Virus record (IMG/VR): IMGVR_UViG_3300035034_003552
Source: a virus
Taxonomy: Duplodnaviria; Heunggongvirae; Uroviricota; Caudoviricetes
Length of the DNA: 64,000 nt
Direction: 5' to 3' (one strand)
The position numbers were made by a program, and so were the translations under genes. Of this stretch, positions 1 to 64,000 are shown one piece after another (the stretch's first letter is position 1; each line of letters begins with the position of its first letter). The notes below the pieces were generated by a model, which worked only from the letters and a program-made list of their open reading frames with translations, searched no databases and was not told where the DNA came from.

Positions 1-3000
1 AACAATACTAACTTTTTAACCTTTAGTAGTGACGGAGAGACATCATTATCCAGTGGAGACCATAGCGGAATAAAGAACGGATATGTTTACGCTAAGACCA
101 CGAAAGATACTGGAATGATATATGAACATACTAAATTAGGAAACGGTACAATAAAAGAAAAAGAAGGAACAGTAGATTTAGGAACAGTTGCAGATATGGG
201 ATTTGCCGCACCTCCCTCAGACCAGCAGGTAACATTTACGCTTACAAATCTTTCTACTCAAGACCATAATGTTAATTTAAGGTTTGCAAATGGAAGTATG
301 ACAACACATGACTTCAACGAAAGGATATACGTAAGTACCAGCTATGTTGCAAGTCAGAGAATAACGGGGTCAGTTGAGTATGCTGCGCCAGAGAGTATCA
401 ATCTCAGTCTGGATAGCGGATGGAACAGGAGCTTTCCTACAAGAGTAGGACTGGATACGCCAATACGAGTAGAGATAGATATGATAGATCAGTCAAATAA
501 CGGCTATATCACATCGAATTTTGTGATGTCTCCGTCTTCAAAAACCACGAAATATACCTCCCACAACGATGATTACCTTGATGACTTTCCCGATAATACT
601 TACAGACCTAATGACAGAATAGAAGTATCTTCAAGTCATGAAGAATATAAGGATGCGAGTTTTGTTTCCAACCCGAGATTTTTTGATGGGTTCATAAACG
701 GAGATGGCCCGCTTTTAATGCAGGAGAAGTATAAAGCCTTCCTAAATGTAAAGAAACCACAAAAGATAATAGAAGACAATAAAGAGTATTACATCATAGA
801 TTATGACATAAACTCCCTTAATTATTACGATTACAGGGGTAATTTTAAGATACCCGGTAACATATACCCAGAAACCTTAAAGGTGAGGTTAGAAATCAGT
901 AACTATGATTATGACTACATGGGTACCCTGAATGATGATGGAGTTCAAATCTTTTTCAATGATGATAGGTCAAAAGTAAAAGACCTAGACAGCGGCATAT
1001 ATGAAAAGCTTACTGTTAATTCTTTTACCTCTATTGAAGATCCGATAGAAAAAGAATGGGTATCATCAACAAAAATATTTTCTGACATAAGCTTAAGGCG
1101 TTCTGATCTATATGAAAAAGATCTGCCGCCAATAAGTGACTTTAATATACCAGACAGTGTAGATGGACCCTTCAGTTATTCAATAGATACCGATAATGAC
1201 AATATAAATATAAACAAAGATGATGGTAAGGTCAAGGCTTTTGTAAGAAACACAAATGAATGGCCATTAAATGTGCACAACGGATATTATTATTTCAATC
1301 AGAAAGAAAATTACTTGTTTGCAAATAAAAATACTGTAACCATAGAAAATATCGGTACAGATGATAATGATAGGTATGAGTTTTTACTTAAAGGCAATTG
1401 TAAAAGAAGCTTTACTGAGCCAGAATCAAAAACTATCACAATAGACGATAAAGAGGGTTTTGAAAAACATAAAACTTTCTCAAATATAGATTTCGATTCA
1501 GTTCCAGATAACTTAAAATTAACTCTAAACAAAGAAGATAACATCAAGTATAACTTCAATGTAGATGCCGACATAAAGGATATAGCAATAGACGAAGAAA
1601 GAAATATCTTATGGTTAGCAACGGGCAGAAAAGGTGTTATCATGTACGATTATTACAATAAAGAGATACTTAAAGAATTTAACACCATAAATAGTGATGA
1701 CATAAAGGAAGATAATATCAGCTCAATAGAATATGCAGATAATAAAGTTGCGATCGGATACTATTCTAGCGGGGTTGATTTAATCAATTCTGTTACCTAT
1801 GAGCTCATAAATGAATTTAATGAATCAAGTGAGCTTAATTTATACTGGAGAAACGGAAATAAGATAAGAGATCTTTATATGACAGAACAGTATTTAATTA
1901 TAGGTAGTGGGTCAGGCGGCGGAATAGCAGTAGTAGATATACCTTCAAATGTGATAGAACATTATAGAGGTGAAGGTGCTCAAAATTATATAACAGCATT
2001 AGATTATTATGATAACTATATTTATGCAAGTTACAATGCTGGAGGACCAGAAAGCAGTGTAATGAGGTGGCAGCTAAAAGATAACAATTACGATAATGCT
2101 ATTAATTACAAAGACGATATTCGCAACAGCTACCCCTCTATCATCGATATTAAGTACGATAGTAAAAAGCTATATTTAATACAGGATATACCAAACCAGT
2201 TACTTATACTGGATGATGAAACTAAAGAAAAACAAACAGTAATTCCTCCAGGTAATCACGATGTGAAATCAATTGAAACAGATAGTGATTATATTTATCT
2301 TGGAACAATATCTGGGGTGTATATCTACGAAAAAGAAAGCTTAATACTTAAGCAGGAAATAGATAACCCGATCGATCTCGGCCTTGGAACAACCATAAAC
2401 TCTATCACATCTAAAAATGGTAGAACATTTATAGGTAGTATAAGTGACGGCGGAGAGATCGGAAGAAAATATAATGGATACGGTGAACTGCTCTCTGAGC
2501 CTATCGATTTAGGCGAAGACATAGCAGATATAGAAACAGTTGACTGGGTATCAGAGGAGCTTGACGGCAGCCGAATAGTAATAGAAGGCAGAACATCTCC
2601 AGATACAAAAGACTGGTCTAATTGGTCACTGAACCCTCCTAAGAACAGATACTATCAATACAAGATAGAGATGTGGAGTGATGAAGCACTAGATAATAGA
2701 ACCAGTCCTTTACTTGAGTCTATAATAATTAAATACTATAAAACTGCAAACAGGACAGAAGATGTAGAAATTTATACTAATCCTATTGACTTCATAGTAA
2801 AACAGGATTCAAGATATCACCAGCTATTTAATGATACTGCTACTGAAATATTAACTACTTTTATAAGAGATAAAACCGATTATGACCTAAGCGATTTAGA
2901 AATAGATAATGTTACTGCAGATGAGATAAGTGATTTCATAGATGTATCGATACAGGATGACATCATATATGCTAAAACAATATTCGATGAAGATGGTAAG

Positions 3001-4152
3001 GATATCGACTATATATTAAATGATGTGCCTGCACAGGGCAGTCCAATAATAATTACGGATGTTGAAAATGATAAAACACTAAGATCCGTAAAGTTCAGGA
3101 ACGAATGGGGACAGTACGGGATAATGAATACAGAAGTTCTTGAGGTAACCAAAGACAGCACAGTAATAGCGTCGTTTAATGACATAAAAGATATCATAGC
3201 TTATGATGAAGATAATAATTTGCTGGACGCTTCTGGTGTAAGTAATAACGAAATAACTGTTTATCGCAATAGACAGGAGTTAAGCCAGGGTGAAGAAATA
3301 GAAGTTTCATATATATTGAGAAATTCATTTCTAGCAGACCACAATCACGAGAAAGAAAAGACCAGATTTATATTCTCAGACCACTTTGAAAAACTAAAAT
3401 TAGAATATGAGTCAGCTAAAAATACTCAATTCTATGAGGCTAAAGAAGCTGAGTTAAATCCTATCTTTAACCCATACAATAGTGGCTTTGCTTATCTAAC
3501 CGAAAACGAGAAAGATCCGTTCTTTATTAAATTAGAGGTATCACCTAAGTGGACATTCTTTGGAATAGAGGAAAACATATCAGTCTTTTGTATGATAACA
3601 GATATACTGGGAAACCCTATTCAAAACAGAGGTATAGAATTATTTACAAGTACCGGTAAGTTTACTGACTCAGAAGATGACAGTACAGGAGAGATACAGA
3701 CAACCACCGACAGATTTGGAGTTGTAAGAGCTTCACTTCTTCCTAATTCTGGGGCCAGAAACATAACAATAACAGCAAGGGTAAATGGATCTTCATTATC
3801 TGAGACTAAAAGTGTTAACGTAGTTTATGACAGACAACCTGACTATTATGTTTATTTAACCTCGGATACTGACTTTTTAACAACCAGTGTGGGTAATGAC
3901 CGACAGGAAACTCTTTTAAAAGCCCGAGTTGTAGATAAGAACTGGAACCCGGTAACAGAACAAGAAGTAAAGTTCAGTATAACAAAAGGATATGGATCTG
4001 TAGAGAGAAGTAAAGAAACAAATGAAGGCGGAGTTGCCACAGGGGTTTATACATCAAGCTCAAGAGAGGGCTTAACGACCATAAAGGCAACAGCTGTAAT
4101 AAACAATGAATACTATAATACCACAAAAGAAATAGAAGTAATGGATATATAA
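1..4152 (+). CDS. Giant tail/adhesin-like structural protein, 5'-truncated at the window edge. It has beta-propeller-type repeats and C-terminal bacterial Ig-like (Big_1/invasin-like) domains.
   Basis: The frame is open from nt 1 with no in-frame stop before the first Met at 115. There are seven or more repeats of the type 'YIYLGTISGVYIYEKESL' / 'YLIIGSGSGGGIAVVD' (Reg_prop / Y_Y_Y-like propeller blades). The C-terminus has Ig-like modules ('NITITARVNGSSLSETKSVNVVYD', 'IKATAVINNEYYNTTKEIEV'). Confidence 0.75.
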   Translation, partial: NNTNFLTFSSDGETSLSSGDHSGIKNGYVYAKTTKDTGMIYEHTKLGNGTIKEKEGTVDLGTVADMGFAAPPSDQQVTFTLTNLSTQDHNVNLRFANGSMTTHDFNERIYVSTSYVASQRITGSVEYAAPESINLSLDSGWNRSFPTRVGLDTPIRVEIDMIDQSNNGYITSNFVMSPSSKTTKYTSHNDDYLDDFPDNTYRPNDRIEVSSSHEEYKDASFVSNPRFFDGFINGDGPLLMQEKYKAFLNVKKPQKIIEDNKEYYIIDYDINSLNYYDYRGNFKIPGNIYPETLKVRLEISNYDYDYMGTLNDDGVQIFFNDDRSKVKDLDSGIYEKLTVNSFTSIEDPIEKEWVSSTKIFSDISLRRSDLYEKDLPPISDFNIPDSVDGPFSYSIDTDNDNININKDDGKVKAFVRNTNEWPLNVHNGYYYFNQKENYLFANKNTVTIENIGTDDNDRYEFLLKGNCKRSFTEPESKTITIDDKEGFEKHKTFSNIDFDSVPDNLKLTLNKEDNIKYNFNVDADIKDIAIDEERNILWLATGRKGVIMYDYYNKEILKEFNTINSDDIKEDNISSIEYADNKVAIGYYSSGVDLINSVTYELINEFNESSELNLYWRNGNKIRDLYMTEQYLIIGSGSGGGIAVVDIPSNVIEHYRGEGAQNYITALDYYDNYIYASYNAGGPESSVMRWQLKDNNYDNAINYKDDIRNSYPSIIDIKYDSKKLYLIQDIPNQLLILDDETKEKQTVIPPGNHDVKSIETDSDYIYLGTISGVYIYEKESLILKQEIDNPIDLGLGTTINSITSKNGRTFIGSISDGGEIGRKYNGYGELLSEPIDLGEDIADIETVDWVSEELDGSRIVIEGRTSPDTKDWSNWSLNPPKNRYYQYKIEMWSDEALDNRTSPLLESIIIKYYKTANRTEDVEIYTNPIDFIVKQDSRYHQLFNDTATEILTTFIRDKTDYDLSDLEIDNVTADEISDFIDVSIQDDIIYAKTIFDEDGKDIDYILNDVPAQGSPIIITDVENDKTLRSVKFRNEWGQYGIMNTEVLEVTKDSTVIASFNDIKDIIAYDEDNNLLDASGVSNNEITVYRNRQELSQGEEIEVSYILRNSFLADHNHEKEKTRFIFSDHFEKLKLEYESAKNTQFYEAKEAELNPIFNPYNSGFAYLTENEKDPFFIKLEVSPKWTFFGIEENISVFCMITDILGNPIQNRGIELFTSTGKFTDSEDDSTGEIQTTTDRFGVVRASLLPNSGARNITITARVNGSSLSETKSVNVVYDRQPDYYVYLTSDTDFLTTSVGNDRQETLLKARVVDKNWNPVTEQEVKFSITKGYGSVERSKETNEGGVATGVYTSSSREGLTTIKATAVINNEYYNTTKEIEVMDI

Positions 4153-4164
4153 GGAGGGTAGTAA

Positions 4165-6936
4165 ATGACTAATGCTTTTGATAAAGAAATAAAAGAAGGT
4201 AAATATAGCTTAAAAATTGGTACAGAAGTGCCAGAAGATGATATTAATATATGTTATTTAGATAGCCCTCCTTTAAAATCAACAGAAAATGTAAAGCTGT
4301 CAGATCTATCTGGAAGCATCACCGAAAATTACTGGGGCAATCAGAACCAAGAGAAAGACATGTATCCAGATTTAAACCATAAGTTAAATGACCTGGCCTT
4401 TATAAATGATACAGTTCCAACTGATGATATCTTGATCACTGACATATATTTAGACCAGGATAACTTAAATATACCACTTTATTATGATTATAACTTACTT
4501 TATAGATATAAAAATTACACATCTGATCCAAAAACAGGTATAGAAATTATAGACGAGAACGGAAGAGAGGTCAGCAGAGACAAGTACAAGATAGAACTAA
4601 CTAAAGTCGCTGAGGCTACTTATGATGTTAGGCTCTTATTGTCTTTTAACTCTGATGATGAACACACTTATAGCGTAGTTTATAATGCTATTGATAACAA
4701 CAACGTAACAATAAATTCGCATGAAGAGATACTGAATGCAGATATCATATTTAAAGAAGCAAGTATGCATGAAATAAGGGATCCAGATAATGAAAACAAA
4801 AAGATATATGCTAAAAAGTTAGACCTAAGAGCCAATGAGTATAACATCTATGTTCCTATAGATGCTGAAAAAAGAAACGATTCCAAGTTCAATAAAACTC
4901 TGGATGCAGACCTACCACTACCATTTCAATATGAAGTAGATATTAGTGGTTATAAGAGGTCAGAACATAAAGGTATTGCAATACATTTTGTTATTGATAA
5001 GTCGGGCTCTATGGGAGGCGAAGACCCGTGGACACCCATGAAAGACACGGTAAGATATTTTAGAGATGATCCTGATGTAGATTGTAAGTTTAATGTAACA
5101 TATTTTAGTAGCAGTGTTACAAATGTCTATAATAATTATGTTGGGGCAAATACGGTACTTGGTTGGAATCCTCCTGGAATGGGAGGAGGAACGGCATTCT
5201 TCGATGGCACTAAAAGTGCTGTAAGCAAGATGATAAGTAAAAATAATATAGATGAAGAAAATAGCAACACCCTAAAGGGTTGGAAAAAGGTAATCATAAC
5301 CCTTACTGATGGGAACGACAATGCAAGTGGATCGTCTCCACATAGCGTAAATAAAACTGCTCATGATAATTTAGATCTTACTATCTGGGGAATAGCCTTT
5401 GGTAGTGGGGCAGATGTGGGATCAGTAGAAGCCATATCAGATAAGATGGCCCAAAGCAGTAATCTGGGACAGATGTTTAAATCAATAAGAGAAGATGCAG
5501 CACCAAAACCATTCTCCGATAGGATAATGACAGGTTCTGGTCTAGTCTCAGAAAATAACAGCCCACTTAAGTTAAGACAGTTAATGCTTAACATTACGGA
5601 CGATATGATGGTAGAAACAGTAGAAATAACTATGACAGATACCGACGCGGATATTCATACATTTTTCTATAACGAAAATTCATCAAACAGGGTCGGAACT
5701 GTTTTTGATGGCGAGTCTAACAGCAAACTATATGCCAAAAATTTATTGACTTTTAATAAATCAAAAGATAAATGGGAGTTCAATACTGACAATAGGATAT
5801 ATGTATATGCTGAAACAAATAAGAAAACTAGAATATATACTAGAAAATACTCGGTTAAACTAAAAGAAAATAAAGGTATTTATGCAAGGATGCCAGATAT
5901 AGATAATATATTTAAAAACTGGTATTTAGAAGTACATGATGGCCGCTTCAGGACTGAAAATACTGAAGGTGATAAGACAACAGTTTATTCATATTTTCTA
6001 CCAGAATATCAGAGGCAGTTAGATGTTACAGATGGTAATAACGTAATAAGAATAACGGACGAGATACCTAAGGTGATCGACTCTAACACCTTAGAACTTG
6101 CTAACAGCCCTTTAGATATAGCACATGAAATTGAATCAGGTAAGAGGATTATCAAAAACATAGATGTAAAACAGGACGGTCAAGAAATAGAAATAGAAGA
6201 CTTTAATTCAGCCGGAGGCGTCCTCTTCTTAAGAGACAATATAGATCCTACTAAAGATATTAGAGTTAGTTATTCATACACTAACGAGTGGTATACGTAT
6301 AAAGGTTACTATGATAGTGATCATGATGAATTTGTATCACTAGACTTAAACCCATTTGATGGGCACAAATACAAAAAGAAGCTACCTAACAATACCTATG
6401 AGCTGGAAGATACAAGAAACTTATTCAATAAAGTTGTTTACTTATATATAAGACCAGCTGAGACAACAGAAAATAGGCCAGGCTATCCAAGAGATATAGT
6501 GCTAGGCTCTAAAAAAGACTACACATTGTTCCACACGATAGGAAGTCCGATAGAAGAATCAAACAACATGTATTCTGAACAGGTTAAATTACTGGCTAAA
6601 TGCTATCTTAAACCCAACGCTTCTCGTAATGATATTTCAATCATAGACGGTCGCCAAAGAGGTGGCGGGCTTAAAGAAGAAATAAATAAAGAAGTAATAG
6701 ATCAGATCAACCCAGAGGCGAACTTCTACTGGGATATTGGATATTTAGATGGTAAAGCTTATCCAGGTAACTCAGTAGTCATTGTAAAACTACCAAAGAA
6801 AATACTAAAAGAGTACGATGGCAAGTTTGAGTCTCAAGAAATAGACGAGATTGTAGATAAACACATAGCATACGGATCTTATTTTATAGTTGAGTATGTA
6901 GATGATGAAGATTTTATCAGTGAATATGATTTATAA
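4165..6936 (+). CDS. von Willebrand factor type A (vWA) domain protein with MIDAS motif; probable structural or adhesion protein.
   Basis: SD 'aaggaggg' 8 nt upstream. 'IAIHFVIDKSGSMGG' matches the DxSxS MIDAS signature, and 'VIITLTDGNDN' is a typical vWA strand; 923 aa. Confidence 0.7.
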   Translation: MTNAFDKEIKEGKYSLKIGTEVPEDDINICYLDSPPLKSTENVKLSDLSGSITENYWGNQNQEKDMYPDLNHKLNDLAFINDTVPTDDILITDIYLDQDNLNIPLYYDYNLLYRYKNYTSDPKTGIEIIDENGREVSRDKYKIELTKVAEATYDVRLLLSFNSDDEHTYSVVYNAIDNNNVTINSHEEILNADIIFKEASMHEIRDPDNENKKIYAKKLDLRANEYNIYVPIDAEKRNDSKFNKTLDADLPLPFQYEVDISGYKRSEHKGIAIHFVIDKSGSMGGEDPWTPMKDTVRYFRDDPDVDCKFNVTYFSSSVTNVYNNYVGANTVLGWNPPGMGGGTAFFDGTKSAVSKMISKNNIDEENSNTLKGWKKVIITLTDGNDNASGSSPHSVNKTAHDNLDLTIWGIAFGSGADVGSVEAISDKMAQSSNLGQMFKSIREDAAPKPFSDRIMTGSGLVSENNSPLKLRQLMLNITDDMMVETVEITMTDTDADIHTFFYNENSSNRVGTVFDGESNSKLYAKNLLTFNKSKDKWEFNTDNRIYVYAETNKKTRIYTRKYSVKLKENKGIYARMPDIDNIFKNWYLEVHDGRFRTENTEGDKTTVYSYFLPEYQRQLDVTDGNNVIRITDEIPKVIDSNTLELANSPLDIAHEIESGKRIIKNIDVKQDGQEIEIEDFNSAGGVLFLRDNIDPTKDIRVSYSYTNEWYTYKGYYDSDHDEFVSLDLNPFDGHKYKKKLPNNTYELEDTRNLFNKVVYLYIRPAETTENRPGYPRDIVLGSKKDYTLFHTIGSPIEESNNMYSEQVKLLAKCYLKPNASRNDISIIDGRQRGGGLKEEINKEVIDQINPEANFYWDIGYLDGKAYPGNSVVIVKLPKKILKEYDGKFESQEIDEIVDKHIAYGSYFIVEYVDDEDFISEYDL

Positions 6937-6951
6937 GGAAGGAGGACCTGC

Positions 6952-7341
6952 ATGGCTAATAGTGATTACCCAGATAGGGCAGATAGGTTTCCCAAGAGAA
7001 TAGAAAGATCAGACGGTACTGTAAATGTTGATGCAGAGGATTTCAACTTGATTCAGGACGCAATAGTCTCTATACAAAAGATACTGGGAGACGAGCCTTC
7101 TCTAGGCCAAGAAACGGTAAAAGACTTACTTAAAAGACTGAATGAAGATAAGGTAGAAAAAGGAACTCCGATAAGTTTAAATACAAGAACAGTAGAAAAT
7201 CAAGACGGGGAAAAAGAGCTAGAGGTTTCCTTTTCTTATGTAGAGGATGAAGATATAGACCATTTTGTTCTAGAGGTCTGGGACGAAGGTAAGCAAAGAT
7301 ATGTCCCATACGATAATAAATTAGGTATTATAAGAAAGTAG
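6952..7341 (+). CDS. Hypothetical small protein in the tail module.
   Basis: Strong SD 'aaggaaggagg'; 129 aa ORF, co-directional and tightly packed. Confidence 0.6.
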   Translation: MANSDYPDRADRFPKRIERSDGTVNVDAEDFNLIQDAIVSIQKILGDEPSLGQETVKDLLKRLNEDKVEKGTPISLNTRTVENQDGEKELEVSFSYVEDEDIDHFVLEVWDEGKQRYVPYDNKLGIIRK

Positions 7342-7773
7342 GTGCTTATATTGGATGTTTATAATATAGACGAGCTGGATACCGACAAAATAAGACTTAA
7401 AGTCGGGGATCAGCATATTATAACTAAAAATACTAGATTGAAAACTGAATATATAAGTGCCGACAACTTCAGAGTCAAAAAGGTTTCTAACGGTAAGAGT
7501 TCTACTTACTGTTATATGGATAAAGTTACATTACCAATTGATGGAAGAGCAAAAATAAGAGTAGGTACCGAAAGAGGCCAGTACTTAGATAGTATTGAGG
7601 TTAGGATACCTGGTAAAACTAATCTTAATGTAGAACTAGAAGAGAGACTAGACTCCCCAAAGGCGGCAGCTGTTGTAATGGATGTACCGCTATATCCTAG
7701 AATATTATTTACTCGGGTAGTAGATATTCCTCTATCAGTAAAAAATGTTGAAGCTGAGTCAATAAAAGTATGA
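7342..7773 (+). CDS. Hypothetical protein; start is GTG at 7342 or TTG at 7351.
   Basis: 143 aa ORF abutting the upstream stop; no ATG candidate; weak SD. Confidence 0.5.
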   Translation: MLILDVYNIDELDTDKIRLKVGDQHIITKNTRLKTEYISADNFRVKKVSNGKSSTYCYMDKVTLPIDGRAKIRVGTERGQYLDSIEVRIPGKTNLNVELEERLDSPKAAAVVMDVPLYPRILFTRVVDIPLSVKNVEAESIKV

Positions 7774-7813
7774 AATAGGAGGATTCCACAAAATATAAAT
7801 AGGAGATGATTAA

Positions 7814-9022
7814 ATGCCAAAAAGAACAAAGCTAGTATTTGACAGAAATTTGGACGACACACAGAAGTATAATATTTACAGAGACGGAAACTCAGGCGTT
7901 ACAAGTGCATCAGAACTGATAATGGAAATAGCACAGCCCGCCGCAGAAACTACAGTTAAAGATGTGGTTGGGGAAACGCTAACTCCAGATACTGACTATT
8001 TAGTCTACACAGCAGGGCATCAGAGCATAATCAATGATGCTACCAATTTCCCAATTACTGTATATGTTAACGGTACCGAAGAAACAGCAGGTTTTACAGT
8101 TAACTATACTAAAGGATTGGTTACATTTGACGTGGCTCTTACAGTAGATGATACAGTCACAATGGATTATTCCTATGATGCTGTTGAGGTACTTGATGAC
8201 GATGGAAGCCAGGCTAATGTAACATTCTTAGGAACAATGGCTGAAGATGTCACAGCTCCTGATATTCCAGCAAATCCATCTTTAGTTGCTGATGGTGCCA
8301 ACAATAAAGCAGTATTAGGTTGGGATGCAGTAACAGATGACAATGGAGATGAATTCTTCTATAAAGTAGAAGCAGAAGACGGTGCTGGAAATAGATCGAC
8401 TCTAACAGCCGAAGTATCAGCAACACTTAAAGAAGGCCTTGCAGCCAATCCTTATATCTTAGAGGAGTCTGCTGATGGTGGTACAACATGGAATGTAAAT
8501 TCAGAGTTAGCAACTACAAGCTTTGAAGAATTGGATGTTGATACAACAGCCCCAGACCCAGCAAGCGATGTAAGTAGTAATACAGTCAAGGGTTCAACAG
8601 CAGGAACAGCAGATGCTACCTTAACCTGGACAAACCCGGCAACAGATAACGGCACATTATCTAATGCTTATCGCTTAAAGGCACAGGATGCGGTTGGTAA
8701 TGTTTCTTCTCCAACAGCTGAGATCGCTCCAGTAGAAGTGGTGAGTGGCCTCAACAATATTCTGATTAAGAGAAAAGTTGATGATGGGTCATATCCTACA
8801 TTTGAGGATACAACATCAGAAATAGTATTAGATACTACAGACTTTGCGACAGAATCCGTAGTGGACTCTGGTCTAGCAGATGATACAGTTTATAACTATG
8901 CTATTTTTGTTACTGATAATGCTGGTAATGTTTCAACAGCAACAACAGTACAAGCAACAGTAAGTGACTTAACTGATCCTGGAACAGTAACAGGGTTAAC
9001 AGCTGAAGAAGTGACAGTGTAA
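7814..9022 (+). CDS. FN3/Ig-like repeat structural protein; decoration or fiber protein.
   Basis: SD 'aggag'. Repeated strand-end motif xDxAGNxS ('AEDGAGNRS', 'AQDAVGNVSS', 'VTDNAGNVST') typical of FN3/Ig-like modules. Thr/Ala-rich linkers. Confidence 0.65.
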   Translation: MPKRTKLVFDRNLDDTQKYNIYRDGNSGVTSASELIMEIAQPAAETTVKDVVGETLTPDTDYLVYTAGHQSIINDATNFPITVYVNGTEETAGFTVNYTKGLVTFDVALTVDDTVTMDYSYDAVEVLDDDGSQANVTFLGTMAEDVTAPDIPANPSLVADGANNKAVLGWDAVTDDNGDEFFYKVEAEDGAGNRSTLTAEVSATLKEGLAANPYILEESADGGTTWNVNSELATTSFEELDVDTTAPDPASDVSSNTVKGSTAGTADATLTWTNPATDNGTLSNAYRLKAQDAVGNVSSPTAEIAPVEVVSGLNNILIKRKVDDGSYPTFEDTTSEIVLDTTDFATESVVDSGLADDTVYNYAIFVTDNAGNVSTATTVQATVSDLTDPGTVTGLTAEEVTV

Positions 9023-9044
9023 ATAGTCAATAATTAAAATACTA

Positions 9045-9075
9045 CTAAAGCAGGGTAAAACCTGCTTTAGTATTT
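9045..9075 (+). terminator. Intrinsic terminator or attenuator hairpin between the 7814 and 9095 genes.
   Basis: 10-bp perfect stem 'ctaaagcagg'...'cctgctttag' with a 6-nt loop, followed by 'tattt'. Confidence 0.5.
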
Positions 9076-9094
9076 ACATAAAAGGAGTGAAAAA

Positions 9095-9634
9095 ATGCCA
9101 TTAAATATTAGATTAACATGGAACAAGAATACTGATGACACGACAGAATACGGTGTTTGGCGCCGACAGGAAAATACAGAATTAAGTGAAGTAACCAGAG
9201 TTGCTCAACCCGGTGATGGAAGTAACCCAGTTTATGAAGATACTAATGTTGATATAGCAGACCCAAGTGACCCGACTATAGCCACAAATAAACCTACAGC
9301 AACTACTTCTACTTTAGAAATTACAACCCCTTCAGAAGATGCGGCAAATCCAGTATACTACTATTCTATAAAAGCATACGACGAAGCAGGTAACGCGTCT
9401 CCCTTGTGCCCAGAAGTAAGTTTACAGCCATCAAACGCAATAGATAGATATGAATGGGAACTTGTAAGAGAAAGCGATACTACAGTTGTAGACAGTGGTC
9501 AAATCGACCCACTTAATCCTATATCCACTGAGTCAACACTAACAGAAGGAAATAGTTATCATTATAAAGCTCAAGCTTTTGATCTGGATGAAAACACAAG
9601 TAATATAGTTACATCAGCAACCTTTACTGCCTAA
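9095..9634 (+). CDS. FN3/Ig-like domain protein, paralogous to modules of the 7814 and 12802 genes.
   Basis: SD 'aaaaggagtg'; 'YYYSIKAYDEAGNASPLCPEVS' fits the same xDxAGNxS module; 179 aa. Confidence 0.6.
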   Translation: MPLNIRLTWNKNTDDTTEYGVWRRQENTELSEVTRVAQPGDGSNPVYEDTNVDIADPSDPTIATNKPTATTSTLEITTPSEDAANPVYYYSIKAYDEAGNASPLCPEVSLQPSNAIDRYEWELVRESDTTVVDSGQIDPLNPISTESTLTEGNSYHYKAQAFDLDENTSNIVTSATFTA

Positions 9635-9662
9635 TAGTTTTTAATGAATAAGGAGGTGTCCA

Positions 9663-10208
9663 ATGACTACACAATTTGAAAGACATTATGATAATATCGG
9701 TGAGATTATAGACGCACAAGATGTAAACGAGTTACAGGATGTTATAAATATAAACGAGCAAAATGTATTATTCCTTAAAGATGTAGACTTTGAAGATTAT
9801 GCATTGTGGCTGCTCAAAAATAGAGAAGAATTCGATAGATTATGGGTAGATACTTTTGATAATAAACAAAAAATAGACGAGGTGGAAAGTGAAGGTTTAG
9901 TATTTCTCCCTAAAGATAGAATGATAAAAGTGAGAAATGATAGGGACTATGCCGAAATATTTTCTGAGACATACAATGATGACAGCAAGATTAATAGATG
10001 CCTCTTATTGGTTCATGAAGTGACCCATAACAGCAATGACTTAATTAAATTCCAGATATCAGTAAATGGGATGGAGTTTGAAGATATAAATAAAAGTGAA
10101 TTGTATGAACCTAACGCTATAGGTAATAGTTTTAAACTAAAAGCCTTATTTAATAAAGATAGTGATAAAGGACCACATCTTTATAGATGGGCTTTATTAT
10201 GGGGATAA
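9663..10208 (+). CDS. Hypothetical protein.
   Basis: SD 'aaggagg'; 181 aa ORF. Confidence 0.6.
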   Translation: MTTQFERHYDNIGEIIDAQDVNELQDVININEQNVLFLKDVDFEDYALWLLKNREEFDRLWVDTFDNKQKIDEVESEGLVFLPKDRMIKVRNDRDYAEIFSETYNDDSKINRCLLLVHEVTHNSNDLIKFQISVNGMEFEDINKSELYEPNAIGNSFKLKALFNKDSDKGPHLYRWALLWG

Positions 10209-10232
10209 CAGCTATAAGAAAGGAGTGAGTAA

Positions 10233-12785
10233 ATGCCTCGCATATCAAAGCTAGATGATGGAACATATAAGATAGTACAGAACAAAGCAGAAAGAGAAAT
10301 AATAGAAAAGATAGAAAAAGAGATTGATGATCGGATAGCTGAAGACTTAAGAATAGAAACCAAGTTTGATGATATCACAGACCAGCTCGACTTTGATATA
10401 ACTCAAGTTAGAAATAATTTACAGCAGTTCATAATAGAACAAAATAATGTAAATGACCAGCTACAAAAAAATATAGATACCGAAGAAGCTCTTCGAAAAG
10501 AGGCTGACAACGAGCTCCAGGTAAATATAGATACCGAAGAGGATGAACGCAAAGCTGAAGATCTCAGACTGAACAATAAATTAGATACTGAAGAAGACGA
10601 AAGAATCTATCAGGATTCCATATTAAGAGACGAGATCCTTCAAGAGCAGGCAGCCAGAATCCAGGAAGATGAAAATCTACTAGAAAAAATAGTAGATGAA
10701 GAAACTGCCAGAATTGCAAAGGATACCGAACTCGAAAATAGGCTGGCCACCGAGGAAGATAAAAGGGCCGCGGAAGACAAGGACATCAGAGAAGCCTTAC
10801 AGTTTGAGATAGATGAACGCAAGCTTGATGTAAAGATACTCAATCAAAGACTTGGTACGGAAATACAGACTCGAACAAGTGAAGATAACCGTATTGATGA
10901 TCGTATAGATACTGAAATAGCAGATAGAACAGAAGAAGATATGATTCTGACCAACATGATAATGGATTTAGATTCTGAACTGCAGACGGAATCTAATACA
11001 AGAGAAGCAGAAGATATTAATTTACAGAACCAGCTTAATACAGAAGCAAATACGAGAGAAACAGAAGTAGCTGACCTACAGCTGCAGTTAGATAACGAAA
11101 AACAAAGTAGGATAGATGAAGATAGTAACTTAAATAAAAGATTAGATGACCACACCACAAACAATAATAGTGAATTTAATAGGGTAGATAAAAGAATTGA
11201 CGATGAAGTAAGAGATAGAAATGCTGATGTAGGTAGTCTACAAACCCAAGTTGATAACTTAGATACAATGCTTTCTGATGAGGAAACAGCTAGATTCAAT
11301 TCTGATAAGGATTTACAGGATGCAATAGATGCAGAGGAAGCCGCAAGAATAGCAGGAGACAATAACCTGCAGAACTCCCTCAATGAATCGATAGATCAAC
11401 TACTGGCGACAGAGTTTTACGGTGTAGGAGAAGAAAACTTAGGTAATATTAACACAAGCACTCATACCCTAAATACTAACCAGCAGGTAATACAGAATAC
11501 TAAATACTTTGTAGTCATGAATCCAGATGGTACAGAAGTTATCGGAGATAGCGGCAACAAGGTAAATATTATAGATGTAAGCGGTAAGACAGTTACTTTT
11601 AGCGAGATACCAAACCAGGAGATTATGCTCCAGTTTGCAATCAAGAAGACATTGGGTACTTTACCGGCAGATGCTTTGATTACCTATGATGTTGTTGGTA
11701 CTAAGTTAGATGCAGACATAACTGAAGTCATAGGAGCTGCCTATTATGATGGACGCAAGAATGTATCAGATAATTTCTCTCTAGATGTGAGAATAGAAAA
11801 TGAAATAGAAGACAGAATAAACGCCGATAACACCCTGCAGTCTAATATCGACTCCGAAGAGGCAGCAAGAATTAGTGCTGATAATACTCTGCAAAATAAT
11901 ATAGATTCAGAAGAGGCGGCCAGAATAGCCGCAGATAACGCATTAGAGCAGACTATAGAAGATGAGGTACAAACAGCAATCACTCAGCTTCAGGCGGATA
12001 TAGCAGCCGAAGAACAGGCGAGGATAGAAGCTGATGCAGCGCTTCAAGAAACCATAGACAACGATATCCAAATTGCTATTTCTCAAATCCAGGATGAGAT
12101 AGCGGCGGAAACAGCAGCCAGGCAGCAGCAAATAGCCGATCTACAGGAACAGATAGATAATGACATCCAGACTGCTATTGACCAGATGCAGTCAGATTTG
12201 GACAGCGAAAAAACAGCAAGACAGAATGCAGATGATGACCTACAATCTCAAATAGATACTATTAATACTGATGTAGCTTCAAAATTTGATGACTTATATG
12301 ATGACTTCTACGCCCATCATCACGGTAGTGAATATGTAAATCAAGATGGAGACCAGATGACTGGAGATTTAAGTTTCTCTTCGGGTATGGGAATCAAGTG
12401 GTCAGAGAATACTGATGGAGCCGATATCAGATTTAATAGCACAAGTGACAGCGCGCAGCAGTCCAACCTTGAATTTAGAGTCAGAGACAATATGGACGAA
12501 GGCTTTAAGTTTATAGCCCGCGATAACGATCCTGTATCTGAATTACAATTATTATATTTAAATAGTGATAACTTCGACTACAGAGGTCATGAGATATGGC
12601 ATGCAGGAAATGATGGCCACAATTCTGGCCTTAATGCAGACTTGGTCGACGGAGAACACAGCCAAGAATTAAAAGATAATGCTCGTAAGCAGACTAATGA
12701 ATTAAGAGTAGAGACCAGAACATCAGATCCTACTGATCCAGAGGTGGGTAGAATATGGTTAAGAACAGACTTAGTACCAGAGTAA
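10233..12785 (+). CDS. Long coiled-coil tail fiber protein with heptad-like peptide repeats and a conserved fiber C-terminal region.
   Basis: SD 'aaaggag'. About 600 aa of 'IDTEEA.R.EADN.LQ' / 'AARIAADNxLQxxIDSEE' repeats. 'YAHHHGSEYVNQDGDQMTGDLSF' is a motif shared with the downstream fibers ('GDTMSGSLTI', 'GDTMRGKL'). Confidence 0.7.
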   Translation: MPRISKLDDGTYKIVQNKAEREIIEKIEKEIDDRIAEDLRIETKFDDITDQLDFDITQVRNNLQQFIIEQNNVNDQLQKNIDTEEALRKEADNELQVNIDTEEDERKAEDLRLNNKLDTEEDERIYQDSILRDEILQEQAARIQEDENLLEKIVDEETARIAKDTELENRLATEEDKRAAEDKDIREALQFEIDERKLDVKILNQRLGTEIQTRTSEDNRIDDRIDTEIADRTEEDMILTNMIMDLDSELQTESNTREAEDINLQNQLNTEANTRETEVADLQLQLDNEKQSRIDEDSNLNKRLDDHTTNNNSEFNRVDKRIDDEVRDRNADVGSLQTQVDNLDTMLSDEETARFNSDKDLQDAIDAEEAARIAGDNNLQNSLNESIDQLLATEFYGVGEENLGNINTSTHTLNTNQQVIQNTKYFVVMNPDGTEVIGDSGNKVNIIDVSGKTVTFSEIPNQEIMLQFAIKKTLGTLPADALITYDVVGTKLDADITEVIGAAYYDGRKNVSDNFSLDVRIENEIEDRINADNTLQSNIDSEEAARISADNTLQNNIDSEEAARIAADNALEQTIEDEVQTAITQLQADIAAEEQARIEADAALQETIDNDIQIAISQIQDEIAAETAARQQQIADLQEQIDNDIQTAIDQMQSDLDSEKTARQNADDDLQSQIDTINTDVASKFDDLYDDFYAHHHGSEYVNQDGDQMTGDLSFSSGMGIKWSENTDGADIRFNSTSDSAQQSNLEFRVRDNMDEGFKFIARDNDPVSELQLLYLNSDNFDYRGHEIWHAGNDGHNSGLNADLVDGEHSQELKDNARKQTNELRVETRTSDPTDPEVGRIWLRTDLVPE
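11800..12260 (+). repeat. Imperfect tandem DNA repeats of about 57-63 nt that encode the coiled-coil peptide repeats of the 10233 fiber gene.
   Basis: Peptide series 'ADNTLQSNIDSEEAARIS / ADNTLQNNIDSEEAARIA / ADNALEQTIEDEVQTAITQLQADIAAEEQARIE...' read directly from the sequence. Confidence 0.6.
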
Positions 12786-12801
12786 TGGAGGTGAGTTGTA
12801 A

Positions 12802-15800
12802 ATGGCAGGACAAAAAATAGTATATGACTATTATAGGGAAAGAAGAGGGAGCTGGTACTGGCCAACATCAAACTTAAGAGAATGGTTAAACAGTGATCAA
12901 AACAATGTAGGATATACTAATAATCCTCCAAATAGTAGCAATCTCGGATCTGATAGTTACGCAGATGAAGCCGGGTTTTTAACTAATTTCACAGCAGCAG
13001 AAAGAAATGCTATAGCAGTTACGAGGCATAGATCCTATTTAAGAGGGGTAGACAACGCAGTCAAAGATGGTGGACATAAGGACGCCGACTTAAGCGGTTA
13101 TTATTACAGTACCCCATTTATAAATTATTATTCTCCAGATGTCGAAGATAATTGGACTAGTTATAACTATAAAATAGTTGATGACAAAGTATTCTTATTT
13201 TCCCAGCCCGAGCTGCATCATTACGTCCAGAGCAGAGACTACTCAATTAAAAAACCTCCATCTCAATATATAAGAAATAAATACAATATATCCTCCGATT
13301 ATATGAGATACTTTGCAGAAAGCGGAACTCACTATGATAGATTATTCTCGATAAGCAGCAATGGAGAAAGTACACAGGCAATCCCATCAACCGATCAGGG
13401 GATAGTTCCTGCCCTCCACCTTAAACCTGGATACACATTAGATAACGGAAAACAAGTATCTAATTTAGATGTAGGAGAAGAAGTTATATTTGGTAATTAC
13501 GGGGGGCACCAGATAAAATGGAAGGTTGTTAATAAAACCAACAGCAATTACGCCCTGTTATGGGCAAAGGAAGTAGTAACTCTTAAGGCTTTTGATGCTC
13601 CCAATGATGATTTTTCCTGGGAATTTTCAGATTATATAAATTTTAGTAATTATGACGTAGATATAATAAACGATCTACAGAAATGGTATCCCACAAATGA
13701 TAAAACTCTCCCAAGGCTTTATTTAACGAATGAAGATGATCTAAATTCAAGACAGGATGGCGGCTGGACTTTAAAGCTACAGGCGGATGGTACAGGGTCT
13801 GGAATAGAAAAAATAGTGCTACCAGACGGATCGGAAGTATATAACGATTACGCCGAGTATTATATTACTGAAAATAAAAGATACTTTATAAAAGTTATTG
13901 ATAATGGAGGCAATAGAAATAATCTAACAATACCTGTGAGTAATATAAATCCACCCTCATCGGTAAATATAAATTCTTCCTCTGATGGCTGGACTAATTC
14001 TCCAGTAAATATAGAAATAAAAGCATCAAACGATATAGATGATTTTTATAGAGCAGTGATAAATCCATCAGCAAAAGGAAGCTATACTGGTCCTGAGTTC
14101 CCGGACTCTATTTCTTATGTAGGAAAGAGATTTAAGATAAGTGGATATATGGAAACATTGGATTATAGCATAGACCCTGGTAATCTAACTGCTGGAGTTG
14201 GTTTTTCTTACAATACAAGAAGAAAAATTGGAGATGGATACGATATTACAAAAACCTGGCCCAGACAGGTAAGTTTCAGGTTAAAAGATATGTATCAATC
14301 AAAAAAATACTTTGAATATGAGTATACTATTGATGGTAATTTTTCCAGTAGTCTAAAACCATTTTTTCACGTTACCAATAGCTATCATCTTTACGATTTC
14401 ACCGTCCAGTACACAGATGTTAAATACGAACTTCTTGATAAAAGTGATTTCGGGATAAACTACATTAAACTACCAAATGGTCAGAAAATATACCAAGATA
14501 CTTATACTACTACTATAACAGAAGAAGGTAGTTACACTTTTGAGGTAATGGATAACAGAGGAGTAACAACCTCCAGAACAATAGATGTCTTAATAGAAAC
14601 TAATGCTCCTGATTTAAGTATCAGTCAGGAAATAACAGAAAAAACAAATCAAAGTTACGACTTAATAGTAAACGCCTCCGATAGTGAAAGTGGTGTAAAA
14701 AGGATACTACAACCCAATGGTGAGTGGGTAAATTCAAACTCATTAACTTATAATATTTACCAGAATGGCACCTATCAGTTTACGGCTGAAGATAATGCCG
14801 GCAACAGAAAAGCTAAATCAATAACAGTATCGAATATAGATAAAAAAAGGCCAATAGATCCAAATATACATGTTTCAGGTAAGGGAGAACATCACGTTAG
14901 TTTAGCATGGACTGCTGAAGATGAAGATTCTGAAATAGAAACTATTAAACTCTACTTTCAGAAATCAAATAGTTCTGGTGATTATCTGAGGGATGTTGAC
15001 ATAGACGGTGATGGCAATACTGAATATGATATCAATGTAAATGGATTAAGCTCCTACACGATAAATAACTTAGAAGACTATTCATATTACAGATATTATC
15101 TTAGAGTTATAGACTCACTTGGTAATGTTAGAAACGACGGTTACTACACGGTTCAGACCTCGGATACCACTCCTCCAACAATAGATATCACATCTCATAG
15201 CGATAACAGCGATATAGGATACATCAGTGGCAATCAACTTACTATAAGCGGAACAGCCGCTGATAACGGCGAAATCGATAGAATAATCCTAAATGCTTCG
15301 GGCGCGGTCACGCTCAATGATTTAGTAATAGATGATAGTTCACCTGAGAGCTGGTCTTATACAAGAAGTTATCCAGAAGGACACACCAGATTAGAAGTTA
15401 AAGCAATAGATGAAGCCGGCAACCAATCCGACACTAAGTATGTCGAGTTCGATGTGGATACTGAAGCTCCAGAAATCACCTGGAACAATCACACCGACCA
15501 CAGCTGGCGCAATACCGTACCAGATGTTCACACTAACAATATAGATACCAACTCTGGCATCCATAGTTCGAAACTTGCAGTAACTTCAAGTACGACAAAA
15601 CCTTCAAACTGGGTCGTCGATGATAGCCCAGGAGAAACACACTTCATTAATAGGTTAAAAAATAAGCCAGACGGAGAATGGTACTGTCATATTGAAATTA
15701 CAGACGAAAACGGTAACAGTACTTACGAATACGATGGCCCTTATAAAATAGATAGAACTAAACCTTCCCACATAAATCATGCAATAACTGAGGAAGATTT

Positions 15801-17130
15801 CAAAAGAGACGAGAACTACTATATAAAACCCGGCAATACTTTAAAGGTAGAAATAGAAGGTAGTGACAATAAATTACTAACTCATAACCACCTCACGATA
15901 AGTGATGAAGTAAATATAAGTAGCATACATAACCTAGAAGATAATTCATTTACCGAATATAGTTCTGGTCAGTATGCGAAAATAGTTTCAGCAACCAAAA
16001 AAGATGACAACACGACAGTGTTTGAGGTAAAAATAAATAATGATTGTCCTAACGGAAAATCTTATTCAGTTAGTGGTTCCCATAAAGACGCTGCTGATAA
16101 TATCACAGACTTCACAACAGGTATGAATATTATAGTAGATGGCCAAAAAGCAGAGCTAATAAACTGGGAAGTTAAAAATTATGGTTATTATGATGGAAAT
16201 ATATACTGGGGTAAAGCTAACGAAGATATAGTATTAAATCTTGACAGTTATGACGACACAAGCGGTGCAGGAACAGCTTATATTGAACTTGTTAACAAAG
16301 AGACAGGCGACACAGAGAACGCCCTGTATAAACGTAATAACGGCTACCTACACGGTGATAGATATGATAGTAATACAGATATAATAAACGGCAGACTCAT
16401 AACTTCTGATAATAAAAGTATGGAAGTTGAGTTTGATATTAAATTAGGAGAAGAAAAAACAATTTATGATGTAATCCAGTCTTCTAATGATAACGCAGGG
16501 AATATAATGAGCCCCAGTATGCTAGATAAGGATATAGGAATTGACATAAACCCTCCTGCAATAGAGGTTAGCCCAGAAACAGTAATGTATAAGCCAAACA
16601 TAATAGAGGTTGACCTAAGTATAACAGATCCAGATTCTGGAGTTAATAAAGTTGAATATAAGTTCGACAATAGTACTTACTATAGTGATGATAACTTAAG
16701 AGAGACATCAAGTGACGATACGATCTATGTTGAAGCTCCAGGGGAATGGTACCTACACATAAAGGCAGAAGATAATGTAGGCAATACATCAAGAAGAACG
16801 TTTGGTCCTTATATCAATTACTCTGATCCTGAGCAGTATGTAAAAATAGGCAGAGCAGACGGAGAACAGTCAATACCATTATATAAACTGAATGAAAGAA
16901 TAGATAATAGATTTAGAATAAAACATAAGAACGAAGTACTCTGCATGGGATTAGTGGATCCAGATGATAAAAGAGCAACAAGTATAAGAATTAGAATGGA
17001 AGATAGAATATACGCGATAGAAGGCAATAACGAAGTATTTAGATTTTCTGAGTATTACGGTGTTTCGACATTCAACAAATACCACGGATTTGGATACGGA
17101 CAATTTAGACCACCAGAAGATATAGACTAG
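12802..17130 (+). CDS. Giant (1442 aa) Ig-like repeat protein; tail or host-recognition structural protein.
   Basis: SD 'aatggaggtg'. Multiple about 90-aa modules ending in the xDxAGNxS motif ('TAEDNAGNRKAKSITVSNIDKKRP', 'VKAIDEAGNQSDTKYVEFDVDTEAPEI', 'IKAEDNVGNTSRRTFGPY', 'SSNDNAGNIMSP'). Confidence 0.7.
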   Translation: MAGQKIVYDYYRERRGSWYWPTSNLREWLNSDQNNVGYTNNPPNSSNLGSDSYADEAGFLTNFTAAERNAIAVTRHRSYLRGVDNAVKDGGHKDADLSGYYYSTPFINYYSPDVEDNWTSYNYKIVDDKVFLFSQPELHHYVQSRDYSIKKPPSQYIRNKYNISSDYMRYFAESGTHYDRLFSISSNGESTQAIPSTDQGIVPALHLKPGYTLDNGKQVSNLDVGEEVIFGNYGGHQIKWKVVNKTNSNYALLWAKEVVTLKAFDAPNDDFSWEFSDYINFSNYDVDIINDLQKWYPTNDKTLPRLYLTNEDDLNSRQDGGWTLKLQADGTGSGIEKIVLPDGSEVYNDYAEYYITENKRYFIKVIDNGGNRNNLTIPVSNINPPSSVNINSSSDGWTNSPVNIEIKASNDIDDFYRAVINPSAKGSYTGPEFPDSISYVGKRFKISGYMETLDYSIDPGNLTAGVGFSYNTRRKIGDGYDITKTWPRQVSFRLKDMYQSKKYFEYEYTIDGNFSSSLKPFFHVTNSYHLYDFTVQYTDVKYELLDKSDFGINYIKLPNGQKIYQDTYTTTITEEGSYTFEVMDNRGVTTSRTIDVLIETNAPDLSISQEITEKTNQSYDLIVNASDSESGVKRILQPNGEWVNSNSLTYNIYQNGTYQFTAEDNAGNRKAKSITVSNIDKKRPIDPNIHVSGKGEHHVSLAWTAEDEDSEIETIKLYFQKSNSSGDYLRDVDIDGDGNTEYDINVNGLSSYTINNLEDYSYYRYYLRVIDSLGNVRNDGYYTVQTSDTTPPTIDITSHSDNSDIGYISGNQLTISGTAADNGEIDRIILNASGAVTLNDLVIDDSSPESWSYTRSYPEGHTRLEVKAIDEAGNQSDTKYVEFDVDTEAPEITWNNHTDHSWRNTVPDVHTNNIDTNSGIHSSKLAVTSSTTKPSNWVVDDSPGETHFINRLKNKPDGEWYCHIEITDENGNSTYEYDGPYKIDRTKPSHINHAITEEDFKRDENYYIKPGNTLKVEIEGSDNKLLTHNHLTISDEVNISSIHNLEDNSFTEYSSGQYAKIVSATKKDDNTTVFEVKINNDCPNGKSYSVSGSHKDAADNITDFTTGMNIIVDGQKAELINWEVKNYGYYDGNIYWGKANEDIVLNLDSYDDTSGAGTAYIELVNKETGDTENALYKRNNGYLHGDRYDSNTDIINGRLITSDNKSMEVEFDIKLGEEKTIYDVIQSSNDNAGNIMSPSMLDKDIGIDINPPAIEVSPETVMYKPNIIEVDLSITDPDSGVNKVEYKFDNSTYYSDDNLRETSSDDTIYVEAPGEWYLHIKAEDNVGNTSRRTFGPYINYSDPEQYVKIGRADGEQSIPLYKLNERIDNRFRIKHKNEVLCMGLVDPDDKRATSIRIRMEDRIYAIEGNNEVFRFSEYYGVSTFNKYHGFGYGQFRPPEDID

Positions 17131-17139
17131 GAGGAAATA

Positions 17140-17502
17140 ATGAGTATATTAACTAATACACCTGACTGGAGTGCGCAATCAGATAGAGTAATAGAACCAG
17201 ATTCAGCAAAGAAGTCAGCTGGGTGGCGGCTTGGAGAGGAGCCCCCTCCTGGTTACTTTAACTGGTTCTGGAATATAGTATCAGATTCACTTAGTATTTT
17301 AGACACACATAATCATGATAGCAGATATTACACTAAAAATCACTTCGATTCACATGACCACGACGATAAGTATTATACTAAAGACGATGTTAATAGCATG
17401 CTTGGTTCGACATATATTGAAAGTCCAACAGTTGGTAATATTATAGTTTCAGATACAGAACCAGTTAACGCAAATGAGAACGACATCTGGGTAAAGGTAT
17501 AA
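17140..17502 (+). CDS. Short fiber-adaptor protein: conserved N-terminal 'GWRLGEEPPPGYFNWFW' motif plus two HxHDxRYYTK repeats.
   Basis: SD 'aggagg'. The motif is shared with the 21336, 22686 and 23529 genes. 'THNHDSRYYTKNHFDSHDHDDKYYTKDD'. Confidence 0.7.
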   Translation: MSILTNTPDWSAQSDRVIEPDSAKKSAGWRLGEEPPPGYFNWFWNIVSDSLSILDTHNHDSRYYTKNHFDSHDHDDKYYTKDDVNSMLGSTYIESPTVGNIIVSDTEPVNANENDIWVKV

Positions 17503-17515
17503 AGGAGGTACTAAA

Positions 17516-20500
17516 TTGGCTTATATAACACCAAATAAAGAACCAGGCATATATATGGATCCATTTACTGTTGTCTTTAGTGTTGACAGTAGTGTAGCCA
17601 ACATAGCCTCTACAGATGATGGGAGTAATCCTACGATAGCGAAATATATCGCTTATGATAATCTTAATCCTCCCAATCCTTTCATAGCAACAGTACAGGA
17701 TGGAAGAGGTAATGTATTATTCGACGGTGGATTCCCTAAATATTACAATCATCGCTGCAATACTTCTTGGAATTCGTTCTCTGATCTAAATAACACTTTC
17801 AAATACTTCTATAATGCCCTGGACTGGATAGCGAATGATGACAAAGTAGCCGAGGGTAACCGCAAGATATTATTCTTAGGAGATGCTATCCCCGGGGAAA
17901 GTTATAATATAAAACAAACCGGTGGCAGTGATTTCAAAACCTCAATAGAAACTATGTGTAGGATCGGCAACTGGGATCCTACCTACAAAGTAAGAACAGA
18001 TTTTAGCGGCAACCAGATAGATTTAAGTTATGCTGATTTAGAACCTTATGCGGCAGTATTTTTAATGTCGAGCAGGCACACAAGTAATAAATACATCACA
18101 GATAATACCGTGAATAATATACTTGCTTTCAGAGAAGCAGGTAATGGTATGTTTATCATAACAGACCATGGTTCAAGTGCTAATACTGGTTTCTATAAAA
18201 CAGCTAATTATATAGCAGAAGAACTTGGAGCTTATTTTATAGGAGATTATGACAGATCCCCGGTAAATGTTGGATACTTAATAGATAATTACGGAAACCA
18301 TCCTCTTTGGAACGGAATGGCCAGAAGTGATTCTATTTCAGCAGGAGGATCTGAATCAGAAATAATTGTAGATGAAACGCCGACCACTACAACTGCTGAC
18401 TCACTAACAGTAAATGAGCAGGGATTTAAGACAGCAAGATTCTTAATCGAATTAGACAGCGGAGAAAAAGTATTTGAAACTTATTCCTACGGACTTAATG
18501 CTGGTGATCCTGTAACTATCCACAATGATTTAGAAAATGGAGTAGAAAAGATAGGCTTTGGAAGAACGATTGATTTAGAATTCACAATAAACTTAGGAAT
18601 AATGGATAGTGCAAGTGGGCTTGTAAAAAGAAACAGTGATGTTTTAGCTCAGTGGTCAAAAGACAGCAGCAATAGAACAACAGAATGGTTCACGGATAGC
18701 GGTAATAATACGATCAAGGTAGATAATGGGGACAACATAGAAATAGAAATGCAGAATCCAGTATATTATTCCGAGTCTTTTACTGTAAATGCAGCCCCAA
18801 GAGATTCAAGTGCTATTAGTATAAATCTTAAAGATAAACGAAGTGAATATATATCAGTTGACTGGACATATAACAATAGAATAGAACTTGACTATCTAGA
18901 GTTTATCTTTCTCAAAAATGAGGACGGAGGAACCCAGGTAGATATTGACGATGATGGAACGCTCGAAGATAAGATGAACCTAAACAATGCCTCTTCTTAT
19001 AGTGTATCCAATCTTGAACCAGCTACTGAATATAAATACAAATTAAGAGTTTATGATAAAAACGGCGGCAGCCTGGATAGTGATTACTATACTACAAAGA
19101 CTGATGGGGCTTTTAAGGTTAAGATAGACAATAATTTTAAAGTACCTAAAAATATGCTAGTTAAAAAAGACTCTGGATGGGTTAAACTAGAGACCTCAAT
19201 AAAAAGAGATGGTAATTTTAAAGAACTTGATACCGGTAACACAATAAGAACTCAGCTTTTTAATACCGATATGTGGAGTGAATTCTCCAAAGAAGTAAGA
19301 GCTATTCATCTGATAGAAAACGACAGTGACATATACAATACTGAACTGATAGATGTGATTGAAGTTATAGATTTTTACGGCGGGACAGCAGAACTTGTAA
19401 AGAGCGACTCACTTGTGGAAACTTATGTAGACTTTACAAGTACAGATGGCCCGGGCCAGCCGGCAGGATTTACCTATATGGTAGAAAACGCTGAAGGCAA
19501 AAAACATATTGGCCACTGTCAGTTGGATATAACCGAACCGCCCACACTTGTTGCTAATGATGATTCTTTCGATATATATGAAGGTGGGTTTATTAACATT
19601 TACAAATCACAGATGCTTGATAATGATTACGATGAAGGCGGAAATGGCCCCATAGAAATAATAGGATTTTCTGATGTAACAGGAGGATCACTAACAGAGT
19701 ATGATAACTACGTAAGATTTGATGTAACAAGCCTGGTAGGTGAAGCCGCTGAGTTTAAGTACACCATAACAAATACTATAGGTCTTGAAACTACAGCTTA
19801 TGTAAAACTTATAATAAGGAAAGGCCTAATAGCAGGTACAGATACCATCGAAGCCTATAAGGATATAGAAAAGACAATACCACTTTCCACTCTTGATGTT
19901 GAGGATATATCAGAAAACCCTCCCGTAATTTTAACTGGTTTAAGCAATGTCAGTGGCGCAACAGCAACCCATGATGACAGCAGTATTTACATTAAACCTA
20001 CAGATCCAGATGGGACTACTATTTCTTTTAATTACTCAGTTAAAAACGATATAGATCTTACGGATACGGGTACCGTAAGCATAGGCATTCAGCCAACACC
20101 TCAGCTTCAAGCTTCAGATGATACATTTGAGGTTACCCAGGGTAAGGAGCTCATACTTTCCAAGTCTGATCTATCTGATAATGATAGTGATGCTGGAGGA
20201 TTTTATCCCTTAACGGTAACCAATGTTCATAGTCCTATTGGAGGTAATCTCAATGTTAGTGGAGATACCATAACTTTTGAATCAACAGGCTTGGCCGGGG
20301 AAGAAGCTGGCTTTAAATATGATATAAAAAATACTCAGGGGATAACACAGACTGGTAATGTTTATATAACAGTTAATCCACTACCAGCAGTAGAGGCTTT
20401 GGTTTACAACAGCACCGCGGAAACAGAAGCAGTACTTGACCAATACACACCACCAACAATGAAAGATATGTTTGATGACTGGTACAGATTTGCTCATAGC

Positions 20501-21316
20501 GGCAGCAGTATAAAAATAAATCCAGTAAGAGGATATTCTGTAGGTTATGTTGATTTATATAGTGAAGACGTTTGGACTTACAATTCATCAACTGATGAGG
20601 TAATATGTCAGATAAATTCAGTACCATATATAGGATTCATTTCTAATGACACTATAGAAAACTTCACTTTTGAAGCTAATTTCAGAGCAATAGGTGATGA
20701 TGATGCAATGTCATTTGTTATCGCTTTTGTGGAAGAAAACGGAGATGAATATACACTCTCAGCAGTAAGAGATCACGGTGGTAGTAATAGTGGGACAATA
20801 GCAGGGAACAATCACTGGGCCATATATTACAACTACAAAAGATCAAGTGCAGATATGTTAGATTATGTGGGAGAAGGAACAATAAGAGTAGGTAGTGGTA
20901 GTTGGAGTTCGTATCCATCAGGCACAAACGTTAAGGTAGAAAGAGAAGGTAATATCATAACTGCTTATACAAGTCAATTTGGAGAAGAATCATATGTTCC
21001 GTCATCTAAGCTGACTGTGGATTTAGATAGTGACCCAAAACTCCATAAATTTAAGGGAGAGCAAAGATATGGTTATGGTTCTCACTCTCAAAATCAGTCA
21101 ACATTTAGCAGTATAAACATTCAGGGTGGTATGAACAAAAATAAAATATATAACTTTGATACAGGAGAAGTTTACGTATATAACGAGAATACCATGCAAT
21201 GGGAAGTTTCTGATACCACTATCCAAGATGAAATTGGTTATGTGAGAGAAGTAGTAAATCCAGAAACTGGTGACAGATATTTAGTAAAAGAAAACGAGAT
21301 TATAAAAATGACCTAA
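17516..21316 (+). CDS. Giant (1266 aa) adhesin-like protein with three cadherin-like/VCBS-type repeats and a C-terminal lectin-like region; TTG start.
   Basis: SD 'aaggagg' + 7 nt + TTG. Repeats 'ANDDSFDIYEGGFINIYKSQMLDNDYDEGGNGPIEIIGF', 'ASDDTFEVTQGKELILSKSDLSDNDSDAGGFYPLTVTNV' and 'IAGTDTIEAYKD...' resemble bacterial cadherin-like / VCBS repeats (xDDxxxVxxGxxLxIxxxxLLxNDxDxDG). Confidence 0.65.
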   Translation: MAYITPNKEPGIYMDPFTVVFSVDSSVANIASTDDGSNPTIAKYIAYDNLNPPNPFIATVQDGRGNVLFDGGFPKYYNHRCNTSWNSFSDLNNTFKYFYNALDWIANDDKVAEGNRKILFLGDAIPGESYNIKQTGGSDFKTSIETMCRIGNWDPTYKVRTDFSGNQIDLSYADLEPYAAVFLMSSRHTSNKYITDNTVNNILAFREAGNGMFIITDHGSSANTGFYKTANYIAEELGAYFIGDYDRSPVNVGYLIDNYGNHPLWNGMARSDSISAGGSESEIIVDETPTTTTADSLTVNEQGFKTARFLIELDSGEKVFETYSYGLNAGDPVTIHNDLENGVEKIGFGRTIDLEFTINLGIMDSASGLVKRNSDVLAQWSKDSSNRTTEWFTDSGNNTIKVDNGDNIEIEMQNPVYYSESFTVNAAPRDSSAISINLKDKRSEYISVDWTYNNRIELDYLEFIFLKNEDGGTQVDIDDDGTLEDKMNLNNASSYSVSNLEPATEYKYKLRVYDKNGGSLDSDYYTTKTDGAFKVKIDNNFKVPKNMLVKKDSGWVKLETSIKRDGNFKELDTGNTIRTQLFNTDMWSEFSKEVRAIHLIENDSDIYNTELIDVIEVIDFYGGTAELVKSDSLVETYVDFTSTDGPGQPAGFTYMVENAEGKKHIGHCQLDITEPPTLVANDDSFDIYEGGFINIYKSQMLDNDYDEGGNGPIEIIGFSDVTGGSLTEYDNYVRFDVTSLVGEAAEFKYTITNTIGLETTAYVKLIIRKGLIAGTDTIEAYKDIEKTIPLSTLDVEDISENPPVILTGLSNVSGATATHDDSSIYIKPTDPDGTTISFNYSVKNDIDLTDTGTVSIGIQPTPQLQASDDTFEVTQGKELILSKSDLSDNDSDAGGFYPLTVTNVHSPIGGNLNVSGDTITFESTGLAGEEAGFKYDIKNTQGITQTGNVYITVNPLPAVEALVYNSTAETEAVLDQYTPPTMKDMFDDWYRFAHSGSSIKINPVRGYSVGYVDLYSEDVWTYNSSTDEVICQINSVPYIGFISNDTIENFTFEANFRAIGDDDAMSFVIAFVEENGDEYTLSAVRDHGGSNSGTIAGNNHWAIYYNYKRSSADMLDYVGEGTIRVGSGSWSSYPSGTNVKVEREGNIITAYTSQFGEESYVPSSKLTVDLDSDPKLHKFKGEQRYGYGSHSQNQSTFSSINIQGGMNKNKIYNFDTGEVYVYNENTMQWEVSDTTIQDEIGYVREVVNPETGDRYLVKENEIIKMT

Positions 21317-21335
21317 AAAGAAAGGCAGTGATACT

Positions 21336-22109
21336 ATGGAAAATTACGATTTACCAGAGTGGACTCCCGCCGCCAACCTAATAATAAAACCCGATACAGA
21401 ACGAATAAATCTAGGTTGGAACGCAGGAGAAAAGCCACCACCTGGCCACTTTAACTGGTTTTGGAGCACAACCTATAAAGCCTTAGAAGTGCTGCAGGAT
21501 CATAGACATGATGATAGATACCACACCAGAATGGAGATGAGTAACCTATTAGGAAATGTATCCCCTAAAGGTCACCAACATGAAGGTGGGGATGTAATAT
21601 CAAAAGTTTCTCTAGCGGCCATCGCCGAAGAAGCTCAGGACTCAAAATTACTGGAAGGTCGCCAGGCCGAACAGTTTGCAGATAACGTACACTACCACGA
21701 TGATCGATACTACACCGAATCAGAATTAGACAATAAATTAAATCTAAAATCTAATTCTGGCCACACTCACAATTACTCACCTGATGACCACATACACTCA
21801 GATATTTACAAGACAGAAGAAGAAATATATCACCTTGCCTCAATGGTAAGTGTCCAAGATTTATCTATTCTTCAGGGTTCAATAGAGGACGGAGAAAGAC
21901 TACCACTTCCAAGCGGATTTACCGAAAGCGAATGCCAATGGATGGTCAGCCCACGACATGTAGTGACTACAGGTAATACAAATGGTTATGATGACGGGAA
22001 GGGTATAAGGTTTTATGTTGATAACAATAGAGATGTAGTAGCAAGATTTGATGGCTTGGGCGGTATGAGCGGAACAGCAAATTATATGGTAATAGGAGTT
22101 AAAAAATAA
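21336..22109 (+). CDS. Tail fiber paralog: N-terminal PPPGHFNWFW adaptor motif, HxH repeats, C-terminal domain of type II (shared with the 24349 gene).
   Basis: 'GWNAGEKPPPGHFNWFWSTT...DHRHDDRYHTR', 'VHYHDDRYYTESELDNKLNLKSNSGHTHNY'. The C-terminal 'LPLPSGFTESECQWMVS...NYMVIGVKK' aligns with the 24349 C-terminus 'LPIPSGFLRQECHYMAS...NYIVIGVR'. Confidence 0.75.
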   Translation: MENYDLPEWTPAANLIIKPDTERINLGWNAGEKPPPGHFNWFWSTTYKALEVLQDHRHDDRYHTRMEMSNLLGNVSPKGHQHEGGDVISKVSLAAIAEEAQDSKLLEGRQAEQFADNVHYHDDRYYTESELDNKLNLKSNSGHTHNYSPDDHIHSDIYKTEEEIYHLASMVSVQDLSILQGSIEDGERLPLPSGFTESECQWMVSPRHVVTTGNTNGYDDGKGIRFYVDNNRDVVARFDGLGGMSGTANYMVIGVKK

Positions 22110-22122
22110 AAGAGGTGGAATA

Positions 22123-22557
22123 ATGTACTTACTTATTAATACAGATAAAGAAACTATTTATGGGTTCGCATCAAGCAAACCTAATACAGATGACTTAGAG
22201 AAAAATAATTGTACAGCAGTAAAATATACAGGAGATAAAGATTATTCATTGCTTAAGCCGGATATAACTGATGGTGTAGTAATGGATGTAATAGACAAAA
22301 CTGAATACTTTATGAGTGCCGATGATCAGCAGATAAATGCCGGTACGGATACTACTTATATTAAAGCTGCAGTAAAAGATGGTGACAGTGACAAAGTTGA
22401 GTTTATAGTAAATGATGAATCAGTTGGTGTTACCATGACAACCGACACTGTTGCCGAACTTGAATTTAGTGCTGATAATCCAGGTATTTATACTATAACA
22501 GCAAAAAGTGTTGATAAAAGATACTTAAGCAACTCAATAAACATAGAGGTGATATAG
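22123..22557 (+). CDS. Hypothetical small protein following a fiber gene; possible fiber assembly or chaperone protein.
   Basis: SD 'agaggtgg'; 144 aa. Its position and size resemble those of the 26341 gene, which also follows a fiber gene. Confidence 0.55.
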   Translation: MYLLINTDKETIYGFASSKPNTDDLEKNNCTAVKYTGDKDYSLLKPDITDGVVMDVIDKTEYFMSADDQQINAGTDTTYIKAAVKDGDSDKVEFIVNDESVGVTMTTDTVAELEFSADNPGIYTITAKSVDKRYLSNSINIEVI

Positions 22558-22558
22558 T

Positions 22559-22675
22559 ATGTCAGATCTTAAATTTAATGGGACAAAGCCAAAAGAAAAA
22601 GAACCGGCAGAAAAGATAAAAGACCTCGAAGCTAGAATAGACAAGCTAGAAGAAATAATAAAAGAAAACGGATAG
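22559..22675 (+). CDS. Small (38 aa) coiled-coil peptide ORF, below the ORF-track cutoff.
   Basis: SD 'agaggtga' then ATG at 22559. It ends exactly where the next gene's SD begins. 'MSDLKFNGTKPKEKEPAEKIKDLEARIDKLEEIIKENG'. Confidence 0.35.
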   Translation: MSDLKFNGTKPKEKEPAEKIKDLEARIDKLEEIIKENG

Positions 22676-22685
22676 GAGGCAGTAA

Positions 22686-23516
22686 ATGGGATACTTAGAT
22701 GAAGTACCACAGTGGAATCCACCATCACTCAAAAAACATGCCCCAACACCTAAGAAAATAGAAGAAGGTTGGAATATAGACGAAAGACCGCCGGCTGGAT
22801 ATTTTAACTGGTTTTGGAGTGTTACAGCAAAAGCAATACAAGTATTTGATACTCACGATCACGACTACAAATATATAATCAGAGGCGAAGATGGAGCTAT
22901 CTCAGAAGAAATGCTCCAGTCAAACATTATAAATAACGAACATCTCTCAATGGATTTTAACTTAGAAGAGTACGGGGTAGCAGATACAGCACACGATCAT
23001 GATTCCAAGTACCTAAATAAAAATGGTGACACAATGTCTGGATCTTTAACCATAGGGAGAAATGCATTGCTTAAAAAGGTAACAAGTAACTCAGTAGAAA
23101 CCATAATAAGCAGTGATGGAAGAGTCTGGAATGCAGTATATAACGATATAGCTGAGATGTATAAAGCAGATAAATGGCTTAAAGAAAATCAAGTTCTTGT
23201 CTGGGATGGAGAAAAAGTCACAACGACTACTGAGAAAGAAGATAAAAGAGTCATTGGTGTTTATTCTGATACCTACGCTCAATGCCTGGGAGGACAACCC
23301 GATAGTAAGGGTGTAGTACCAATAGGAATAAGCGGAAAAGTAAAGGTCAAAGTGAAAGGACCTGTTAGCTCAGGTGATCTATTAACTACATCTGAAATAC
23401 CGGGAGTTGCTGTTAAATCAGAAAACAAAGAATTAGGAACAATATTCGGAAAGGCAATGACAGATGTCAAGGAAGACAAGATTAAAATTATATGGGCTTT
23501 CATAGCCGTAATATAA
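22686..23516 (+). CDS. Tail fiber paralog: N-terminal adaptor motif, HxH repeats, C-terminal domain of type I (shared with the 26799 gene).
   Basis: 'GWNIDERPPAGYFNWFWSVT...THDHDYKY', 'AHDHDSKYLNKNGDTMSGSLTI'. The C-terminal roughly 150 aa 'GRVWNAVYNDIAEMY...VIGVYSDTYAQCLGGQPDSKGVVPIGISGKVKVKVKGPV' aligns with 26799 'GRVWNSVYNDLAEMF...VVGVYSDTFAQCYGGQPDDEGAVPIGIAGRVDVKIKGPI'. Confidence 0.75.
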   Translation: MGYLDEVPQWNPPSLKKHAPTPKKIEEGWNIDERPPAGYFNWFWSVTAKAIQVFDTHDHDYKYIIRGEDGAISEEMLQSNIINNEHLSMDFNLEEYGVADTAHDHDSKYLNKNGDTMSGSLTIGRNALLKKVTSNSVETIISSDGRVWNAVYNDIAEMYKADKWLKENQVLVWDGEKVTTTTEKEDKRVIGVYSDTYAQCLGGQPDSKGVVPIGISGKVKVKVKGPVSSGDLLTTSEIPGVAVKSENKELGTIFGKAMTDVKEDKIKIIWAFIAVI

Positions 23517-23528
23517 GGAGGTAAATAA

Positions 23529-24335
23529 ATGTCAATAACAAATAAAATTCCAATTTGGAATTCTCCAAATAGTAAGATGGTTAATCCTCCAAGCTCGAAG
23601 ATAAATAGTGGTTGGAATCCCGGGGAAAAACCGCCAGCATACTATTTCAACTGGTTCTGGACCGCAACATCAAAAGCACTTGAAGAAATAAACAATCACT
23701 TACATGATTCAAGGTATGCAAGAATAAGCCACAACCACAATCAAAGTGATTTAGATATCAGCACTCACGAGAATAAAGACTCGGGAATACACGGAGTTGG
23801 AGCAAGTGAGATAGAAAGCACTTACGGAGCCCAGCAAAAAGCTGACATAGCAGAAAATAGGGCAAAAAATTACGCAGAAGATTTAGCAAGTGATGCAGGT
23901 GTCCCAACAGGAGCTGTAATAATGTGGACAGGGTCTACTTCTAATATACCAAACGGTTGGACTCTATGTAATGGTAATAATGGAGCACCAAATCTACAGA
24001 ATAGATTCGTAGTAGGAGCTGGAGCTTCTTATAGTGTAGGCAATACTGGTGGTGCTATATCAGTAAGACTGACAGAAGAACATATGCCATCACACTCCCA
24101 TACGGGTAACACTAGTTCAGGTGGAAATCACAGACATAGGATGAGCGCTAGATCGTGGACACATGCTGGTTTTAATCATATAAATGCTGCTGACACTACA
24201 GGTGCTAGCGGTAGTGTCTATACAGACTACAATGGGGCTCACTCTCATTCCTTTACGACTAGAACCACTGGTGGAGATCAGAGTCACGAAAACAGACCGC
24301 CATATTACGCTTTAGCATATATTATGAAATTATAA
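23529..24335 (+). CDS. Tail fiber with N-terminal adaptor motif and C-terminal phage tail-collar domain.
   Basis: 'GWNPGEKPPAYYFNWFWTAT...NHLHDSRYAR'. C-terminal 'GAVIMWTGSTSNIPNGWTLCNGNNGAPNLQNRFVVGAG...ENRPPYYALAYIMKL' matches the tail-collar signature (xIPxGWxLCNGxxGTPDLRxRFxVGAG...eNrPPYxALxYII). Confidence 0.8.
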   Translation: MSITNKIPIWNSPNSKMVNPPSSKINSGWNPGEKPPAYYFNWFWTATSKALEEINNHLHDSRYARISHNHNQSDLDISTHENKDSGIHGVGASEIESTYGAQQKADIAENRAKNYAEDLASDAGVPTGAVIMWTGSTSNIPNGWTLCNGNNGAPNLQNRFVVGAGASYSVGNTGGAISVRLTEEHMPSHSHTGNTSSGGNHRHRMSARSWTHAGFNHINAADTTGASGSVYTDYNGAHSHSFTTRTTGGDQSHENRPPYYALAYIMKL

Positions 24336-24348
24336 GGGAGGTGGATAA

Positions 24349-26325
24349 ATGCCACTTACTGACGAAGAAATGGAAAATAGGATACTCGAATTAGAGAGTG
24401 CGCTCGAATACCACGACCACATAGTACTATTTGAAAACGGTGGCGGGGGAGCGGACATTAAAAAGAATGCATTAACCTCAGAGCTTTCCACAGAGATCAA
24501 TAACAACTCCTCACACAGACTTACCCTTCAGAAAAACCCTCATGAAACAAGGGCACATCAAATACTTATCACTTCAGGCTCGTATCAGAGCCACAATATC
24601 GAAGAAGCTTTAAATATCATAGAAAATGACAGCCAAATAAATTATGGTGAACTGGAAGAATTCGCCGCACAGAAAACTAACACCATAAAAACCGGTGATG
24701 CCGTAACAAACTGGACTACAGCTGAGGCCTCAACCAAGAACAACAGGGCTCTCTTCGATCTGATAGGCAGTCATAAACATGATTCCAGATATCTTAATAT
24801 AGATGATTTCAATAACGAGATAGACAGGCATTATGATAGTGATGACCATGATGAAAGATACTACACCAAAGATAAGATGAACAGTGACCTCAACCTAAAG
24901 TCTAATAAAACACACCTTCATGATGATATTTATTTAAGGAGAAATCAGCTCGATGATCTGTATTTTAATGTAGCTGACGATGAACTCAATATAGACCTTG
25001 AGCTAATAAAGAATTCACCTAAAGTAATCCTGGACGATAAGAGCACTAACGGTAAGAACATACAGTTTAAGTCAACCAATGAGAGATTAGAGGTCGAAAT
25101 AAATAATAACCTAGCTGCTACCTTAAAGAAGGACTTTAACGTGCTCACATCTGGTGAAATTAAACTGCGGGGAACACCGGTATCCCTAGAAGGACATATC
25201 CATGATAACAGGTATTATACAGAAACAGAAACTCAGGACTTATTAAAAGATAAGTCGGAAAAAGGTCATGTGCACGACCATATATACTACAGAGAATCAG
25301 AAGTAGATAATTTCTTAGACGGCAAAACTGATGTTGGCCATGTGCATGTTGAACACTACACAAGAGAACAGGCTGATGATAGGTTTGTCAATGTAACTAC
25401 TGATTCAATAGAGAAACTTACTGTAGAAGATAAATTAATAATGAATGAGAGAATAGACCTGCACGAAAAAGGAATGCTTTTTAAAAGCTATATGTCTGGG
25501 ATAAATGTTAGCAATGATCCAGGCGGAGAACTGAGCATGAAAATTGATGCCGGCAACTTAGACCAGCTTTATTTGGATACTGACAAAGTAAAGGTTAGAA
25601 GAAACCTTGAAGTTGTTGGCGATATAGAACTGGGCCATCTAATAAACGGTGTCAATATAGAAGACTTAAATGAAGATTACAATTACCATAAGGCTCAGAG
25701 CGATTCTCACCACGAAAAATACACAGACCGCGAAGCAAGAGTAGCAATCTACAATGACTCAAACCACTACGATTTATCCAACCACCAACATAATCATAAT
25801 GATATATATTATAAAAAAGACTTTCTGGATTCAAGGTTCGATCAGAAATCAGATAAAGGCCATGATCATGATGATCAGTATATGCCAATAGATGAGCTGC
25901 AGAAAGAGCTTGATAATAAATCAGATATAGACCACCTTCACGATGATAGATACTACACCAAAGATAAGATGAATGAACAGATAACTCTAATAGGTGACGA
26001 GCTGGCCAGAAAATCAAACAAAACTCATGACCATAATGAAGAATATTACACTCATGATGATGTTGAAAGAATAATAGAAGAAAGAACTGGTAACAGCACC
26101 TATATAGTAAGTGGAGAAATAGTAACTGACATAAATGGTAGGGCCACACTCCCCATTCCATCGGGATTCTTAAGACAGGAGTGTCACTACATGGCTTCTA
26201 TAGGTGAGAATACACTGATACCATATTCCAGTTCTGGAATAGATATAAATAGAAGTAATGGTGAAATAAGAGTGCGTCCAAGCAGCGTAGATTCAGTAAA
26301 CTATATAGTAATTGGTGTTAGATAG
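24349..26325 (+). CDS. Histidine-repeat tail fiber (658 aa): at least 10 copies of an HxHDxRYYTK-type motif, C-terminal domain of type II.
   Basis: 'SHKHDSRYLNIDDF', 'DDHDERYYTKDKMNSDLNLKSNKTHLHDDIYL', 'GHIHDNRYYTETE', 'GHVHDHIYYRESEVDNFLDGKTDVGHVHVEHYTREQADDRF', 'NHQHNHNDIYYKKDF', 'GHDHDDQYMP', 'IDHLHDDRYYTKDKMNEQ', 'THDHNEEYYTHDDVE'. The C-terminus is shared with the 21336 gene. Confidence 0.75.
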   Translation: MPLTDEEMENRILELESALEYHDHIVLFENGGGGADIKKNALTSELSTEINNNSSHRLTLQKNPHETRAHQILITSGSYQSHNIEEALNIIENDSQINYGELEEFAAQKTNTIKTGDAVTNWTTAEASTKNNRALFDLIGSHKHDSRYLNIDDFNNEIDRHYDSDDHDERYYTKDKMNSDLNLKSNKTHLHDDIYLRRNQLDDLYFNVADDELNIDLELIKNSPKVILDDKSTNGKNIQFKSTNERLEVEINNNLAATLKKDFNVLTSGEIKLRGTPVSLEGHIHDNRYYTETETQDLLKDKSEKGHVHDHIYYRESEVDNFLDGKTDVGHVHVEHYTREQADDRFVNVTTDSIEKLTVEDKLIMNERIDLHEKGMLFKSYMSGINVSNDPGGELSMKIDAGNLDQLYLDTDKVKVRRNLEVVGDIELGHLINGVNIEDLNEDYNYHKAQSDSHHEKYTDREARVAIYNDSNHYDLSNHQHNHNDIYYKKDFLDSRFDQKSDKGHDHDDQYMPIDELQKELDNKSDIDHLHDDRYYTKDKMNEQITLIGDELARKSNKTHDHNEEYYTHDDVERIIEERTGNSTYIVSGEIVTDINGRATLPIPSGFLRQECHYMASIGENTLIPYSSSGIDINRSNGEIRVRPSSVDSVNYIVIGVR

Positions 26326-26340
26326 AAAGGAGGATTATAA

Positions 26341-26799
26341 GTGTTTTATTTACTTGATGAAGATACATTAGAGATAAAAGCCTCTCTTAGAGGGAAGCCC
26401 AACATAGAGGAGATAGAAAAAAACGGAATCATAGTCCTAGACTCACATTATGAATACTCTCCTCGAAAACTTGAGGCGGTCAAAAACTATGACAAAATAC
26501 GACTTACCTTCAAGCCCGAGATTAAAACTTACACAGAGGTCAACAAAAATCACATAATAATTAATATAGAAATCCATAAAGAAAATGGAGATATAGATAC
26601 AGAAAGATCAGAAGACTTAACCATATTCAGAGAAGACTATGATAATCCAGATGATACTTTTTTCACCGAGGTAACATTAGAAAATGGTAAAGCCAGAAAG
26701 GAACTAGTAGTTAAAGATACTGGCAAGTATATTATCGAAGTCAGAAACTCTAACTTTAGTGACACCTCTGAGACGGTAGTTGTGGAGGGGATTATCTAA
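26341..26799 (+). CDS. Hypothetical small protein following a fiber gene (GTG start); possible assembly or chaperone protein.
   Basis: SD 'aaaggagg' + GTG; 152 aa. The N-terminus 'MFYLLDEDTLEIKASLRGKPNIEEIEKNG' resembles that of the 22123 product 'MYLLINTDKETIYGFASSKPNTDDLEKNN'. Confidence 0.55.
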   Translation: MFYLLDEDTLEIKASLRGKPNIEEIEKNGIIVLDSHYEYSPRKLEAVKNYDKIRLTFKPEIKTYTEVNKNHIIINIEIHKENGDIDTERSEDLTIFREDYDNPDDTFFTEVTLENGKARKELVVKDTGKYIIEVRNSNFSDTSETVVVEGII

Positions 26800-28940
26800 T
26801 GTCAAAGATTATAAAAAGAACAGATCAGACTTATGAAGAAGTTAAAACTAATTTTGAAATAAACGTTCTCAATGATATAGAAACAATTTTTAAGGATATA
26901 GATGCAGAAATATCAGAAAGAATAACTTCTGATGAAGAACTCCAGATTCAAATAGAAAGCCTCAGTGGAGATCTAACATCACAGGTAAGTTTAATAAACA
27001 ACATGATAACAGAAGAGACTAATAGGATAGACAGCAGAGTAGATCAGGAAATCTCTACTAGGGAAATAGAAGTAGAAAACTTAAATACTCGTGTCGATAA
27101 AGAGATTACCGATAGGAAAAACGAAGTAGATAGGCTTGACACCAGGGTAACAGACGAGGCTAATAAAAGGCTCAATGAAGATACACAGCTGCAGAATAAT
27201 ATAGATACACTGGAAAACTATACAGTTAATAATGTATCAAGGATAGATACTGACATATCGAATCTCGAAAATAGGACATCCTCCCTTAATGCAACTGTCA
27301 ATAAAACAATAAATGACAATGAAACAGATAGTATAAATAGGGACAATGATCTGCACGATAAAGTAGATCAAAACGAGGTAGAAAGTATTGACCGAGACCA
27401 GGAGATAAAAGATAAACAGTTTTACATACTGGCCCAGGAGGAAAAGAGTACCTCAGTAGATACAACTTCTGTTACTTTATCCACTGACCTAAACGTTGTA
27501 AGTGACCCCGATTATGTAACAATAAAGAACTTAGATGGATCAGAAGTATTAGACAGCAGCGGTAATCCTGTAGTGGCTGTCTCGATGTCCGATAAGACGG
27601 TAACACTAAGTGAGGCGCCCAATGAGCCGATAAAGATAGAGTTTGCCCATAGGAAGCATTTCTGGAACCTCTCAGCCGACTCGATGCTGGTTGGAGATAT
27701 AGTATCCTCCAGAAAAGACGCAGACATATCAGAGATAATTGGAGTGAAGTATTTTGACGGAACAAAGTCAGTATTCGATAATGATTCACTTGATGTAAGA
27801 ATTGACACTTTAGACAGTGATATTAATTCAAGAGTGGACAATGAAGTCTCTACTTTAAACAGCAGGATGGATAGTGAAGTCTCAACCTTAAACTCCAGAA
27901 TTACCTCAGAAAGAAATACCCTAAACGATAGAATAGATTCTGAAGTAAGTTCGCTGGATTCTGATATAGCCAATCTGGATTCAAGGGTAACTTCAGAGAA
28001 AAATACCTTAAATAACAGAATAGATAGTGAGGTATCCACATTAAACTCCACCATAAACAGTGAAGTTTCTACATTAAATAGCAGAATAGATACTGAAGTA
28101 TCTAATCTTAATACAGCAATAGACACAAGTCATACCTCGCTTCAAAATCAGATAGACTCACTTTCAGATGATTACAACTCTCACCTCCATGATAGCAGAT
28201 ACATTATGGAGGCTGGAGATACAATGCGCGGGAAGTTAAACATGAATGGTAATAAGTTTGTTGTTTATGGAGACAACTCAGATGGTGCATATCTTAATAG
28301 TGATAGCGGCATTTCTGGCCCTAATGATAACTTATTTATCGCAAAAACAGATGCACAGGGCATTCCCGATGGCAACATAGTAATAGGCTGGCATAACTTG
28401 GCTAACGGTTCTAAAGGGAAAGACATCACTATAGATCCTAACAATCTAATCCATCTTCACGAAACTACCCGTCTCTCTCAAGGGGCCACTCTTCAGAAGA
28501 CAAAATCAAATGGAGCAACAGACACTATAATAGATGATCATGGTAGAGTCTGGAACTCTGTTTACAATGACCTGGCAGAGATGTTTGACTGTGACGTAGA
28601 TGCTTCTCCTGGGGACATAATGTCGATTAGTGATGGTAAAGTAATAAAATCTCAACGATATTACAGCGAGAAGGTAGTTGGTGTTTACTCAGACACTTTT
28701 GCTCAATGTTATGGTGGTCAGCCTGATGATGAAGGAGCTGTTCCAATAGGGATAGCAGGTCGGGTTGATGTTAAAATAAAAGGTCCCATAGAAGAAGGTA
28801 ACTTAATAACTTCAAGCAAGGAGGAGGGTGTCGGACAGAAGGCAGATGTTCACGTTGTAGGCACGGTAATAGGAAAGGCTTTAGAGAACAAAGAATCAAA
28901 GGGAGTAGAAAGAGTCAAGATGCTCATACTAAATAACTAG
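26799..28940 (+). CDS. Coiled-coil tail fiber with 9-11 aa tandem peptide repeats and C-terminal domain of type I.
   Basis: Long 'ETNRIDSRVDQEISTREIEVENLNTRVDKEITDRKNEVDRLDTRV...' coiled coil. Repeat block 'RVDNEVSTLNSRMDSEVSTLNSRITSERNTLNDRIDSEVSSLDSDIANLDSRVTSEKNTLNNRIDSEVSTLNS'. 'NSHLHDSRYIMEAGDTMRGKL'. The C-terminus is shared with the 22686 gene. Confidence 0.75.
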   Translation: MSKIIKRTDQTYEEVKTNFEINVLNDIETIFKDIDAEISERITSDEELQIQIESLSGDLTSQVSLINNMITEETNRIDSRVDQEISTREIEVENLNTRVDKEITDRKNEVDRLDTRVTDEANKRLNEDTQLQNNIDTLENYTVNNVSRIDTDISNLENRTSSLNATVNKTINDNETDSINRDNDLHDKVDQNEVESIDRDQEIKDKQFYILAQEEKSTSVDTTSVTLSTDLNVVSDPDYVTIKNLDGSEVLDSSGNPVVAVSMSDKTVTLSEAPNEPIKIEFAHRKHFWNLSADSMLVGDIVSSRKDADISEIIGVKYFDGTKSVFDNDSLDVRIDTLDSDINSRVDNEVSTLNSRMDSEVSTLNSRITSERNTLNDRIDSEVSSLDSDIANLDSRVTSEKNTLNNRIDSEVSTLNSTINSEVSTLNSRIDTEVSNLNTAIDTSHTSLQNQIDSLSDDYNSHLHDSRYIMEAGDTMRGKLNMNGNKFVVYGDNSDGAYLNSDSGISGPNDNLFIAKTDAQGIPDGNIVIGWHNLANGSKGKDITIDPNNLIHLHETTRLSQGATLQKTKSNGATDTIIDDHGRVWNSVYNDLAEMFDCDVDASPGDIMSISDGKVIKSQRYYSEKVVGVYSDTFAQCYGGQPDDEGAVPIGIAGRVDVKIKGPIEEGNLITSSKEEGVGQKADVHVVGTVIGKALENKESKGVERVKMLILNN
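27797..28130 (+). repeat. Tandem about 27-33 nt DNA repeats encoding the (D/T)SEVSTLNSRI peptide repeats inside the 26799 fiber gene.
   Basis: Read directly. The repeats also create the spurious antisense ORF 27512..28126 (repetitive 'SILLFKVETSLS'). Confidence 0.6.
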
Positions 28941-28952
28941 GAGGAAATAAAA

Positions 28953-29246
28953 ATGACAGTAATCGATATTAATGGTGTGGTCTTAAAAGAGTATAGAGAT
29001 GCTAATTTCTATATTGCGAATGGAACTAATGGTAAAACATACGGGTTTAAGATGTCCAAAAAGACAGGTTCTACTGAACTCAAACAGCTCGCCACAGACG
29101 CAGAAGAGTTTAACATAAGAATGATAGATAATGACAATATGGATGTTATAGCAGAGCTTTTAGACGCTGAGCTCGTAAATTACAACTTTGACGATACCGA
29201 TGAAGAAATAAATCTAAAGGGAACTAATTTAACTATTTATAAATAA
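28953..29246 (+). CDS. Hypothetical small protein.
   Basis: SD 'aggagg'; 97 aa; followed by a GC hairpin. Confidence 0.55.
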   Translation: MTVIDINGVVLKEYRDANFYIANGTNGKTYGFKMSKKTGSTELKQLATDAEEFNIRMIDNDNMDVIAELLDAELVNYNFDDTDEEINLKGTNLTIYK

Positions 29247-29257
29247 AAACTAAAATA

Positions 29258-29277
29258 GCGGGGGCGCAAGTCCCCGC
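29258..29277 (+). terminator. GC-rich hairpin (weak intrinsic terminator) after the fiber gene block.
   Basis: 'gcgggggcgcaagtccccgc': a 6-7 bp G:C stem, but the downstream tract is not U-rich. Confidence 0.35.
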
Positions 29278-29299
29278 ATAAAACAAATAGGAGGATAAC

Positions 29300-29629
29300 A
29301 TGTACGAATATAAAGCAGTTGTAACAAGAGTAATAGATGGTGACACATTTGAAGCCAATGTAGATTTAGGATTTAAAACCTATCAGAGACAAACCTTCAG
29401 ACTAAAGGGTGTTGATACTCCAGAAGTTTATGGAACAGAGGAGATAAGAGGTCTGGAAGCAAAAGATGTTGTTGAGAATATGATTTTAGGCAAAGAAGTT
29501 ATTATCGAGACAGAAAAGACTGGCAGCTTCGGTAGATGGATAGCAGATGTAACGGTACCCAGAGAAAATGGGGGAATTAATTTAGGAGATTTACTAATAA
29601 AGAATGGTTTGGCAGAAATATACGAATAG
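29300..29629 (+). CDS. Thermonuclease (staphylococcal nuclease, SNase-like) family protein.
   Basis: SD 'aggagg'. 'VIDGDTFEANVDLG...QRQTFRLKGVDTPEV' matches the SNase signatures (DGDT ... RLxGIDxPE); 109 aa. Confidence 0.7.
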   Translation: MYEYKAVVTRVIDGDTFEANVDLGFKTYQRQTFRLKGVDTPEVYGTEEIRGLEAKDVVENMILGKEVIIETEKTGSFGRWIADVTVPRENGGINLGDLLIKNGLAEIYE

Positions 29630-29642
29630 AGGTGTTTAAGTA

Positions 29643-32141
29643 ATGTCAAAAGATTATATAGAAGATTTTATGGGCACACTACCCGAGTACCAGAGAAAAG
29701 AGTTTGATAAGATACTCGGCAAAAAAGAAGAAGATGGACTTATCAAGAGCAAAGAAGAATATGAACAGGAGCTTGATAAGCTAATAAACAAACTGAATGA
29801 AGAAAAACCAGAACCAATGACTAAGTTCAGAAAACAGTCTGGGAAAACAGATTCTGGAGATTATAATAAGACTTTTGATGAAATAAATATAGACTTGAAC
29901 GCATTATTTCAACAGTCTACCAACCTGGATAAAGCTGTTTCCAAACACCACCAGCTGAATAAATCAGGGTTGATGCTGATCAAAAAGAATATAAAGGACC
30001 TGGAGAACAAAGTATCAAGATATATGACACTACTTGGCAACAACGAAGGGTTTATAGATTCCTTCTATGAAACATTTTTGGATTCTACCAATAAAGAAAA
30101 AGAACATAAATACTATACAGACCCAATGACAGAAAGTCAGATCGACAGTAATGATATTGCTAAGATAGACCAAACAGGAGAGGCTCTAAAATTAGCAACT
30201 ACAGAAAGTATAGATTGTTTAACAAGTGAAAGCGGCAGCAGACTTGCTCAAATTAACATATTAAAACAGCCGGGAAGCGGATTTATAGGAGATGCCAATG
30301 ACATCTACGATATAGAAAAGGCAATTGATGATGATTTAGAAAGCTTCTGGGGTGAAGTTATCCTATCAGACGGAGAGATGAAACTTGATTTTAGTGATTA
30401 CGGCATAACAGAAGGAGCTTTTTGCGAATTCGAGATAGTATTCAATTCACTATCAGTAATCTCTGAGATAAACTTTTCTCCATTCACTGAGTTCCCAATG
30501 GAAGTCCTAAATATTAGATCATACGATGGTTTAACCAAAACAGCAGAAAGAACCGACCTCTTAAATCATACAGATTCCATTTCTATAGATGAACCACACA
30601 CCTTCCAATTCCCAGCAATTGAATCAAGAAGATTAGTATTTGTAGTAAACCAAAAACACTTTAAAGAAAATAACTACCTCGTAAAACAATCAGAGAGAAA
30701 TAACACTGAAATGTGGCAGAAGATAACCAATAAAGAAAAAGAAGTAACAGCTTCTGGAGAATGGGTAGATGATCTAAACGGTGAAAATCCTACAGTAAGT
30801 CAGGACTTCCTGAACACTATAAGCGGCTGGGACACATACGAGAAGAAATTAAAAGAATTCAATAAAAAAGTAAGGGAAAATGAAAAGAAATCTAACTTTA
30901 TGGGCACCTTAACCGGTATCTTAACAGCAGGAGCAGTAGTAATGACAGGTGGTGCGATAACACCAGCTCTAACAATAGGGGCAATAGGAGCAGGGGCAGG
31001 TGTAGGAAACCTAGTAAAAGACGGATTGCTTGAGAATTATGACTTCAGAAAAGACAAGTTAATAGAGGTAAATAAAAAAGAGTACTTATACGGCCTATAC
31101 GATATAGATATAAAAGGCAAAAAGTATATAAATAATTCTGTTTATGTATCAAAGCCAATCAAAACTCCGGCCAACATATCACAGATTGCCCTTGAAACCT
31201 CGGAAAGTCACCCCAGCTTAGATGAGTTCCCAAACATAGATATAACTGACATAGAATATTATGTAACTAATATAGATGAACCAACAGAAGATGACTGGTA
31301 TCCGATACTACCGACAAATAAGAAGTTTATAGATTCAGAAAGATTATTTGTTGATGCCTACACAAGCAAGGCAGAACTTAAATTTGAGGTACAGGATATG
31401 GGGTCTATCAAAATATACTCCAACAATGAAAGACTGAATCTAAATACTGACTACAGTCTGGATAATAAGACAGTAGATGGTAAAACCATAACTGTTGTTA
31501 CATTAAATAATATAAGCACAGGCGCTCTCTATACAGCATCATACAGACCAAAGAGTACAGCACATCTGCTTGATTTAGGTAATTCCGATGAAGTCACGAA
31601 GCTGACTAAAATCGAGAACTTTGAAAACGGAGCAGACAGAAACGGCATGGTTAAACTTAAAAACTATCCTTTCATAGACTACAGTAAGATCAACTCAGAA
31701 GAAAGAGCTAGCGGCTATGATCCTAATTTATCTGATTACAGACCGATAGAGGTAACTTTAAACGGGAGAATAGAGGGAAATAACGGTCACCTTTATCCTG
31801 CAGCCAGACCGATGCATATAAATGAGGATGGACCACAAACTAAAAATGTTACAAATTATACTGATAAAATACAAACTTCGCTAAGAGGTTATGAAGTAGA
31901 CGACTATCCTTTCTTTGAGTATCGACAGGATGGCAGCAAGATATTCTTCTCAGACAGTTTCAATGAATACGATAATGTTGATACCACAAACTCTACGGCA
32001 GAGATAAAAGTAAAGTACTCTTATTTAATATCAAAACTGAGAGTTAAAGCCGTACTCAGAAGAAACGTAGCCGGCAAAGAGTCAGTAACACCAGTACTTG
32101 AAGACTATACGCTTAAGTTTAAGACAGTGAATACTGGATAG
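29643..32141 (+). CDS. Paralog A of a five-member family (832 aa) with a conserved N-terminal domain and a central glycine-zipper hydrophobic segment.
   Basis: N-terminal 'KFRKQSGKTDSGDYNKTFDEINIDLNALFQQST...GFIDSFYETF' aligns with the N-termini of the 32153, 34386, 36420 and 36678 products. 'MGTLTGILTAGAVVMTGGAITPALTIGAIGAGAGVGNLV' is a Gly-zipper membrane-like segment. Confidence 0.7.
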   Translation: MSKDYIEDFMGTLPEYQRKEFDKILGKKEEDGLIKSKEEYEQELDKLINKLNEEKPEPMTKFRKQSGKTDSGDYNKTFDEINIDLNALFQQSTNLDKAVSKHHQLNKSGLMLIKKNIKDLENKVSRYMTLLGNNEGFIDSFYETFLDSTNKEKEHKYYTDPMTESQIDSNDIAKIDQTGEALKLATTESIDCLTSESGSRLAQINILKQPGSGFIGDANDIYDIEKAIDDDLESFWGEVILSDGEMKLDFSDYGITEGAFCEFEIVFNSLSVISEINFSPFTEFPMEVLNIRSYDGLTKTAERTDLLNHTDSISIDEPHTFQFPAIESRRLVFVVNQKHFKENNYLVKQSERNNTEMWQKITNKEKEVTASGEWVDDLNGENPTVSQDFLNTISGWDTYEKKLKEFNKKVRENEKKSNFMGTLTGILTAGAVVMTGGAITPALTIGAIGAGAGVGNLVKDGLLENYDFRKDKLIEVNKKEYLYGLYDIDIKGKKYINNSVYVSKPIKTPANISQIALETSESHPSLDEFPNIDITDIEYYVTNIDEPTEDDWYPILPTNKKFIDSERLFVDAYTSKAELKFEVQDMGSIKIYSNNERLNLNTDYSLDNKTVDGKTITVVTLNNISTGALYTASYRPKSTAHLLDLGNSDEVTKLTKIENFENGADRNGMVKLKNYPFIDYSKINSEERASGYDPNLSDYRPIEVTLNGRIEGNNGHLYPAARPMHINEDGPQTKNVTNYTDKIQTSLRGYEVDDYPFFEYRQDGSKIFFSDSFNEYDNVDTTNSTAEIKVKYSYLISKLRVKAVLRRNVAGKESVTPVLEDYTLKFKTVNTG

Positions 32142-32152
32142 GAGGTCAATTA

Positions 32153-34384
32153 ATGCCAGATAAATATAGAATAAAAAGCAACAGCAATATATTAATAAAG
32201 CAAGCTAGAGACATACTGGATAAAATCGGGGACAACATAAGAGACAAGAATCTATCGAAGTCTTCTGAGGTTATAAAAGAAATGCTTGAGGGCTTAAAGA
32301 ATATGTTTACTGAGATAGGTAAACCAAAGATGAAGAAAAGATATGCCCCAATAGATGGTCCCCCTTGGTCTGAGGACTACAATAAAACGATGAAAGAAAT
32401 ACAGGAGGACTTAAACACTTCCTATGATGAGATGCAAAGCCTCGAAGATGGAGTAATAACAGACTTTAACTTCAACAAAATACAGCGTACCAATATAAAT
32501 AATAGAATAGGTGTACTCAAGGAAAGGCTAAATGACTTTGTTTTATTTACAAATATAGATAATGATCTGGTACATGCTAAAGATATGTTCAATAACTTGG
32601 ATATGGTAGACGTAAAAGGAACATCGGGCAGCAGAGCTGCAATAGATACAGATAATGGGGTTGTCTCTTTATCGAGAGCCGGCTCAGAAAATCTATCACC
32701 GAATATGAACGTAGATATAGTAAAGACAAACAGTAACGGATTCCCGGGCAACTTACACCAGGTTAAAAACGCAAATCCTATAGAGGGCGGACAATTTGAG
32801 CCCATAAAAAGAAAAGACCCTGAGTGGATGTTTTACGGAGAAGAAGATATGCACCTCGTACCAGAAACAGTTTTAGATAATAACCCAGATACATGGTTTG
32901 AATATGAGTGCTGCGATATACCAGAATCAAAAAAGAAACAGCAAAAGCACTTCGGATTCACCTATGAAGATGGAGAACAATGGTCAAGAGATCCCGCAGA
33001 ACCATATAAGCGCGATGGCCAGGCTCCAGAAATACAGGACAACAGCTCAACCGATTCATTCCTGGGATCTGTGAATAACGCTTTTAACGGTTCTGGTGGG
33101 ATAGTGGGCTCTGCACTAGGATCTATACACGGTTCTAGTTTAAGAAAGATAGGTAGAATAACTGGTAGTTCTGGTATTTTCGGTAAACTTTTTGGCTCTA
33201 TTAAAAACAGTAAATCAAGTAATAGTGGAAACAGGAACAAAAATCAGGCTGATCTTTCAAAGCCACTTAGGTTAAACCTTGAACTTAGCTTTGAGGAAGC
33301 TCAGATAGCAAACTGGATCAATGTAAATCCACACGTACCTCCTTTTGATGGATCAACAGCTCCTAGAGTTGTAAATATATTCATTTCAGACGGGGATGAG
33401 TATAAGAGATCCATCGTAGATGAGACATATAAAGACCTGCGTCTAAGTGAAGAGTTAAACGAATCTCCGGCTACATATGAAGAAGATGAAATACCTAGTG
33501 GTGATAACTTCACTGGCCAGGCTGTTTATACATTTCCGCCTTCTAAGACAGAAACAATCTCGATAATAATAGAACAGGAAGCTCCTTATGATTGTCGGAT
33601 AGGGCATATATATTACCAGAGAGTGGATAAGATTAAAACAGAAGAGACCGGGCCATTAGGCGGTATTTTCGGAGGTAATGATACATCTTATGAGACAAAA
33701 AAGACTTATGTAGAAGGACCGAAAGTTAAGCTCGGCGTCTTATATACTGACTGGGATGACAAACTAGGTATAACTGATTTAGGTGAAGGAACATTCGCTG
33801 AACCACTTACTGATCTAGTGGGAGGTATATCGGGTTTTGTCTTCGGCAGTGAAGAAAAATCACTTGTTAGCAGCAATATAGAATCTGGGATAAATGGATT
33901 TGAGGGCTGGAGATGGGCGATAGGAATAAAAGGAATCAATGTCTTTGCCTATGAATTCGAACAGACAAGTGAAATAGTAAGTAAAGAGCACATAATAGGG
34001 GATTCAATAAAGAGAATATCTCTTACAGTAAATGAAGAAATACCAAAAAGTTTTGTAACCAACGATAATTACGAAAAAAGAAACGACTGGATAAAATACT
34101 ATGTATCAGTTGACGGCAATCAGTGGCACAGGATAAGTCCAGAGTCACACGGAGAAACAATAGAAAACGGTGATATAGTCCCTGAAGTATACGTAGTAAA
34201 TAGTGAAGTCTCAGAGGAGAACAGAAATCCCAATACTGGTTATATAGATTTAGAAAAGGATGCGGCAACAGTAAGATTTAAAGCAATCCTTTCAAGACCA
34301 ACCAGTATAGAAGATGCAGAGCATTTCACTCCAGTACTAAGAGGTTATGCGCTCAAAATGCAAACTGAAGGTGAGGTAGTATAG
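32153..34384 (+). CDS. Paralog B (743 aa) of the same family, with a Gly/Ser-rich hydrophobic stretch.
   Basis: 'KMKKRYAPIDGPPWSEDYNKTMKEIQEDLNTSYDEMQS' N-terminal motif. 'GSVNNAFNGSGGIVGSALGSIHGSSLRKIGRITGSSGIFGKLFGSI'. Confidence 0.7.
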   Translation: MPDKYRIKSNSNILIKQARDILDKIGDNIRDKNLSKSSEVIKEMLEGLKNMFTEIGKPKMKKRYAPIDGPPWSEDYNKTMKEIQEDLNTSYDEMQSLEDGVITDFNFNKIQRTNINNRIGVLKERLNDFVLFTNIDNDLVHAKDMFNNLDMVDVKGTSGSRAAIDTDNGVVSLSRAGSENLSPNMNVDIVKTNSNGFPGNLHQVKNANPIEGGQFEPIKRKDPEWMFYGEEDMHLVPETVLDNNPDTWFEYECCDIPESKKKQQKHFGFTYEDGEQWSRDPAEPYKRDGQAPEIQDNSSTDSFLGSVNNAFNGSGGIVGSALGSIHGSSLRKIGRITGSSGIFGKLFGSIKNSKSSNSGNRNKNQADLSKPLRLNLELSFEEAQIANWINVNPHVPPFDGSTAPRVVNIFISDGDEYKRSIVDETYKDLRLSEELNESPATYEEDEIPSGDNFTGQAVYTFPPSKTETISIIIEQEAPYDCRIGHIYYQRVDKIKTEETGPLGGIFGGNDTSYETKKTYVEGPKVKLGVLYTDWDDKLGITDLGEGTFAEPLTDLVGGISGFVFGSEEKSLVSSNIESGINGFEGWRWAIGIKGINVFAYEFEQTSEIVSKEHIIGDSIKRISLTVNEEIPKSFVTNDNYEKRNDWIKYYVSVDGNQWHRISPESHGETIENGDIVPEVYVVNSEVSEENRNPNTGYIDLEKDAATVRFKAILSRPTSIEDAEHFTPVLRGYALKMQTEGEVV

Positions 34385-34385
34385 T

Positions 34386-36413
34386 ATGGGCATAAGAAGA
34401 AGACATATTAGAGAAACACTAGAGAAGATAATCAAAGAGGAGATACAAAAGGGTAGATATCCCAATACAGAAACAATAACTAATAGATTGAGAAAAGAGT
34501 TTGATAAACACCAACCGGGATTACCCAAGTTCGGACCGATAAAAGCCCCTAAAAATGGGGTGTCTTCTCCAGAAGATTATAATGAAATGATAGAAGAAAT
34601 CTATGAAGATCTATATATGGTGTTTACTGAAACATCAGAACAGGCCAATAGATTGCTTAAGAACTTCGATTATGGTGAAGTAGAGAGAAATAAAATACTT
34701 AAAAGACTCGAAAAGCTTGAGGACAGAATAGATAATCTGCTGCTTCTAGCTGAGAATACGGACGGCTACTTAGACAGCATATATGATAACTTTCACGATT
34801 ATGAGAATATAAACATGGAAGAAACCACGGCCAATGTTGACTTAAAAAGCAGAGAAGTCTCATTGGGAGAAATAAAAAGTGATGGTAAAAAGTATTCTCT
34901 TACTAATAGGAGGTATGAAGTTGATATAGTAGATGGCCCGGGTAGGCTTGAAACAATAGAGTCATTTTCCAACGCCTTGGATGACTATCTTAATTCAGCC
35001 TGGATGACAAAACTGGTAAAGAGTGATAAGTCTTCAGCCACAGTAGAAGTGGTTATCCATCTGACCGATCTCGAGAACGACCCCAATGATAGGTTTGCTG
35101 ACGAGATACTGGTAAGCTCGCTAGAGTTTGTCGACAGCAGCCCGAAAATTACTGAAGTTTCGGCCATGTGGTCAAATGATAATATAAACTATTTTAGCAT
35201 AGATAAAAATAAGCAGCTGGTAGATGTTGTAGAGAATGAAAAATGGATCTGCGATGAAACGCCAATGCAATATATAAAGTTGAGGCTGACCAAAAATGAA
35301 CCAGATAAGGAACTTGAAGATGGAAACTTCCTTTATAGGTTCGGCGCCAAGAGTATAGATGTTAAGAAAGTAGGCTTTAAACAAGCTGGCAGATTTGTTT
35401 CAAAATATCATGATGTTAGTAACATAGATAGTGCGAATCCAATCAATCAAGTATCACTTGATGTAGTAGAAGAACTTCCCAAATTTACTTCTATAGAATA
35501 CTACCTTGACTTCCCCGAAAGTACAGGACTTATTCCCATAAGTAAGATAGAAGATCCAAACCCAGAACACACTAAAATAATCAACCTGGATAATATCTCG
35601 ACACCAAATCCAATAGACATAACTGGATCCTCAAACAAGATAGATACTCATAACGGAATAGACTTCTACAACCTAAAGTCGCTCGGCCACACCCCAACAA
35701 AAGGTAGTGTTAACCTATACAGAGGTAAGGACATGTGGAAAAAGCAAGAATTTGTAACAGAAAGCTATAAAGATACCGATTATTCCCATGAGCCAACACT
35801 TAAAGATTGGGTGAACCTCCCTGGTGATGTTAAAAAGAGCGATATAAAACCCGATTTTCTAAACAGCAGCTCAAACTTGAATAAATCAAATAGCCAGGGA
35901 GCTATGACCAAGTGGACTACTTACATTCATTGTGAAACAACTAAAACCATAAAAGAGAGCATAACAATAGCAGAAGATGTTAATACAGCTCTAATACTAA
36001 ATGGTAGAACAGTTTCAGTAGATGAGGATGGCAATTATATTATCAGAATGCCTCAAGGTTGGAACAAGATAGAAGTATTAAGTTACAACAAAGATAACAA
36101 TTCGACTAATATAAATATTAACTTCTCCCCTCATAACTACGGTAAAATGCTTGCCGAAAACTCTCCTCTAGAAAAAGTTAGCACTTATGATCTCAAGAAT
36201 AATGTCTTAATGAATGATAAGAATAAATACGCCATAGACGGCAATAAGATTATTCTAAACTATGATCCTAGCGGTCTAGAGTATGAAATAAGCTACTCTT
36301 ATGCTGTTTCAACAGGGTTTAATGAAATTAAGCTAGTGGCAGAACTTAAAAGAGAAAGAGACCAGGCAAGTCTTACTCCAAAACTTAAGAAATACAATAT
36401 AAGAATTTCATAG
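34386..36413 (+). CDS. Paralog C (675 aa) of the same family.
   Basis: 'FGPIKAPKNGVSSPEDYNEMIEEIYEDLYMVFTETSEQ...GYLDSIYDNFHDYE' aligns with A, B and E. Confidence 0.7.
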   Translation: MGIRRRHIRETLEKIIKEEIQKGRYPNTETITNRLRKEFDKHQPGLPKFGPIKAPKNGVSSPEDYNEMIEEIYEDLYMVFTETSEQANRLLKNFDYGEVERNKILKRLEKLEDRIDNLLLLAENTDGYLDSIYDNFHDYENINMEETTANVDLKSREVSLGEIKSDGKKYSLTNRRYEVDIVDGPGRLETIESFSNALDDYLNSAWMTKLVKSDKSSATVEVVIHLTDLENDPNDRFADEILVSSLEFVDSSPKITEVSAMWSNDNINYFSIDKNKQLVDVVENEKWICDETPMQYIKLRLTKNEPDKELEDGNFLYRFGAKSIDVKKVGFKQAGRFVSKYHDVSNIDSANPINQVSLDVVEELPKFTSIEYYLDFPESTGLIPISKIEDPNPEHTKIINLDNISTPNPIDITGSSNKIDTHNGIDFYNLKSLGHTPTKGSVNLYRGKDMWKKQEFVTESYKDTDYSHEPTLKDWVNLPGDVKKSDIKPDFLNSSSNLNKSNSQGAMTKWTTYIHCETTKTIKESITIAEDVNTALILNGRTVSVDEDGNYIIRMPQGWNKIEVLSYNKDNNSTNININFSPHNYGKMLAENSPLEKVSTYDLKNNVLMNDKNKYAIDGNKIILNYDPSGLEYEISYSYAVSTGFNEIKLVAELKRERDQASLTPKLKKYNIRIS

Positions 36414-36419
36414 GAGTTG

Positions 36420-36677
36420 ATGATAATCGAAAACAAAAACTTTAAAACAGAAATGAAAAAAAGAAATGCGCGGCACAGAGGCCCCACTGAGAGTTATAAG
36501 TATAATATGGATGTTTATGAAAGAGTGGTAGATATCAGTAACGCCTATGAAAACATAGAATACACCGATGAGATCCTAGCTCAAAGACAAGGGGTAGAAG
36601 CTACCAAAAGAAACAATGCACAGAGATTGAATAAGATAAAAGACGAGTTAGGCGAAATGATAAAGGAGGTCAATTAA
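36420..36677 (+). CDS. Paralog D: an 85-aa stand-alone copy of the family's N-terminal motif only.
   Basis: 'KKRNARHRGPTESYKYNMDVYERVVDISNAYENIEY' matches the motif; ATG at 36420, with TTG at 36417 as an alternative. Confidence 0.5.
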   Translation: MIIENKNFKTEMKKRNARHRGPTESYKYNMDVYERVVDISNAYENIEYTDEILAQRQGVEATKRNNAQRLNKIKDELGEMIKEVN

Positions 36678-37925
36678 ATGCCAGATAAATTCACTCCCAG
36701 TTTAAAAAAGCCAAATGTAAGATACAGAGGAAAGACCTCTAGTAAAGAGTACAACCAGATGACTAATAATCTCTATTATGACTTAAGTAATATATTCACT
36801 GAGACCAATAAGAACACCAAAGAAGCTGCAGACCTCATTGATCAGCTGACATTAGAAAACAAAATACTGAGCAACCAGATAAAAGAACTTGAGGGTAAGC
36901 TTGATAACGTAAAAGACCTATTAGTAGAGATTCAGAAAAGAAATAATCAGTACAACAAGACTATATTTGCTGATGACTTTAAGGAAGACAGTGATGCAAG
37001 TACTGTAAACAAAGCCTTCATAGACTCTGAACATAGAGTGGCCACCCTGCCCACAAGCGGCAAGGGAATAAGTAAGACACATATTTGGGACTCATTTAAA
37101 GAGGAGGTGTTTATACCAGATGAATTAAAGGTTTCATTTAATAAGTCAATAGAAGACTATGTTGATGCAGAAGAAAATGACCCAAAGAATGTTTTCGATG
37201 GATCAGATGAAACAACATGGATCAGAAAGATAAGATATCCAGACGATGACCCAAAGACTACAGAGGAACTTACAATGTATGTTAAGCTCCCTGAAAACAT
37301 AATAAATAACAGGCTATTTAATACCATAATAGTCCATCCCTTCCCGATAAATGGGCTCGACATAATGAACATCGAATACTCTAAAAGTGTTACGAGCAAT
37401 ATAAATAATGCAAAGTGGGATAGAATACCAGGGTGGCCGAGGAATGAAAAAGCAGAGCCAATCAACATTAATAATAGTGGACCCATAAAGTTCTGTTTTG
37501 AAGATATCAATGCTAACTGGATAAGGATAAAAATAAGACAGAATAAATCCATCATAGAAAACAATATGAAAGTATTTAATATCGGGCTAAAACAGTTTGA
37601 AATTAAGTACAACAACTATACTTCAGAAGAAGCTTCATTTATAATACCTATTAATTTGACTGCGCCAGAGGCTGTCCTATATACGATAAGGGACATAAAA
37701 GCGCTATTGGATAATGATAGCACAATATCTGAAGGTTACAGGTCCTACAGTCTTGAGGTTTATGGTAAAGACGAGTTCGGTGATACCGAGTATTTAGGCA
37801 GCAATCTACCAATAAAGAATATAAAACATAAAAACATAGAAGTTAAGGTTACAATACATGCAGATAAAAACAAAGAGTCAACCCCTGCTGTATCAGCCTT
37901 AAATATATACTACGAAGCTATTTAA
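36678..37925 (+). CDS. Paralog E (415 aa) of the same family.
   Basis: SD 'aaaggaggt'. 'KKPNVRYRGKTSSKEYNQMTNNLYYDLSNIFTETNK' followed by the coiled coil 'LENKILSNQIKELEGKLDNVKDLLVEIQ'. Confidence 0.7.
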   Translation: MPDKFTPSLKKPNVRYRGKTSSKEYNQMTNNLYYDLSNIFTETNKNTKEAADLIDQLTLENKILSNQIKELEGKLDNVKDLLVEIQKRNNQYNKTIFADDFKEDSDASTVNKAFIDSEHRVATLPTSGKGISKTHIWDSFKEEVFIPDELKVSFNKSIEDYVDAEENDPKNVFDGSDETTWIRKIRYPDDDPKTTEELTMYVKLPENIINNRLFNTIIVHPFPINGLDIMNIEYSKSVTSNINNAKWDRIPGWPRNEKAEPININNSGPIKFCFEDINANWIRIKIRQNKSIIENNMKVFNIGLKQFEIKYNNYTSEEASFIIPINLTAPEAVLYTIRDIKALLDNDSTISEGYRSYSLEVYGKDEFGDTEYLGSNLPIKNIKHKNIEVKVTIHADKNKESTPAVSALNIYYEAI

Positions 37926-37954
37926 AAAATATTTTATAACTAGGAGGAATCAAG

Positions 37955-38500
37955 TTGGGAATATTCCAACAGAGTATGCAGGTAGCGTTCCGCTTTCTTT
38001 TTGGCCAGGTCAATTCGACTCTATCTGCATTCTTCCTGTTTTCTGCAATAGCACTTATAATTTCTTATTTTTCTAACAAAATGAAAGCAGTTAAAGAGCA
38101 GTCTAAATATATTGGGGTTTATAATGTTCTAATAATAATATCTCATCACATAGATATAATCATAATCAATAATATAGCCCCTGCTGAGGACACAACAAGG
38201 ATGTTTGTAATAATTCTCATGTCAGCCAGGGTTCTCAATGAGATATTTGCTTATTTTAAAACTGATGGCATAACAATACCTAAGATACTTACATTAAGTG
38301 TGGAAAAAATGGAAGAATTGGATAAGGAAGATCTAAAGAAAAACTTAAGCGGCAAGGAAAAAGACGACATGAACCAGTGGAATGAAGAAAAGATCAGCAA
38401 ACAAATTGAATACATCAGTAAAAAGATTAAAAACTTCGAGGAATTAGAAAAACAGATCAAAGAAAAACTTGATCGCCAAGAAGGAGGGGAGAATGAATAA
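37955..38500 (+). CDS. Holin-like membrane protein with a charged C-terminal tail; TTG start.
   Basis: SD 'aggagg' + 7 nt + TTG. N-terminal hydrophobic helices 'STLSAFFLFSAIALIISYF', 'VLIIISHHIDIIIINNIA'; highly charged C-terminus. Confidence 0.5.
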   Translation: MGIFQQSMQVAFRFLFGQVNSTLSAFFLFSAIALIISYFSNKMKAVKEQSKYIGVYNVLIIISHHIDIIIINNIAPAEDTTRMFVIILMSARVLNEIFAYFKTDGITIPKILTLSVEKMEELDKEDLKKNLSGKEKDDMNQWNEEKISKQIEYISKKIKNFEELEKQIKEKLDRQEGGENE

Positions 38501-39228
38501 TGACTATTTTTAAGATCCTTGCAACCATCTTCATGGAATTCGGGGTTGGGTTGTTTGTAGGACTGTTAATAAAAGAAGGAAGTCATGAAAACACTGTAGA
38601 TGAAATAAAGATAGCGACACTAATGTTTATTGTTGTCTTATTCAGTTGGTATTTCGGCTCGGCAAGAGCGATTATTGAAATAATCTTTGAAGTTAGTTAC
38701 CTATGGGGGGCACTTATATTTGGTGTATTCCTGGGTAACCATATTAAATTACGATTCTTCAAAAAGATAATATTCTTGCTAAGAAAGAAAGACCTACAAT
38801 TGGCAATATCGGAATATCAGATAATAGCGAATCAAGTTGCAATTAATTACAGTGATAAAACCATTAAAAAGATGGAAAATAAACTAGACAGGATAGGAAA
38901 ACTGATCAATAACCTAAAAGCTTTTAAAGATTACCAGACCGGTCAATGGATTATCCATCTAGATGAGATAAATACTATCTGTTATGAGTACTCAATGCTC
39001 AGTAAGAAGATAGGAGAACAAGAAAGTGATCGAAAGTTAAGAGATGACCTAATTCAGACCGGAGATGAACTGGCTGAAATCGTATATCACACACTAAATC
39101 ACACTGAAAAAGAACTTAACACGATAGGAATTATAACAAATAGAGGTGGTCATAATGAAAAAAGAAAACTTGATAGAGAAAAAAGCCAAAGAGATAATGG
39201 ACATAGCGAAGGGACTAAATCTGAGTAG
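38500..39228 (+). CDS. Multi-pass membrane protein in the lysis cassette (holin or antiholin-like) with a charged C-terminus.
   Basis: 'MTIFKILATIFMEFGVGLFVGLLI', 'IATLMFIVVLFSWYFG', 'LWGALIFGVFLG' predicted TM helices; ATGA overlap with the upstream gene. Confidence 0.5.
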   Translation: MTIFKILATIFMEFGVGLFVGLLIKEGSHENTVDEIKIATLMFIVVLFSWYFGSARAIIEIIFEVSYLWGALIFGVFLGNHIKLRFFKKIIFLLRKKDLQLAISEYQIIANQVAINYSDKTIKKMENKLDRIGKLINNLKAFKDYQTGQWIIHLDEINTICYEYSMLSKKIGEQESDRKLRDDLIQTGDELAEIVYHTLNHTEKELNTIGIITNRGGHNEKRKLDREKSQRDNGHSEGTKSE

Positions 39229-39790
39229 GGATATAGACCTGTCTGGTAAGTTAGTTATAGTAGATGCCGGCCATGGCGGAGAAGATCCTGGGGCAGTAGG
39301 ACAGAACGGCTTAAAAGAGTCAGAGGTAGCTTTAAAAGTAGCATACCTTGTTGGATATAAACTCAAAAAGATGGGCGCAAGAGTAGTACTAACACGCCCT
39401 ACAAATGAGTTCATCACTCTCAAAGAGAGAGTAGAAATCGCCAAAGAAGGAGAAAACAGAGAAGCTGACTGCTTTGTGAGCATTCACTGTAATGCAGTAG
39501 CAAACAGAGATGTGTCTGGTATAGAGACATATCACTACAGGAACAGCTCCACAGGACCAGAGTTAGCAGATAGTATCCAAACCTCTATTATGGCTTTATT
39601 TGATGAGAATAAAGATAGAGGGGTCAAGGGAGCTGGCCTATATGTTACTAAATACACACCAATGCCTGCAGTGCTGACAGAGTTAGAATTCATTTCAAAT
39701 CCCGAAATGGAAAAGAAATTTAAAAATCCTAACATTATATATAAGTACACTGAAGCAATTTCAGAGGGTATAATAGACTACATTAAATAA
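39155..39790 (+). CDS. N-acetylmuramoyl-L-alanine amidase (Amidase_3 family) endolysin without a separate wall-binding domain.
   Basis: SD 'agaggtgg' 5 nt before ATG 39155. 'LVIVDAGHGGEDPGAVG...VVLTRPTNEFITLKERVEIA...ADCFVSIHCNA...SGIETYHY' is the canonical Amidase_3 (CwlD-like) motif set. The 5' end overlaps the 38500 gene out of frame. Confidence 0.8.
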   Translation: MKKENLIEKKAKEIMDIAKGLNLSRDIDLSGKLVIVDAGHGGEDPGAVGQNGLKESEVALKVAYLVGYKLKKMGARVVLTRPTNEFITLKERVEIAKEGENREADCFVSIHCNAVANRDVSGIETYHYRNSSTGPELADSIQTSIMALFDENKDRGVKGAGLYVTKYTPMPAVLTELEFISNPEMEKKFKNPNIIYKYTEAISEGIIDYIK

Positions 39791-39801
39791 GGAGTGATTA
39801 T

Positions 39802-40095
39802 ATGACAATAGAATTAGTAGTAGTTGGAGCAATAGCAGGTCTGGTTGGAATAGCAGTTGGCCAATATGTAAAAACAGACGATGTCGATAAGCTAATAACC
39901 ACATTATCTAAAATATCTAATATAGTGGTAAAGTCGACAGAACAGGACATAGGTAATAAGTCTGGTGATCAGAAAAAGCATGTTGCAAAGATGAAACTCA
40001 AAAATGAAATGCAGAACCTCGGTATTGACCTGGCAGAAACACTAATGGATGAGGCTATAGAGGCCTCAGTTAAAGAGATGAACAAAGAAGAATAA
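39802..40095 (+). CDS. Small membrane protein with an N-terminal TM helix (holin or spanin-like).
   Basis: SD 'aaggagtg'; 'MTIELVVVGAIAGLVGIAVGQYV', then a charged tail. Confidence 0.5.
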   Translation: MTIELVVVGAIAGLVGIAVGQYVKTDDVDKLITTLSKISNIVVKSTEQDIGNKSGDQKKHVAKMKLKNEMQNLGIDLAETLMDEAIEASVKEMNKEE

Positions 40096-40100
40096 GCTAT

Positions 40101-40170
40101 AACCCCCCTCCTATCAATGGTTTTCAGCCTTTCCTGCCATTAGTTAGGGGGGTATTTTTATCTATTTTTA
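40101..40170 (+). terminator. Strong rho-independent terminator closing the structural and lysis transcription unit.
   Basis: Long imperfect hairpin 'acccccctcctatcaatgg...ccattagttaggggggt' followed by 'atttttatctattttt'. Confidence 0.7.
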
Positions 40171-40220
40171 ATGCGAGCAGAAATGGGAAGTCGTATTTCA
40201 TAATTATATTCGGTTATCTG

Positions 40221-40249
40221 TTGACAGCATTACATTTGAGTGTTATAAT
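40221..40249 (+). promoter_or_regulatory. Consensus sigma-A/sigma-70-type promoter (TTGACA-17-TATAAT) for the replication/recombination module.
   Basis: 'ttgaca' 40221-40226, 17-nt spacer, 'tataat' 40244-40249. The ORF-track entry 40221..41093 starts at this 'ttgaca' and is an artefact. Confidence 0.7.
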
Positions 40250-40325
40250 TAAGTTGCAGTTAAGAAAGAGGTACCGGCGTTACAGTATATTAAACGCTAT
40301 AAAAAATTATAAGGAGGTAACGCTG

Positions 40326-41093
40326 ATGAAAACTACAGAAATTATGAAAGCACAACAGCCAGAAAGACTGAAAGAGGTAATTGAACAAAAGCTTAACCCT
40401 AACTGGATTAAGCAGAGAAAAGGTAGAGGCGGAATGATGTTAGATTACTTGGAAGGACACAGAGTAATCTCAATCCTAAATGACGCTACAGATTATAAGT
40501 GGAGTTTTGAGATTATTAGTAAAGAAACAATCTCCCCGAAAAAAGGTAAAGAGTTTATCGAGGTACTCGGTAAGCTAACAATACCAGGAGTCGGTGTAAA
40601 GCAGGCTTACGGTACAAAGGAACTATATGGTGACCAGAGTCAGGCAGCCAAAGCAGCTACCACTGACGCCCTTAAGAAGGCAGCCAGTATGGCAGGAGTC
40701 GGACTTGAGTTGTGGTCGGATGATGAGCCAGCAAATGATTACAATAATAACAGCAATGGCAACAGCAATTACAACAACAATGGTAATGGTGCCAGCAATG
40801 GTAACAGCAATTACAATAATAACAACAGCCAGAGCAATAGTAATAATTCTAGCAAATCAAGTAATAACGGCAGTAGTACCAAGACATGGGCTCAACCAGA
40901 AATAGTAAAAGCCGCAAACGCACTCAAGGAACACAAAAAAGCATTGGGAATTAAGAAGAACAAAGAACTTAACTCCTATGTTGATGAATGGTCAGATGGT
41001 GAACTGAGTAGTTGGAGTGATATAACACCAGCAAATATACAAGATTTCAACAAGTGGTTAGAAAACAATAAGATTCAAAAGCTGTCAGCCTAA
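40326..41093 (+). CDS. Rad52/Rad22-family (Sak-like) single-strand annealing protein with an Asn/Ser-rich low-complexity linker.
   Basis: SD 'aaggaggt'. 'KQRKGRGGMMLDYLEGHRVISILNDATDYKWSFEI...GVGVKQAYGTKELYGD...AAKAATTDALKKAASMAGVGLELW' parallels the Rad52 N-terminal core (xxGGxxxxYIEGxxVIxLAN...GYxWS...KxAxTDALKRA...FGxxLG). 'NNNSNGNSNYNNNGNGASNGNSNYNNNNSQSNSNNSSKSSNNGSS' tail. Confidence 0.75.
   Translation: MKTTEIMKAQQPERLKEVIEQKLNPNWIKQRKGRGGMMLDYLEGHRVISILNDATDYKWSFEIISKETISPKKGKEFIEVLGKLTIPGVGVKQAYGTKELYGDQSQAAKAATTDALKKAASMAGVGLELWSDDEPANDYNNNSNGNSNYNNNGNGASNGNSNYNNNNSQSNSNNSSKSSNNGSSTKTWAQPEIVKAANALKEHKKALGIKKNKELNSYVDEWSDGELSSWSDITPANIQDFNKWLENNKIQKLSA
40738..40880 (+). repeat. AAT/AGC-rich imperfect tandem repeats of about 24 nt encoding the N/S-rich segment of the Rad52-like protein.
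   Basis: 'aatggcaacagcaattacaacaac' / 'aatggtaacagcaattacaataat' near-duplicates read directly from the sequence. They generate the spurious out-of-frame ORF 40627..40905. Confidence 0.55.
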
Positions 41094-41162
41094 ATACTAA
41101 GATCCCTGCTAGTACCTATCCGTACTGGCGGGGATTAATTCTTAATGGTAAGGAGATTTAAG

Positions 41163-41489
41163 ATGAAATACTGTAAAGATTGTTCCAACTTTAATATAAG
41201 CATACGCACTTGTTCGATCATGTTAGTAGATTTATACCAGCATATTGAACAGGATGATAAAATAAATGATTTATTAAAAGATAAAATAGATACTTATGAT
41301 TTCATGAAGTTTAAAGTAGACAATGCTTTAGAAGAAAGCAATATGACAGGGATTGACCCTGAACAGTATCTACAAGGAGAAATAGTTCATGGTGGTGGCC
41401 AGTTAAATAAAGATAACGCCTGTCCATTCTACCAAAAAGATATACTTAAAAGCTCAATTAATCAGATAAAGAGCATCTTTTCTTCTTAG
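41163..41489 (+). CDS. Small Cys-containing hypothetical protein.
   Basis: SD 'aaggag' then ATG 41163 ('MKYCKDCSNFN...'); CxxC near the N-terminus and further Cys residues. Confidence 0.5.
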   Translation: MKYCKDCSNFNISIRTCSIMLVDLYQHIEQDDKINDLLKDKIDTYDFMKFKVDNALEESNMTGIDPEQYLQGEIVHGGGQLNKDNACPFYQKDILKSSINQIKSIFSS

Positions 41490-41516
41490 TTTTAAAGATA
41501 GATCGGAGGAGATATC

Positions 41517-42200
41517 ATGGGTTCCAAAGTAGATTTAATGGTATATTTTGTTGAGAGTATGTTTGAAAGTAAACCTACTCAGGAGCAGAAAAACAATATC
41601 ATAAATACTATAAGCAACTTACTGCAAAATGGTTATTCAGATAGAGATATTAAATTGGTAATAGATAAACATATAAGGAAGTTTGGAGTAGAAAAAGATA
41701 TTACACAGGTTTTTGATGACAGGCACAAAAAGCCAACAGACGATGTCAACTTGATAGATCCTAACAAATTTTACTATCATTCGTCCCTGAGAATAGCACC
41801 AGGGCCACCTACAACGAAATACAATCCTGAAACGCGAGAGATAACTAGACGCTATGAAGACTACTTTTTAGAAATGAAAGCTAGTTATACGATAAAGGAT
41901 TTAGTTAAATATTATTGTGAGACTATGAAAATCAAAATGAATAAGCACACTATTAGTAGATACCATTCTGTATTTGAGAATTTACTTAGTTCTTACAGTT
42001 TAGACAGGATACTTTTTACGATAGATGCAGCGGCTGAAATAAGACAGTCAAACCATCTGAATCCATTGGTAAACCCATTTGGACTAACAGATTATATGCA
42101 TACAGGTGAAGAAAACTACAGTCTCAAGGTTAATTTAAGTAAACAGGAAGGTGTTGATGAAATTGTCTATCGCAAAAGACCCCCAATATTCGATGATTGA
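41517..42200 (+). CDS. Hypothetical protein in the replication module.
   Basis: SD 'ggaggag'; 227 aa. Confidence 0.6.
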   Translation: MGSKVDLMVYFVESMFESKPTQEQKNNIINTISNLLQNGYSDRDIKLVIDKHIRKFGVEKDITQVFDDRHKKPTDDVNLIDPNKFYYHSSLRIAPGPPTTKYNPETREITRRYEDYFLEMKASYTIKDLVKYYCETMKIKMNKHTISRYHSVFENLLSSYSLDRILFTIDAAAEIRQSNHLNPLVNPFGLTDYMHTGEENYSLKVNLSKQEGVDEIVYRKRPPIFDD

Positions 42201-43209
42201 GTTTGGATGTCATCTGCCAAATGGGTATTTCAAGCGAGGACAATATATAACATCTGATGACTTACTGGATATGCGCAAGAAGTACAGTAATACAGGAATT
42301 TATACTACAATTTATAGATATTCTAAAGAATTAGAAGAAGAAGACCCCATTTACGGACCATTTTATTTGGACTTCGATGCTGATATGTGGGGCGTCAGCG
42401 ATGATGTAGCAGAAAAGAACTTAAAAAAAGTACAGGAAGACTTAAAACTAGCAATAACTTATTTTGAAGTCATATACAACATACCGAGGGAATATGCCAG
42501 ATGTTACTATTCAGGTAAAAAGGGGGTACATCTGGTTTACCCTGCTGATCTATTCGGGATTAAGCCGAGGGAAGACCTTAATAGAATATTTAAGCTTATA
42601 AAAGATGATGTAAGTAAATATGTCAATCACGACACGATAGATCAAAGAATATATGATAATAAAAGATTATTCAGAGTGCCAAACTCAAGGCACCAGGATA
42701 CAGGACTTTATAAGATACCGGCCAGTCCAGATTTTTTAATAAACAGCTCACTCAAGGAGATAAGAGATAAGGCAAAGATGCCACAGGAGCTTAAAGTTAA
42801 AGAACCCAGGACATTAAGAAAGCCGGCAAAACAGTACAGAGCAGTAGTTGATAAATATGAATACCAGAAAAAAGAGCGGGAAGAAAAGATGAAAAGGTAC
42901 AAAGATAAGCCGTTAAAACACACACCTCCATGTATCGATAACCTATTAGAAGACGGAGCACGAAAGGGCCACCGCAACAATTCGATGGCTGCACTAACAA
43001 GTTTTCTCAAACAGACTGGGTTAACCGAAGAAGAGGTATTCATGAAAATAAAGAAGTGGGGCAAAGAGAAATGTGTTCCACCAATTAATGAAAACGAGAT
43101 AAAAGCGACAGTCCCTTCAGTTTATGGAAGTGAAAAGAACTACGGATGTGCAGCACTAAAGGAACTATCGACTTGTGAAAAGGATAAATGCAAGCTGGTA
43201 AAAGATTAA
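42157..43209 (+). CDS. Archaeo-eukaryotic-primase-type primase-polymerase (PrimPol) with a C-terminal PriCT-1 domain.
   Basis: AEP motifs 'FYLDFD' (DxD), 'GKKGVHLVYP' (sGxGxH), 'RLFRVPNSRHQDTG'. The C-terminal 'GARKGHRNNSMAALTSFLKQTGLTEEEVF' fits PriCT-1 (GxRNxxLxxxA). ATG 42157 after 'aggaaggtg'. Confidence 0.7.
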   Translation: MKLSIAKDPQYSMIEFGCHLPNGYFKRGQYITSDDLLDMRKKYSNTGIYTTIYRYSKELEEEDPIYGPFYLDFDADMWGVSDDVAEKNLKKVQEDLKLAITYFEVIYNIPREYARCYYSGKKGVHLVYPADLFGIKPREDLNRIFKLIKDDVSKYVNHDTIDQRIYDNKRLFRVPNSRHQDTGLYKIPASPDFLINSSLKEIRDKAKMPQELKVKEPRTLRKPAKQYRAVVDKYEYQKKEREEKMKRYKDKPLKHTPPCIDNLLEDGARKGHRNNSMAALTSFLKQTGLTEEEVFMKIKKWGKEKCVPPINENEIKATVPSVYGSEKNYGCAALKELSTCEKDKCKLVKD

Positions 43210-44096
43210 AAAGGATTTTTGTCTTCTATTTCACGCTCAAGTATAGCATCAGTAACATGAGTATAGATCTCTGTTGTAGAGAGATTAGCGTGGCCAAGAA
43301 GTTTCTGTAAGTTTCTGATGTCCATACCGGCTGAGTGATACAGCGTAGCAAAGGTATGACGCAGGCTATGGCTTGATATGTCAGCGTTAAGGCCCATATT
43401 CTTTACCAGCTTTTTTACTATCCAATGGACAGTATGTCGACTGATTCTATTTTTCCTTTTAGAAATGAAGACAGCATCAAGTCTAGTCTTAGGTCTTTTT
43501 TCTAAATACTCTTTAAGTAGCTTGGCAATGTCTTTATTGAGAAAGATGGTACGCTCTTTAGAGCCCTTACCTAAAACTCGAATTACATTCTCATTAAGAC
43601 TCAAATCATTCATATTAAGACCAGTCAGTTCACTTACTCGAAGACCCGCCATGCTCATCAGGCCTATCATGGCCTTGTTTCTCGTATGAAACTCGGTGAA
43701 GGTTTCGTCAACGCCGTCCAAAATAAGCAAAAGCTGTCTCCTAGTAAGGAAGAGAGGTAACTTTTTGCCTCTAGGGGTATGGTAATCAATTTTTTCCATC
43801 GGGTTTGAGCCAATAAGGTCCTCATTGTAGAGGTAAATGAAGAAAGAGTTTAAGGAAGATACTTTCCTGGCCACTGTATAAGGGGAGTTTTCCCTTAGAT
43901 CAGTACAGTGAGAAAGAAAAGATCTAATATCATCCACTTCGAAGTTATCAAGTTTCTTATCAATATGTGATAAAAGGAGCTCGATATCTCGTAAATATTC
44001 TTCAATAGTGGAAGCACTTATATTCTTTTCAACTCTTAACCAGTTCTGCCAGTTGTTAATGATTTTCTTAGCTTCTTTCATGGAAGATTCCTCCAA
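43206..44096 (-). CDS. Xer-like tyrosine recombinase / integrase (XerC/XerD family, 296 aa).
   Basis: 'ARKVSSLNSFFIYLYNEDLIGSNP', 'GLRVSELTGLNMND', 'VLGKGSKERTIFL', 'HSLRHTFATLYHSAGMDIRNLQKLLGHANLSTTEIYTHV' (R...K...HxxR...Y catalytic set). No large N-terminal arm-binding domain. Confidence 0.85.
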   Translation of the reverse strand: MEESSMKEAKKIINNWQNWLRVEKNISASTIEEYLRDIELLLSHIDKKLDNFEVDDIRSFLSHCTDLRENSPYTVARKVSSLNSFFIYLYNEDLIGSNPMEKIDYHTPRGKKLPLFLTRRQLLLILDGVDETFTEFHTRNKAMIGLMSMAGLRVSELTGLNMNDLSLNENVIRVLGKGSKERTIFLNKDIAKLLKEYLEKRPKTRLDAVFISKRKNRISRHTVHWIVKKLVKNMGLNADISSHSLRHTFATLYHSAGMDIRNLQKLLGHANLSTTEIYTHVTDAILEREIEDKNPF

Positions 44097-44128
44097 TTCA
44101 ACAAAATATAGATTTTGTTTAGTTAGAA

Positions 44129-44157
44129 CTCATATTATATATATTTATACGTAAACT
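44129..44157. promoter_or_regulatory. Candidate dif-like Xer recombination site next to the recombinase gene.
   Basis: '...catattatatatatttATACGTAAACT' in the recombinase 5' intergenic region. Its right half resembles the conserved XerD-arm of firmicute dif (ttATGTAAACT), and the centre is TA-rich. Confidence 0.3.
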
Positions 44158-44276
44158 ATTAAAATCCTTTTTTTTAAATCGGGAAATTACTATATTATAG
44201 TTAAACTTGTATTTAATCCCATTCTGCCAAGTTATCTCTGGATTTTGGGACAGAAAAGAAATTTAGGAGGCTTATT

Positions 44277-45389
44277 ATGGAAAATGAACAATCCACAGCA
44301 AATGCTCCAGAACGACATCCACTTGCTGATGATGAACAATTAGCTCCACCACCTGTTGTTGAGGCTAATGATGAAGATTTAGATAATAATTTACCACCAA
44401 TACAGTCAGTTCCACAAGATCAACTTGATGGAATGCCGGATTATATGAAAAATACTTCAATGCTTATCGAGGAGTTTGATAGATATTGTAAAGAAAATCC
44501 TGATGGTGGTTATGTTACAGGATATCAACAGTTAGATGATGCATTAATCGGATTCCAGCCTGGACTACATTTTGTTGCTGGTATGAGTAATGCAGGTAAA
44601 TCCTCTTTTCTACTAAATTTAGCATGGAGTGTCGGACAATCAAACGATAACGCCTATGCTTTATATATAACTTTAGATGATGGAACAAATGACTTACTAC
44701 CAAGAATAGTTGCTATGGAACAGCAAGTACCTATTAATACTGCAAGGTATCCTGGCCGGTATTCAGAGTTTGATAACTTAATGGATGCTCGCGAGGAAGG
44801 TGTGAGAATTCTCTATGATAATGTAGATAAATTTGGAATGATTAATAAAGATTACGGTTGGAACGCCGAGGAGCTTGAGGACTTAGTAAAAGAATTAAGA
44901 ATGCAATTAGCCGCAAGTGGGTCCGGTCGTGACTTATGTATCTTCATTGATAACTTTCACGACCTCTCCTCTGAAAAAATTAGTATTGGTACTGACCAGA
45001 ATGCACGATTCGAACAAGCTGGTGGTGCACTAAAAAACATTTCAGAAACCTATGATGTGCCTATTATAGCAACAGCTGAGTACAAAAAACTCGAAGGTAA
45101 ATCAAGGCCAGTTATCTCAGATATTAAACAGACTGGTAAAACAATCTATCAGGCCAAAACAGTTATGCTATGCTATAACGAAGTTGGAGTTAAAGATGAA
45201 ATGGCCAAGGTCTTTTTTGGTAGAGAGGAACGTGAAAGAAAGAGTCCAATCTTTGAAGTACACATAGCAAAAAATAAAAGTTCAGACATGAAATCCCGTC
45301 TCTTCTATGAGTTTTATGAAGAAATGGCCAGATTTGAAGAAGTACCAAGTCACAGATCTGGATACTACCTAAATATGCTAGGAGGTTGA
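44277..45389 (+). CDS. DnaB-C-terminal-family (RecA-fold) replicative helicase-like ATPase.
   Basis: SD 'aggagg'. 'TGYQQLDDALIGFQPGLHFVAGMSNAGKSSFLLNLA' (Walker A in DnaB-like context), 'LCIFIDNFHDL' (H2-like). Confidence 0.7.
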   Translation: MENEQSTANAPERHPLADDEQLAPPPVVEANDEDLDNNLPPIQSVPQDQLDGMPDYMKNTSMLIEEFDRYCKENPDGGYVTGYQQLDDALIGFQPGLHFVAGMSNAGKSSFLLNLAWSVGQSNDNAYALYITLDDGTNDLLPRIVAMEQQVPINTARYPGRYSEFDNLMDAREEGVRILYDNVDKFGMINKDYGWNAEELEDLVKELRMQLAASGSGRDLCIFIDNFHDLSSEKISIGTDQNARFEQAGGALKNISETYDVPIIATAEYKKLEGKSRPVISDIKQTGKTIYQAKTVMLCYNEVGVKDEMAKVFFGREERERKSPIFEVHIAKNKSSDMKSRLFYEFYEEMARFEEVPSHRSGYYLNMLGG

Positions 45390-45395
45390 TAAACA

Positions 45396-45776
45396 ATGGA
45401 TAAAGACTTACTGATAAGCAGCATGATCCATTCTAAGATGGAACAATTACTTATCCCCTATCAAACAGTCAAGCAAATAAGCAGAAAAACAGATACACCA
45501 GAACAGATAATTGATGATAGAAAAAATAAATACATCCAGAGAAACTTAAGAAAATGGAACAGATTCAGTAAAGAAGAGAAAAAAGAAAAGTCTAGACTGT
45601 GGCAGGAAGAAGCTGCAGTATTGGATTTTTTAAGAACAGAAGGAATCACTGATGGAATTCCAAGTAATATAGAGATTATGTGGCAGCAAAATGAGGAAGG
45701 TCATATAAGCTCCTGTGATGTAAGGCTGTATTATAATAATAAAGCCAAAGGAGGAAATAATGAAGCTATTCGATGA
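45396..45776 (+). CDS. Hypothetical basic protein.
   Basis: SD 'ggagg'; 126 aa. Confidence 0.55.
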   Translation: MDKDLLISSMIHSKMEQLLIPYQTVKQISRKTDTPEQIIDDRKNKYIQRNLRKWNRFSKEEKKEKSRLWQEEAAVLDFLRTEGITDGIPSNIEIMWQQNEEGHISSCDVRLYYNNKAKGGNNEAIR

Positions 45777-46014
45777 TGCTAAAAAGAAGTTAAAGAAACT
45801 TGCTAAATGTGATGAATATTTCCCCTGTCCTCTCTGCTATCGATGTATGGCAGAAAGTAGTAGTAATCCTAAGTGCAGGAAATGCAAGGCGGCCAATTGC
45901 AAGCACAATGATGAGCAACGAGCCAAGCTGATTAAAAGAGATAATTTCAAGCTTAAGGTTAATGATGATGTAAAAGATGCAATAAGGAATATGGAGGATG
46001 ATATATGCAAGTAG
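45760..46014 (+). CDS. Cys-rich zinc-ribbon-like small protein.
   Basis: 'CDEYFPCPLCYRCM...PKCRKCKAANCKH' contains eight or more Cys in CxxC-type spacing. It overlaps both neighbouring genes by 10-17 nt. Confidence 0.5.
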   Translation: MKLFDDAKKKLKKLAKCDEYFPCPLCYRCMAESSSNPKCRKCKAANCKHNDEQRAKLIKRDNFKLKVNDDVKDAIRNMEDDICK

Positions 46015-46568
46015 AATACATAGACACAAAAGGAAGTTGGCGTGAAGTAGCAAATGCCGCCAGAACGACTATCGGCATGGAAGCTGGGGATGGCGAACCC
46101 TCTTCAGAGTGGAAAACAAAGATACTTAAAGCAGAGCACTCTCCTATTCGTCTGCTTAAGATTAGATGGAAGTGGGTTGACTTAAAGAGTTGGATCTCAG
46201 TCCATTTTGTGAGGCACAAATTTGGTGTAGAACACTTCGTAAGAAGTCAGCGTAATGATCGCCAGGACGAATACGACAGGGACTCTGCTCCTCAATCTAC
46301 GCTTATTACTCACGAAGTTGAGGCCAATGCACAGGCTATTATAAACATCTCTCGTAAAAGATTATGCAAGCAGTCACATCCAGAGACGGTTGCAACCTGG
46401 ATAAAGTTTTTAGAAGAAGTAGTAAGGCCTGTAGAGCCAGAGTTGTATGACATTTGTGTAAGGGAATGCATTTATCGCGGGCATTGCACAGAAATGAAAT
46501 CTTGTGGATACTCACAGAGTATGGCCTATTCAGACAGGCTATTCAGCTATGAAATGCTAATACAATAA
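46005..46568 (+). CDS. Flavin-dependent thymidylate synthase (ThyX)-like protein, short form.
   Basis: N-terminal 'VEYIDTKGSWREVANAARTTIG' parallels the ThyX N-terminus (VELVDxxGxDxxxVxAARVS). 'VHFVRHKFGVEHFVRSQRN' resembles the ThyX RHRxxxxxxxSxR(Y) signature with one extra residue. Confidence 0.5.
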   Translation: MQVEYIDTKGSWREVANAARTTIGMEAGDGEPSSEWKTKILKAEHSPIRLLKIRWKWVDLKSWISVHFVRHKFGVEHFVRSQRNDRQDEYDRDSAPQSTLITHEVEANAQAIINISRKRLCKQSHPETVATWIKFLEEVVRPVEPELYDICVRECIYRGHCTEMKSCGYSQSMAYSDRLFSYEMLIQ

Positions 46569-46583
46569 CAGGAGTTGAACTAA

Positions 46584-46763
46584 TTGGCAGACAAGAAAAT
46601 GATGGTGAAAACTTATGATTATAGAGACATGAAGAAAAAAGCTGAAAAGTATCATGATGCCAGAGATCTCTTAACTGAGATTAAGGAATATATAGACGCA
46701 GGGACTATTGATATAGAAAAACCAAGAATAGTTTCTGAGATAAACAAAGTACTACAAAATTAA
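46584..46763 (+). CDS. Small (59 aa) hypothetical ORF filling the 46569-46781 gap; TTG start.
   Basis: SD 'aggag' + 8 nt + TTG; ends at the next gene's SD; not in the ORF track (<60 aa). Confidence 0.35.
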   Translation: MADKKMMVKTYDYRDMKKKAEKYHDARDLLTEIKEYIDAGTIDIEKPRIVSEINKVLQN

Positions 46764-46781
46764 AGGAGGAATTTATTAGTT

Positions 46782-47009
46782 ATGAAATTAGAAGACATTA
46801 AAGGCAAGAAGGTAAACACTATTACTAAGAGTGAGAATGGTGGTTATTGGGTGGTATTAGAAGACGGAAGTGCAGTAGGATTTAGTTCTTCACTTAATAA
46901 GATAGACAGCAACACTTTCCAGACAACAGTTGCAGTAACAAGTGCTCCGCCTAAAGAAGAAACTGAAGCAGTAACACCAGATATGAGTGCAGACGAAATA
47001 AGAAAGTAG
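46782..47009 (+). CDS. Hypothetical small protein.
   Basis: SD 'aaaggagg'; 75 aa. Confidence 0.55.
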   Translation: MKLEDIKGKKVNTITKSENGGYWVVLEDGSAVGFSSSLNKIDSNTFQTTVAVTSAPPKEETEAVTPDMSADEIRK

Positions 47010-47019
47010 GTTAAAGTTC

Positions 47020-47355
47020 ATGCAGGTATTACATGTAGAAATAGATGAAAGCATACCAAGTGACATAGTTAACAGATTCAAAGAGAGCCTTCATGACAGT
47101 ATAGATGATGATATAAGAATAATCGTAAGTCGTGAAGGCAAGTTAAAGGTATCAATGCATGATCCTGATACTTTAGCAGAAATAAAGTCGGACATCAAAG
47201 AGATTAAAGAGTTTCTGTTCAGACCAAGATATATCTTAAATGAAGATTTTGTAGGATATGATGATAATATGGAGTCCTTTGAACCATTTAAGACAGACAA
47301 AATAACACTTGATGATATCAAAATGTTTTTCAAGGAGGATGTAGATGAAATTTGA
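47020..47355 (+). CDS. Hypothetical acidic protein.
   Basis: 111 aa ORF, tightly packed. Confidence 0.5.
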   Translation: MQVLHVEIDESIPSDIVNRFKESLHDSIDDDIRIIVSREGKLKVSMHDPDTLAEIKSDIKEIKEFLFRPRYILNEDFVGYDDNMESFEPFKTDKITLDDIKMFFKEDVDEI

Positions 47356-47554
47356 TGACCTCTCTCCTCTTGAACGCTGGATGGTGAGAGAACTACACGA
47401 ACTAATACATGAAAATAATATCGAACTAAAAGATATAGGAAGTTTAAATAATCTATGGGAAAACAAAGTGATCACAGAAGAAAAAAGAGAACTCTATAGA
47501 GAAGTGTCATCAGACCCAGAACTGCTACATAAAATAATAGAAATTAGGAGGTAA
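47345..47554 (+). CDS. Hypothetical small protein.
   Basis: SD 'aaggagg'; 69 aa; ATGA overlap with the upstream gene. Confidence 0.5.
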   Translation: MKFDDLSPLERWMVRELHELIHENNIELKDIGSLNNLWENKVITEEKRELYREVSSDPELLHKIIEIRR

Positions 47555-47558
47555 CTAA

Positions 47559-47798
47559 ATGGCCAGTCTTGATAAGGTTTTAGGAGATTCAATACAGAAA
47601 GAGATTGACAGGGAGGCTATGAGGGGATCTGAACCAAAAAAAGCGGGTGTCGGGAACGCATTACCCCCTAGCGGAACTCTTAAGTGTAGGTTCTGCAATG
47701 AACCAATCTATGCCAAAGGGAAAAAGAAGGTATATGAGTGGGAGGTTAAATATAGAGCACATGTAAATTGTGCAAAAAAACATGAAGAAAGCAAATAA
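47559..47798 (+). CDS. Small zinc-finger-like protein.
   Basis: SD 'aggagg'; 'CRFCNEPIYAKGKK...YRAHVNCAKKHEE' (CxxC...HxxC). Confidence 0.55.
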   Translation: MASLDKVLGDSIQKEIDREAMRGSEPKKAGVGNALPPSGTLKCRFCNEPIYAKGKKKVYEWEVKYRAHVNCAKKHEESK

Positions 47799-47803
47799 AA
47801 ATT

Positions 47804-47832
47804 AGAGGGGGTTCTCCCCTCTTCTCTTTATT
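47804..47832 (+). terminator. Intrinsic terminator.
   Basis: 'agagggggttctcccctct' hairpin followed by 'tctctttatt'. Confidence 0.6.
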
Positions 47833-47847
47833 AAGGGAGTGTTATCG

Positions 47848-48276
47848 GTGGAAAACTTATTAGGATTATATTACCCGCTGCAGGGAGATACATTCGTATT
47901 CGGTAAGGCTAGATTTTATTCTATGTCAAGTTTAAAACAGAAGGGAAATAGCTTAAACAGCGAAAGTTTTAAGGATACATTTTTTGATTTCTTTGAGAAA
48001 GAAACTAGTTTAGGCAATGATCCATTTATCTTAATTAGAAACGATATAATAAATACAGAGTTTGTACTTGAACTGTTATTTGTAACTGAAGCAGTGAAAA
48101 AAAGTCACGACTCTTATGTCATTAAGGGTGAAATTGAACCACCTAAGATATCTTCTAATAAAGATATAGTCTATTTCGATATGAAAGCAGATGAAAAAAA
48201 CTTTTATAACTTTTTAAAGAACATACCAGAAAAATGTCTGGGAGCAAAGGTAGATCTGAAGGGTGGTAAAGATTGA
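47848..48276 (+). CDS. Hypothetical protein; GTG start.
   Basis: ORF 47839..48276. GTG 47848 is better spaced from 'aaggga' than GTG 47839. Confidence 0.45.
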   Translation: MENLLGLYYPLQGDTFVFGKARFYSMSSLKQKGNSLNSESFKDTFFDFFEKETSLGNDPFILIRNDIINTEFVLELLFVTEAVKKSHDSYVIKGEIEPPKISSNKDIVYFDMKADEKNFYNFLKNIPEKCLGAKVDLKGGKD

Positions 48277-48640
48277 ATTAATAAGCGAGTATCTTATTAA
48301 AGTACAGGCCAATAGCAAACTGGATAATAGGGCAGGATTTCTAGTACACGGTAAGCTGTATCCATTCAACCATTTGGAGGAAGTAGTTCATGAAAGTCAT
48401 CCACATAATAACGGCTATATGACTACGGTATCACTTACATTAGTAAGACCAAGAGATCGTAATATACACTCAATAGATATAACAGTAGAGTTTAATTTAA
48501 CCGAGGAGATAGCTGATAAACTAAGGTCTGTTATAGAACTTAAATTTAAAGACGAATATAGCAATGAAGAGCTTAAAGATTGTGGAACTATAGTTTTAGA
48601 TGACTACATAATAAGAATAGATCAAAATATCAACTTATAA
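48263..48640 (+). CDS. Hypothetical protein; member of an 'ELIxEYL' N-terminal-motif group.
   Basis: GTG start overlapping the upstream stop; 'MVKIELISEYLIKV'. Confidence 0.5.
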   Translation: MVKIELISEYLIKVQANSKLDNRAGFLVHGKLYPFNHLEEVVHESHPHNNGYMTTVSLTLVRPRDRNIHSIDITVEFNLTEEIADKLRSVIELKFKDEYSNEELKDCGTIVLDDYIIRIDQNINL

Positions 48641-48654
48641 AGGAGAATAATTTC

Positions 48655-49416
48655 ATGGAACTTATACAGGAATACTTAAATATTTTTGAAGATTATTATG
48701 ACGAACTGGAAGTAGAAAAAGATGTTGGCTTTACCGTCCAGGGCGAGCTTTTTGAAATAACAAGCCTTGTTGATGTAGAAAGAAGTCCTCGTACGAATGG
48801 TTTTTATTACACAATGGAGGATTTTCATCACGCCCATGAGTCAAGTCCAAGGGCTGGATTTACATCTAAATACCAATTAACATTTAATTCTCAGGATTAT
48901 AATACAAGAATTTATCTTGCTATAGGAGAAGATGAATATTCAATGGAGGTATTGCAGGTAATACAGGAGTATATAAGAACAGGTGAAGTAATGATTAATA
49001 AAACTATAGAGATTGGGCGCCTTGTTGAGCGCGTAGAAAGAGTTCCATCAATTAATACGTATACGACTCCCGAAGTCCAGTCACATACTCATGTATTTAT
49101 GGGAGATCATGTAGATTCTGACGGCTCTACTCCTGTATCCGAACATTCAGAGGTAGAACCACACCCTATAGAAACTTTTGAAGTCAGTATGAGAATTGGA
49201 ATTGATACAGATGAAGATGGTGACTGGATGACTGAATTCCAGGAGATGCCTCTTACTGAAGATACTTTAACCGAAATTGCTCACAATCTTACTCAAGAAG
49301 TAGAAAGAGAATTCAGTGGAGTTATGAATGGTGGTAATGCGGCTGGTTCCATAAAAGAATCAGTAGAAAACAGCATGCAGAGGCTTATATCAAGCTTTAT
49401 CTCTGGAGATGAGTAA
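48655..49416 (+). CDS. Hypothetical acidic protein; 'ELIQEYL' N-terminus.
   Basis: SD 'aaaggag'; 253 aa. Confidence 0.6.
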   Translation: MELIQEYLNIFEDYYDELEVEKDVGFTVQGELFEITSLVDVERSPRTNGFYYTMEDFHHAHESSPRAGFTSKYQLTFNSQDYNTRIYLAIGEDEYSMEVLQVIQEYIRTGEVMINKTIEIGRLVERVERVPSINTYTTPEVQSHTHVFMGDHVDSDGSTPVSEHSEVEPHPIETFEVSMRIGIDTDEDGDWMTEFQEMPLTEDTLTEIAHNLTQEVEREFSGVMNGGNAAGSIKESVENSMQRLISSFISGDE

Positions 49417-49903
49417 GATGGATCTTATAAAAGAATACTTAAAAGTTAACCAGGAAAAAATAGATTATGGTATCTGGATTAAACATATATTCATACCTTA
49501 CAGAAAAATGAATATTAAAAAAGTCCAAAAGACATATATTAGACACCAGCGATCAGAGTATGACGGACTTAGCGCTTATTCTGTTAGAGGCTATTCAGAA
49601 GACATAGGCATTAGATTAGAGTTAGAAGCTACAAAAAATTCACATGAAAGAATAAACATGACATTAGAACTCGGTATAGATAAGGCTTTTGTTCTACTAA
49701 AAGAGTCTGGTAAGAACAACGAGATGAGAGAACTATTTGAAAAAGCATATAAAGATGTATTAGAAAACGAAGAAATCGAAACCAGAATGGATCTACAGAT
49801 AGTAAGGGAAGAAATAAAAGATCTATCACCTTACTACTCATATCACTTACAATTTTCTACAGAATACAACACAGAAACAAATGGTTACGATTACGTATTT
49901 TAA
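49409..49903 (+). CDS. Hypothetical protein; 'DLIKEYL' N-terminus.
   Basis: SD 'ggagatgag'; 164 aa. Confidence 0.55.
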   Translation: MSKMDLIKEYLKVNQEKIDYGIWIKHIFIPYRKMNIKKVQKTYIRHQRSEYDGLSAYSVRGYSEDIGIRLELEATKNSHERINMTLELGIDKAFVLLKESGKNNEMRELFEKAYKDVLENEEIETRMDLQIVREEIKDLSPYYSYHLQFSTEYNTETNGYDYVF

Positions 49904-49921
49904 TAAAAGGAGATTACTTAA

Positions 49922-50683
49922 ATGGAGTTTACCATAGAAGAGCTTAAAGTTTTTGGACAATGCCCACTTAAATATAAATACGGTTATATGAATGACTACA
50001 AATACAGAAAATCCAGAGAACAAGAATATGCAGACTCCATTAGGTCAGTCTCAACATGGTTTTTCGATAATGTAAGAACCGGCAGTATCCCCACCAAAAG
50101 AGAAATAAGAAAAAAGTGGGGGAGTATCTGGCATAAAGGCAAAGATGTTTACGATATCTTATTTGATACTTCTTATAAATATGAAAGGCGCCGCAATATA
50201 AAGGGAGTTGAAAAGATTGATAAATTTTACGATAGATTCACCAAAACACCGGGAACCATCTTAATAAATAATTACCCCTTCGATGTTCCAATAGGTAACG
50301 GCCACATATTAAAAGGTAGATTCGACATAATAAGAGAAGTAGAAAAAAACAATTCTACAAGAATTGAACTACTGAATTTAAGGACAGATAAATATGTTCC
50401 TTACAGTAGATTAAGGGAAAGGGATTTACTGCTTACTATACATGACTATGCATATAGGAAGACATTTGAACAGATCCCGGACCAACTAGCTTATTATGCC
50501 TTTAAGAATGATACAAGGGCCGTTATAGACCCTATGAGGCCGAAGCATTTTAAGAAGTTAGAGACTATGGTCAACAACATTGCATCTATTATAGATCAAG
50601 GTCTCTTCTTTCCTCGCTTCGATGAAGAACATAAAATATGCAGACACTGTGATTATACAACTGTCTGTGCGGGACGGAGGTGA
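49922..50683 (+). CDS. Cas4-like / RecB-family PD-(D/E)XK nuclease with a cysteine (Fe-S) cluster.
   Basis: SD 'aaaggag'. N-terminal 'ELKVFGQCPLKYKYGYM' (Cas4-type 'CPRK(F/Y)' box), 'GRFDIIREVEK' (D...ExK), C-terminal 'CRHCDYTTVCAG'. Confidence 0.65.
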   Translation: MEFTIEELKVFGQCPLKYKYGYMNDYKYRKSREQEYADSIRSVSTWFFDNVRTGSIPTKREIRKKWGSIWHKGKDVYDILFDTSYKYERRRNIKGVEKIDKFYDRFTKTPGTILINNYPFDVPIGNGHILKGRFDIIREVEKNNSTRIELLNLRTDKYVPYSRLRERDLLLTIHDYAYRKTFEQIPDQLAYYAFKNDTRAVIDPMRPKHFKKLETMVNNIASIIDQGLFFPRFDEEHKICRHCDYTTVCAGRR

Positions 50684-50687
50684 AAAT

Positions 50688-50867
50688 ATGCTTGATATCA
50701 AAAACGGTGAAGGGAAAACAGTACTGACACTCAATGATGAAGGGGAACAAGAATCTATCGATGAAGAGTATTTTAATAAAATTAATGAAGAAAATGAAAC
50801 TAACTACAGAGTAAAAGAAAATGGTGAAATTGTAAATATCGAAGAAGAAGAAAACGACAACAACTAA
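50688..50867 (+). CDS. Small, highly acidic protein (59 aa).
   Basis: SD 'ggaggtg' + 5 nt + ATG 50688. The ORF-track entry 50622..50867 probably starts too early. Confidence 0.45.
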   Translation: MLDIKNGEGKTVLTLNDEGEQESIDEEYFNKINEENETNYRVKENGEIVNIEEEENDNN

Positions 50868-50883
50868 AAAGGAGATGAACTAA

Positions 50884-51381
50884 TTGATCATACTAGGAAT
50901 TGACCCATCTACAGTCGCAACAGGGTATTCAGTAATGGAAGCAGACGAAAACGCCTTAGTTCTCTCTCCTACCGTTGTTGAATATGGCAGCATAAACACA
51001 AAGAGAAAGAATCGAATTTCAGATAGAATAACAAAGATTTATGATGAACTTGAAGTATTAATCAATAAATATGAACCAGACATCATAGTATCAGAAGATC
51101 AGTACGGTGGCCATACCAACGCTGTAAAAGCTCTTAGCCAGGTCCGAGGTGCAATAATGATTCTATCATCCAAACATGAACTACCTCTCTTCCTCTTAGC
51201 TCCAAGCCGTGTTAAGAAAGTAGTAACCGGTAAAGGCAACTGCAATAAACAAAAAGTTATTGAGGGCATAAGTGAAAGGTTTGTAATAGATGAAGATGAC
51301 CTTACAAGTGATATGGCAGATGCTATAGGAATAGCCTATACATTTCTAACATTCGAAGAAAACGACCTTAGAACAGCATAA
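50884..51381 (+). CDS. RuvC-family Holliday junction resolvase.
   Basis: SD 'aaaggag'. 'MIILGIDPSTVATGYSVME' is the classic RuvC N-terminal motif; 165 aa; TTG start. Confidence 0.75.
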   Translation: MIILGIDPSTVATGYSVMEADENALVLSPTVVEYGSINTKRKNRISDRITKIYDELEVLINKYEPDIIVSEDQYGGHTNAVKALSQVRGAIMILSSKHELPLFLLAPSRVKKVVTGKGNCNKQKVIEGISERFVIDEDDLTSDMADAIGIAYTFLTFEENDLRTA

Positions 51382-51417
51382 ATACCAAACGTTACAGCCA
51401 AGGAGGCACACACCGAA

Positions 51418-52212
51418 GTGATGGATACAGAAGAACAATTAACAGCAGATGAAGTAGAAGAACTAGTCAAAGATTACAAAGACCCAGAAAGCGATACTGA
51501 AGCCGCAAAGAAATTACTCAATGCATTTTACCCATATCATCAAAAGTTTATTAAGATAATCAAAAGAAGTACCTGCAATATTTCCGATGAAGACAGCAGA
51601 GAATTTATAGGATTATTTATAGAAGATAAAGAAACTAAAGATCAGTTCATAAAAAACTGGAACACTGGCTGGGCTAAGAAAGTAGGGACCAGCCGGGCCT
51701 CTTTTCTGACAGAGCTGTGTAAAAACATCTCATACGAGGAAATAAGCCAGGAATGCAAGCTAATAACTTTAAAGCTGGCAGACAGGTATGAAGATTTAAA
51801 CAGAAGTTTTTTAGCTTATATCAGCTCTTCTTTTAAATATGAGCTCAAAAGAAGCCTTGATGAATTGACTCAGGATCCACTTGTTATGATGCAAAACTAC
51901 AATATCCCTTATGATTATCACGAGATAGACAGCATGGAGGGTAGTAGTTACATAGTCAATGAGAACATGCAGTATGATGAAAATGCATTCACAATGAAAT
52001 ACGAGGAACTGGGTCCAGACTGGATAAGAGGGATCACCTGTTCAAGAGAATTTAAAGATTTAGACTTGGTAGAAAGAAAGATTATCAAGTACTACTATCT
52101 CGACGATCTTACCGATGAAGCAATCGGAAATGAAATAGGTTATTCAAGACAGTGGGCACATGAAATGAGACAGAGAACGATAAAAAAACTTAAAGAAAAA
52201 ATAGTAATGTAA
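51418..52212 (+). CDS. Phage-encoded sigma-70-family sigma factor.
   Basis: SD 'aaggagg'. C-terminal region-4 HTH 'RKIIKYYYLDDLTDEAIGNEIGYSRQWAHEMRQRTIKKLKEKI'. Confidence 0.65.
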   Translation: MMDTEEQLTADEVEELVKDYKDPESDTEAAKKLLNAFYPYHQKFIKIIKRSTCNISDEDSREFIGLFIEDKETKDQFIKNWNTGWAKKVGTSRASFLTELCKNISYEEISQECKLITLKLADRYEDLNRSFLAYISSSFKYELKRSLDELTQDPLVMMQNYNIPYDYHEIDSMEGSSYIVNENMQYDENAFTMKYEELGPDWIRGITCSREFKDLDLVERKIIKYYYLDDLTDEAIGNEIGYSRQWAHEMRQRTIKKLKEKIVM

Positions 52213-52234
52213 TACGAAAATGTTAATATAGACC

Positions 52235-52264
52235 TTGACAAGTGTAATACATATATGTTATACT
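52235..52264 (+). promoter_or_regulatory. Sigma-A-type promoter (TTGACA-18-TATACT) upstream of the second Cas4-like gene.
   Basis: 'ttgaca' 52235-52240; 'tatact' 52259-52264. Confidence 0.55.
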
Positions 52265-52294
52265 ATAAACAACAGATGGAAGGAGGGCTTGTAA

Positions 52295-53005
52295 ATGGCA
52301 ACAGAACTCATAAAAGAATATATAGAAACTACTGATGGTGGATATGGTAAAGGTTACAGCTTAAAAGATCTTGTCAATTCACACCTTAGACAAAAACAAG
52401 TATTTTCAGAAAGAGATATGACAAAATTTCACCCCTCCTCCGTTGGTTATTGCGCAAGGAAAGTGGCAGCTGACATGATTGGTACATTTCCTAAAGAATT
52501 TATTGAGGACAGGATACTAAGAATATTCCAAAACGGCCACTATTCTCATGATAGAATACAGGATTGGCTTGAAGAAATGGGATTAATGGTTGAAGCAGAA
52601 AGAAAACTTATAGATGAAAGCTTAAACATAAGAGGTAACTGCGATGGTGTTATAGAGTTATATGATGAAGGTGAATTTATCATCGAAATCAAAACTATAA
52701 GTGCCAAAGGCTACAGGTACACTAAAAAGCCCAAGGACAAACACTACGCACAGATACAGCTTTACATGCATCTATCAGAGGTCCATAAAGGTATCCTCTT
52801 CTATGAATGCAAGGATGACCAGCGAATCAAAGAATTTAAGGTCGATTATGACCCAGAATTTGCACAGGAACTTATAGAAAAGATTAAGTTTATAAATAGT
52901 CATGTAGAGGAAGGTACTCTACCAGATAAACAATACGAGAAAAACAGCTTTGACTGCCGCTATTGTGAGTACAGAGAAACAATATGCTGGGCAGACGAAG
53001 ATTAA
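52295..53005 (+). CDS. Second Cas4-like PD-(D/E)XK nuclease with a Cys cluster.
   Basis: SD 'ggaaggaggg'. 'HPSSVGYCARKVA' (N-terminal Cys box), 'GNCDGVIELYDEGEFIIEIKT' (D...ExK), C-terminal 'CRYCEYRETICW'. Confidence 0.65.
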   Translation: MATELIKEYIETTDGGYGKGYSLKDLVNSHLRQKQVFSERDMTKFHPSSVGYCARKVAADMIGTFPKEFIEDRILRIFQNGHYSHDRIQDWLEEMGLMVEAERKLIDESLNIRGNCDGVIELYDEGEFIIEIKTISAKGYRYTKKPKDKHYAQIQLYMHLSEVHKGILFYECKDDQRIKEFKVDYDPEFAQELIEKIKFINSHVEEGTLPDKQYEKNSFDCRYCEYRETICWADED

Positions 53006-53370
53006 TTTAGTTAACCAAACTCCTTAAAATAAACCTCTAGAAATTGGTGACACAAAAGATTGATCAACTATTTAGCTTGTCAAATGTATATGTCACCTCT
53101 AAAAACTTGACCGGGTCCATAAAAGTGACTCCCTGTCGACAAGCACAGAGTCAGCCTGGTTTTTTGCCGAGAAGTTAATAAGACCCTTTAAAATCGAGGG
53201 CACTGTTCAGAGAACTATGAGGTTTCTAATCGGCTTAGTTTTTCCATGATAACAGGTGCGGATGTTCAACAGCCATTCGCACCACTCCTTAAATATAATA
53301 ATTTTCCTTTCTTCCGTCCCTGAAATATGGGGCGGTAATTTTATCCCAAAAATACACGAAAAGAGGTAAG

Positions 53371-53604
53371 ATGATGGCAAATAACAAAGATCAAACGTCT
53401 CTCAAGCTTATAGGTATGGCCACTAATATGTTTTCAGCAAATAAAGATGAAATAGAGGCATTTCTTTCAGCTTGGGATGAACATTTACATATATTTGAAG
53501 ATACAAAATCAGATAGAGGTAGAACTTTAAGTGACTTAATAGAAGATCTTAAAGAATATGCTGATGAAAAGTACAGTATAAGTTCTGTTATTAAAGAAGA
53601 GTAA
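53371..53604 (+). CDS. Hypothetical small protein.
   Basis: SD 'aagaggtaag'; 77 aa. Confidence 0.5.
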   Translation: MMANNKDQTSLKLIGMATNMFSANKDEIEAFLSAWDEHLHIFEDTKSDRGRTLSDLIEDLKEYADEKYSISSVIKEE

Positions 53605-53619
53605 AAAGGCGGTAGATAA

Positions 53620-53895
53620 ATGAATGTTAGACTCACGGTAAAAACAATATTCTCAGTATTAATAGCATACATGGTAGATATCTTCAATGAAGTCTATCCT
53701 ATTATAGGTAATTACATAGTTGGAGGACAGCTTGAGTCGTCAGATTTCAATTATTTACTTTTACAGTATTATAAAGAAGTGGATACTCTCTTCTATGCTC
53801 TTATAATTATGCTTTTAATCATGGTATGGTATCGAGAAATCAAGTATTTACATGACAACTATTGGGTGGCTGAAAAAGAAACAGCTACTGAATAA
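53620..53895 (+). CDS. Small two-TM membrane protein immediately upstream of the SPFH gene (possible NfeD-like partner).
   Basis: 'IFSVLIAYMVDIF' and 'LFYALIIMLLIMVWY' hydrophobic helices; 91 aa. Confidence 0.5.
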   Translation: MNVRLTVKTIFSVLIAYMVDIFNEVYPIIGNYIVGGQLESSDFNYLLLQYYKEVDTLFYALIIMLLIMVWYREIKYLHDNYWVAEKETATE

Positions 53896-53929
53896 CAAAT
53901 AATATATACAAAAGGGGTTGCATAAGTTA

Positions 53930-54973
53930 ATGAAGAAAAAGATTTTATTACTATCGATCATTTTATTAGTCGTACTATTCGCTACAACAGGTTGTGTCAT
54001 CAAGGAATACAAGGAACCATTGATTGTTGAGGGTGGCTCTAATGAAACACTTATTCTAATTCCAATGGTGGGGAACAATAAGGACACTCAGGAGAAATTA
54101 GATTCTCTTTCCTATCTTGAGGAAAACAAAGTAGCTTCAAAAAGAGTTGAATTAACTCAAGGCTGGCTTAAGAAAGGACGCCTACCTAACTCTGGGACAT
54201 ATATCCCCGACCAAAAAGCTATTAGAGTAGATAGAACTCCAGTAAACTTGGAGTGGACTGCAGAGAAAAATAGAGGCAGTAGCTCAAGCGATCAGGGTAT
54301 CGTCGGAGAAAGTAAGAACTCAATCAGTTTTGCGGTTGACTGGTATGTAACAGCAACAGTACTTGAAGAAAACGCACATGAATTCCTATATTGGTACGGT
54401 GTTAATAATGAAACTGCCAGAACAAAAGGCGGCAGAACCTACAGTGTAAAATCAAGACAGCTACATGATGTTGTTAATACTGAAGTAAGAAGGATGGTTG
54501 CCAAGCTCTTTACTGAAAAAACAGGACGGCTATCACTCGATGAAATAATGTCTGGTAAAGATAGGCTATCACAGGAAATTGAAAGCGAAGTTAAAGAACA
54601 TTTCGAGAAAAAAGGTATCACCATCACCGCTTCTGGATGGACTGGTGACATCACATATTTTGATGATGCAGTACAGGAATCAATTAACCAAGAATTTAAG
54701 GCTGACAGAAAGGCAAAGGCACAGGCTAAGGTAAATCAAATGAACTTAGATATGGCCAAAAACGAGGTTGAAGTGGCCAAGCAAGAAAGACTAGCCGCCG
54801 AGGAAAGACAGAAAGCCTGGGACATCATCGCACAGCGCAGAGAATTAGATATCTTAGAAAATTATGTAGATGTTCTTAATGAAAAATGGGATGGTAAGTA
54901 TCCTTCTACTCTCTTAAAGAATGGTGGAGGTTCTAATCAACCATTTATGATGGAACTACCAATGCCCGAATAA
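53930..54973 (+). CDS. SPFH/band-7 (stomatin/prohibitin/flotillin-like) lipoprotein.
   Basis: 'MKKKILLLSIILLVVLFATTGC' is a signal peptide with a lipobox-like TTGC. The mid-region 'RRMVAKLFTEKTGRLSLDEIMSGKDRLSQEIESEVKEHFEKKGITITASGWTGDITYFDDAVQESI', followed by the Ala/Glu/Lys coiled coil 'KAKAQAKVNQMNLDMAKNEVEVAKQERLAAEERQKA', is typical of SPFH domains. TTG at 53918 is an alternative start. Confidence 0.6.
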   Translation: MKKKILLLSIILLVVLFATTGCVIKEYKEPLIVEGGSNETLILIPMVGNNKDTQEKLDSLSYLEENKVASKRVELTQGWLKKGRLPNSGTYIPDQKAIRVDRTPVNLEWTAEKNRGSSSSDQGIVGESKNSISFAVDWYVTATVLEENAHEFLYWYGVNNETARTKGGRTYSVKSRQLHDVVNTEVRRMVAKLFTEKTGRLSLDEIMSGKDRLSQEIESEVKEHFEKKGITITASGWTGDITYFDDAVQESINQEFKADRKAKAQAKVNQMNLDMAKNEVEVAKQERLAAEERQKAWDIIAQRRELDILENYVDVLNEKWDGKYPSTLLKNGGGSNQPFMMELPMPE

Positions 54974-54986
54974 ATAGGAGGAATAT

Positions 54987-55244
54987 ATGGACTTTTCTAA
55001 AGCACTAAGTAAAGTGAAAGAAGGAAAGAAAATCGCAAGAAAAGGCTGGAACGGTAATGGTATGTATATTTATTTTGTCTCTGAAGATAGTTATGAGTCA
55101 AAAACTAAACATGCGAAGAAAGAATTTGGTGATGTAACACCTTATCTGCCATACCTTGCCCTAAAAACTGTTAATGACAAAGTAGTCCCATGGACCGTGA
55201 GTCAGACGGATATCTTATCTGATGATTGGACCGTGTTAGAATAA
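54987..55244 (+). CDS. DUF2829-like small protein (family of the Thoeris anti-defence protein Tad2).
   Basis: SD 'aggagg'. 'ALSKVKEGKKIARKGWNGNGMYIYF' and 'VVPWTVSQTDILSDDWTVLE' match the DUF2829 hallmarks (A(L/I)xxGKK(V/I)xRKGWNGKGM...W.PSQ.D(L/I)LA.DWE) from memory; 85 aa. Confidence 0.5.
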   Translation: MDFSKALSKVKEGKKIARKGWNGNGMYIYFVSEDSYESKTKHAKKEFGDVTPYLPYLALKTVNDKVVPWTVSQTDILSDDWTVLE

Positions 55245-55298
55245 ATAAACTAAATAGGGAGGCTTAACTGCCTCTCTTCTTTTTATTGGAGTGAGAAT

Positions 55299-55583
55299 AT
55301 GGATCTGTACTTTATAGAGCAAAATATTAAGTGGCCCGGCATTAAAAAAACTACAGGATACAGTGAATATTACTGCGAGCAATCAATAGAATTAATCAAC
55401 TGGGCCGTAAATGCAAAAGAAAGACTTAAAGTTCATAAACTGGTAGACATAGCAGATAAGCTGGAGACAGAAAAAAGGAATAGCTTCGGGTTTATGATAG
55501 GACTAACAAGAGGCGAATCAAAATATCTTGCTGTGATCGACTTACCACAACCAAAAGAAGTTAAATATAAAGGGGCTAGATAA
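55299..55583 (+). CDS. Hypothetical protein.
   Basis: SD 'ggagtgag'; 94 aa. Confidence 0.5.
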   Translation: MDLYFIEQNIKWPGIKKTTGYSEYYCEQSIELINWAVNAKERLKVHKLVDIADKLETEKRNSFGFMIGLTRGESKYLAVIDLPQPKEVKYKGAR

Positions 55584-55585
55584 AA

Positions 55586-55855
55586 GTGGAATTATTAGAA
55601 AACTTAAATATTAAAAATCTGTTCGAGACTAAAAAAGATGCTATTGAAAAATTCAACGATGTATTAGACCAAGACGAAATTCACTCTCAAATACGGGATA
55701 CTCTTGATAAGATAGAGAGTCAGATGCACAATAACATAATGGCACTTGAGGAGATCGAACAAAAAAAGAAAAAGCTTGAAGAGTATGAGAAAGAACTCAA
55801 TAAGAGAACTGATTCTTACAGAGATATGTACACAAAATTAGAAGAAATCATATAG
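55586..55855 (+). CDS. Small coiled-coil protein; GTG start.
   Basis: 89 aa, heptad-rich 'IMALEEIEQKKKKLEEYEKELNKRTD'. Confidence 0.45.
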   Translation: MELLENLNIKNLFETKKDAIEKFNDVLDQDEIHSQIRDTLDKIESQMHNNIMALEEIEQKKKKLEEYEKELNKRTDSYRDMYTKLEEII

Positions 55856-55865
55856 GAGTGATTAG

Positions 55866-56210
55866 ATGTTAGGATTATTAGTATCAAATGATGAAATAGT
55901 CGGGAAACTTGAGGATCTAAGCTTTGAAAGGAAAAATAATGGCATATATGACTATGCCGAAGGTAATTTTAGTATCATGCCTCTAGATGATAAGGATTAT
56001 GACATTGAAGAAATCGACATCTTAAAGGTCAGTGTTACCACTAAGTTCTTAGGTATTGAGGATAATTACAATACTGTAAATAAGTTAATTAAGAATGTAG
56101 AGATATTCGACCAGGACGATGAAAAACTGGAAAGCTTAGATGATATTCAGGAATCGTATCCTTACACCTTTAAATCAGATAGGATCTACAAGCAGATACA
56201 AGAAAACTAA
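55866..56210 (+). CDS. Hypothetical protein.
   Basis: SD 'aggagtg'; 114 aa. Confidence 0.55.
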   Translation: MLGLLVSNDEIVGKLEDLSFERKNNGIYDYAEGNFSIMPLDDKDYDIEEIDILKVSVTTKFLGIEDNYNTVNKLIKNVEIFDQDDEKLESLDDIQESYPYTFKSDRIYKQIQEN

Positions 56211-56237
56211 AACAAGAAAGGGAGATAATTTCACACT

Positions 56238-58628
56238 ATGCCAATAAACTATATAACTAAAAGAGATAAAGAGATAGTAGAATTTGACAGAGAAAAAATA
56301 GAGATTGCAGTAAATAATGCAGCCGTAGATGGTAATTTCGAGGAGAATCCCTTAGAACTGGGTATAAAGGTCGCAGATATAGTAGTACGAAAACTGCTTC
56401 CTGCTTATGAGGACAATACCAAAAACGATACTCCAACTGTGGAGCTTGTTCAAGATCTTATTGAGGAAACATTGATGGAACTAGGAAACTTCAAGATTGC
56501 TAAAAAGTATATTATATATAGAAGTAAAAGAGAAAGTGTTAGAATCAAGAAAAATAAAGAAGATGATAAAAACTCTATCCTTTCAAATGAATTCCTGAGC
56601 AAGTATAAACACCAGCCTAACCCTTTCCCAACAGAGCTGGGGGAATTTATTTATTATAGAACCTATTCGCGATGGTTGGAAGTAGAACAGCGCCGCGAGT
56701 ATTGGTGGGAAACAGTTAAAAGAGCTGTAGAATACAACTGCTCACTTGCACCAACAACTGAAGAAGAAGCTGAGGAATTATATGATAATGTATATAACTT
56801 AAGAAACTTTGTTGCCGGTCGTACATTATGGACAGCGAGTACAGAATCATCTAAAAAATACGGAATGAGTAACTACAATTGTTCCTTTACAGTTATAGAT
56901 AGCTTTAAGGCATACCAGGACATTTTCTACTTGCTTATGATAGGCAGCGGAACTGGATTTCGCGTTCTTCCTCGTGATGTTGATCATCTGCCTAAGATCA
57001 GAACTAATGTGGAAATTATTCATAAATATTATGACCCTATTGAGAAGGACGAGAGGCGTGAATATACCGACTTCGACTTTGATGGTAGAGTTGCTACTAT
57101 TAATGTTGGAGACTCAAAAGAGGGCTGGATTCAATCCCTAGAGTATTACTTTAAGTTCTTAACCGAACATTCTTATAGACCAGTAAGTAAAATCATCTTT
57201 AATTATGACTCCGTACGCCCGAAAGGCGAGAAACTTAAGACATTTGGTGGTACAGCTTCTGGCCATGGAAGTCTAAAGCGTATGTTTACTAAGGTTGATA
57301 AACTATTACACAGCAAAAGCGATAGAGATACAGACGATCTGGATAGAGTTAAGCTAAAGCCTATTGACGCAATGGATATTTCAAACATTATTGCTGAAAA
57401 TGTAGTTAGTGGTGGAGTAAGACGCTCCTCTCAAATTTGCCTCTTTTCTGCTGATGATAAAGAGATTGCCCAGGCTAAAAGCAAGTTATATGAGCAGGTA
57501 AATGGAGAATGGGTAATAGATGAAGAAATAGCACACCGTCAAATGAGTAATAACAGTATCTTTTACGAAGAAAAGCCAACCAGAGAACAACTTAAATGGC
57601 ATGTTGAGCAAATGCGTTTTAGCGGAGAACCGGGATTCATTAATGCAGAAGAAGGAAGGCGCCGCAGGGAAGATTTTAAAGGTGTAAATCCCTGTGCTGA
57701 GATTCTGTTAGATTCTAAGGGTGTATGTAACTTAACCTCCCTTAATGTAATGAGCTTTGTAGAAGACGGTGAGCTTGATAGAGAAGCCATGATGAACTCA
57801 CAAAGATTATCTGCTAGAGCCGGTTATAGGATGGCCACAATAGAGTTTGAACTGCCAGAATGGGGTTACATCAATGACAGAGATAGACTAATTGGGCTAT
57901 CAGTTACTGGGTGGCAGGATATGGTGAATGCTGCTGACTTAGATAAAGATGAAGAAGCACAACTATTAAGACAGCTAAAAAATGCTGGCCAGGATGCTGC
58001 AGAAGAAATAGCGGCAGAATTAGATGGTAACGAACCTAAGCTAGTCACTACCGTTAAGCCAGAAGGCACTCAGACACAAATGCCTACGGTATCAAGCGGA
58101 CTCCATTATAACCATAGTGCATATTATTTAAGAAGAGTTAGAATTTCTGCTTCTGATCCGCTGGCCCGGGTGTGTGAAGAATTGGATTATCCAGTACACC
58201 CTGAAACCGGTCAGGATCCTGACAATCCAGAAACACTAGTCATAGAATTCCCAGTACGCGCTCCAGAAGGCAAAGTCAAGGATGACGTTGGAGCCCTAGA
58301 ACAGTTAGAAACCTACAAGATGTTTATGAAAAACTATGTTGATCATAATGCTTCGATCACTGTTCATGTCAAGGATGACGAATGGGAAGATGTAGAAGAA
58401 TGGTTATGGGAAAACTGGGAATATACAGTTGGTATCTCCTTTCTTTCTTATAATGACAGCTTCTATGAACTAATGCCTTATGAGGAAATTACCGAAGAAG
58501 AATACTTAGATAGAGCAGAAAAAATGAAAGAGTTTAAGCCCGGTCTAGTTGCTAAGTATGAAACTGAACAGCTTGAGAGAGAGGTTGAGGGTAGTTCCTG
58601 TGAGACTGGAGCCTGTCCGATCAGATAA
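56238..58628 (+). CDS. nrdJ: Ribonucleotide reductase, class II (adenosylcobalamin-dependent, NrdJ-type), with an N-terminal ATP-cone-like region.
   Basis: SD 'aagggag'. N-terminal 'ITKRDKEIVEFDREKIEIAVNNAAVDG' (ATP-cone-like), 'NPCAEILLDSKGVCNLTSLNV' (class II active-site Cys/Asn motif NPCxEIxL...CNLxSxN), C-terminal 'SSCETGACPI' redox Cys pair; 796 aa. Confidence 0.8.
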   Translation: MPINYITKRDKEIVEFDREKIEIAVNNAAVDGNFEENPLELGIKVADIVVRKLLPAYEDNTKNDTPTVELVQDLIEETLMELGNFKIAKKYIIYRSKRESVRIKKNKEDDKNSILSNEFLSKYKHQPNPFPTELGEFIYYRTYSRWLEVEQRREYWWETVKRAVEYNCSLAPTTEEEAEELYDNVYNLRNFVAGRTLWTASTESSKKYGMSNYNCSFTVIDSFKAYQDIFYLLMIGSGTGFRVLPRDVDHLPKIRTNVEIIHKYYDPIEKDERREYTDFDFDGRVATINVGDSKEGWIQSLEYYFKFLTEHSYRPVSKIIFNYDSVRPKGEKLKTFGGTASGHGSLKRMFTKVDKLLHSKSDRDTDDLDRVKLKPIDAMDISNIIAENVVSGGVRRSSQICLFSADDKEIAQAKSKLYEQVNGEWVIDEEIAHRQMSNNSIFYEEKPTREQLKWHVEQMRFSGEPGFINAEEGRRRREDFKGVNPCAEILLDSKGVCNLTSLNVMSFVEDGELDREAMMNSQRLSARAGYRMATIEFELPEWGYINDRDRLIGLSVTGWQDMVNAADLDKDEEAQLLRQLKNAGQDAAEEIAAELDGNEPKLVTTVKPEGTQTQMPTVSSGLHYNHSAYYLRRVRISASDPLARVCEELDYPVHPETGQDPDNPETLVIEFPVRAPEGKVKDDVGALEQLETYKMFMKNYVDHNASITVHVKDDEWEDVEEWLWENWEYTVGISFLSYNDSFYELMPYEEITEEEYLDRAEKMKEFKPGLVAKYETEQLEREVEGSSCETGACPIR

Positions 58629-58801
58629 TGTTTAAACTAACAGATAATAAAGAGCTCCTTGAAGCACTAAGAAAGGGCTTTAAAAACAAAGGTGGGTATT
58701 GTCCCTGTAAATTAGAAAAGACAGATGATAATATCTGCCCCTGTACTGAGTTTATAGAGACCGGTAAATGTCACTGCGGATTATTTGTAGAAGTTGAATA
58801 A
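58628..58801 (+). CDS. Ferredoxin-thioredoxin-reductase-catalytic-subunit-like miniprotein (57 aa, CPC/CPC/CHC), translationally coupled to nrdJ.
   Basis: ATG overlaps the nrdJ stop (TAATG). 'MFKLTDNKELLEALRKGFKNKGGYCPCKLEKTDDNICPCTEFIETGKCHCGLFVEVE' carries the CPC-x-CPC-x-CHCxLF arrangement characteristic of FTR catalytic chains. Not in the ORF track (<60 aa). Confidence 0.5.
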   Translation: MFKLTDNKELLEALRKGFKNKGGYCPCKLEKTDDNICPCTEFIETGKCHCGLFVEVE

Positions 58802-58807
58802 TAACTT

Positions 58808-58836
58808 AGACCCCTCAAAAGGGGTCTTTTTTTTTG
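58808..58836 (+). terminator. Strong rho-independent terminator ending the plus-strand module.
   Basis: 'agacccctcaaaaggggtct' followed by T9. Confidence 0.8.
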
Positions 58837-58848
58837 CCCATAATAAAA

Positions 58849-58878
58849 GGCCGCCCGAAAATGAAAAATAGGGCGGCC
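58849..58878 (-). terminator. Terminator for the convergent minus-strand gene block.
   Basis: 'ggccgccc...gggcggcc' 8-bp GC stem. On the minus strand it is followed by 'ttttattatggg'. Confidence 0.55.
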
Positions 58879-58906
58879 ACAGTTTTATCTATATTCTGTT
58901 ATTTTT

Positions 58907-59233
58907 CTAATCTAGGTCGATAATTGATTCTACCCCATACTGCTCTAAAAGATTGAATAAATCTGGATAGTCTTCTTTCATCTTATCCTTCTCAATTTCA
59001 GTAATAGATTCTCCACATACAGGACACCTTTCTGTCTCTTCATATTCTTCAGACTTTAAAATATTAAGCAGTTCTAGATAGGCGTCATCCTTGGTTTTTT
59101 CATACTCCAGTAAATCTGTCATACCTTCTTTCTCAGCGTGTTTAAGTACTTTCTTAGAATCAGTAAATAGGTTAAATTCATCAGTTCTTCTAATCTTAAT
59201 GAGATCTACTATAGCTTTCTCTTTGTTAGTCAT
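58907..59233 (-). CDS. Hypothetical acidic protein with a CxxC motif.
   Basis: 108 aa; 'RCPVCGESI'. Confidence 0.55.
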   Translation of the reverse strand: MTNKEKAIVDLIKIRRTDEFNLFTDSKKVLKHAEKEGMTDLLEYEKTKDDAYLELLNILKSEEYEETERCPVCGESITEIEKDKMKEDYPDLFNLLEQYGVESIIDLD

Positions 59234-59514
59234 TAGAATCCCCCTTCAATATTTTCTTGCCCTACTACGTCAAGATACTTAAAAATTAAGGAGCCACTAT
59301 CTATTAAGTTCTCTTTAACTGGTCCATTAATCCAGCTTTCTTTAACTACTGCTAAATTAGAGGCACTAAAAAGAGCTTTACCAATACATAAATACCTTCC
59401 GTTAGGTCTTTTTTTTAGTACTACAATGTCTTCTCTATGCCTGAAGGTAAGCCCTCTTGGTCTATTTTTAGAACCTATAAATTCAACAACATCTCCTAAT
59501 TTATAATTACTCAT
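59233..59514 (-). CDS. Hypothetical protein.
   Basis: 93 aa; ATGA overlap with the downstream gene. Confidence 0.55.
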   Translation of the reverse strand: MSNYKLGDVVEFIGSKNRPRGLTFRHREDIVVLKKRPNGRYLCIGKALFSASNLAVVKESWINGPVKENLIDSGSLIFKYLDVVGQENIEGGF

Positions 59515-59656
59515 CAGTTTTAGCAGGTTCGGTCATCTTCCAAAAAGTTTCTGGAGTAACTGTTACGGCTCTTTCCTCGCTTGTGCTGTCATTTCTTAAA
59601 TTTATTGTCACATTAACACCATCAAAATTAAAACCAACAATACTATATGGACTCAT
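59507..59656 (-). CDS. Small (49 aa) hypothetical ORF.
   Basis: Minus-strand SD 'aaggagatataaat' + ATG at 59656; 8-nt overlap with the next gene; below the ORF-track cutoff. Confidence 0.35.
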   Translation of the reverse strand: MSPYSIVGFNFDGVNVTINLRNDSTSEERAVTVTPETFWKMTEPAKTDE

Positions 59657-59690
59657 ATTTATATCTCCTTTGGAATATATTTAGTTACTG

Positions 59691-60074
59691 TTATCTGTCC
59701 TGATCCATCGCATTTTGGACAGTATTTTCATTTTTAGTCACAGTCATAAACTTATCTATTATATAATCAATTGCGTCTTCTTTTTCTGTAAATATTATAT
59801 AACTTTTCATATTTTCAGCCTCCAATTCATAAAAACCACCATAACCATTTTCTTTTTCACCTGTTTTGTGATTATACCAATCCCAGAAATTAGAAACACC
59901 ATGCTCTCCCCAGTACTGGCCGCCTTTAATAGTTATCCTGTTCCCATTACTGAGTTGATAGTCTTCTCCAATTACTACATCTTCACCATATATGCGTTTT
60001 GGGTCTGAAGTGGCTTCTGTTGCGTCTCTGACCATTTTTTTTATATCATTACTTACCATCTTCGTCGCCTCCAA
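59691..60074 (-). CDS. Hypothetical protein.
   Basis: 127 aa; minus-strand SD 'ggaggcgacgaag' precedes the ATG. Confidence 0.55.
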   Translation of the reverse strand: MEATKMVSNDIKKMVRDATEATSDPKRIYGEDVVIGEDYQLSNGNRITIKGGQYWGEHGVSNFWDWYNHKTGEKENGYGGFYELEAENMKSYIIFTEKEDAIDYIIDKFMTVTKNENTVQNAMDQDR

Positions 60075-60353
60075 ATATTAAAAGCCTGAAAAAGTTTATA
60101 ACTACTGCAGCTACGAATATTATTCCTAAAAGTTGCAAATGATCACTCCTCCAGTTTTTCTTTAAAAGTATTATAACCATCTTGCCATGCTTGTCCTGGA
60201 GTTTCAGCCCATGATACACCAGTAATAGGTTTTACCTGGTATGACGGCAGGTTCGTTTGGTTTAACGTGAACATCTATTTTAACATCTTTAAATTCGATA
60301 GTAATCACCCCATTAGAAAACTCCGCACATATTAGTATCTGCGGATATTATTT

Positions 60354-60746
60354 TCACTCTCCATATATTTCTTTTATAGATATCTTTAACATCTGAATAG
60401 CTTCTTTAAATATAGGATCATATTTTTTCTTCTGCTCCTTGTAGTAATCTCTACCAGTAGGTGTTATTCTATAAAACTTCTTACTATTTACCATTTCGTC
60501 TTCTTTATAATAACTTAAGTAACCCTGGTTGGCCAATCTTTTAAGTATCGGGTATACACTACCTGAGGAAGGGCTCCAGTCCGATACTTCTTCAAATTCT
60601 TGCTCCATCCACTCCATCATCTCTGCTCCGTACATTTCTGCCTTACGATTAACCAAATAATGAAGTATAAAGAGTCTAATGAGTCCAGAAGTACTTATCT
60701 TTGCCGGCTGCAACAGAAATCTGTTGTAAGTATTCCTATTAGTCAT
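60354..60746 (-). CDS. PadR-family transcriptional regulator.
   Basis: 'LIRLFILHYLVNRKAEMYGAEMMEWMEQEFEEVSDWSPSSGSVYPILKRLANQGYL' matches the PadR winged-helix consensus (...GYEI...xxxxGxLYPxLxRLExxGxL). Confidence 0.7.
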   Translation of the reverse strand: MTNRNTYNRFLLQPAKISTSGLIRLFILHYLVNRKAEMYGAEMMEWMEQEFEEVSDWSPSSGSVYPILKRLANQGYLSYYKEDEMVNSKKFYRITPTGRDYYKEQKKKYDPIFKEAIQMLKISIKEIYGE

Positions 60747-60760
60747 TTTAAATCCCCCTT

Positions 60761-61738
60761 TTACCAGTCTAACCTTGAAGTGAATACTAATTCATTTGTA
60801 CCTTTTCTAAAATTAGCTTCAAAGTTGCCAAAATAATTGGCGAGAAATTTACCGGTTTCTCCTGTATTCATATCTACATAGTACATACCGTAATATCTAT
60901 CCAGATCTTCTCTGGGATCTACCTGTTGATACTGGAAAAGTCTTGATACTATGAAGTAAGAACCGGTCTTATTGAAGCCGTTAGGTACAAGATATTTATC
61001 GTCCTCATATATGACCTTATTTACATGTAAATCATCAACTTCTAGTTTATCATAAGGCTCTATAAAGAACAATGGTTTGGCTATCTTGGCCATTGCCATT
61101 TGGCCATCGGGGGAAACTATCCCATCTCTTGCATAAACTCCTGTCTCCTTAATTTCTTGAGTATCTGGATCATATGTCATTAACTCTAACTCTCTTTTTT
61201 CTAGTCTGACTTCTGTTAAGATCAGCTTGTCTAAATTACTGTCATAAGATGTTGGATAAACTCTTCTTTCAGACAATAACTTAGGAATACCAAAATTATC
61301 TTCCTTCTCTAAAACATAAAGCTCTCTTATATGCCTATACCAGTAGTGTCTTAAATTATTATTAACCTGCGTAAGACCAGTTATATATAGTTTTTCACTA
61401 TCATCTGACCATACTGGCTTTACTCCCCAGTTTATTTCGGCTATTATCTTACCATCTCTTTTAAACTCCTGGACAGTAAGTGTAGGCCCTTTCTTTACAT
61501 AAGCGATATAGTTACCATCTGGTGATATAGCACCCATTCTGGCATCTTTGACAAACCCTGAGTAGGATGGATAACCCGCCATAGTCTTGAAAAACTCGTC
61601 TTCATTCATTGTCCATAGGTTAGTACCGCTTGGCCAGGTCCCTGGAACTTGATTTATTGGAGCTTCTTCTGCAAACCCTGTAACTGACATTAATAGAATC
61701 ATAAAAAATAAAATAGTAAGTCTAAAATTTCTTTTCAT
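60761..61738 (-). CDS. Secreted beta-propeller protein with PD40/TolB-like repeats.
   Basis: Signal peptide 'MKRNFRLTILFFMILLMSVTGFAEEA'. Repeats 'AISPDGNYIAYV', 'GIVSPDGQMAMAKI' (sPDGxxIAF PD40 motif); 325 aa. Confidence 0.6.
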   Translation of the reverse strand: MKRNFRLTILFFMILLMSVTGFAEEAPINQVPGTWPSGTNLWTMNEDEFFKTMAGYPSYSGFVKDARMGAISPDGNYIAYVKKGPTLTVQEFKRDGKIIAEINWGVKPVWSDDSEKLYITGLTQVNNNLRHYWYRHIRELYVLEKEDNFGIPKLLSERRVYPTSYDSNLDKLILTEVRLEKRELELMTYDPDTQEIKETGVYARDGIVSPDGQMAMAKIAKPLFFIEPYDKLEVDDLHVNKVIYEDDKYLVPNGFNKTGSYFIVSRLFQYQQVDPREDLDRYYGMYYVDMNTGETGKFLANYFGNFEANFRKGTNELVFTSRLDW

Positions 61739-61769
61739 AAGTAACTACCCCCTGTTTTTGTGTATCAAG

Positions 61770-61784
61770 CTCGATAATGTCGAG
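61770..61784. promoter_or_regulatory. Perfect 5-5-5 palindrome (CTCGA-TAATG-TCGAG) in the promoter region of the secreted-protein/PadR operon; candidate operator.
   Basis: Read directly. It lies about 30 nt upstream of the minus-strand gene start, next to 'ttgaaa'/'ttgata' -35-like hexamers. Confidence 0.3.
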
Positions 61785-61839
61785 TGTGATACTACTATTT
61801 TCAAGACAGAAGGTTTATATCCTTCATTTTTTTATAAAT

Positions 61840-62160
61840 TTATGCAGATTTTTTTACAACTGTCTCTCGATTAAGACGGGAGAAGAGCTGATCTTCGTTT
61901 TTTAAATCCGCTATGTGAGCCCTATATTCGAGTTCTGAGGGCATTTTCTTTTTGGTAGACAAGTAATCGTGTGCGTAATCTAAAGCCGTATACATCTCGT
62001 CTAGTAGGACATAATGTGGTTTGTTCTCCTCTGTGTATTCTTCCATACATTCCCTGCTGTCTATATAACCATCTCTATCATGTAGATCATAAACATTCTG
62101 GTTGGGATAAATTGGGCGGCCACAGTGGACACAATCATCTATAGGTACTTGGTTTCTCAT
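61840..62160 (-). CDS. Hypothetical Cys/His-containing small protein.
   Basis: 106 aa; 'CVHCGRPIYPNQNVYDLHDRDGYIDSREC'. Confidence 0.55.
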   Translation of the reverse strand: MRNQVPIDDCVHCGRPIYPNQNVYDLHDRDGYIDSRECMEEYTEENKPHYVLLDEMYTALDYAHDYLSTKKKMPSELEYRAHIADLKNEDQLFSRLNRETVVKKSA

Positions 62161-62171
62161 ATCATTTCCTC

Positions 62172-62627
62172 CTATTTTATCTTTTTGGCTACGGCATAAG
62201 CATCCTCGAATGTATCGTAATTGTCTACAGTACCGTATATATATTTATTGTTTTCTTTTCTGATAGGTCTCTCTACAACAAAAAACGGGTCATGAAAGAG
62301 GATTTTATTCTTTCCAACCTCTAAAGCGCCTTCTTTTAGATTCTTAAACTCATAAGCACTCATCTTAATATAGTTTAATGGAATATTATTTATCTCATAT
62401 CTCAAAAAGAATTCCTGCTCATTTAGGATATAATAAAAAGAAAACCAGCCAAAGATAACAAATAGTACGGTTTTAATAATGTGTATCCTATAAAGGGCAA
62501 CAAAAGCCCCTTCATCTCTTTTCATAGAGGAATAAGTTTTATATACTCTTAGTATCATAAACCCACACCCCATAGAGTAGAGTGTTAAGTATCCGATTAA
62601 AAAATCACTCAATTTATCCACCTCCAA
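62172..62627 (-). CDS. Membrane protein (2 TM) with a C-terminal domain paralogous to that of the adjacent HTH protein.
   Basis: 'FLIGYLTLYSMGCGFMIL', 'IIKTVLFVIFGWFSFYYIL'. The C-terminal 'EFKNLKEGALEVGKNKILFHDPFFVVERPI...YDTFEDAYAVAKKI' aligns with the 62644 C-terminus. Confidence 0.6.
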   Translation of the reverse strand: MEVDKLSDFLIGYLTLYSMGCGFMILRVYKTYSSMKRDEGAFVALYRIHIIKTVLFVIFGWFSFYYILNEQEFFLRYEINNIPLNYIKMSAYEFKNLKEGALEVGKNKILFHDPFFVVERPIRKENNKYIYGTVDNYDTFEDAYAVAKKIK

Positions 62628-62643
62628 TAAAAAAGACTGCTAA

Positions 62644-63171
62644 TTAAATAACCTTAGCAGTCTCTATAGCGTCTTCAAATATATGATAACCTTCATGTGT
62701 TTCATATATATCCACTTCTTTTCTGACTATGCCTTCATCTGTTGATTCGATTCCTTTTTCTACGGTTTCTATATATCTATCAACAACAAAGTATGACTTA
62801 TCACCAGATATTTCATATCTTATTCTATTTTTACCTACTAGAAAAATTCCATCAACTAATTTCTTAAAATTCTCAGCATAATTAAGACTTGGGATTATGG
62901 GTTGATCATCCATAAAATGATTGGGCAAATAACCTGCAGCAACCATCAAATCTATATATTCTAAGCAGGAGTTCTTTGAAATCTGCAACAAGGTCTTTGG
63001 GTTTGGCGGTGTATCTTTCCTGGTATTCATTAATTTTGAGATATAAGTTCTATCAACACCGACCTCATCACAAAACTTTGTTGCAGTTTCGTAATTATCA
63101 ACAGCCTCTTCTAACATTTCTTTTAACATCTCTGGTTTAAACTGAAAGTTTTCAGGTTCCAATAAGATCAC
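62644..63171 (-). CDS. XRE-type helix-turn-helix regulator with a C-terminal domain shared with the 62172 membrane protein.
   Basis: 'ATKFCDEVGVDRTYISKLMNTRKDTPPNPKTLLQISKNSCLEY' (HTH). 'NFKKLVDGIFLVGKNRIRYEISGDKSYFVVDRYI...YETHEGYHIFEDAIETAKVI'. Confidence 0.6.
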   Translation of the reverse strand: MILLEPENFQFKPEMLKEMLEEAVDNYETATKFCDEVGVDRTYISKLMNTRKDTPPNPKTLLQISKNSCLEYIDLMVAAGYLPNHFMDDQPIIPSLNYAENFKKLVDGIFLVGKNRIRYEISGDKSYFVVDRYIETVEKGIESTDEGIVRKEVDIYETHEGYHIFEDAIETAKVI

Positions 63172-63401
63172 ATTCCTTCTTTATATTTTCTCAATATCTT
63201 CAGCATAAATTCCTCTACTGCTTAAAAGTTTAAGTTCTGACATTATAAATTCTTCCGTACTGTCATATCCATATATCTCTTTTTTCTCATTTTATTTTCC
63301 CCACTTATGCTCTGTTAGCCTTCTTGACGCTCCTCGGGGCAAGCCCACAAGGTTTTCTAGTCCCTAACTTCTATAACACCCTTTCTAACCTTAAAATTAA
63401 T

Positions 63402-63563
63402 TTAATCTATCAATACTTCTTCAACCTCTCTTTTATCTACTGCACTAGCAACATTTTTTAAATCCTGAGATAATAAATCAAACTCTTCTTCTGTCATTTC
63501 CCTCTCACAAAACTCATGAGCTCTAGTAAAAAATGTCTGTAATTTCTGTTCTAATTCTCTCAT
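63402..63563 (-). CDS. Small (53 aa) acidic hypothetical protein. The ORF-track version 63402..63656 probably starts too far upstream.
   Basis: Minus-strand 'aggagagataat' + ATG at 63563, preceded by a consensus promoter. Confidence 0.45.
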   Translation of the reverse strand: MRELEQKLQTFFTRAHEFCEREMTEEEFDLLSQDLKNVASAVDKREVEEVLID

Positions 63564-63627
63564 ATTATCTCTCCTAATTAGTTTTTTTTGTGGCGCTTTT
63601 TTCTTTGTTTTCTGTCTCACTGTTACC

Positions 63628-63656
63628 AGTATAGCACTTATATTATACCATGTCAA
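63628..63656 (-). promoter_or_regulatory. Consensus promoter on the minus strand (TTGACA-17-TATACT).
   Basis: Minus-strand 'ttgacatggtataatataagtgctatact' (plus 63628-63656). Confidence 0.55.
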
Positions 63657-63694
63657 GTAAAATTTAAAATTAATTTATTTTATTTTATTTTTTA

Positions 63695-63737
63695 TCAGGC
63701 CTCTTTTACAAGGCCTGATTTTTTTAATTATTTTTTG
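63695..63737. terminator. Hairpin 'caggcctcttttacaaggcctg' flanked by A/T tracts; bidirectional terminator-like element downstream of the 63728 gene.
   Basis: 7-bp stem. T7 follows on the plus strand and an A-run precedes it on the minus-strand reading. Confidence 0.45.
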
Positions 63738-63994
63738 TCAATATCAATTATATAATCTTTGTTATCTAATACATTCAAAACGAATCTCAAATTATTTTTT
63801 GAGTTATTAACTTCAGTCGCGTAAAAGTCATTACCTTGCTTTAGAATTTCAATGATACTTTCAGCTGTTACATTGCCTCTTTTTTTCTTTTCTGTAAGTG
63901 CTTCGCACTTCTCTATTATCATCCACTTTTCTTGTCTTTTTTCTCTTTTATTCTCCTCAACAAGTTTAATTAATTCTTTTCTTTTAATCATCAA
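63728..63994 (-). CDS. Hypothetical basic/acidic small protein.
   Basis: 88 aa; the start is at the window edge (TTG/ATG). Confidence 0.45.
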   Translation of the reverse strand: MMIKRKELIKLVEENKREKRQEKWMIIEKCEALTEKKKRGNVTAESIIEILKQGNDFYATEVNNSKNNLRFVLNVLDNKDYIIDIDKK

Positions 63995-64000
63995 AAACCA

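Follow-up and report, generated by a model that had tools for sequence, protein, structure and literature searches.

A Xer-family tyrosine recombinase, encoded on the opposite strand between the primase and helicase genes of an uncultured jumbo phage, was found to be accompanied by a 28-bp imperfect palindrome that, judging from its conservation and position, is probably the target of the enzyme. The recombinase gene and the palindrome co-occur strictly. Our preferred reading, which we put forward tentatively, is that the two form a self-contained single-recombinase module, comparable to XerS/difSL or Cre/loxP, that would monomerise circular or plasmid forms of the genome and regulate itself.

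The DNA analysed (64 kb, referred to below as the window) comes from a phage of about 200 kb that is related to Bacillus phage 0305phi8-36 and is a member of its jumbo-phage lineage, in which plasmid-prophages are also included. The segment under study (Table 1) is best explained as the left-arm replication block of this lineage, with an orf180-like gene, an AEP primase and a DnaB-type helicase; the described order of the block is orf180, primase, helicase and RecB-like nuclease (PMC2147016). The orf180-like ORF gave no match in Pfam and PHROG searches. From its sequence, the second ORF is an AEP-type primase, with scores of 39.8 bits for PF04104 (PriL-like) and 24.1 bits for PriCT_1 (cut-off, 21.1), a score for DNA_primase_S below the cut-off (20.5 bits), a match to the PHROG 'primase' family (E=4e-56), and 36 to 39% identity to its counterparts in 0305phi8-36 and KLEB27-3. 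The DxD, SGxxGxH and D..R motifs were invariant in a nine-sequence alignment, the invariant residues including D74/D76, S121-G122-G125-H127 and C261/C333/C342/C347. The helicase matched the PHROG DnaB-like helicase family (E=2e-31). Domain scores thus confirmed what a first-pass annotation had read from the letters, namely, an AEP primase with a PriCT-1 domain and a DnaB_C helicase, with an opposite-strand Xer-like recombinase between them.

Table 1. Features of the replication block and of the recombinase locus (positions in the window)
Feature	Position	Strand	Basis
orf180 homologue, first gene of the replication block	41517..42200	+	32% identity to 0305phi8-36 gp180, E=4e-31
AEP-type primase, C-terminal PriCT-1/PriL-like domain with four invariant cysteines	42151..43209	+	Pfam, PHROG, alignment
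Xer-family 'simple' tyrosine recombinase, 291 aa	43206..44081	-	PF00589, PF02899, XerD alignment
Recombinase Shine-Dalgarno sequence, GGAGG	44090..44094	-	Sequence reading; 8 nt upstream of ATG 44081
Candidate core recombination site, 11-6-11, ATTCAACAAAA-TATAGA-TTTTGTTTAGT	44096..44123		Inverted repeat, conservation
'dif-like' 28-mer of the first-pass annotation (rejected as site)	44130..44157		
Best sigma-70-like promoter of the recombinase (predicted)	44134..44162	-	Promoter scan, 10/12 matches
Conserved block (...CCCATTCTGCCAAGTTA..TGGATTTTGGGACAGAA...), immediately upstream of the helicase ribosome-binding site	44210..44261	+	Conservation
Replicative helicase, DnaB_C domain only, acidic N-terminal extension of ~70 aa	44277..45389	+	DnaB_C, 73.3 bits

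The primase and the helicase constitute the conserved left-arm replication pair throughout the lineage, including its virulent members, so that their presence is not the sign of plasmid-like replication for which it had been taken. At about 47 other lineage loci the helicase lies downstream of the primase in the same orientation, at distances from -23 to 3,495 bp, and the junction is variable, being empty or occupied by small ORFs or by an ORF of 1,057 aa. Since the two genes are normally adjacent, the recombinase is a clade-specific insert, seen only in one small clade, and lies outside the replication core to which it had been assigned.

The true start of the recombinase is the ATG behind GGAGG, although a TTG-initiated ORF reaches 44096, and its 3' end shares 4 bp with the primase at the stop codon. 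The protein scored 155.8 bits for PF00589 and 50.6 bits for the N-terminal SAM-like domain PF02899, and no arm-binding domain was detected by Pfam. Its NCBIfam scores for XerC (237.6 bits), XerD (233.2 bits) and XerA (210.1 bits) were all under the cut-offs, by about 100 bits for XerC and XerD and by 210 versus 220 for XerA, with XerS at 120 versus 267. The top PDB match was XerD (1a0p; E=1e-38), and the catalytic R, K, HxxR, H and Y all align to those of E. coli XerD. Two orthologues, with 63% and 45% identity, occupy the same genomic position and keep all of the catalytic residues, and dN/dS was about 0.14, with synonymous sites saturated (dS, ∼2). By its residues the enzyme is catalytically intact, and it is under purifying selection. 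Beyond the phage clade, it is most closely related to cellular XerC proteins (36 to 41% identity), one of them in a dprA-topA-xerC context; its base composition is like that of the neighbouring genes. As had been stated, it is the only tyrosine recombinase in the 64 kb (tblastn). On reading its C terminus (THVTDAILEREIEDKNPF), the RQ..QQ motif, which comprises the XerD residues contacting FtsK (PMC5357621), was absent; coupling to FtsK is therefore unlikely, and the recombinase would presumably act independently of it.

A single base separates the palindrome from the ribosome-binding site of the recombinase, and a looser form of the palindrome spans 44092-44127. Across the three recombinase-bearing lineages only 1 of the 22 arm positions has changed, with the centres being TATAGA, TGTGTA and TGTTCA. 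The 28-mer is identical at 25 of 28 positions to that of the L002 clade, the genomes being 64% identical overall and their other intergenic regions 25 to 59%, and at 24 of 28 to that of L110, whose remaining intergenic region is not alignable. Of the four variable positions, three belong to the 6-bp centre (hypergeometric P=0.022). The element is kept down to 45% recombinase identity despite the saturation of synonymous sites; the GGAGG beside it was invariant in the five aligned junctions. While the palindrome was present in all three lineages bearing the recombinase, it was not found in the recombinase-less sister lineage L109 or at the ∼47 further lineage loci. L109 has a helicase nearer to that of the window (76%) than that of L110 is (68%), yet it has no recombinase.

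Palindromes this good are no rarity in the window (16, versus 9.6 in shuffled sequences; 2, versus 1.2, when the inner 7 bp had to be perfect), so the case for the site rests on its conservation and position. It is the best match to E. coli dif in the window (19/28). Its reverse complement matched Firmicute dif at 18 of 28 positions by our count, the top scores in the window against that reference being 19, and this similarity is not significant. One copy was found in the window and one per relative locus in a search that tolerated 5 to 6 mismatches in the 22 arm positions and spacers of 5 to 8 bp, and therefore no inversion or excision switch exists within the sequence examined. Three centres on identical arms are as expected if the site recombines only with its own copies, unlike the expectation for a site obliged to match a conserved host attB.

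The first-pass annotation had placed a dif-like site at 44129-44157, 7 bp to the right of the palindrome. A dif-like element does indeed lie 5' of the recombinase gene, but it is the conserved 11-6-11 palindrome and not the cited motif. The latter matched B. subtilis dif at 15 of 28 positions, a chance-level score equalled or exceeded at 665 of 127,946 window positions; its XerD arm (44147-44157) matched at 9 of 11, a score reached at 30 window positions, and its left arm at only 5 of 11 by our count. The heptamer GTAAACT occurs nine times in the window. The sequence is not conserved, being unrelated in the closest relatives and absent in L110, and it straddles the spacer and -35 hexamer of the sequence that scored best as a promoter of the recombinase gene. 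Its 13-mer recurs in degenerate form (TTATAGTTAAACT) at 44195-44207, mostly within a 32-nt stretch unique to the window, suggesting filler that evolves fast. The resemblance of the cited motif to dif is due to chance, and nothing points to the host dif as a target.

In the module proposed here, recombinase dimers would bind both arms of the palindrome, and two directly repeated sites in a genome dimer, multimer or concatemer would synapse and exchange strands over the asymmetric 6-bp centre, rendering unit-length circles. The palindrome would thereby be the cleavage site, and we infer resolution rather than integration as the reaction. In single-recombinase Xer systems the site typically lies beside the gene, forming one module (reviewed in PMC5357621). 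The predicted promoter (-35 box TTAATA at 44162-44157; -10 box TATAAT at 44139-44134) places the candidate site within the 5' untranslated region of the recombinase; the L002 clade retains its -10 region, ATATTATATAT, which is not alignable in L110. With the site downstream of the predicted -10 box and upstream of the Shine-Dalgarno sequence, recombinase bound there would also repress its own gene, and self-regulation is accordingly part of the model that we infer.

Dimer resolution and a link to phage-plasmids, both raised in the first-pass annotation, are plausible; its suggestion of dif-targeted integration did not hold. Homologues of the primase are present on 22 large non-mobilizable Firmicute plasmids, among them pCBJ (with ParM and Rep), pG9842_140 (with ParM) and pBtic235, an inducible plasmid-prophage described experimentally (PMC6199540). 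In our own reading, the BtI1 region formerly regarded as 'chromosomal' (PMC2147016) appears to be plasmid pBtic235 (PMC6199540). The window and the parts of relatives that were examined showed no partition, Rep or repressor genes, in agreement with the earlier observation that no repressor or partition gene lies nearby (none among the neighbouring ORFs scanned), so that a plasmid stage of this clade is suggested only by distant relatives. These plasmids are not consistent carriers of such a recombinase: none was found in the 82 kb examined of the 140 kb of pG9842_140, and that of pCBJ is only 24% identical, with substituted catalytic positions. A relative contig of 202.6 kb has a circular map; such a map alternatively arises from terminal redundancy.

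Integration is less likely than resolution. If the recombinase were a lysogeny integrase, the palindrome would be the core of attP, and a chromosomal attB would have similar arms and the same centre. The best PHROG matches of the recombinase are indeed 'integrase' families (phrog_1; E=4e-57), and temperate phages do have simple Xer-like integrases devoid of an arm-binding domain: the protein matched Gp33 (5vfz; E=2e-20), which we take to be the integrase of mycobacteriophage Brujita, and numerous mycobacteriophage and Gordonia phage records. An attP usually adjoins int, and lysogeny genes are typically placed like this one, alone on the opposite strand of a lytic operon and under a promoter of their own. 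However, no attB with the same arms and centre was found outside the phage clade in metagenome and genome collections, in a weak scan that used one pattern with 20 exact arm bases and was blind to a diverged attB or to one matching the other conserved block, upstream of the helicase. Phage DNA flanks the site on both sides in all seven spanning contigs (L002, L003, L004, L108, L110 and the window-identical L001 and L029), and a conserved host target would predict the opposite of the pattern seen, in which identical arms enclose a different crossover centre in each of the three lineages. Neither tRNA fragments nor fragments of other known RNA genes were found in the intergenic region, its neighbourhood showed no repressor, and no integrated member of the 0305phi8-36 lineage is known. 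Furthermore, provided that the promoter of the recombinase gene is correctly predicted, integration at the site would separate the gene from it. We therefore consider an integrase function unlikely.

It is also doubtful that the palindrome is purely regulatory, as an operator or a leader hairpin hiding the ribosome-binding site, with the recombinase acting at a site elsewhere, perhaps outside the window or in the host. In favour of this, the palindrome lies in the predicted 5' untranslated region and is statistically ordinary in itself. It is also part of a predicted hairpin in the minus-strand leader RNA (-8.3 kcal/mol; z=-1.6), in which the ribosome-binding site is base paired with the outer stem in all three alleles, in L110 by means of different flanking sequence; variation limited to the four central bases is loop-like. 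Conserved arms with a variable centre are also compatible with an operator or with a hairpin in the RNA whose loop varies. On the other hand, the 8-bp inner stem, all of A-T pairs, shows neither sequence variation nor compensatory change despite saturated synonymous sites, which favours sequence-specific recognition by a protein over RNA structure. The 11-6-11 arrangement with an asymmetric TnnnnA centre is the core layout of tyrosine recombinase sites, and the element is the window's best match to E. coli dif. Nothing else is conserved in the L110 intergenic region, so no second conserved candidate site accompanies the gene. The roles of regulatory element and recombination site are compatible with each other. 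The block upstream of the helicase, unique in the window and 88.5% identical to L002 against a background of 64%, showed no significant RNA fold (z=+0.8); its 3' part is kept in L109, which lacks the recombinase, and is unseen in L110, which bears it. This block probably serves the helicase operon as a promoter or leader and does not belong to the recombinase module.

A selfish or passenger cassette that contributes nothing to the life cycle of the phage, sitting in an insertion-tolerant junction, is improbable. The variability of the primase-helicase junction would accommodate it, as would the lack of the cassette in L109, which by helicase identity belongs inside the clade and implies loss without lethality. 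In contrast, the cassette persists to 45% recombinase identity with a low dN/dS and intact catalytic residues and site, flanking repeats and a second site are absent, and the gene, which runs over the stop codon of the primase, has the composition of its neighbours. Finally, mimicry of the host dif by 44129-44157, for integration or for resolution by host XerCD, is most improbable, since beyond GTAAACT and the XerD-arm match there is only an unconserved, promoter-overlapping sequence scoring at chance level.

The preferred single-recombinase module can be compared with several known systems. Simple phage integrases of the Brujita gp33 type are also small, lack an arm-binding domain and have attP beside the gene, but the similarity of Gp33 to the phage recombinase is weaker than that of XerD or XerA, and here attB, immunity gene and host junction were not found and the crossover centre is lineage specific. 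IMEX elements use the host XerCD and are not known to encode a Xer of their own, their attP imitating the host dif. Those elements, such as CTXphi, VGJphi and TLCphi, are likewise mobile elements or phages tied to Xer recombination (PMC5357621). The phage studied here, in contrast, encodes its own enzyme, and its proposed dif mimic is a chance match. Cre/loxP of P1 resolves dimers of the plasmid-prophage into monomers and is able to circularise incoming DNA. The analogy is functional, both being phage-encoded simple recombinases with a single short inverted-repeat site and an asymmetric spacer: no sequence relationship to Cre was detected (it was not among the PDB matches of the recombinase at E<=1e-5), loxP is 13-8-13 with perfect arms versus 11-6-11 with imperfect arms, and P1 is a phage-plasmid, whereas here that stage is suggested by distant relatives. 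XerC/XerD provided the best sequence and structure matches, with the same catalytic residues, and dif shares the 28-bp 11-6-11 layout and the TnnnnA centre; however, XerC and XerD are two paralogues, and the near symmetry of the phage arms suggests that one protein binds both. XerS/difSL, XerH/difH and XerA/dif return chromosomes to unit-length circles. These modules are chromosomal and that described here is phage-borne; XerS and XerH have about 355 aa versus 291, and the difSL centre has 11 bp versus 6. Like the phage module, those of streptococci and lactococci (XerS), Helicobacter and Campylobacter (XerH) and archaea (XerA) consist of one Xer and an adjoining short imperfect palindrome, and the phage arms, with A-runs facing T-runs over the centre (...CAAAA-N6-TTTTG...), resemble the difSL and difH arms quoted in the same review (PMC5357621).

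The block at 42157-45389 is filled by three ORFs, and their domain assignments bore out the descriptive part of the first-pass annotation: a primase, a tyrosine recombinase on the opposite strand and a helicase are present as it had described them. The recombinase is also the only one of its type in the window, as had been claimed, since tblastn of the 64 kb gave no second one.

Coordinates of the genes and of the candidate recombination site
Feature	Position	Strand	Remarks
0305phi8-36 orf180 homologue	41517-42200		Upstream of primase; E = 4e-31
AEP-type primase	42151-43209	+	PriCT_1, 24.1 bits (above cut-off); PF04104 (PriL-like), 39.8 bits; PHROG "primase", E = 4e-56
Tyrosine recombinase	43206-44081	-	PF00589, 155.8 bits against a cut-off of 27.1; N-terminal SAM-like domain
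Candidate site, ATTCAACAAAA TATAGA TTTTGTTTAGT	44096-44123		Imperfect palindrome; seven bases left of the dif-like motif of the first-pass annotation
Helicase, DnaB_C domain alone	44277-45389	+	DnaB_C, 73.3 bits

The primase belongs to the AEP primases of the 0305phi8-36 lineage (gp181-like), with the catalytic motifs, a PriCT-type C-terminal domain and a DnaB-type helicase directly downstream, in agreement with the gp181/gp182 pair described by Hardies et al. (PMC2147016); its DNA_primase_S score (20.5 bits) was below the cut-off. The AEP motifs were invariant in a nine-sequence alignment, as were four cysteines in the C-terminal third (C261, C333, C342, and C347). This third scored above threshold for PF04104, the large-subunit family of eukaryotic and archaeal primases, which suggests that the AEP catalytic domain is joined to a PriL-like Fe-S domain. 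The structural proteins and the primase were 30 to 39% identical to those of Bacillus phages 0305phi8-36, KLEB27-3, Edson, and WH1 and of Moorella phage MTATph1, and 40100-48000 had no match at the DNA level among 50,697 phage records. In this lineage, orf180, primase, helicase, and recB are conserved left-arm replication genes, and the two arms meet in mid-genome (PMC2147016). The window shows the same convergence, with transcription running nearly all on the plus strand up to ~58.8 kb and on the minus strand beyond. The replication genes of this region are an ordinary phage replication block of the lineage. The first gene of the minus-strand right arm (60354-60746) encodes a winged-helix protein of PadR/RTP type (57 bits). 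In one relative (L112), a gene on the opposite strand (854-1741), ~9 kb upstream of the gene used as right-arm query, codes for a protein of 295 aa with a DnaA_N domain. Either protein may be a regulator or a replication factor.

While a scan of IMG/VR with the single primase protein found nothing, the primase alignment retrieved 48 lineage loci on contigs of 112 to 264 kb. Exact-protein look-ups of the recombinase, RNR, and one right-arm gene of the window returned no record; a homologue of a right-arm gene carries a Bacillota MAG label. The nearest relative is an ENA contig of 202,621 bp (ERZ27245728, k141_29228) that begins inside the RNR gene and whose other end lies ~3 kb past the last genes fetched there (Band_7 and Tad2-like). 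Both ends would fall in the RNR region, which makes a circular map and a genome size of ~200 kb probable. RNR is split in two relatives (L111, 14668-18954; L112, 14668-15732) by a LAGLIDADG intein domain plus a separate HNH/NUMOD4 endonuclease gene, and in the window it is one 796-aa ORF (56238-58628). Such an interrupted region, where the 202.6-kb contig starts and probably ends, likely explains the assembly break.

Other features were noted in the window. A Tad2-like (anti-Thoeris) ORF of 85 aa (54987-55244, plus strand; PF11195, 91.5 bits against a cut-off of 25, E = 5e-26) has a homologue at the equivalent place in the 202.6-kb relative (L108, 20759-21031). Three tail-fibre-like genes within ~3 kb (21336-22109, 22686-23516, and 23529-24335, spanning 21336-24335, plus strand) have a common N-terminal segment (phrog_2126 and phrog_7389) and differing C termini, and may encode alternative receptor-binding proteins. 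Two TTG-start genes have the same upstream context, AGGAGnTGAACTAATTG (46568-46590 and 50866-50890), kept in the L002 relative as well, which may be a common translation-initiation cassette.

The recombinase had been taken as part of the replication core; it is an insert instead. Primase and helicase directly adjoin in 0305phi8-36 and MTATph1, and in ~47 separate loci of the lineage the helicase comes after the primase with a gap of -23 to 3,495 bp; no tyrosine recombinase lies within 5 kb in any of these loci. The junction is an insertion hot spot in the lineage (L009 to L014 and L055 to L098): some loci have nothing there, and others have one or two small ORFs, an ORF of 1,057 aa (pCBJ), or the recombinase cassette. 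The last was found in three lineages only: the window, the clade of L002, L003, L004, and L108 (63% identity), and the more distant L110 (45%). The close sister L109 has a 67-aa ORF at the junction and no recombinase, and its helicase is closer to that of the window (76% identity) than is that of L110 (68%). Thus, the cassette is old within a small clade and was lost at least once. An exact look-up of the helicase yielded a single 2.7-kb contig, identical to the window and breaking inside the recombinase gene; another contig begins within the helicase gene, and no alternative junction was seen in these contigs.

By sequence, the best structural relative of the recombinase was Escherichia coli XerD (E = 1e-38), with all catalytic residues aligned. 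The motifs AGLRVSEL, GKGSKER, HSLRHTF, LGH, and IYTHV align with the XerD catalytic positions, and the orthologues of 63% and 45% identity have the same residues. The protein nevertheless fell short of the NCBIfam equivalogs for XerC (TIGR02224; 237.6 bits against 335.15) and XerD (TIGR02225; 233.2 against 329.6), while a true chromosomal XerC (P0002) reached 345.5 bits in the same run. It narrowly missed the XerA family (210.1 bits against 220), lay well below XerS (120.3 against 267), and matched the XerH structure with an E of 2e-20. The nearest relatives outside the clade were cellular XerC proteins (36 to 41% identity), one of them in a dprA-topA-xerC context. While XerC and XerD act as two paralogues at dif, here one recombinase is found in the 64-kb window and one was called per relative junction. 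The C terminus, THVTDAILEREIEDKNPF, as read from the sequence only, has no RQ..QQ motif, which in XerD comprises the C-terminal FtsK-gamma contact residues (PMC5357621). Unlike lambda-type integrases, which have an N-terminal arm-binding domain, this protein of 291 aa has only SAM-like core-binding and catalytic domains in Pfam. Half-sites clustered around the module, as in a complex attP, were not found; the 13 half-site-like matches were scattered over the window. The gene is under purifying selection (dN/dS of 0.14 and dS of ~2 against the L002 orthologue), and neutral sites have reached saturation between these phages.

The true start of the recombinase is the ATG at 44081, with GGAGG eight bases upstream, and the palindrome lies 1 bp past this ribosome-binding site. 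Its arms are complementary at 9 of 11 positions, and the inner 7 bp are perfect. It occurs only where the recombinase gene does: it is missing from L109 and from every other lineage locus, and it is single copy in the window and in each relative locus. Between the window and L002, 25 of its 28 positions are identical, compared with 63.6% identity over the whole sequence and 25 to 59% in other true intergenic regions; with L110 the figure is 24 of 28, and the remaining intergenic DNA is unalignable. Over the three lineages the arms show one substitution in 22 positions, and the centers read TATAGA, TGTGTA, and TGTTCA; three of the four variable positions fall within the central six (P = 0.022). 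Since the palindrome by itself is statistically not unusual, the case for it rests on conservation, co-occurrence, and position. It is also the best match in the window to E. coli dif (19 of 28), a resemblance of layout and not of specific sequence. A blastn search of the intergenic region against plasmids gave AT-rich noise alone, and Rfam gave nothing at an E of ≤1 and noise alone at an E of ≤10. The sole other 11-6-11 palindrome of the window with a perfect inner stem is a perfect 11-bp inverted repeat, ACTAAAGCAGG gtaaaa CCTGCTTTAGT (9044-9071), directly after the ORF at 7814-9022 and probably an intrinsic terminator.

A second conserved block (44210-44261) precedes the ribosome-binding site of the helicase. 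Roles as an accessory sequence, attP core, or RNA element were weighed and discounted: the block shows no significant fold, L109 keeps it without having the recombinase, and L110 has the recombinase without the block. It is part of the helicase operon, where it probably serves as promoter or leader, and does not form part of the recombination module.

It is possible, rather than probable, that a jumbo myovirus lineage captured a cellular-type Xer/dif module as a self-contained, FtsK-independent, and self-regulating "phage dif" that keeps a ~200-kb genome monomeric in a circular or plasmid-prophage stage. The clade would then consist of cryptic phage-plasmids with a compact module (a 291-aa recombinase and a 28-bp site) that is unrelated to Cre and whose site variants differ in the center only. 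Arm binding, resolution, autorepression, and a plasmid stage for the clade are what we infer as the steps of the mechanism that we tentatively favor. The recombinase would bind both arms of the palindrome; wherever a genome dimer or concatemer has two directly repeated copies of the site, these would recombine to give unit circles; and, given its place between the ribosome-binding site and the predicted -10 box, a bound site would also keep the recombinase gene repressed. Centers that differ among the three lineages, with identical arms, are in keeping with a site whose only partner is another copy of itself. The single site copy, the probably circular 202.6-kb map, and the plasmid-prophage relatives in the lineage point indirectly to dimer resolution on a circular replicon. 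An inversion or excision switch was rejected, as the site occurs just once in the window and once in each relative locus. The distance of the site from the strand and GC-skew switch (14.7 kb from ~58.8 kb), which might be called terminus-like, was not used as evidence, because GC skew here tracks the direction of transcription.

That the palindrome is purely regulatory seems unlikely. In each of the three alleles the leader is predicted to form a hairpin that pairs with the ribosome-binding site, in L110 through a different sequence; however, the invariant all-A/T stem shows no compensatory changes, which points to recognition by a protein. The regulatory role and that of a recombination site can coexist.

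We likewise consider it improbable that the recombinase is an integrase and the palindrome its attP core. Simple Xer-like integrases exist, and attP mostly adjoins int, but phage DNA lies on both sides of the site in every contig spanning it, its center varies between lineages, and integration would sever the recombinase gene from its predicted promoter. In addition, no tRNA fragment is present, a search of the window for tRNA and tmRNA genes having given none. The arm pattern had no match in IMG/VR, 31 in metagenomes (only 3 of them the phage clade itself), and 9 in the genome collection, the latter chance matches in unrelated phyla; those outside the phage clade had unrelated flanks and centers. 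No attB was found among these 31 and 9 matches, a weak test in that exact arms were required.

A passenger cassette would be in keeping with the variable primase-helicase junction and with the loss seen in L109, but purifying selection speaks against it, and this reading is very unlikely. Mimicry of dif, as in IMEX elements, at the dif-like motif of the first-pass annotation (44130-44157) is essentially excluded by a chance-level match and the lack of conservation. This motif agrees with Bacillus subtilis dif at 15 of 28 positions, a score equaled or bettered at 665 window positions; dif of B. subtilis and of E. coli served as references in place of the host dif. Its XerD-arm match (9 of 11) is reached at 30 window positions, GTAAACT occurs nine times in the window, and the closest relatives read TACATTTATCA there. 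The motif also overlaps the best promoter-like site for the recombinase gene, at its -35 hexamer and spacer. Its 13-mer with GTAAACT recurs in degenerate form, TTATAGTTAAACT (44195-44207), 50 bp downstream of the first copy; this second copy lies mostly within a 32-nt stretch found only in the window (44175-44206, between recombinase and helicase) and looks like a local duplication. An AT-rich "dif-like" motif may thus be due to chance while the true conserved element lies a few bases off, a warning for annotation.

Plasmid-prophages in the lineage bear on the proposed dimer resolution. Homologues of the primase are found on 22 large non-mobilizable Firmicute plasmids; pCBJ carries ParM, Rep, and an FtsK-like gene, pG9842_140 carries ParM, and pBtic235 is an inducible plasmid-prophage (PMC6199540). 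No Xer-like gene was found in the 82 kb of pG9842_140 fetched. In the Clostridium baratii plasmid-prophage pCBJ, a tyrosine recombinase lies at the turn between the two arms (L104, 2700-3724; record 102700-103724), with a perfect 15-bp inverted repeat, AAATTAGACTAATCA aa TGATTAGTCTAATTT, ~55 bp upstream. This parallel gives weak support, because the protein is 24% identical to that of the window and has K for the first catalytic R and N for both H residues.

If the module works as proposed, it would be a natural case of a large phage with its own dif-like site and Xer-type enzyme. The lineage is otherwise known from virulent phages with terminal repeats, and the reading, if true, would hint that some uncultured phages of the 0305phi8-36 lineage are not purely virulent and live partly as circular plasmids. 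The small recombinase/site pair, with its three natural centers, could then be tested as independent, non-cross-reacting tools for genome engineering. For the proposed function, P1 Cre/loxP is the phage-plasmid precedent. The recombinase and its putative site would be a phage-borne simple tyrosine recombinase with an adjacent core site, a kind already known, and their layout would match that of the single-recombinase systems XerS/difSL, XerH/difH, and some XerA/dif, in which the site lies beside the gene (PMC5357621).

Follow-up and report, generated by a model that had tools for sequence, protein, structure and literature searches.

What an uncultured large phage does with two small Cas4-like Fe-S proteins, encoded on either side of a RuvC resolvase and a sigma factor, is the question raised by positions 49,922 to 53,005 of a 64,000-nucleotide stretch of DNA (IMG/VR record IMGVR_UViG_3300035034_003552; hereafter the window) from a relative of Bacillus phage 0305phi8-36. 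A sequence-only reading took the two proteins, here named A (253 aa) and B (236 aa), for paralogous nucleases with a D...ExK core, and proposed that one could be a recombination exonuclease partnering the Rad52-like protein and the other an anti-CRISPR-adaptation or anti-defence factor. Here we report an analysis of both proteins, their relatives and their genomic context. The reading that we favour, and hold to be probable by a modest measure, is that B is a working exonuclease for Rad52-type annealing and A is a core Fe-S protein that needs no canonical catalysis.

Gene content and conservation of the locus

The coordinates of both ORFs were confirmed, as was their position around the RuvC and sigma-factor genes. 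These four genes and those for the Rad52-type single-strand annealing protein (SSAP), primase and DnaB lie in a single + strand block, with the following features:

40221..41093, + strand: Rad52/Rad22-family SSAP (PF04098, E 9.2e-12, 45.6 bits vs 20.3; phrog_3290, SSAP)
42151..43209, + strand: archaeo-eukaryotic-type primase, the start of the syntenic replication block (phrog_16345, E 4e-56; PF04104, PriCT_1)
44277..45389, + strand: DnaB-like replicative helicase (PF03796, E 2.6e-20; phrog_243, E 2.4e-31)
49922..50683, + strand: protein A (standalone, 253 aa), with an Fe-S PD-(D/E)XK fold; its 0305phi8-36 orthologue is gp190 'RecB'
50688..50867, + strand: small, very acidic ORF of about 59 aa between A and RuvC
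50884..51381, + strand: RuvC-type Holliday junction resolvase, 165 aa (PF02075, E 1.3e-24; phrog_159, E 2.3e-33)
51418..52212, + strand: phage sigma-70-family factor, 264 aa (Sigma70_r4, phrog_351, TIGR02937)
52235..52264, + strand: candidate sigma-A-type promoter (TTGACA, 18 nt, TG-TATACT), within the 82 nt that precede B
52295..53005, + strand: protein B, 236 aa, predicted Cas4-family Fe-S exonuclease with a complete motif set
53314..53335, + strand: hairpin resembling a terminator, after B (stem of 7 pairs, 6 being G-C, then a T-rich tail; a consensus match only)

All four expected RuvC residues (D7, E71, D143, D146) were found. The sigma factor matches Sigma70_r4 with E 8e-5 and 22.5 bits, slightly below the Pfam cut-off of 24.1, phrog_351 with E 1.6e-8, and TIGR02937 with E 6e-8, under the cut-off of that model. 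The acidic ORF is called as 59 aa on contigs encoding an identical A protein and has a 54-aa counterpart in the equivalent slot of relatives; Pfam and PHROG searches gave zero matches for it. The site upstream of B agrees with the consensus at 11 of 12 positions, carries an extended -10 TG, and recurs in two of the compared sequences (L005 and L006) as TTGACA-17-TGnTATAAT, so that B is apparently served by a conserved candidate promoter of its own, of the host type.

The gene order primase-DnaB-...-A-RuvC-sigma-B was found again both in metagenomic contigs and in cultured phages of the 0305phi8-36 type. Searches by tblastn with A identified orthologues in 0305phi8-36, WH1, Edson, KLEB27-3 and MTATph1 (Bacillus phages, E 3e-18 to 2e-20 with 98-100% coverage; MTATph1, E 4e-7), among them 0305phi8-36 gp190, WH1 gp040, KLEB27-3 gp076 and MTATph1 CDS0069, which share 22-24% identity with A over the full length and occupy the same syntenic slot. 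The top structural matches of A in BFVD have TM scores of 0.86-0.87; judging by their lengths, these are presumably gp190 and gp040. Other family members (21-33% identity), on contigs reaching 120-174 kb, likewise lie downstream of primase/DnaB and upstream of RuvC. Both its full-length similarity and its location, after the DnaB block and before RuvC, place A in the orthologous group of gp190 'RecB', and recB is one of the four non-structural genes common to 0305phi8-36 and BtI1 (PMC2147016). This, together with the conserved position of A across divergent phages, indicates that A is a core gene.

Genes for both proteins, in the same order, are present in KLEB27-3, WH1, Edson, Moorella phage MTATph1 and several metagenomic contigs; the pair is therefore typical of the lineage and not the oddity for which it had been taken. 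The orientation of B is inverted in KLEB27-3 and WH1, and in MTATph1 B adjoins a DNA polymerase gene.

Protein B and its relation to Cas4 and annealing proteins

Both proteins pass the gathering score of PF12705 (22 bits), A with 35.7 bits (E 1.1e-8, full length) and B with 33.5 bits (E 5.6e-8), in agreement with the proposed Cas4/AddB/RecB-like Fe-S PD-(D/E)XK fold class. Judged by its motifs, B is a member of this class: it has C53, H85, D117, E131-I-K133, Q153...Y157, C221, C224 and C231, the last three forming a C221-x2-C224-x6-C231 cluster, and all ten catalytic and Fe-S residues are retained in 7/7 genomes. In a profile comparison with the Sulfolobus Cas4 protein SSO0001 (4ic1; E 2.9e-10) the motifs are in register, D117 and E131-I-K133 aligning with the GRADAI and IEIKT motifs of SSO0001 and completing the catalytic triad. 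B strongly matches PHROGs of Cas4-like and RecE-like phage exonucleases, namely phrog_1706 (E 6e-40), phrog_1990 (E 2.6e-32) and the RecE-like phrog_434 (E 8e-18).

B thus shares with CRISPR Cas4 (SSO0001, 4ic1; type I-C, 8d3l) all motifs in register, the Fe-S ligands and the size class, but it differs in the C-x2-C-x6-C spacing, some 45 additional N-terminal residues, the lack of cas1/cas2 neighbours, and scores below the Cas4 models. In the TIGR00372 equivalog model (cut-off 65 bits) B scores 42.2 and A 24.5, and in PF01930 (cut-off 22.7 bits) 20.4 and 16.1, so that neither protein passes either model and A is further from CRISPR Cas4 than B. No cas genes were found in the annotation of the 36.6-58.6 kb region, whose genes encode phage structural, replication and recombination proteins, RNR and Tad2. 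These results, and the deep conservation of A in the replication module, speak against the anti-CRISPR-adaptation or anti-defence role suggested for one of the two proteins.

They bear in particular on the idea that B is a hijacked Cas4 that alters host CRISPR spacer acquisition or counters defence, instead of a recombination enzyme. Cas4 hijacking has been proposed for Campylobacter phages (cited in PMC5704561), the best named matches of B are Cas4 models, its predicted host-type promoter would be in keeping with such a function, and its absence from 0305phi8-36 and inversion in KLEB27-3 and WH1 make it more accessory-like than A. We nevertheless consider this improbable, as B fails to reach the cut-off of either PF01930 or the Cas4 equivalog model and also matches a RecE-like recombination exonuclease PHROG, its neighbours are RuvC and sigma or, in MTATph1, a DNA polymerase gene, an SSAP is encoded alongside in the window, in KLEB27-3 and in L013, and cas genes or arrays were not found nearby, within the annotated 36.6-58.6 kb.

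A recombination exonuclease partnering the Rad52-like protein, as proposed by the sequence-only reading, is reasonable for B and not for A, which lacks the catalytic Glu and Lys. Like lambda Exo/Red-beta, RecE/RecT and the pairs of a Cas4-type exonuclease with an SSAP, the phage combines in one genome an exonuclease candidate with intact motifs (B), an SSAP of the Rad52 family (Rad52_Rad22, PF04098) and a resolvase. Unlike in the classic pairs, the B gene follows the Rad52 gene at a distance of 11 kb, in an apparently separate transcription unit with its own promoter-like site, and the partnership is one that we infer. In the favoured reading, B would resect DNA ends, presumably 5' to 3', to leave 3' single strands, the Rad52-type protein would anneal these strands, and RuvC would resolve the branched intermediates ahead of packaging. 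B is not a universal SSAP partner in this lineage, since no B homologue was detected in 0305phi8-36, which has A and an SSAP of the Mgm101/Rad52 type. Proteins such as B are routine, Cas4-like exonucleases being annotated in hundreds of phage genomes.

Fold, iron staple and catalytic motifs of protein A

The structure of A was predicted by AF2 with high scores (pLDDT 94.4, pTM 0.90). The best Foldseek match of the model is AdnA (6ppr_A; E 4e-9, TM 0.69), followed by ACE1 (9iab), AddB, Dna2, Cas4 and Exo5 (E range 4e-9 to 1e-5); in this model A is a restriction-endonuclease-like fold with an iron-staple decoration. Residues were compared in a sample of 129 standalone relatives of A, with 22 longer relatives as positive control. 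The motif positions of A are as follows:

49961..49963, + strand: C14, N-terminal Fe-S ligand (Cys in 122/122 relatives having a residue there)
50324..50326, + strand: D135, acidic residue of motif II, kept (D/E in 110/129 relatives; aligns with B D117)
50375..50383, + strand: N152-L153-R154 in the slot of the canonical (D/E)xK motif III (by hhalign, N152 aligns with B E131 and R154 with B K133)
50435..50449, + strand: T172...Y176 in the slot of the QxxxY motif IV (by hhalign, T172 aligns with B Q153 and Y176 with B Y157)
50639..50668, + strand: C240-x2-C243-x5-C249, C-terminal Fe-S ligands (Cys in 127/127 relatives having a residue there)

The noted pattern of an N-terminal Cys and a C-terminal C-x2-C-x5/6-C is borne out in A (C14/C240/C243/C249) and in B (C53/C221/C224/C231), and the ligands are conserved in the relatives of both. 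By its sequence the four-Cys iron staple of A is intact, and cluster binding is predicted. Among the 253 positions of A, the cysteines hold conservation ranks 1, 3, 4 and 5 (the C-terminal ones 3, 4 and 5), and the motif III positions ranks 164 and 118.

The placement of N152-L-R154 and T172 was obtained from three independent alignments: the 129-sequence family, a profile alignment with the sequences of the solved AdnAB and ACE1 structures, and an hhalign comparison of the A and B families. In the first, local segments are in register; in the second, the family profile 'ivDFKT' aligns with IVDFKT of 9iab and VVDLKT of 6ppu. The D...ExK core read in both proteins therefore holds for B (D117, E131-x-K133) and fails for A, where D135 is kept and motif III is N-L-R. 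Properly aligned, A lacks catalytic residues, the outcome that the sequence-only reading had itself named as speaking against it, and B has them all. With a non-canonical motif III, A is a member of the superfamily by fold and homology, and not demonstrably a nuclease. Motif IV is Q153...Y157 in B and T172...Y176 in A. Thr occupies position 172 in 92 of the 129 relatives, and Thr or Ser is also common there in the canonical longer relatives, so that Gln does not define the sub-branch of A.

The canonical triad [DE]...[DE]xK is present in 31/129 standalone relatives, and D...DxK is kept in all 22 longer ones. By these alignments the (D/E)xK motif is lost in about three quarters of the phage relatives of A, and the Fe-S cysteines are kept. 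Canonical and non-canonical states switched at least 14 times independently on an NJ tree of the family, and in genomes carrying both proteins A is non-canonical in 6/7. Motif III reads EFI in 0305phi8-36, DFR in WH1 and DIK in KLEB27-3, is missing in MTATph1, and is NLR in the window. At position 138 the phage family has Arg, where the longer relatives have Asp.

These data suggest that, as a canonical metal-dependent nuclease, A most likely has no activity or only a strongly reduced one. Residual or non-canonical catalysis is conceivable, as D135 is kept, Asn is able to ligate Mg2+ and Arg is still positive; relocated catalytic residues are known in some PD-(D/E)XK enzymes. In that case two Fe-S nucleases could be at work in the phage, each on its own substrates, for instance an exonuclease and a flap or ssDNA endonuclease, with A using D135 and N152/R154 or other residues. 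The retained D135 lies cross-strand from N152 in a predicted hairpin, with the register taken from the DSSP string, residue 154 is Lys or Arg in 72/129 relatives (56%), and the nearest relative (65% identity) has an identical D-N-R; the fully canonical quarter of the family further implies that the ancestral function was nucleolytic. Against an active A, motif III is conserved no better than average, motif II has a Pro in 14 of the 129 standalone relatives, and the non-canonical members showed no conserved acidic or Lys residue of their own that could compensate: D168 also occurs in 12/22 canonical enzymes, and an alternative nearby [DE]xK in just 6/98 non-canonical members. In ACE1, moreover, mutation of both Asp of D-DxK abolished activity (PMC12094033). 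Taken together, an active A is rather doubtful, and we retain the reading of A as a protein that needs no canonical catalysis.

Relatives and possible roles of protein A

By BLASTP the similarity of A and B is limited to the Cys region (E 0.04), and their kinship is seen only by profile-profile comparison (hhalign). A clusters with the nuclease domains of AdnA, AddB, ACE1 and UvrD fusions, and B with Cas4 proper. The two are thus distant relatives, not recent paralogs, and would be separately inherited Fe-S PD-(D/E)XK members of a conserved replication-recombination module.

A shares the four-Cys iron staple and the motif order with AdnA (6ppr), AddB (4cej, 3u4q) and the UvrD-fusion branch of PF12705, and the sampled cellular relatives closest to it in sequence are mostly UvrD-helicase-PDDEXK_1 fusions; among seven longer relatives scanned, six were UvrD-nuclease fusions or fragments thereof and one was a nuclease-GAF-GGDEF protein. 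In contrast to these fusions, A is a standalone protein of 253 aa with no helicase, and has N-L-R where 22/22 longer relatives have D-x-K. The Argonaute-associated Cas4-family protein ACE1 (9iab, 9iac; PMC12094033) is, like A, a standalone Fe4S4 PD-(D/E)XK protein, of about 270 aa, and is the top PDB sequence-profile match of the A family (Foldseek E 3.5e-8, TM about 0.62-0.64 with A). However, ACE1 is a proven ssDNA endonuclease with an intact D-DxK, a pAgo partner and a role in host defence, whereas A lacks DxK and is encoded in a phage replication module.

In AddB/AdnA, the Fe4S4 domain has been linked to recognizing DNA ends and wedging the strands apart (PMC12094033). These domains bind and split broken ends; by analogy, A may bind DNA ends or single strands in an Fe-S-dependent manner, as part of the replication/recombination machinery. 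The same property could serve anti-defence, with A either binding phage ends as a dead protein and so keeping host AddAB/RecBCD away from them, or drawing off host nucleases as a decoy: A is a pseudo-nuclease whose iron staple is intact, and a gene for a Tad2-like anti-Thoeris protein is found 4 kb downstream. This has a low probability in our view, given that A holds a fixed place in the primase-DnaB-RuvC module of very divergent phages, whereas anti-defence genes are usually patchy, and that the matches in PADLOC are only weak Cas4 ones. In addition, gp190 is not among the mass-spectrometry virion proteins marked in the 0305phi8-36 record, which makes end protection at injection unlikely.

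Another use for an inactive A would be as the dead subunit of an obligate A-B heterodimer that processes DNA ends, like RecC-RecB or AddB-AddA. The proteins occur together in 10 of the 13 genomes or contigs with enough sequence, and live/dead pairing has precedents among PD-(D/E)XK proteins. Yet 0305phi8-36 has A without B, genes of the B type occur in 216 phage records and those of the A type in only 6, the catalytic state of A is uncorrelated with the presence of B, and the two genes are apparently in different transcription units, which leaves such a complex highly improbable.

RecC has a dead nuclease-like domain. Together with the nucleocapsid protein of TTV1, it shows by precedent that a protein of the Cas4/RecB fold can lose catalysis yet still serve in DNA binding or as a structural component. 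The TTV1 protein is an inactivated Cas4 derivative (cited in PMC5704561). The A family differs from both in that none of the four Cys varies, one syntenic orthologous gene alternates between presumed active and inactive forms, and the gene is still part of the replication module. We tentatively suggest, as a rather speculative extension, that the gp190/A family comprises widespread, unremarked phage 'pseudo-nucleases' in which the Fe-S cluster is selected and activity was lost many times independently, perhaps acting as a wedge that binds DNA ends or forks by means of its cluster, as a loader that cooperates with the phage DnaB helicase or RuvC, or as a redox-sensitive switch in recombination-dependent replication.

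The useful result of this analysis concerns A. A survey of the Cas4 family concluded that catalytic motifs are retained in the Cas4 proteins that it aligned (PMC5704561). Across the A family, all four Cys persist without exception and (D/E)xK drifts freely, so that the role of the iron staple would be separated from catalysis. Automatic annotation names the family 'RecB', 'Cas4' or 'PD-(D/E)XK phosphodiesterase', and the published annotations of A orthologues, as RecB or PD-(D/E)XK phosphodiesterase, leave the degeneracy unmentioned; in phage surveys, A-type genes should not be counted as nucleases or as CRISPR-related. The family, with cultured members in KLEB27-3 (E-D-K), WH1 (E-D-R) and 0305phi8-36 (D-E-I), provides a naturally occurring set of presumably active and inactive orthologues suited to testing the function of the Fe-S domain alone.

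Gene layout and family assignments of the two Fe-S proteins

Within the 49.9-53.0 kb region, five open reading frames (ORFs) were called on the plus strand, and these calls place two nuclease-fold ORFs, designated A and B, before a ruvC gene and after a sigma-factor gene, respectively, in agreement with the sequence-only reading of this locus.

Genes of the region (coordinates, strand, product)
49922-50683, +, protein A, standalone Fe-S PD-(D/E)XK-fold protein, 253 aa
50688-50867, +, small acidic ORF, ~59 aa
50884-51381, +, RuvC, 165 aa (PF02075, E 1.3e-24)
51418-52212, +, sigma-70-like protein, 264 aa (region 4 and phrog_351)
52295-53005, +, protein B, Cas4-family Fe-S nuclease, 236 aa

RuvC is unambiguously identified, with residues D7, E71, D143, and D146 all in place, and the sigma region 4 match (E 8e-5) scores 22.5 bits, below the cut-off of 24.1. 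Both A (35.7 bits) and B (33.5 bits) exceed the curated Pfam cut-off of 22 bits for PDDEXK_1. The cysteine patterns claimed for both proteins were borne out, comprising C14 and C240-x2-C243-x5-C249 in A, and C53 and C221-x2-C224-x6-C231 in B. Judged by curated profile cut-offs, neither protein qualifies as a CRISPR Cas4, since both fall below the 65-bit cut-off of TIGR00372 (24.5 bits for A and 42.2 for B) and below that of PF01930. Protein B is a further member of the well-known group of phage Cas4-like exonucleases, and A falls into an orthologous group that had been annotated before as 'RecB' (gp190).

The small ORF between A and RuvC encodes an extremely acidic product rich in E, D, and N; its longest reading starts from 50622 and overlaps the 3' end of A. 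No family match was found for this ORF, and an ORF of 54-59 aa fills the same slot in relatives, including ORF191 of Bacillus phage 0305phi8-36. Its composition recalls DNA-mimic proteins, a resemblance that we mention as speculation.

Catalytic motifs and Fe-S ligands of the A family

The main new result of this analysis is catalytic decay combined with invariant Fe-S ligands in the A family. The motif set of B is complete (H85, D117, E131-I-K133, and Q153...Y157), and the profile of B with its orthologues matches the Sulfolobus Cas4 protein SSO0001 (4ic1; E 2.9e-10) with the motifs GRxDA, IEIKT, QLQxY, and CxYCxxxxxC in register. In A, three independent alignments agree that the motif III position holds N152-L-R154 rather than (D/E)xK. 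A 129-sequence alignment of the A family leaves no doubt about the register of the local pattern h-E-h-h-x-[FY]-x-T, and the family profile 'ivDFKT' aligned with IVDFKTGK of ACE1 (9iab) and VVDLKTGK of 6ppu. An hhalign comparison of the A and B families (probability 90.6%, E 1.3e-6) paired D135 with D117, N152 with E131, R154 with K133, T172 with Q153, and Y176 with Y157, and superposed the Cys clusters. The D...ExK core proposed for both proteins therefore stands for B and fails for A, whose aligned N-L-R motif is the outcome named beforehand as counting against it.

The fold of A was confidently modelled. With 111 relatives from an exhaustive search, AlphaFold2 reached pLDDT 94.4 and pTM 0.90, up from pLDDT 48.5 with an alignment of only 4 sequences, whose model was not usable. 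The best Foldseek match of this model in the PDB was the AdnA nuclease domain (6ppr_A; E 4e-9, TM 0.69), with further matches to ACE1 (9iab/9iac), AddB, Dna2, type I-C Cas4, Exo5, and RecE. Among PDB sequences, phmmer and a small profile of A found nothing meaningful; it took the 111-sequence profile to reach ACE1, Cas4, and AdnAB. In the DSSP string of the model, strands 128-142 and 145-154 form a hairpin, whose apparent register (i + j = 287) would put D135 opposite N152, as in canonical PD-(D/E)XK geometry, and would pair R138 with E149 on the opposite side of the sheet. Relocation of catalysis in A to E149 or D168 was rejected because both residues are also conserved in canonical longer relatives and because E149, from the hairpin register, is predicted to point away from the D135 side of the sheet.

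The exhaustive search retrieved 299 relatives of A at E <= 1e-3; among the 150 matches listed, 128 are standalone proteins (<=330 aa), which together with A make up the 129-sequence alignment. The four Fe-S cysteines are invariant across this alignment, and the canonical [DE]135...[DE]152-x-K154 set occurs in only 31 of the 129 sequences. At position 152, D is found in 49 sequences and N in 15, with the remainder scattered; at position 154, 42 sequences have K and 30 have R. Pro replaces the motif II Asp in 14 standalone members. Ranked by column entropy among 253 positions, the cysteines are 1, 3, 4, and 5, and positions 152 and 154 are 164 and 118. On a neighbour-joining tree, Fitch parsimony requires at least 14 switches between canonical and non-canonical states, compared with 26 ± 1.5 for shuffled labels. 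As a positive control, all 22 longer relatives (376-1062 aa) among the 150 matches listed have D-D-K, which supports the alignment; seven of them were scanned, of which six are UvrD-helicase-PDDEXK_1 fusions or fragments thereof and one is a nuclease-GAF-GGDEF protein. No compensating residue was seen in the non-canonical members, and another [DE]xK lies nearby in only 6 of 98.

Seven genomes or contigs carry both genes, and in each of them B has retained its full set of ten catalytic and Fe-S residues, including the four cysteines. The A triad is non-canonical in six of these seven (D-N-R twice, E-G-R, E-D-R twice, and D-L-V), the exception being phage KLEB27-3 (E-D-K), on which no literature was found. 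The catalytic state of A showed no correlation with whether B is present. Catalytic degeneracy of the A family was not mentioned in the literature found, including a Cas4 survey, in which the catalytic motifs are conserved across aligned Cas4 proteins and the only inactivated derivative cited is the TTV1 nucleocapsid protein (PMC5704561).

Synteny, transcription signals, and likely roles of A and B

Megablast of positions 49000-54000 against 50,697 phage records gave no nucleotide match, pointing to an uncultured phage, and relatives of this region were detected at the protein level only. A word-indexed search yielded just 2-4 homologues for A and 3 for B, so that an exhaustive search of representatives was needed; the single-protein search with A found no IMG/VR relative. 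Orthologues of A were present in only six phage records, namely 0305phi8-36 (gp190 'RecB'; two records), vB_BceM_WH1, Edson, vB_BauM_KLEB27-3, and Moorella phage MTATph1. The best matches of B are in the same phages, minus 0305phi8-36. A tblastn search of the latter with the KLEB27-3 B orthologue detected no B-type gene, and its ORF200, a candidate by position, was ruled out (19% identity, no motifs); B is thus frequent in the lineage and not universal.

Replication and recombination genes upstream of A in the window
40221-41093, Rad52-family single-strand annealing protein (SSAP)
42151-43209, archaeo-eukaryotic-type primase
44277-45389, DnaB

The order (Rad52)-primase-DnaB-(PhoH)-...-A-...-RuvC-sigma-...-B is repeated in the phage genomes with A orthologues, and a metagenomic contig with a 65% identical A has exactly A-small ORF-RuvC-sigma-B-SPFH-Tad2. 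Even A-family members with only 21-33% identity lie after primase/DnaB and before RuvC, on contigs reaching 120-174 kb, and the SSAP type differs across these loci (Rad52, ERF, or, in 0305phi8-36, Mgm101). The recB gene is one of four non-structural genes common to 0305phi8-36 and BtI1 (PMC2147016). The two genes had been regarded as an unusual pair of paralogs; the pair is instead typical of this lineage, and A and B are not recent paralogues, BLASTP between them matching the C-terminal Cys region only (E 0.04). On a metagenomic contig (L015 774-3998), a DnaG-primase/DnaB-helicase fusion gene is followed, from the very next base, by an A-family gene whose triad is fully degenerate (D-M-S), an arrangement consistent with A-family proteins being functionally tied to the replicative helicase.

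The 82-nt gap before B, immediately 3' of the phage's own sigma gene, contains a near-consensus promoter-like site of the sigma-A type with an extended -10 (52235-52264, +; TTGACA-18-TG-TATACT, 11/12 matches). The site is perfect (TTGACA-17-TGnTATAAT) in two relatives with 65-76% protein identity. In the region, terminator-like sites exceed expectation (12 found, 3.1 expected), and promoter-like sites overall do not (19 found, 25.6 expected).

Terminator-like hairpins on either side of the genes
47804-47822, terminator-like hairpin
53314-53335, terminator-like hairpin

From these signals, B would form a transcription unit of its own under a host-type promoter, with A-RuvC-sigma belonging to an upstream unit.

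In the best-supported reading, B is probably the working nuclease of the pair, a Cas4-family Fe-S exonuclease, given its intact motifs, its hits to phage exonuclease PHROGs of the RecE-like and Cas4-like types, and its genomic company. It would produce 3' single strands for annealing by the Rad52-type protein, and RuvC would afterwards resolve branched replication and recombination intermediates of the large linear genome. The suggestion of a recombination exonuclease partnering the Rad52-like protein is thus plausible for B and not for A. An anti-CRISPR-adaptation or anti-defence function, also proposed, found no positive support: no cas genes were found near A or B, and the deep syntenic conservation of A argues against it for A; for B, we regard it as a minor alternative.

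Protein A is best read as a core replication-module protein in which selection acts on the iron staple rather than on canonical catalysis. The Asp at motif II (D135) is retained, Arg154 keeps the positive charge, and Asn, as at position 152, is able to ligate metal, so A may have residual or non-canonical catalysis. In AddB and AdnA, the Fe-S domain is implicated in recognising broken ends and in separating strands; ACE1 passes single-stranded DNA through a channel to its D-DxK site, where mutating both Asp abolishes activity (PMC12094033). Based on these analogies, A would bind DNA ends or single strands and would be inactive or strongly attenuated as a nuclease.

Neighbouring genes and motifs

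Several other features were observed in the window and its relatives. Between primase and DnaB, a XerC/XerD-like tyrosine recombinase (43206-44096, -; TIGR02224, E 2e-70, below the equivalog cut-off) is the lone minus-strand gene in an otherwise plus-strand block, as it is in L005, the metagenomic contig closest to the window. Unexpected in a large lytic-looking phage, it could reflect a temperate or episomal lifestyle or dimer resolution.

A six-frame translation of all 64 kb contains exactly four copies of the peptide motif [ED][LIV]I[KQS]EY[LIV] ('ELIKEYL'), compared with zero in 30 shuffles. The sites (48275, 48658, 49421, and 52304, all +) each lie within 12 residues of an ORF start, in a run of three unannotated ORFs immediately preceding A (48263-48640, 48655-49416, and 49409-49903) and in B. 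The motif was not found in the upstream ORFs of relatives and is only partly kept in the closest orthologues of B as 'MATELIKxYLE'; one possibility is an N-terminal docking helix common to these proteins, another a paralogous module at the N-terminus.

The slot after RuvC, which holds the sigma-70-like gene in the window, KLEB27-3, WH1, and metagenomic relatives, is occupied in 0305phi8-36 by ORF193 (L003 13485-14348), a 'hypothetical protein' with no Pfam match. The 2007 genome paper based an argument on 0305phi8-36 having no recognised sigma factors (PMC2147016), and ORF193 may be a very divergent sigma factor.

Downstream of B, an SPFH/Band-7 protein with a lipoprotein-like N-terminus (53918-54973, +; PF01145, E 1.9e-10, phrog_200) is conserved in the closest relative. 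It is followed, as in L005, by a clear Tad2-like (anti-Thoeris) protein of 85 aa (54987-55244, +; PF11195, E 4.9e-26), the only recognisable anti-defence gene near the A/B region. Downstream of the module lies an ATP-cone-containing ribonucleotide reductase of class II (B12-dependent; 56238-58628, +), whose homologue on contig L012 (10370-14854) has 1494 aa with intein and LAGLIDADG domains. After ~58.7 kb, GC and AT skew change sign and ORFs turn to the minus strand, which suggests a divergent-arm genome layout like that described for 0305phi8-36.

What the first reader, a model, noticed from the sequence alone, without database searches (positions are those of the whole stretch)
53006..53370. 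ORF-free 365-bp island with locally elevated GC content between early genes: candidate origin or structured RNA
In an otherwise tightly packed, AT-rich genome this stretch has no ORF of 60 aa or more that makes sense on either strand. It is visibly richer in G/C. It contains a palindrome TGTCGACA, the inverted pairs GTCAC...GTGAC and GACTC...GAGTC, repeated TTGACA-like hexamers (ttgtca, ttgacc, tgtcgaca), and a T6 tract after a weak hairpin. The only ORF over it is an antisense artefact (53391..53687).
Basis: seen in the sequence. Interest (0 to 1): 0.5.

Follow-up and report, generated by a model that had tools for sequence, protein, structure and literature searches.

The report
Structured RNA downstream of phage nuclease
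The gene-free gap is not a replication origin; it carries a roughly 200-base RNA fold, kept by compensating base changes in related uncultured phages and matching no catalogued RNA family, that probably controls how far transcription runs into the next genes, though its function is unproven.

Summary
The 365-bp gap (53006-53370) is truly ORF-free. Its GC rise is trivial: 0.386 against 0.363, and a quarter of same-size windows are as high. It has no origin features: no iterons, no tandem repeats, no AT-rich block, no skew inflection.

It does hold a conserved structured RNA on the + strand, element A (about 53031-53234). A has a hairpin P1, a long irregular hairpin P2 and a three-way domain P3. 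A starts about 25 nt after the stop codon of a Cas4-like nuclease gene that has its own strong sigma-70-type promoter.

Related metagenomic phage contigs (L008, L125-L136) carry the same element. Its identity is 76%, against 52% at third codon positions. There are 8 compensatory pair changes, and the G:U pairs work only on the + strand.

A matches no Rfam family, and cultured relatives lack it. A second conserved module lies downstream: a terminator-like hairpin (53314-53335) abutting the next gene's ribosome-binding site.

Best reading: a cis-acting RNA in the nuclease transcript that governs read-through into the downstream accessory/RNR genes, in the manner of put or conAn2. This is inferred, not shown. 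It rests on only three lineages. Interest is moderate.

The parts
52235..52264 (+). Sigma-70-type promoter in front of the nuclease gene (TTGACA, 18 nt, TATACT, with TG). It is the presumed start of the transcript that contains the RNA element.
   Evidence: Best promoter-like site in 44-59 kb, 11/12 matches plus an extended -10. The same position in relative L125 has a perfect 12/12 site.
52295..53005 (+). Cas4-like PD-(D/E)XK nuclease gene. Element A always follows its stop codon.
   Evidence: Pfam PDDEXK_1 at 5.6e-8 with a weak Cas_Cas4 hit; PHROG 1706/1990 at 6e-40 and 3e-32.
53031..53037 (+). Conserved leader AAACCUC. It is the candidate 5' strand of a long-range pseudoknot (P0) with AGGUUU at 53220-53225.
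   Evidence: Read from the sequences. The complementarity is kept in L008 (AAACCU/GGGUUU) and L125 (AAAUCCU/GGGUUU). There is no double change, so this is only a candidate.
53046..53097 (+). P1 hairpin: GGUGACA (53046-52) pairs with UGUCACC (53091-97). The loop carries the invariant UUAGCUU.
   Evidence: Relatives have GGAGUACC/GGUACUCC at the same place, giving 4 pairs changed on both sides. One variant (L127) has A to G, giving G:U.
53098..53109 (+). Single-stranded joiner containing the invariant AAAAACUU.
   Evidence: Invariant in all copies.
53110..53160 (+). P2, a long irregular hairpin. P2a is ACCGGGU/GCCUGGU, followed by a 9-nt internal loop. P2b is UGACU/AGUCA. P2c is CUGU/ACAG, with a loop ending in the invariant AAGC that runs on into the invariant 3' strand ACA (AAGCACA).
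   Evidence: All cells of P2a and P2b pair in 3-4 sequences. P2b has one A:U to G:C double change. P2a has 2-3 G:U pairs, and one becomes G:C in L125.
53160..53165 (+). U6 tract directly after P2 (UAUUUU in relatives). It may be a terminator tail or a single-stranded linker.
   Evidence: The terminator scan did not flag it because the P2 loop is too long for the scan's rules.
53166..53234 (+). P3 domain. The closing helix is GCCGA (53166-70) with UCGGC (53230-34). It encloses P3a, CCCUU/GAGGG (53184-88 with 53196-200), and P3b, CA..GUUC-AGA-GAAC..UG (53201-53219).
   Evidence: P3, P3a and P3b each carry one compensatory double change relative to L008/L125.
53255..53292 (+). Module B: a 10-bp hairpin, GGUGCGGAUG/CAUUCGCACC, with one G:U. 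The 11-mer CCACUCCUUAA overlaps the last two bases of its 3' arm and runs on after it; it resembles an anti-Shine-Dalgarno sequence.
   Evidence: Inverted repeat I8. The 11-mer is identical in L125 (11215-11225), where it likewise overlaps the end of an unrelated hairpin, GGGGAGG/CCUCCCC.
53312..53347 (+). Module C: an intrinsic-terminator-like hairpin, CCGUCCC/GGGGCGG (53314-53335), with the tail UAAUUUUAUCCC.
   Evidence: Top + strand terminator-like site; 5 sites were found against 0.6 expected. 51 of 58 aligned columns are identical to L125 11358-11413 although the downstream ORFs differ. Window U:G is C:G in relatives. Unique in the window.
53362..53373 (+). Ribosome-binding site (AGAGG) and start codon of the 77-aa gene, about 25 nt after the terminator-like hairpin.
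   Evidence: There is no room and no match for a promoter between hairpin and RBS.

Best explanation
The gap encodes no protein and is not an origin. It is the non-coding 3' extension of the nuclease transcript, which starts at the sigma-70-type promoter at 52235.

Its first ~200 nt (53031-53234, element A) fold into a conserved three-part RNA:
- P1, a hairpin with an invariant UUAGCUU loop;
- P2, a long irregular hairpin followed by a U tract;
- P3, a three-way domain, possibly tied to the 5' leader by a pseudoknot.

Downstream come a hairpin plus an anti-SD-like 11-mer (module B). Then comes a conserved terminator-like hairpin (module C) that sits against the next gene's ribosome-binding site.

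Most likely mechanism (inferred): A acts in cis on the transcribing complex or the nascent transcript. It sets how much transcription passes the terminator-like hairpins at 53314 and 55256. Transcription that passes them reaches the downstream block: the 77-aa gene, a membrane protein, SPFH, Tad2 and the class II RNR, up to the strong terminator at 58808. This is a processive-antitermination or attenuation element in the manner of HK022 put or pLS20 conAn2.

Shown: the region is non-coding; it is conserved; the helices covary; the strand is +; the element is single-copy and linked to the nuclease gene; and it belongs to no Rfam family.
Inferred: co-transcription from the upstream promoter, terminator function, and the antitermination role.

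My estimates: about 0.75 that A is a selected structured RNA, about 0.6 that it is part of the nuclease transcript, and about 0.3 for the read-through-control role specifically.
For: Non-coding: no ORF of 60 aa or more, and indels between homologues break all frames. A 65-aa ORF in L125 is stopped at codon 19 in L008.

Conservation: A is 76% identical to L008 over aligned columns, against 52% at third codon positions and 56% at fourfold sites of the adjacent gene. Among close variants, A has 1.4 variable columns per 100 nt. The nuclease CDS has 1.7 and the rest of the gap 18.6.

Covariation: window against L008 gives 8 pairs changed on both sides, 1 wobble change and 1 broken pair out of 38. 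Substitutions placed at random would break about 15. On the P2-P3 alignment of 3 sequences, 97.5% of cells pair, against 24-41% when partners are slid. RNAalifold on 4 sequences recovers P1 (for the three relatives; the window's P1 arms are misaligned there), P2a-c, P3, P3a and P3b by itself.

Strand: P2a has 2-3 G:U pairs. L127 P1 has A to G, giving G:U. The window terminator stem has U:G where relatives have C:G. On the other strand all of these would be A:C mismatches.

Context: the only strong promoter in 44-59 kb is just upstream of the nuclease gene. The + strand terminator-like hairpins at 53314 and 55256 abut the next RBS, with no promoter-like site after them. The layout promoter, first gene, structured RNA, terminators, further genes matches lambda/HK022 nut/put (my knowledge) and pLS20 conAn2, a 383-bp intergenic RNA after gene 28 (PMC8191782).

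Single copy: the covariance model finds one copy per locus, always after the nuclease gene.
Against: Only three lineages (four distinct sequences) are available, and two of them are close.

I drew the structure with both sequences in view. The less biased test used the window-only MFE with a sequence-only alignment and is not significant: 20 broken pairs against 21.8 expected.

Element A alone is not unusually stable (z = -1.0).

Nothing directly shows transcription, termination or antitermination. The phage has its own sigma-like factor, so unrecognised promoters could make read-through unnecessary.

Intercistronic hairpins next to RBSs are common in this genome and may only tune mRNA stability.

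Nuclease homologues of equal similarity (L001) and the L002 group lack A, so A is dispensable for the gene it follows.

There is no similarity to conAn1, conAn2 or any Rfam antitermination RNA.
Confidence: 0.4

Rival explanations
1. Element A is a discrete, stable small RNA acting in trans. It would be either a 3'-UTR-derived sRNA processed from the nuclease mRNA, or P1-P2 released by termination at the U tract after P2. It would regulate host or phage targets, or titrate a protein.
For: P2 is followed by U6 or UAUUUU, like the 3' end of a Rho-independent sRNA. Invariant single-stranded motifs (UUAGCUU, AAAAACUU, AAGCACA) could be seed or binding sites. A is inherited as a block with the nuclease gene while the rest of the gap turns over.
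Against: No promoter-like site lies between the nuclease stop and P1. P2 is a poor canonical terminator, with a 9-11-nt internal loop and G:U pairs at the stem base. No target complementarity was identified.
Confidence: 0.2
2. A is the sensor of a riboswitch-like or protein-binding attenuator. A ligand, tRNA or protein bound to A would decide whether the terminator at 53314 forms.
For: In the window, a structured domain is followed within 80 nt by a hairpin and a terminator-like hairpin just before an RBS, which is the classic Bacillota leader layout. In the window, the 5' arm of the 53255 hairpin could alternatively pair with the 5' arm of the terminator (read from the sequence).
Against: In the L125-type relatives, A and the terminator-like hairpin are about 415 nt apart, separated by hypervariable hairpins. 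An aptamer and its expression platform are not coupled that way. No riboswitch or T-box model matches, even at E up to 10. The downstream genes suggest no ligand.
Confidence: 0.1
3. The hairpins are structural punctuation without a specific regulatory role. They would be mRNA-stabilising 3' structures, RNase processing sites and leftover terminators from gene-cassette turnover in a plastic region.
For: Hairpins directly before RBSs occur elsewhere in the genome, at 47804 and 55256. The middle of the homologous gap in relatives is a hypervariable string of GGAGG/CCUCC hairpins with indels and replaced segments. Gene order after the gap differs between lineages.
Against: This fits modules B and C and the variable middle, but not element A. 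A has a multi-helix architecture, invariant loops and junctions, conservation equal to the coding gene, and compensatory changes in five helices.
Confidence: 0.15
4. The region is a DNA-level element: a replication origin, a packaging site or a protein-binding operator.
For: It lies in the replication/recombination gene block, with primase, DnaB, RuvC and nucleases upstream. It contains inverted repeats.
Against: No iterons or tandem repeats. No AT-rich stretch, since GC is above average. No skew inflection. The helices keep pairing through sequence change, whereas a protein site would keep its sequence. They use G:U pairs that are mismatches in DNA and on the other strand. The element is absent from close relatives that share the same replication genes (L001, L002).
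Confidence: 0.03
5. A is an RNA partner of the adjacent Cas4-like nuclease, acting as a guide, scaffold or inhibitor.
For: A is always immediately 3' of this nuclease gene and co-varies in rate with it. This resembles the placement of omega RNAs after TnpB/IscB genes (my knowledge).
Against: Equally similar nucleases of the same length lack A (L001 233 aa, 76% identical). No extra domain is present. No variable guide-like segment is visible.
Confidence: 0.04

Closest known systems
HK022 put RNA (putL/putR) and lambda nut sites: cis-acting antitermination RNAs of phage early operons
   Same: Same position in the operon: strong early promoter, first gene, structured RNA, terminator(s), further genes. 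The RNA acts on the complex that made it (PMC9378689, and my knowledge of lambda PR-cro-nutR-tR1). Here the series is promoter 52235, nuclease, A, terminator-like hairpins at 53314 and 55256, then genes up to 58808.
   Different: put is two stem-loops of about 70 nt, and nut is boxA plus the boxB hairpin. A is about 200 nt with three domains and shares no evident sequence with them. The host is a Bacillota-type organism, not E. coli. No antitermination has been shown here.
conAn2 of pLS20 and related Gram-positive conjugative plasmids: a large intergenic antitermination RNA
   Same: conAn2 is a 383-bp ORF-free gap directly after the first gene of a long operon in a low-GC Gram-positive mobile element. 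It holds a large RNA with a GC-rich patch and stem-loops and works only in cis to read through internal terminators (PMC8191782). Size, placement and genome type match closely.
   Different: There is no ConAn1 homologue in the window or its relatives (tblastn). conAn2 shows no similarity by nhmmer, and the covariance model of A gives only chance-level scores, none significant, across pLS20 1-6500. The upstream gene here is a nuclease, not a processivity factor.
3'-UTR-derived and terminator-embedded bacterial or phage small RNAs
   Same: A structured RNA begins just after a stop codon, is co-transcribed with the gene, and has a hairpin followed by a U tract.
   Different: A is larger and multi-domain. 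No processing site or discrete end is known.
Promoter-early stem-loop (PeSL) cassettes of T4-type phages (recalled from memory: Arbiol et al. 2010)
   Same: Hairpin-containing intergenic modules flank variable accessory genes and mark recombination joints. Module C is 88% identical between lineages while the ORF after it differs.
   Different: No promoter is recognisable in modules B or C. This concerns the 3' modules only, not element A. I did not check the paper.

Membership tests
Any Rfam 15 family (riboswitches, T-box, ribozymes, GOLLD/ROOL/HEARO, EAR, pRNA, introns, and others) | Covariance-model score at or above the family's gathering threshold | tested here: not met
   No match at gathering thresholds in the 64-kb window. 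At E up to 10, only chance-level hits appear on the gap, none on the L008 copy, and only chance-level hits on the 690-nt L125 gap.
tRNA / tmRNA | ARAGORN detection | tested here: not met
   0 genes in the window.
Replication origin | Iterons or repeated initiator boxes | tested here: not met
   Only short two-copy direct repeats of 8-22 nt. No tandem repeats at score 30 or above.
Replication origin | AT-rich unwinding element and a GC-skew inflection | tested here: not met
   GC is 0.386 against a mean of 0.363. Cumulative skew rises monotonically through 53 kb and turns only at about 58.7 kb, where the coding strand switches.
conAn bipartite antitermination system | ConAn1 protein gene immediately upstream of the RNA | tested here: not met
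   tblastn of pLS20 p28 against the window, L125, L131, L132, L001 and L002 gave only one chance hit at E 1.4. The upstream gene is a PD-(D/E)XK nuclease.
conAn bipartite antitermination system | Similarity of the RNA to conAn2 | tested here: not met
   nhmmer of conAn2 against both gaps gave no hit at E up to 10. Model R1 with filters off gave only chance-level scores across pLS20 1-6500 (best 9.3 bits, E 0.67, outside conAn2), none of them significant. The authors describe the family as poorly conserved, so this is weak evidence.
conAn / put-type cis antitermination RNA (function class) | Lies between an operon promoter and internal intrinsic terminators, with no promoters after them | tested here: met
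   Promoter at 52235. Terminator-like hairpins at 53314 and 55256 directly precede RBSs. The strong terminator is at 58808. No comparable promoter-like site lies in between. These are consensus scans only.
conAn / put-type cis antitermination RNA (function class) | Suppresses termination in cis | not testable with these tools
   This needs a reporter assay or in vitro transcription.
Riboswitch or attenuator leader | Sensor domain directly coupled to its expression platform | tested here: not met
   A and the terminator-like hairpin are about 80 nt apart in the window but about 415 nt apart in L125-type relatives. The intervening sequence is hypervariable.
Intrinsic terminator (module C only) | GC-rich hairpin followed by a U-rich tail | tested here: met
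   7-bp stem with 6 G-C pairs, 8-nt loop, tail TAATTTTATC. It is the top-ranked + strand site and is conserved in relatives. Function was not tested.
Independent sRNA gene | Own promoter upstream of the RNA | tested here: inconclusive
   No sigma-70-like site lies between the stop codon and P1 in the window or L125. The phage encodes its own sigma-like protein, whose promoters are unknown.
Protein-coding gene or pseudogene | Conserved reading frame, or similarity to a protein of related loci | tested here: not met
   Frames are broken by indels. tblastn of all peptides of 40 aa or more from the window and related loci against the gaps gives only the gaps' own frames and very weak chance hits.

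The most novel reading that the evidence does not exclude
Element A is the founding example of a new class of large cis-acting antitermination RNA in big Bacillota phages. It would be functionally parallel to HK022 put and plasmid conAn2 but unrelated to both in sequence and fold, and possibly pseudoknotted. It would switch a block of accessory, anti-defence (Tad2) and nucleotide-metabolism genes from off to on behind intrinsic terminators. An even less likely variant is that it is an RNA cofactor of the adjacent Cas4-like nuclease.
Probability: 0.2. Interest if true: 0.65.

Novelty: new variant of a known kind. Interest (0 to 1): 0.4.

Why it matters
If element A really controls read-through, it would add an RNA-based timing switch to large phages of Gram-positive anaerobes. 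Little is known about the transcription programme of that group, and only a handful of RNA-only antitermination devices are known anywhere.

It sits just upstream of an anti-Thoeris (Tad2-like) gene and a ribonucleotide reductase. It could therefore decide when counter-defence and nucleotide supply are switched on.

Even without a known function, it is a clean candidate for a new RNA family, supported by covariation. The caveat is that it is so far seen in only three lineages of uncultured phages, so its reach may be narrow.

Tried and rejected
- Rfam at gathering and at permissive thresholds on three versions of the gap: nothing. A weak CRISPR-DR58 hit (E 7.6), together with the 22-nt direct repeat D1, was considered as a phage mini-array or repeat mimic. 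I rejected it because the repeat is 77% identical and not conserved in relatives.
- A resemblance of the L008 P1 arm to the T-box sequence (my recollection) was rejected. There is no T-box model hit, the position is wrong, and it is not kept in the window.
- ACTCCTTAAA as a recurring promoter motif: 7 matches against 7.9 expected.
- Searches for more homologues by DNA pattern gave only chance hits in coding regions. These covered viral contigs, JGI metagenomes and GTDB genomes, checked with nhmmer. My metagenome pattern required CCTGG, whereas L125-type copies have CCCGG, so it missed them.
- Relatives of the 77-aa downstream gene have no gap upstream. Homologues were finally reached through 90%-cluster members of the nuclease.
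- Phage GenBank records show no DNA match. The closest nucleases are about 32% identical (jumbo Bacillus phages, Moorella phage MTATph1). MTATph1 shares the RuvC-sigma-Cas4 order but has no gap.
- Thermodynamic stability does not discriminate strand or element.
- The test using the window-only MFE and a MAFFT alignment is not significant.
- A pseudogene remnant was rejected. conAn membership was rejected.

Full report
**Setting.** The window is a large tailed-phage genome segment at about 36% GC. It carries virion structural genes, then a replication/recombination block, all on the + strand up to 58.6 kb. The finding lies between two genes. Upstream is a Cas4-like PD-(D/E)XK nuclease gene (52295-53005; Pfam PDDEXK_1, PHROG 1706/1990). 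Downstream is a 77-aa ORF of unknown function (53371-53604).
- Further upstream are RuvC and a sigma-70 region-4 protein.
- Further downstream are a small membrane protein, an SPFH lipoprotein, a Tad2-like protein, three small ORFs, a class II ribonucleotide reductase and a 57-aa FeThRed_B-like ORF.
- A strong bidirectional terminator at 58808 ends the series.
- The nearest cultured phages are jumbo Bacillus phages and Moorella phage MTATph1, at about 32% nuclease identity.

**The observation.**
- The gap is truly ORF-free. The longest ORFs are 57 aa (-) and 44 aa (+).
- The GC claim is weak. GC is 0.386 against 0.363, and 25% of same-size windows are as high.
- The listed palindromes exist. 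Only GACTC/GAGTC turns out to be a supported helix.
- TTGACA-like hexamers are at chance level.
- No origin features are present: no iterons, no tandem repeats, no AT-rich block and no skew inflection.
- There is no Rfam family and no tRNA.

**Finding relatives.**
- Direct DNA searches failed against phage GenBank records. DNA-pattern scans of IMG/VR, JGI metagenomes and GTDB genomes also failed.
- Protein searches with the nuclease gave three clusters.
- One short contig, L008, carried a diverged copy of the first about 240 nt of the gap.
- Members of the same 90% cluster led to twelve longer contigs, L125-L136. In these the nuclease gene is followed by a 691-724-nt ORF-free gap, then a 68-aa membrane ORF, SPFH and Tad2.
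- Two other nuclease lineages lack the element. L001 is 76% identical and has a promoter plus an AbrB-like gene instead. The L002 group has an HD gene abutting the nuclease gene.
- Homologues of the 77-aa gene elsewhere have no gap upstream.
- MTATph1 has the same RuvC-sigma-Cas4 order but no gap.
- The element is therefore lineage-restricted and tied to the 3' side of this nuclease gene.

**Anatomy.** Aligning all gaps shows three conserved modules.
- Module A (window about 53031-53234) consists of:
  - a leader, AAACCUC;
  - P1 (53046-52 with 53091-97), whose loop carries the invariant UUAGCUU;
  - a joiner, AAAAACUU;
  - P2 (53110-53160), made of P2a, a 9-11-nt internal loop, P2b and P2c, with the invariant AAGCACA spanning the end of the P2c loop and its 3' strand;
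  - a U tract;
  - P3 (53166-70 with 53230-34), which encloses P3a and P3b.
- Module B (53255-53292) is a 10-bp hairpin whose end overlaps CCACUCCUUAA. The same 11-mer likewise overlaps the end of an unrelated hairpin in L125.
- Module C (53312-53367) is a terminator-like hairpin plus tail plus RBS. 51 of 58 columns are identical to L125 although the ORFs that follow are different genes.
- The window's gap looks like the relatives' gap with the hypervariable middle, a string of GGAGG/CCUCC hairpins, missing.

**Evidence that A is a selected RNA structure.**
- Conservation. A is 76% identical to L008 on aligned columns. Third codon positions of the adjacent gene are 52% identical and fourfold sites 56%. 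Among close L125-type variants, A has 1.4 variable columns per 100 nt, like the nuclease CDS (1.7). The remainder of the gap has 18.6.
- Covariation, two sequences. In a manual window/L008 alignment of 41 pairs, 38 are comparable. Of these, 8 changed on both sides and stayed paired: 4 in P1 and one each in P2b, P3, P3a and P3b. One changed to a wobble, one broke, and one is a mismatch in the window that is paired in L008. Scattering the same substitutions at random breaks about 15 pairs. No shuffle out of 20,000 did as well, and this also holds without P1.
- Covariation, more sequences. On the MAFFT alignment of P2-P3 for three sequences, 97.5% of cells pair, against 24-41% with slid partners. 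RNAalifold on four sequences recovers every helix by itself; it recovers P1 for the three relatives, because the window's P1 arms are misaligned in that alignment.
- Independent folds. Separate MFE folds of the window and L008 both contain P1, P2a/b and the P3b hairpin.
- Strand. P2a has two or three G:U pairs, and one becomes G:C in L125. The L127 variant of P1 is A to G, giving G:U. The window's module C stem has U:G where relatives have C:G. All of these would be A:C mismatches on the other strand or in a DNA cruciform.

**Caveats.** I drew the structure with both sequences in view. A less biased test, using the window-only MFE and a sequence-only alignment, is not significant because that MFE has many spurious pairs and P1 is misaligned. 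A alone is not unusually stable (z = -1.0). Only three lineages exist.

**A candidate pseudoknot.** P0 would pair 53031-36 (AAACCU) with 53220-25 (AGGUUU). The complementarity is kept in all lineages, with one wobble change, but there is no double change.

**Transcription context.** The best promoter-like site in 44-59 kb is at 52235-52264, just upstream of the nuclease gene (TTGACA, 18 nt, TATACT with TG). L125 has a perfect consensus site at the same place. There is no promoter-like site inside the gap in either genome. Module C and a second terminator-like hairpin at 55256 both sit directly against the next RBS. Expression of the downstream block from recognisable promoters therefore requires read-through.

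**Mechanism.** The layout is promoter, first gene, structured RNA, terminators, further genes. That is the layout of lambda nutR and HK022 putR (my knowledge; PMC9378689). It also matches conAn2 of pLS20, a 383-bp intergenic RNA after the first operon gene of a Gram-positive mobile element, which suppresses internal terminators only in cis (PMC8191782). I therefore favour a cis-acting role in controlling read-through, at about 0.3 for that specific role. I estimate about 0.75 that A is a functional structured RNA of some kind.

It is not a conAn member. There is no ConAn1 homologue, and neither nhmmer nor the covariance model shows any significant similarity to conAn2.

The rivals are:
- a trans-acting sRNA, either 3'-UTR-derived or ending at the P2 U tract;
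- a ligand- or protein-sensing attenuator, disfavoured because A and the terminator are about 415 nt apart in relatives;
- mere stability or processing hairpins, which fits modules B and C but not A;
- an RNA partner of the nuclease, disfavoured because equally similar nucleases lack A;
- an origin, for which no supporting feature was found.

**Novelty and verdict.** A matches no Rfam 15 family and no cultured-phage sequence. It is single-copy per genome. It is best described as a new, narrowly distributed structured RNA motif of uncultured large Bacillota-type phages. It is placed like known cis-acting antitermination RNAs but is unrelated to them. Interest is moderate (0.4): the structure is well supported for so few sequences, but the function is inferred from layout alone.

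Noticed in passing
window 58628-58801 (+): A 57-aa Cys-rich ORF (CPC...CPC...CHC) directly after the class II ribonucleotide reductase gene. It hits Pfam FeThRed_B, the ferredoxin-thioredoxin reductase catalytic chain, at E 5e-5 and 23.6 bits (cut-off 22). It may be a phage-encoded redox partner for the RNR.
   Followed up: partly
window 54987-55244 (+) and 53918-54973 (+): A Tad2-like (anti-Thoeris) gene (Pfam E 5e-26) and an SPFH/Band 7 lipoprotein gene sit just downstream of the finding. The same pair follows the homologous gap in relatives L125-L136.
   Followed up: partly
window 44097-44276: An AT-rich divergent gap between a tyrosine integrase gene (43206-44096, - strand) and a DnaB-like helicase gene (44277-45389), next to a primase gene (42151-43209). 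It is a more plausible origin or regulatory region than the finding.
   Followed up: no
window 47804-47822, 55256-55277 and 53314-53335 (+): Terminator-like hairpins lie directly against the next gene's ribosome-binding site, with no room for a promoter. This suggests operons punctuated by leaky or regulated terminators.
   Followed up: partly
L113 973-5259; L125 14075-16642; L132 8114-10492: In relatives the ribonucleotide reductase gene is interrupted by an HNH/NUMOD4 endonuclease ORF and carries a LAGLIDADG domain, indicating an intron and an intein. The window's RNR (56238-58628) is uninterrupted.
   Followed up: no
window 51418-52212 (+): A phage-encoded sigma-70 region-4 protein lies between RuvC and the nuclease gene. 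The same RuvC, regulator, Cas4 order occurs in Moorella phage MTATph1 (L140). Its promoters are unknown and could hide in the gaps.
   Followed up: no
L125 10944-11357 (and L126, L127 variants): The middle of the relatives' 690-nt gap is a hypervariable chain of perfect GGAGG/CCUCC-type hairpins (fold z = -6.5). A hairpin plus (C/T)TGACATA motif recurs, and L127 has a 30-nt hairpin insertion with a replaced segment. This looks like turnover of hairpin cassettes.
   Followed up: partly
window 53031-53036 with 53220-53225: A candidate long-range pseudoknot (AAACCU with AGGUUU) would link the leader to the inside of the P3 domain. The complementarity is kept in L008 and L125, with one wobble change and a one-base bulge.
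   Followed up: partly
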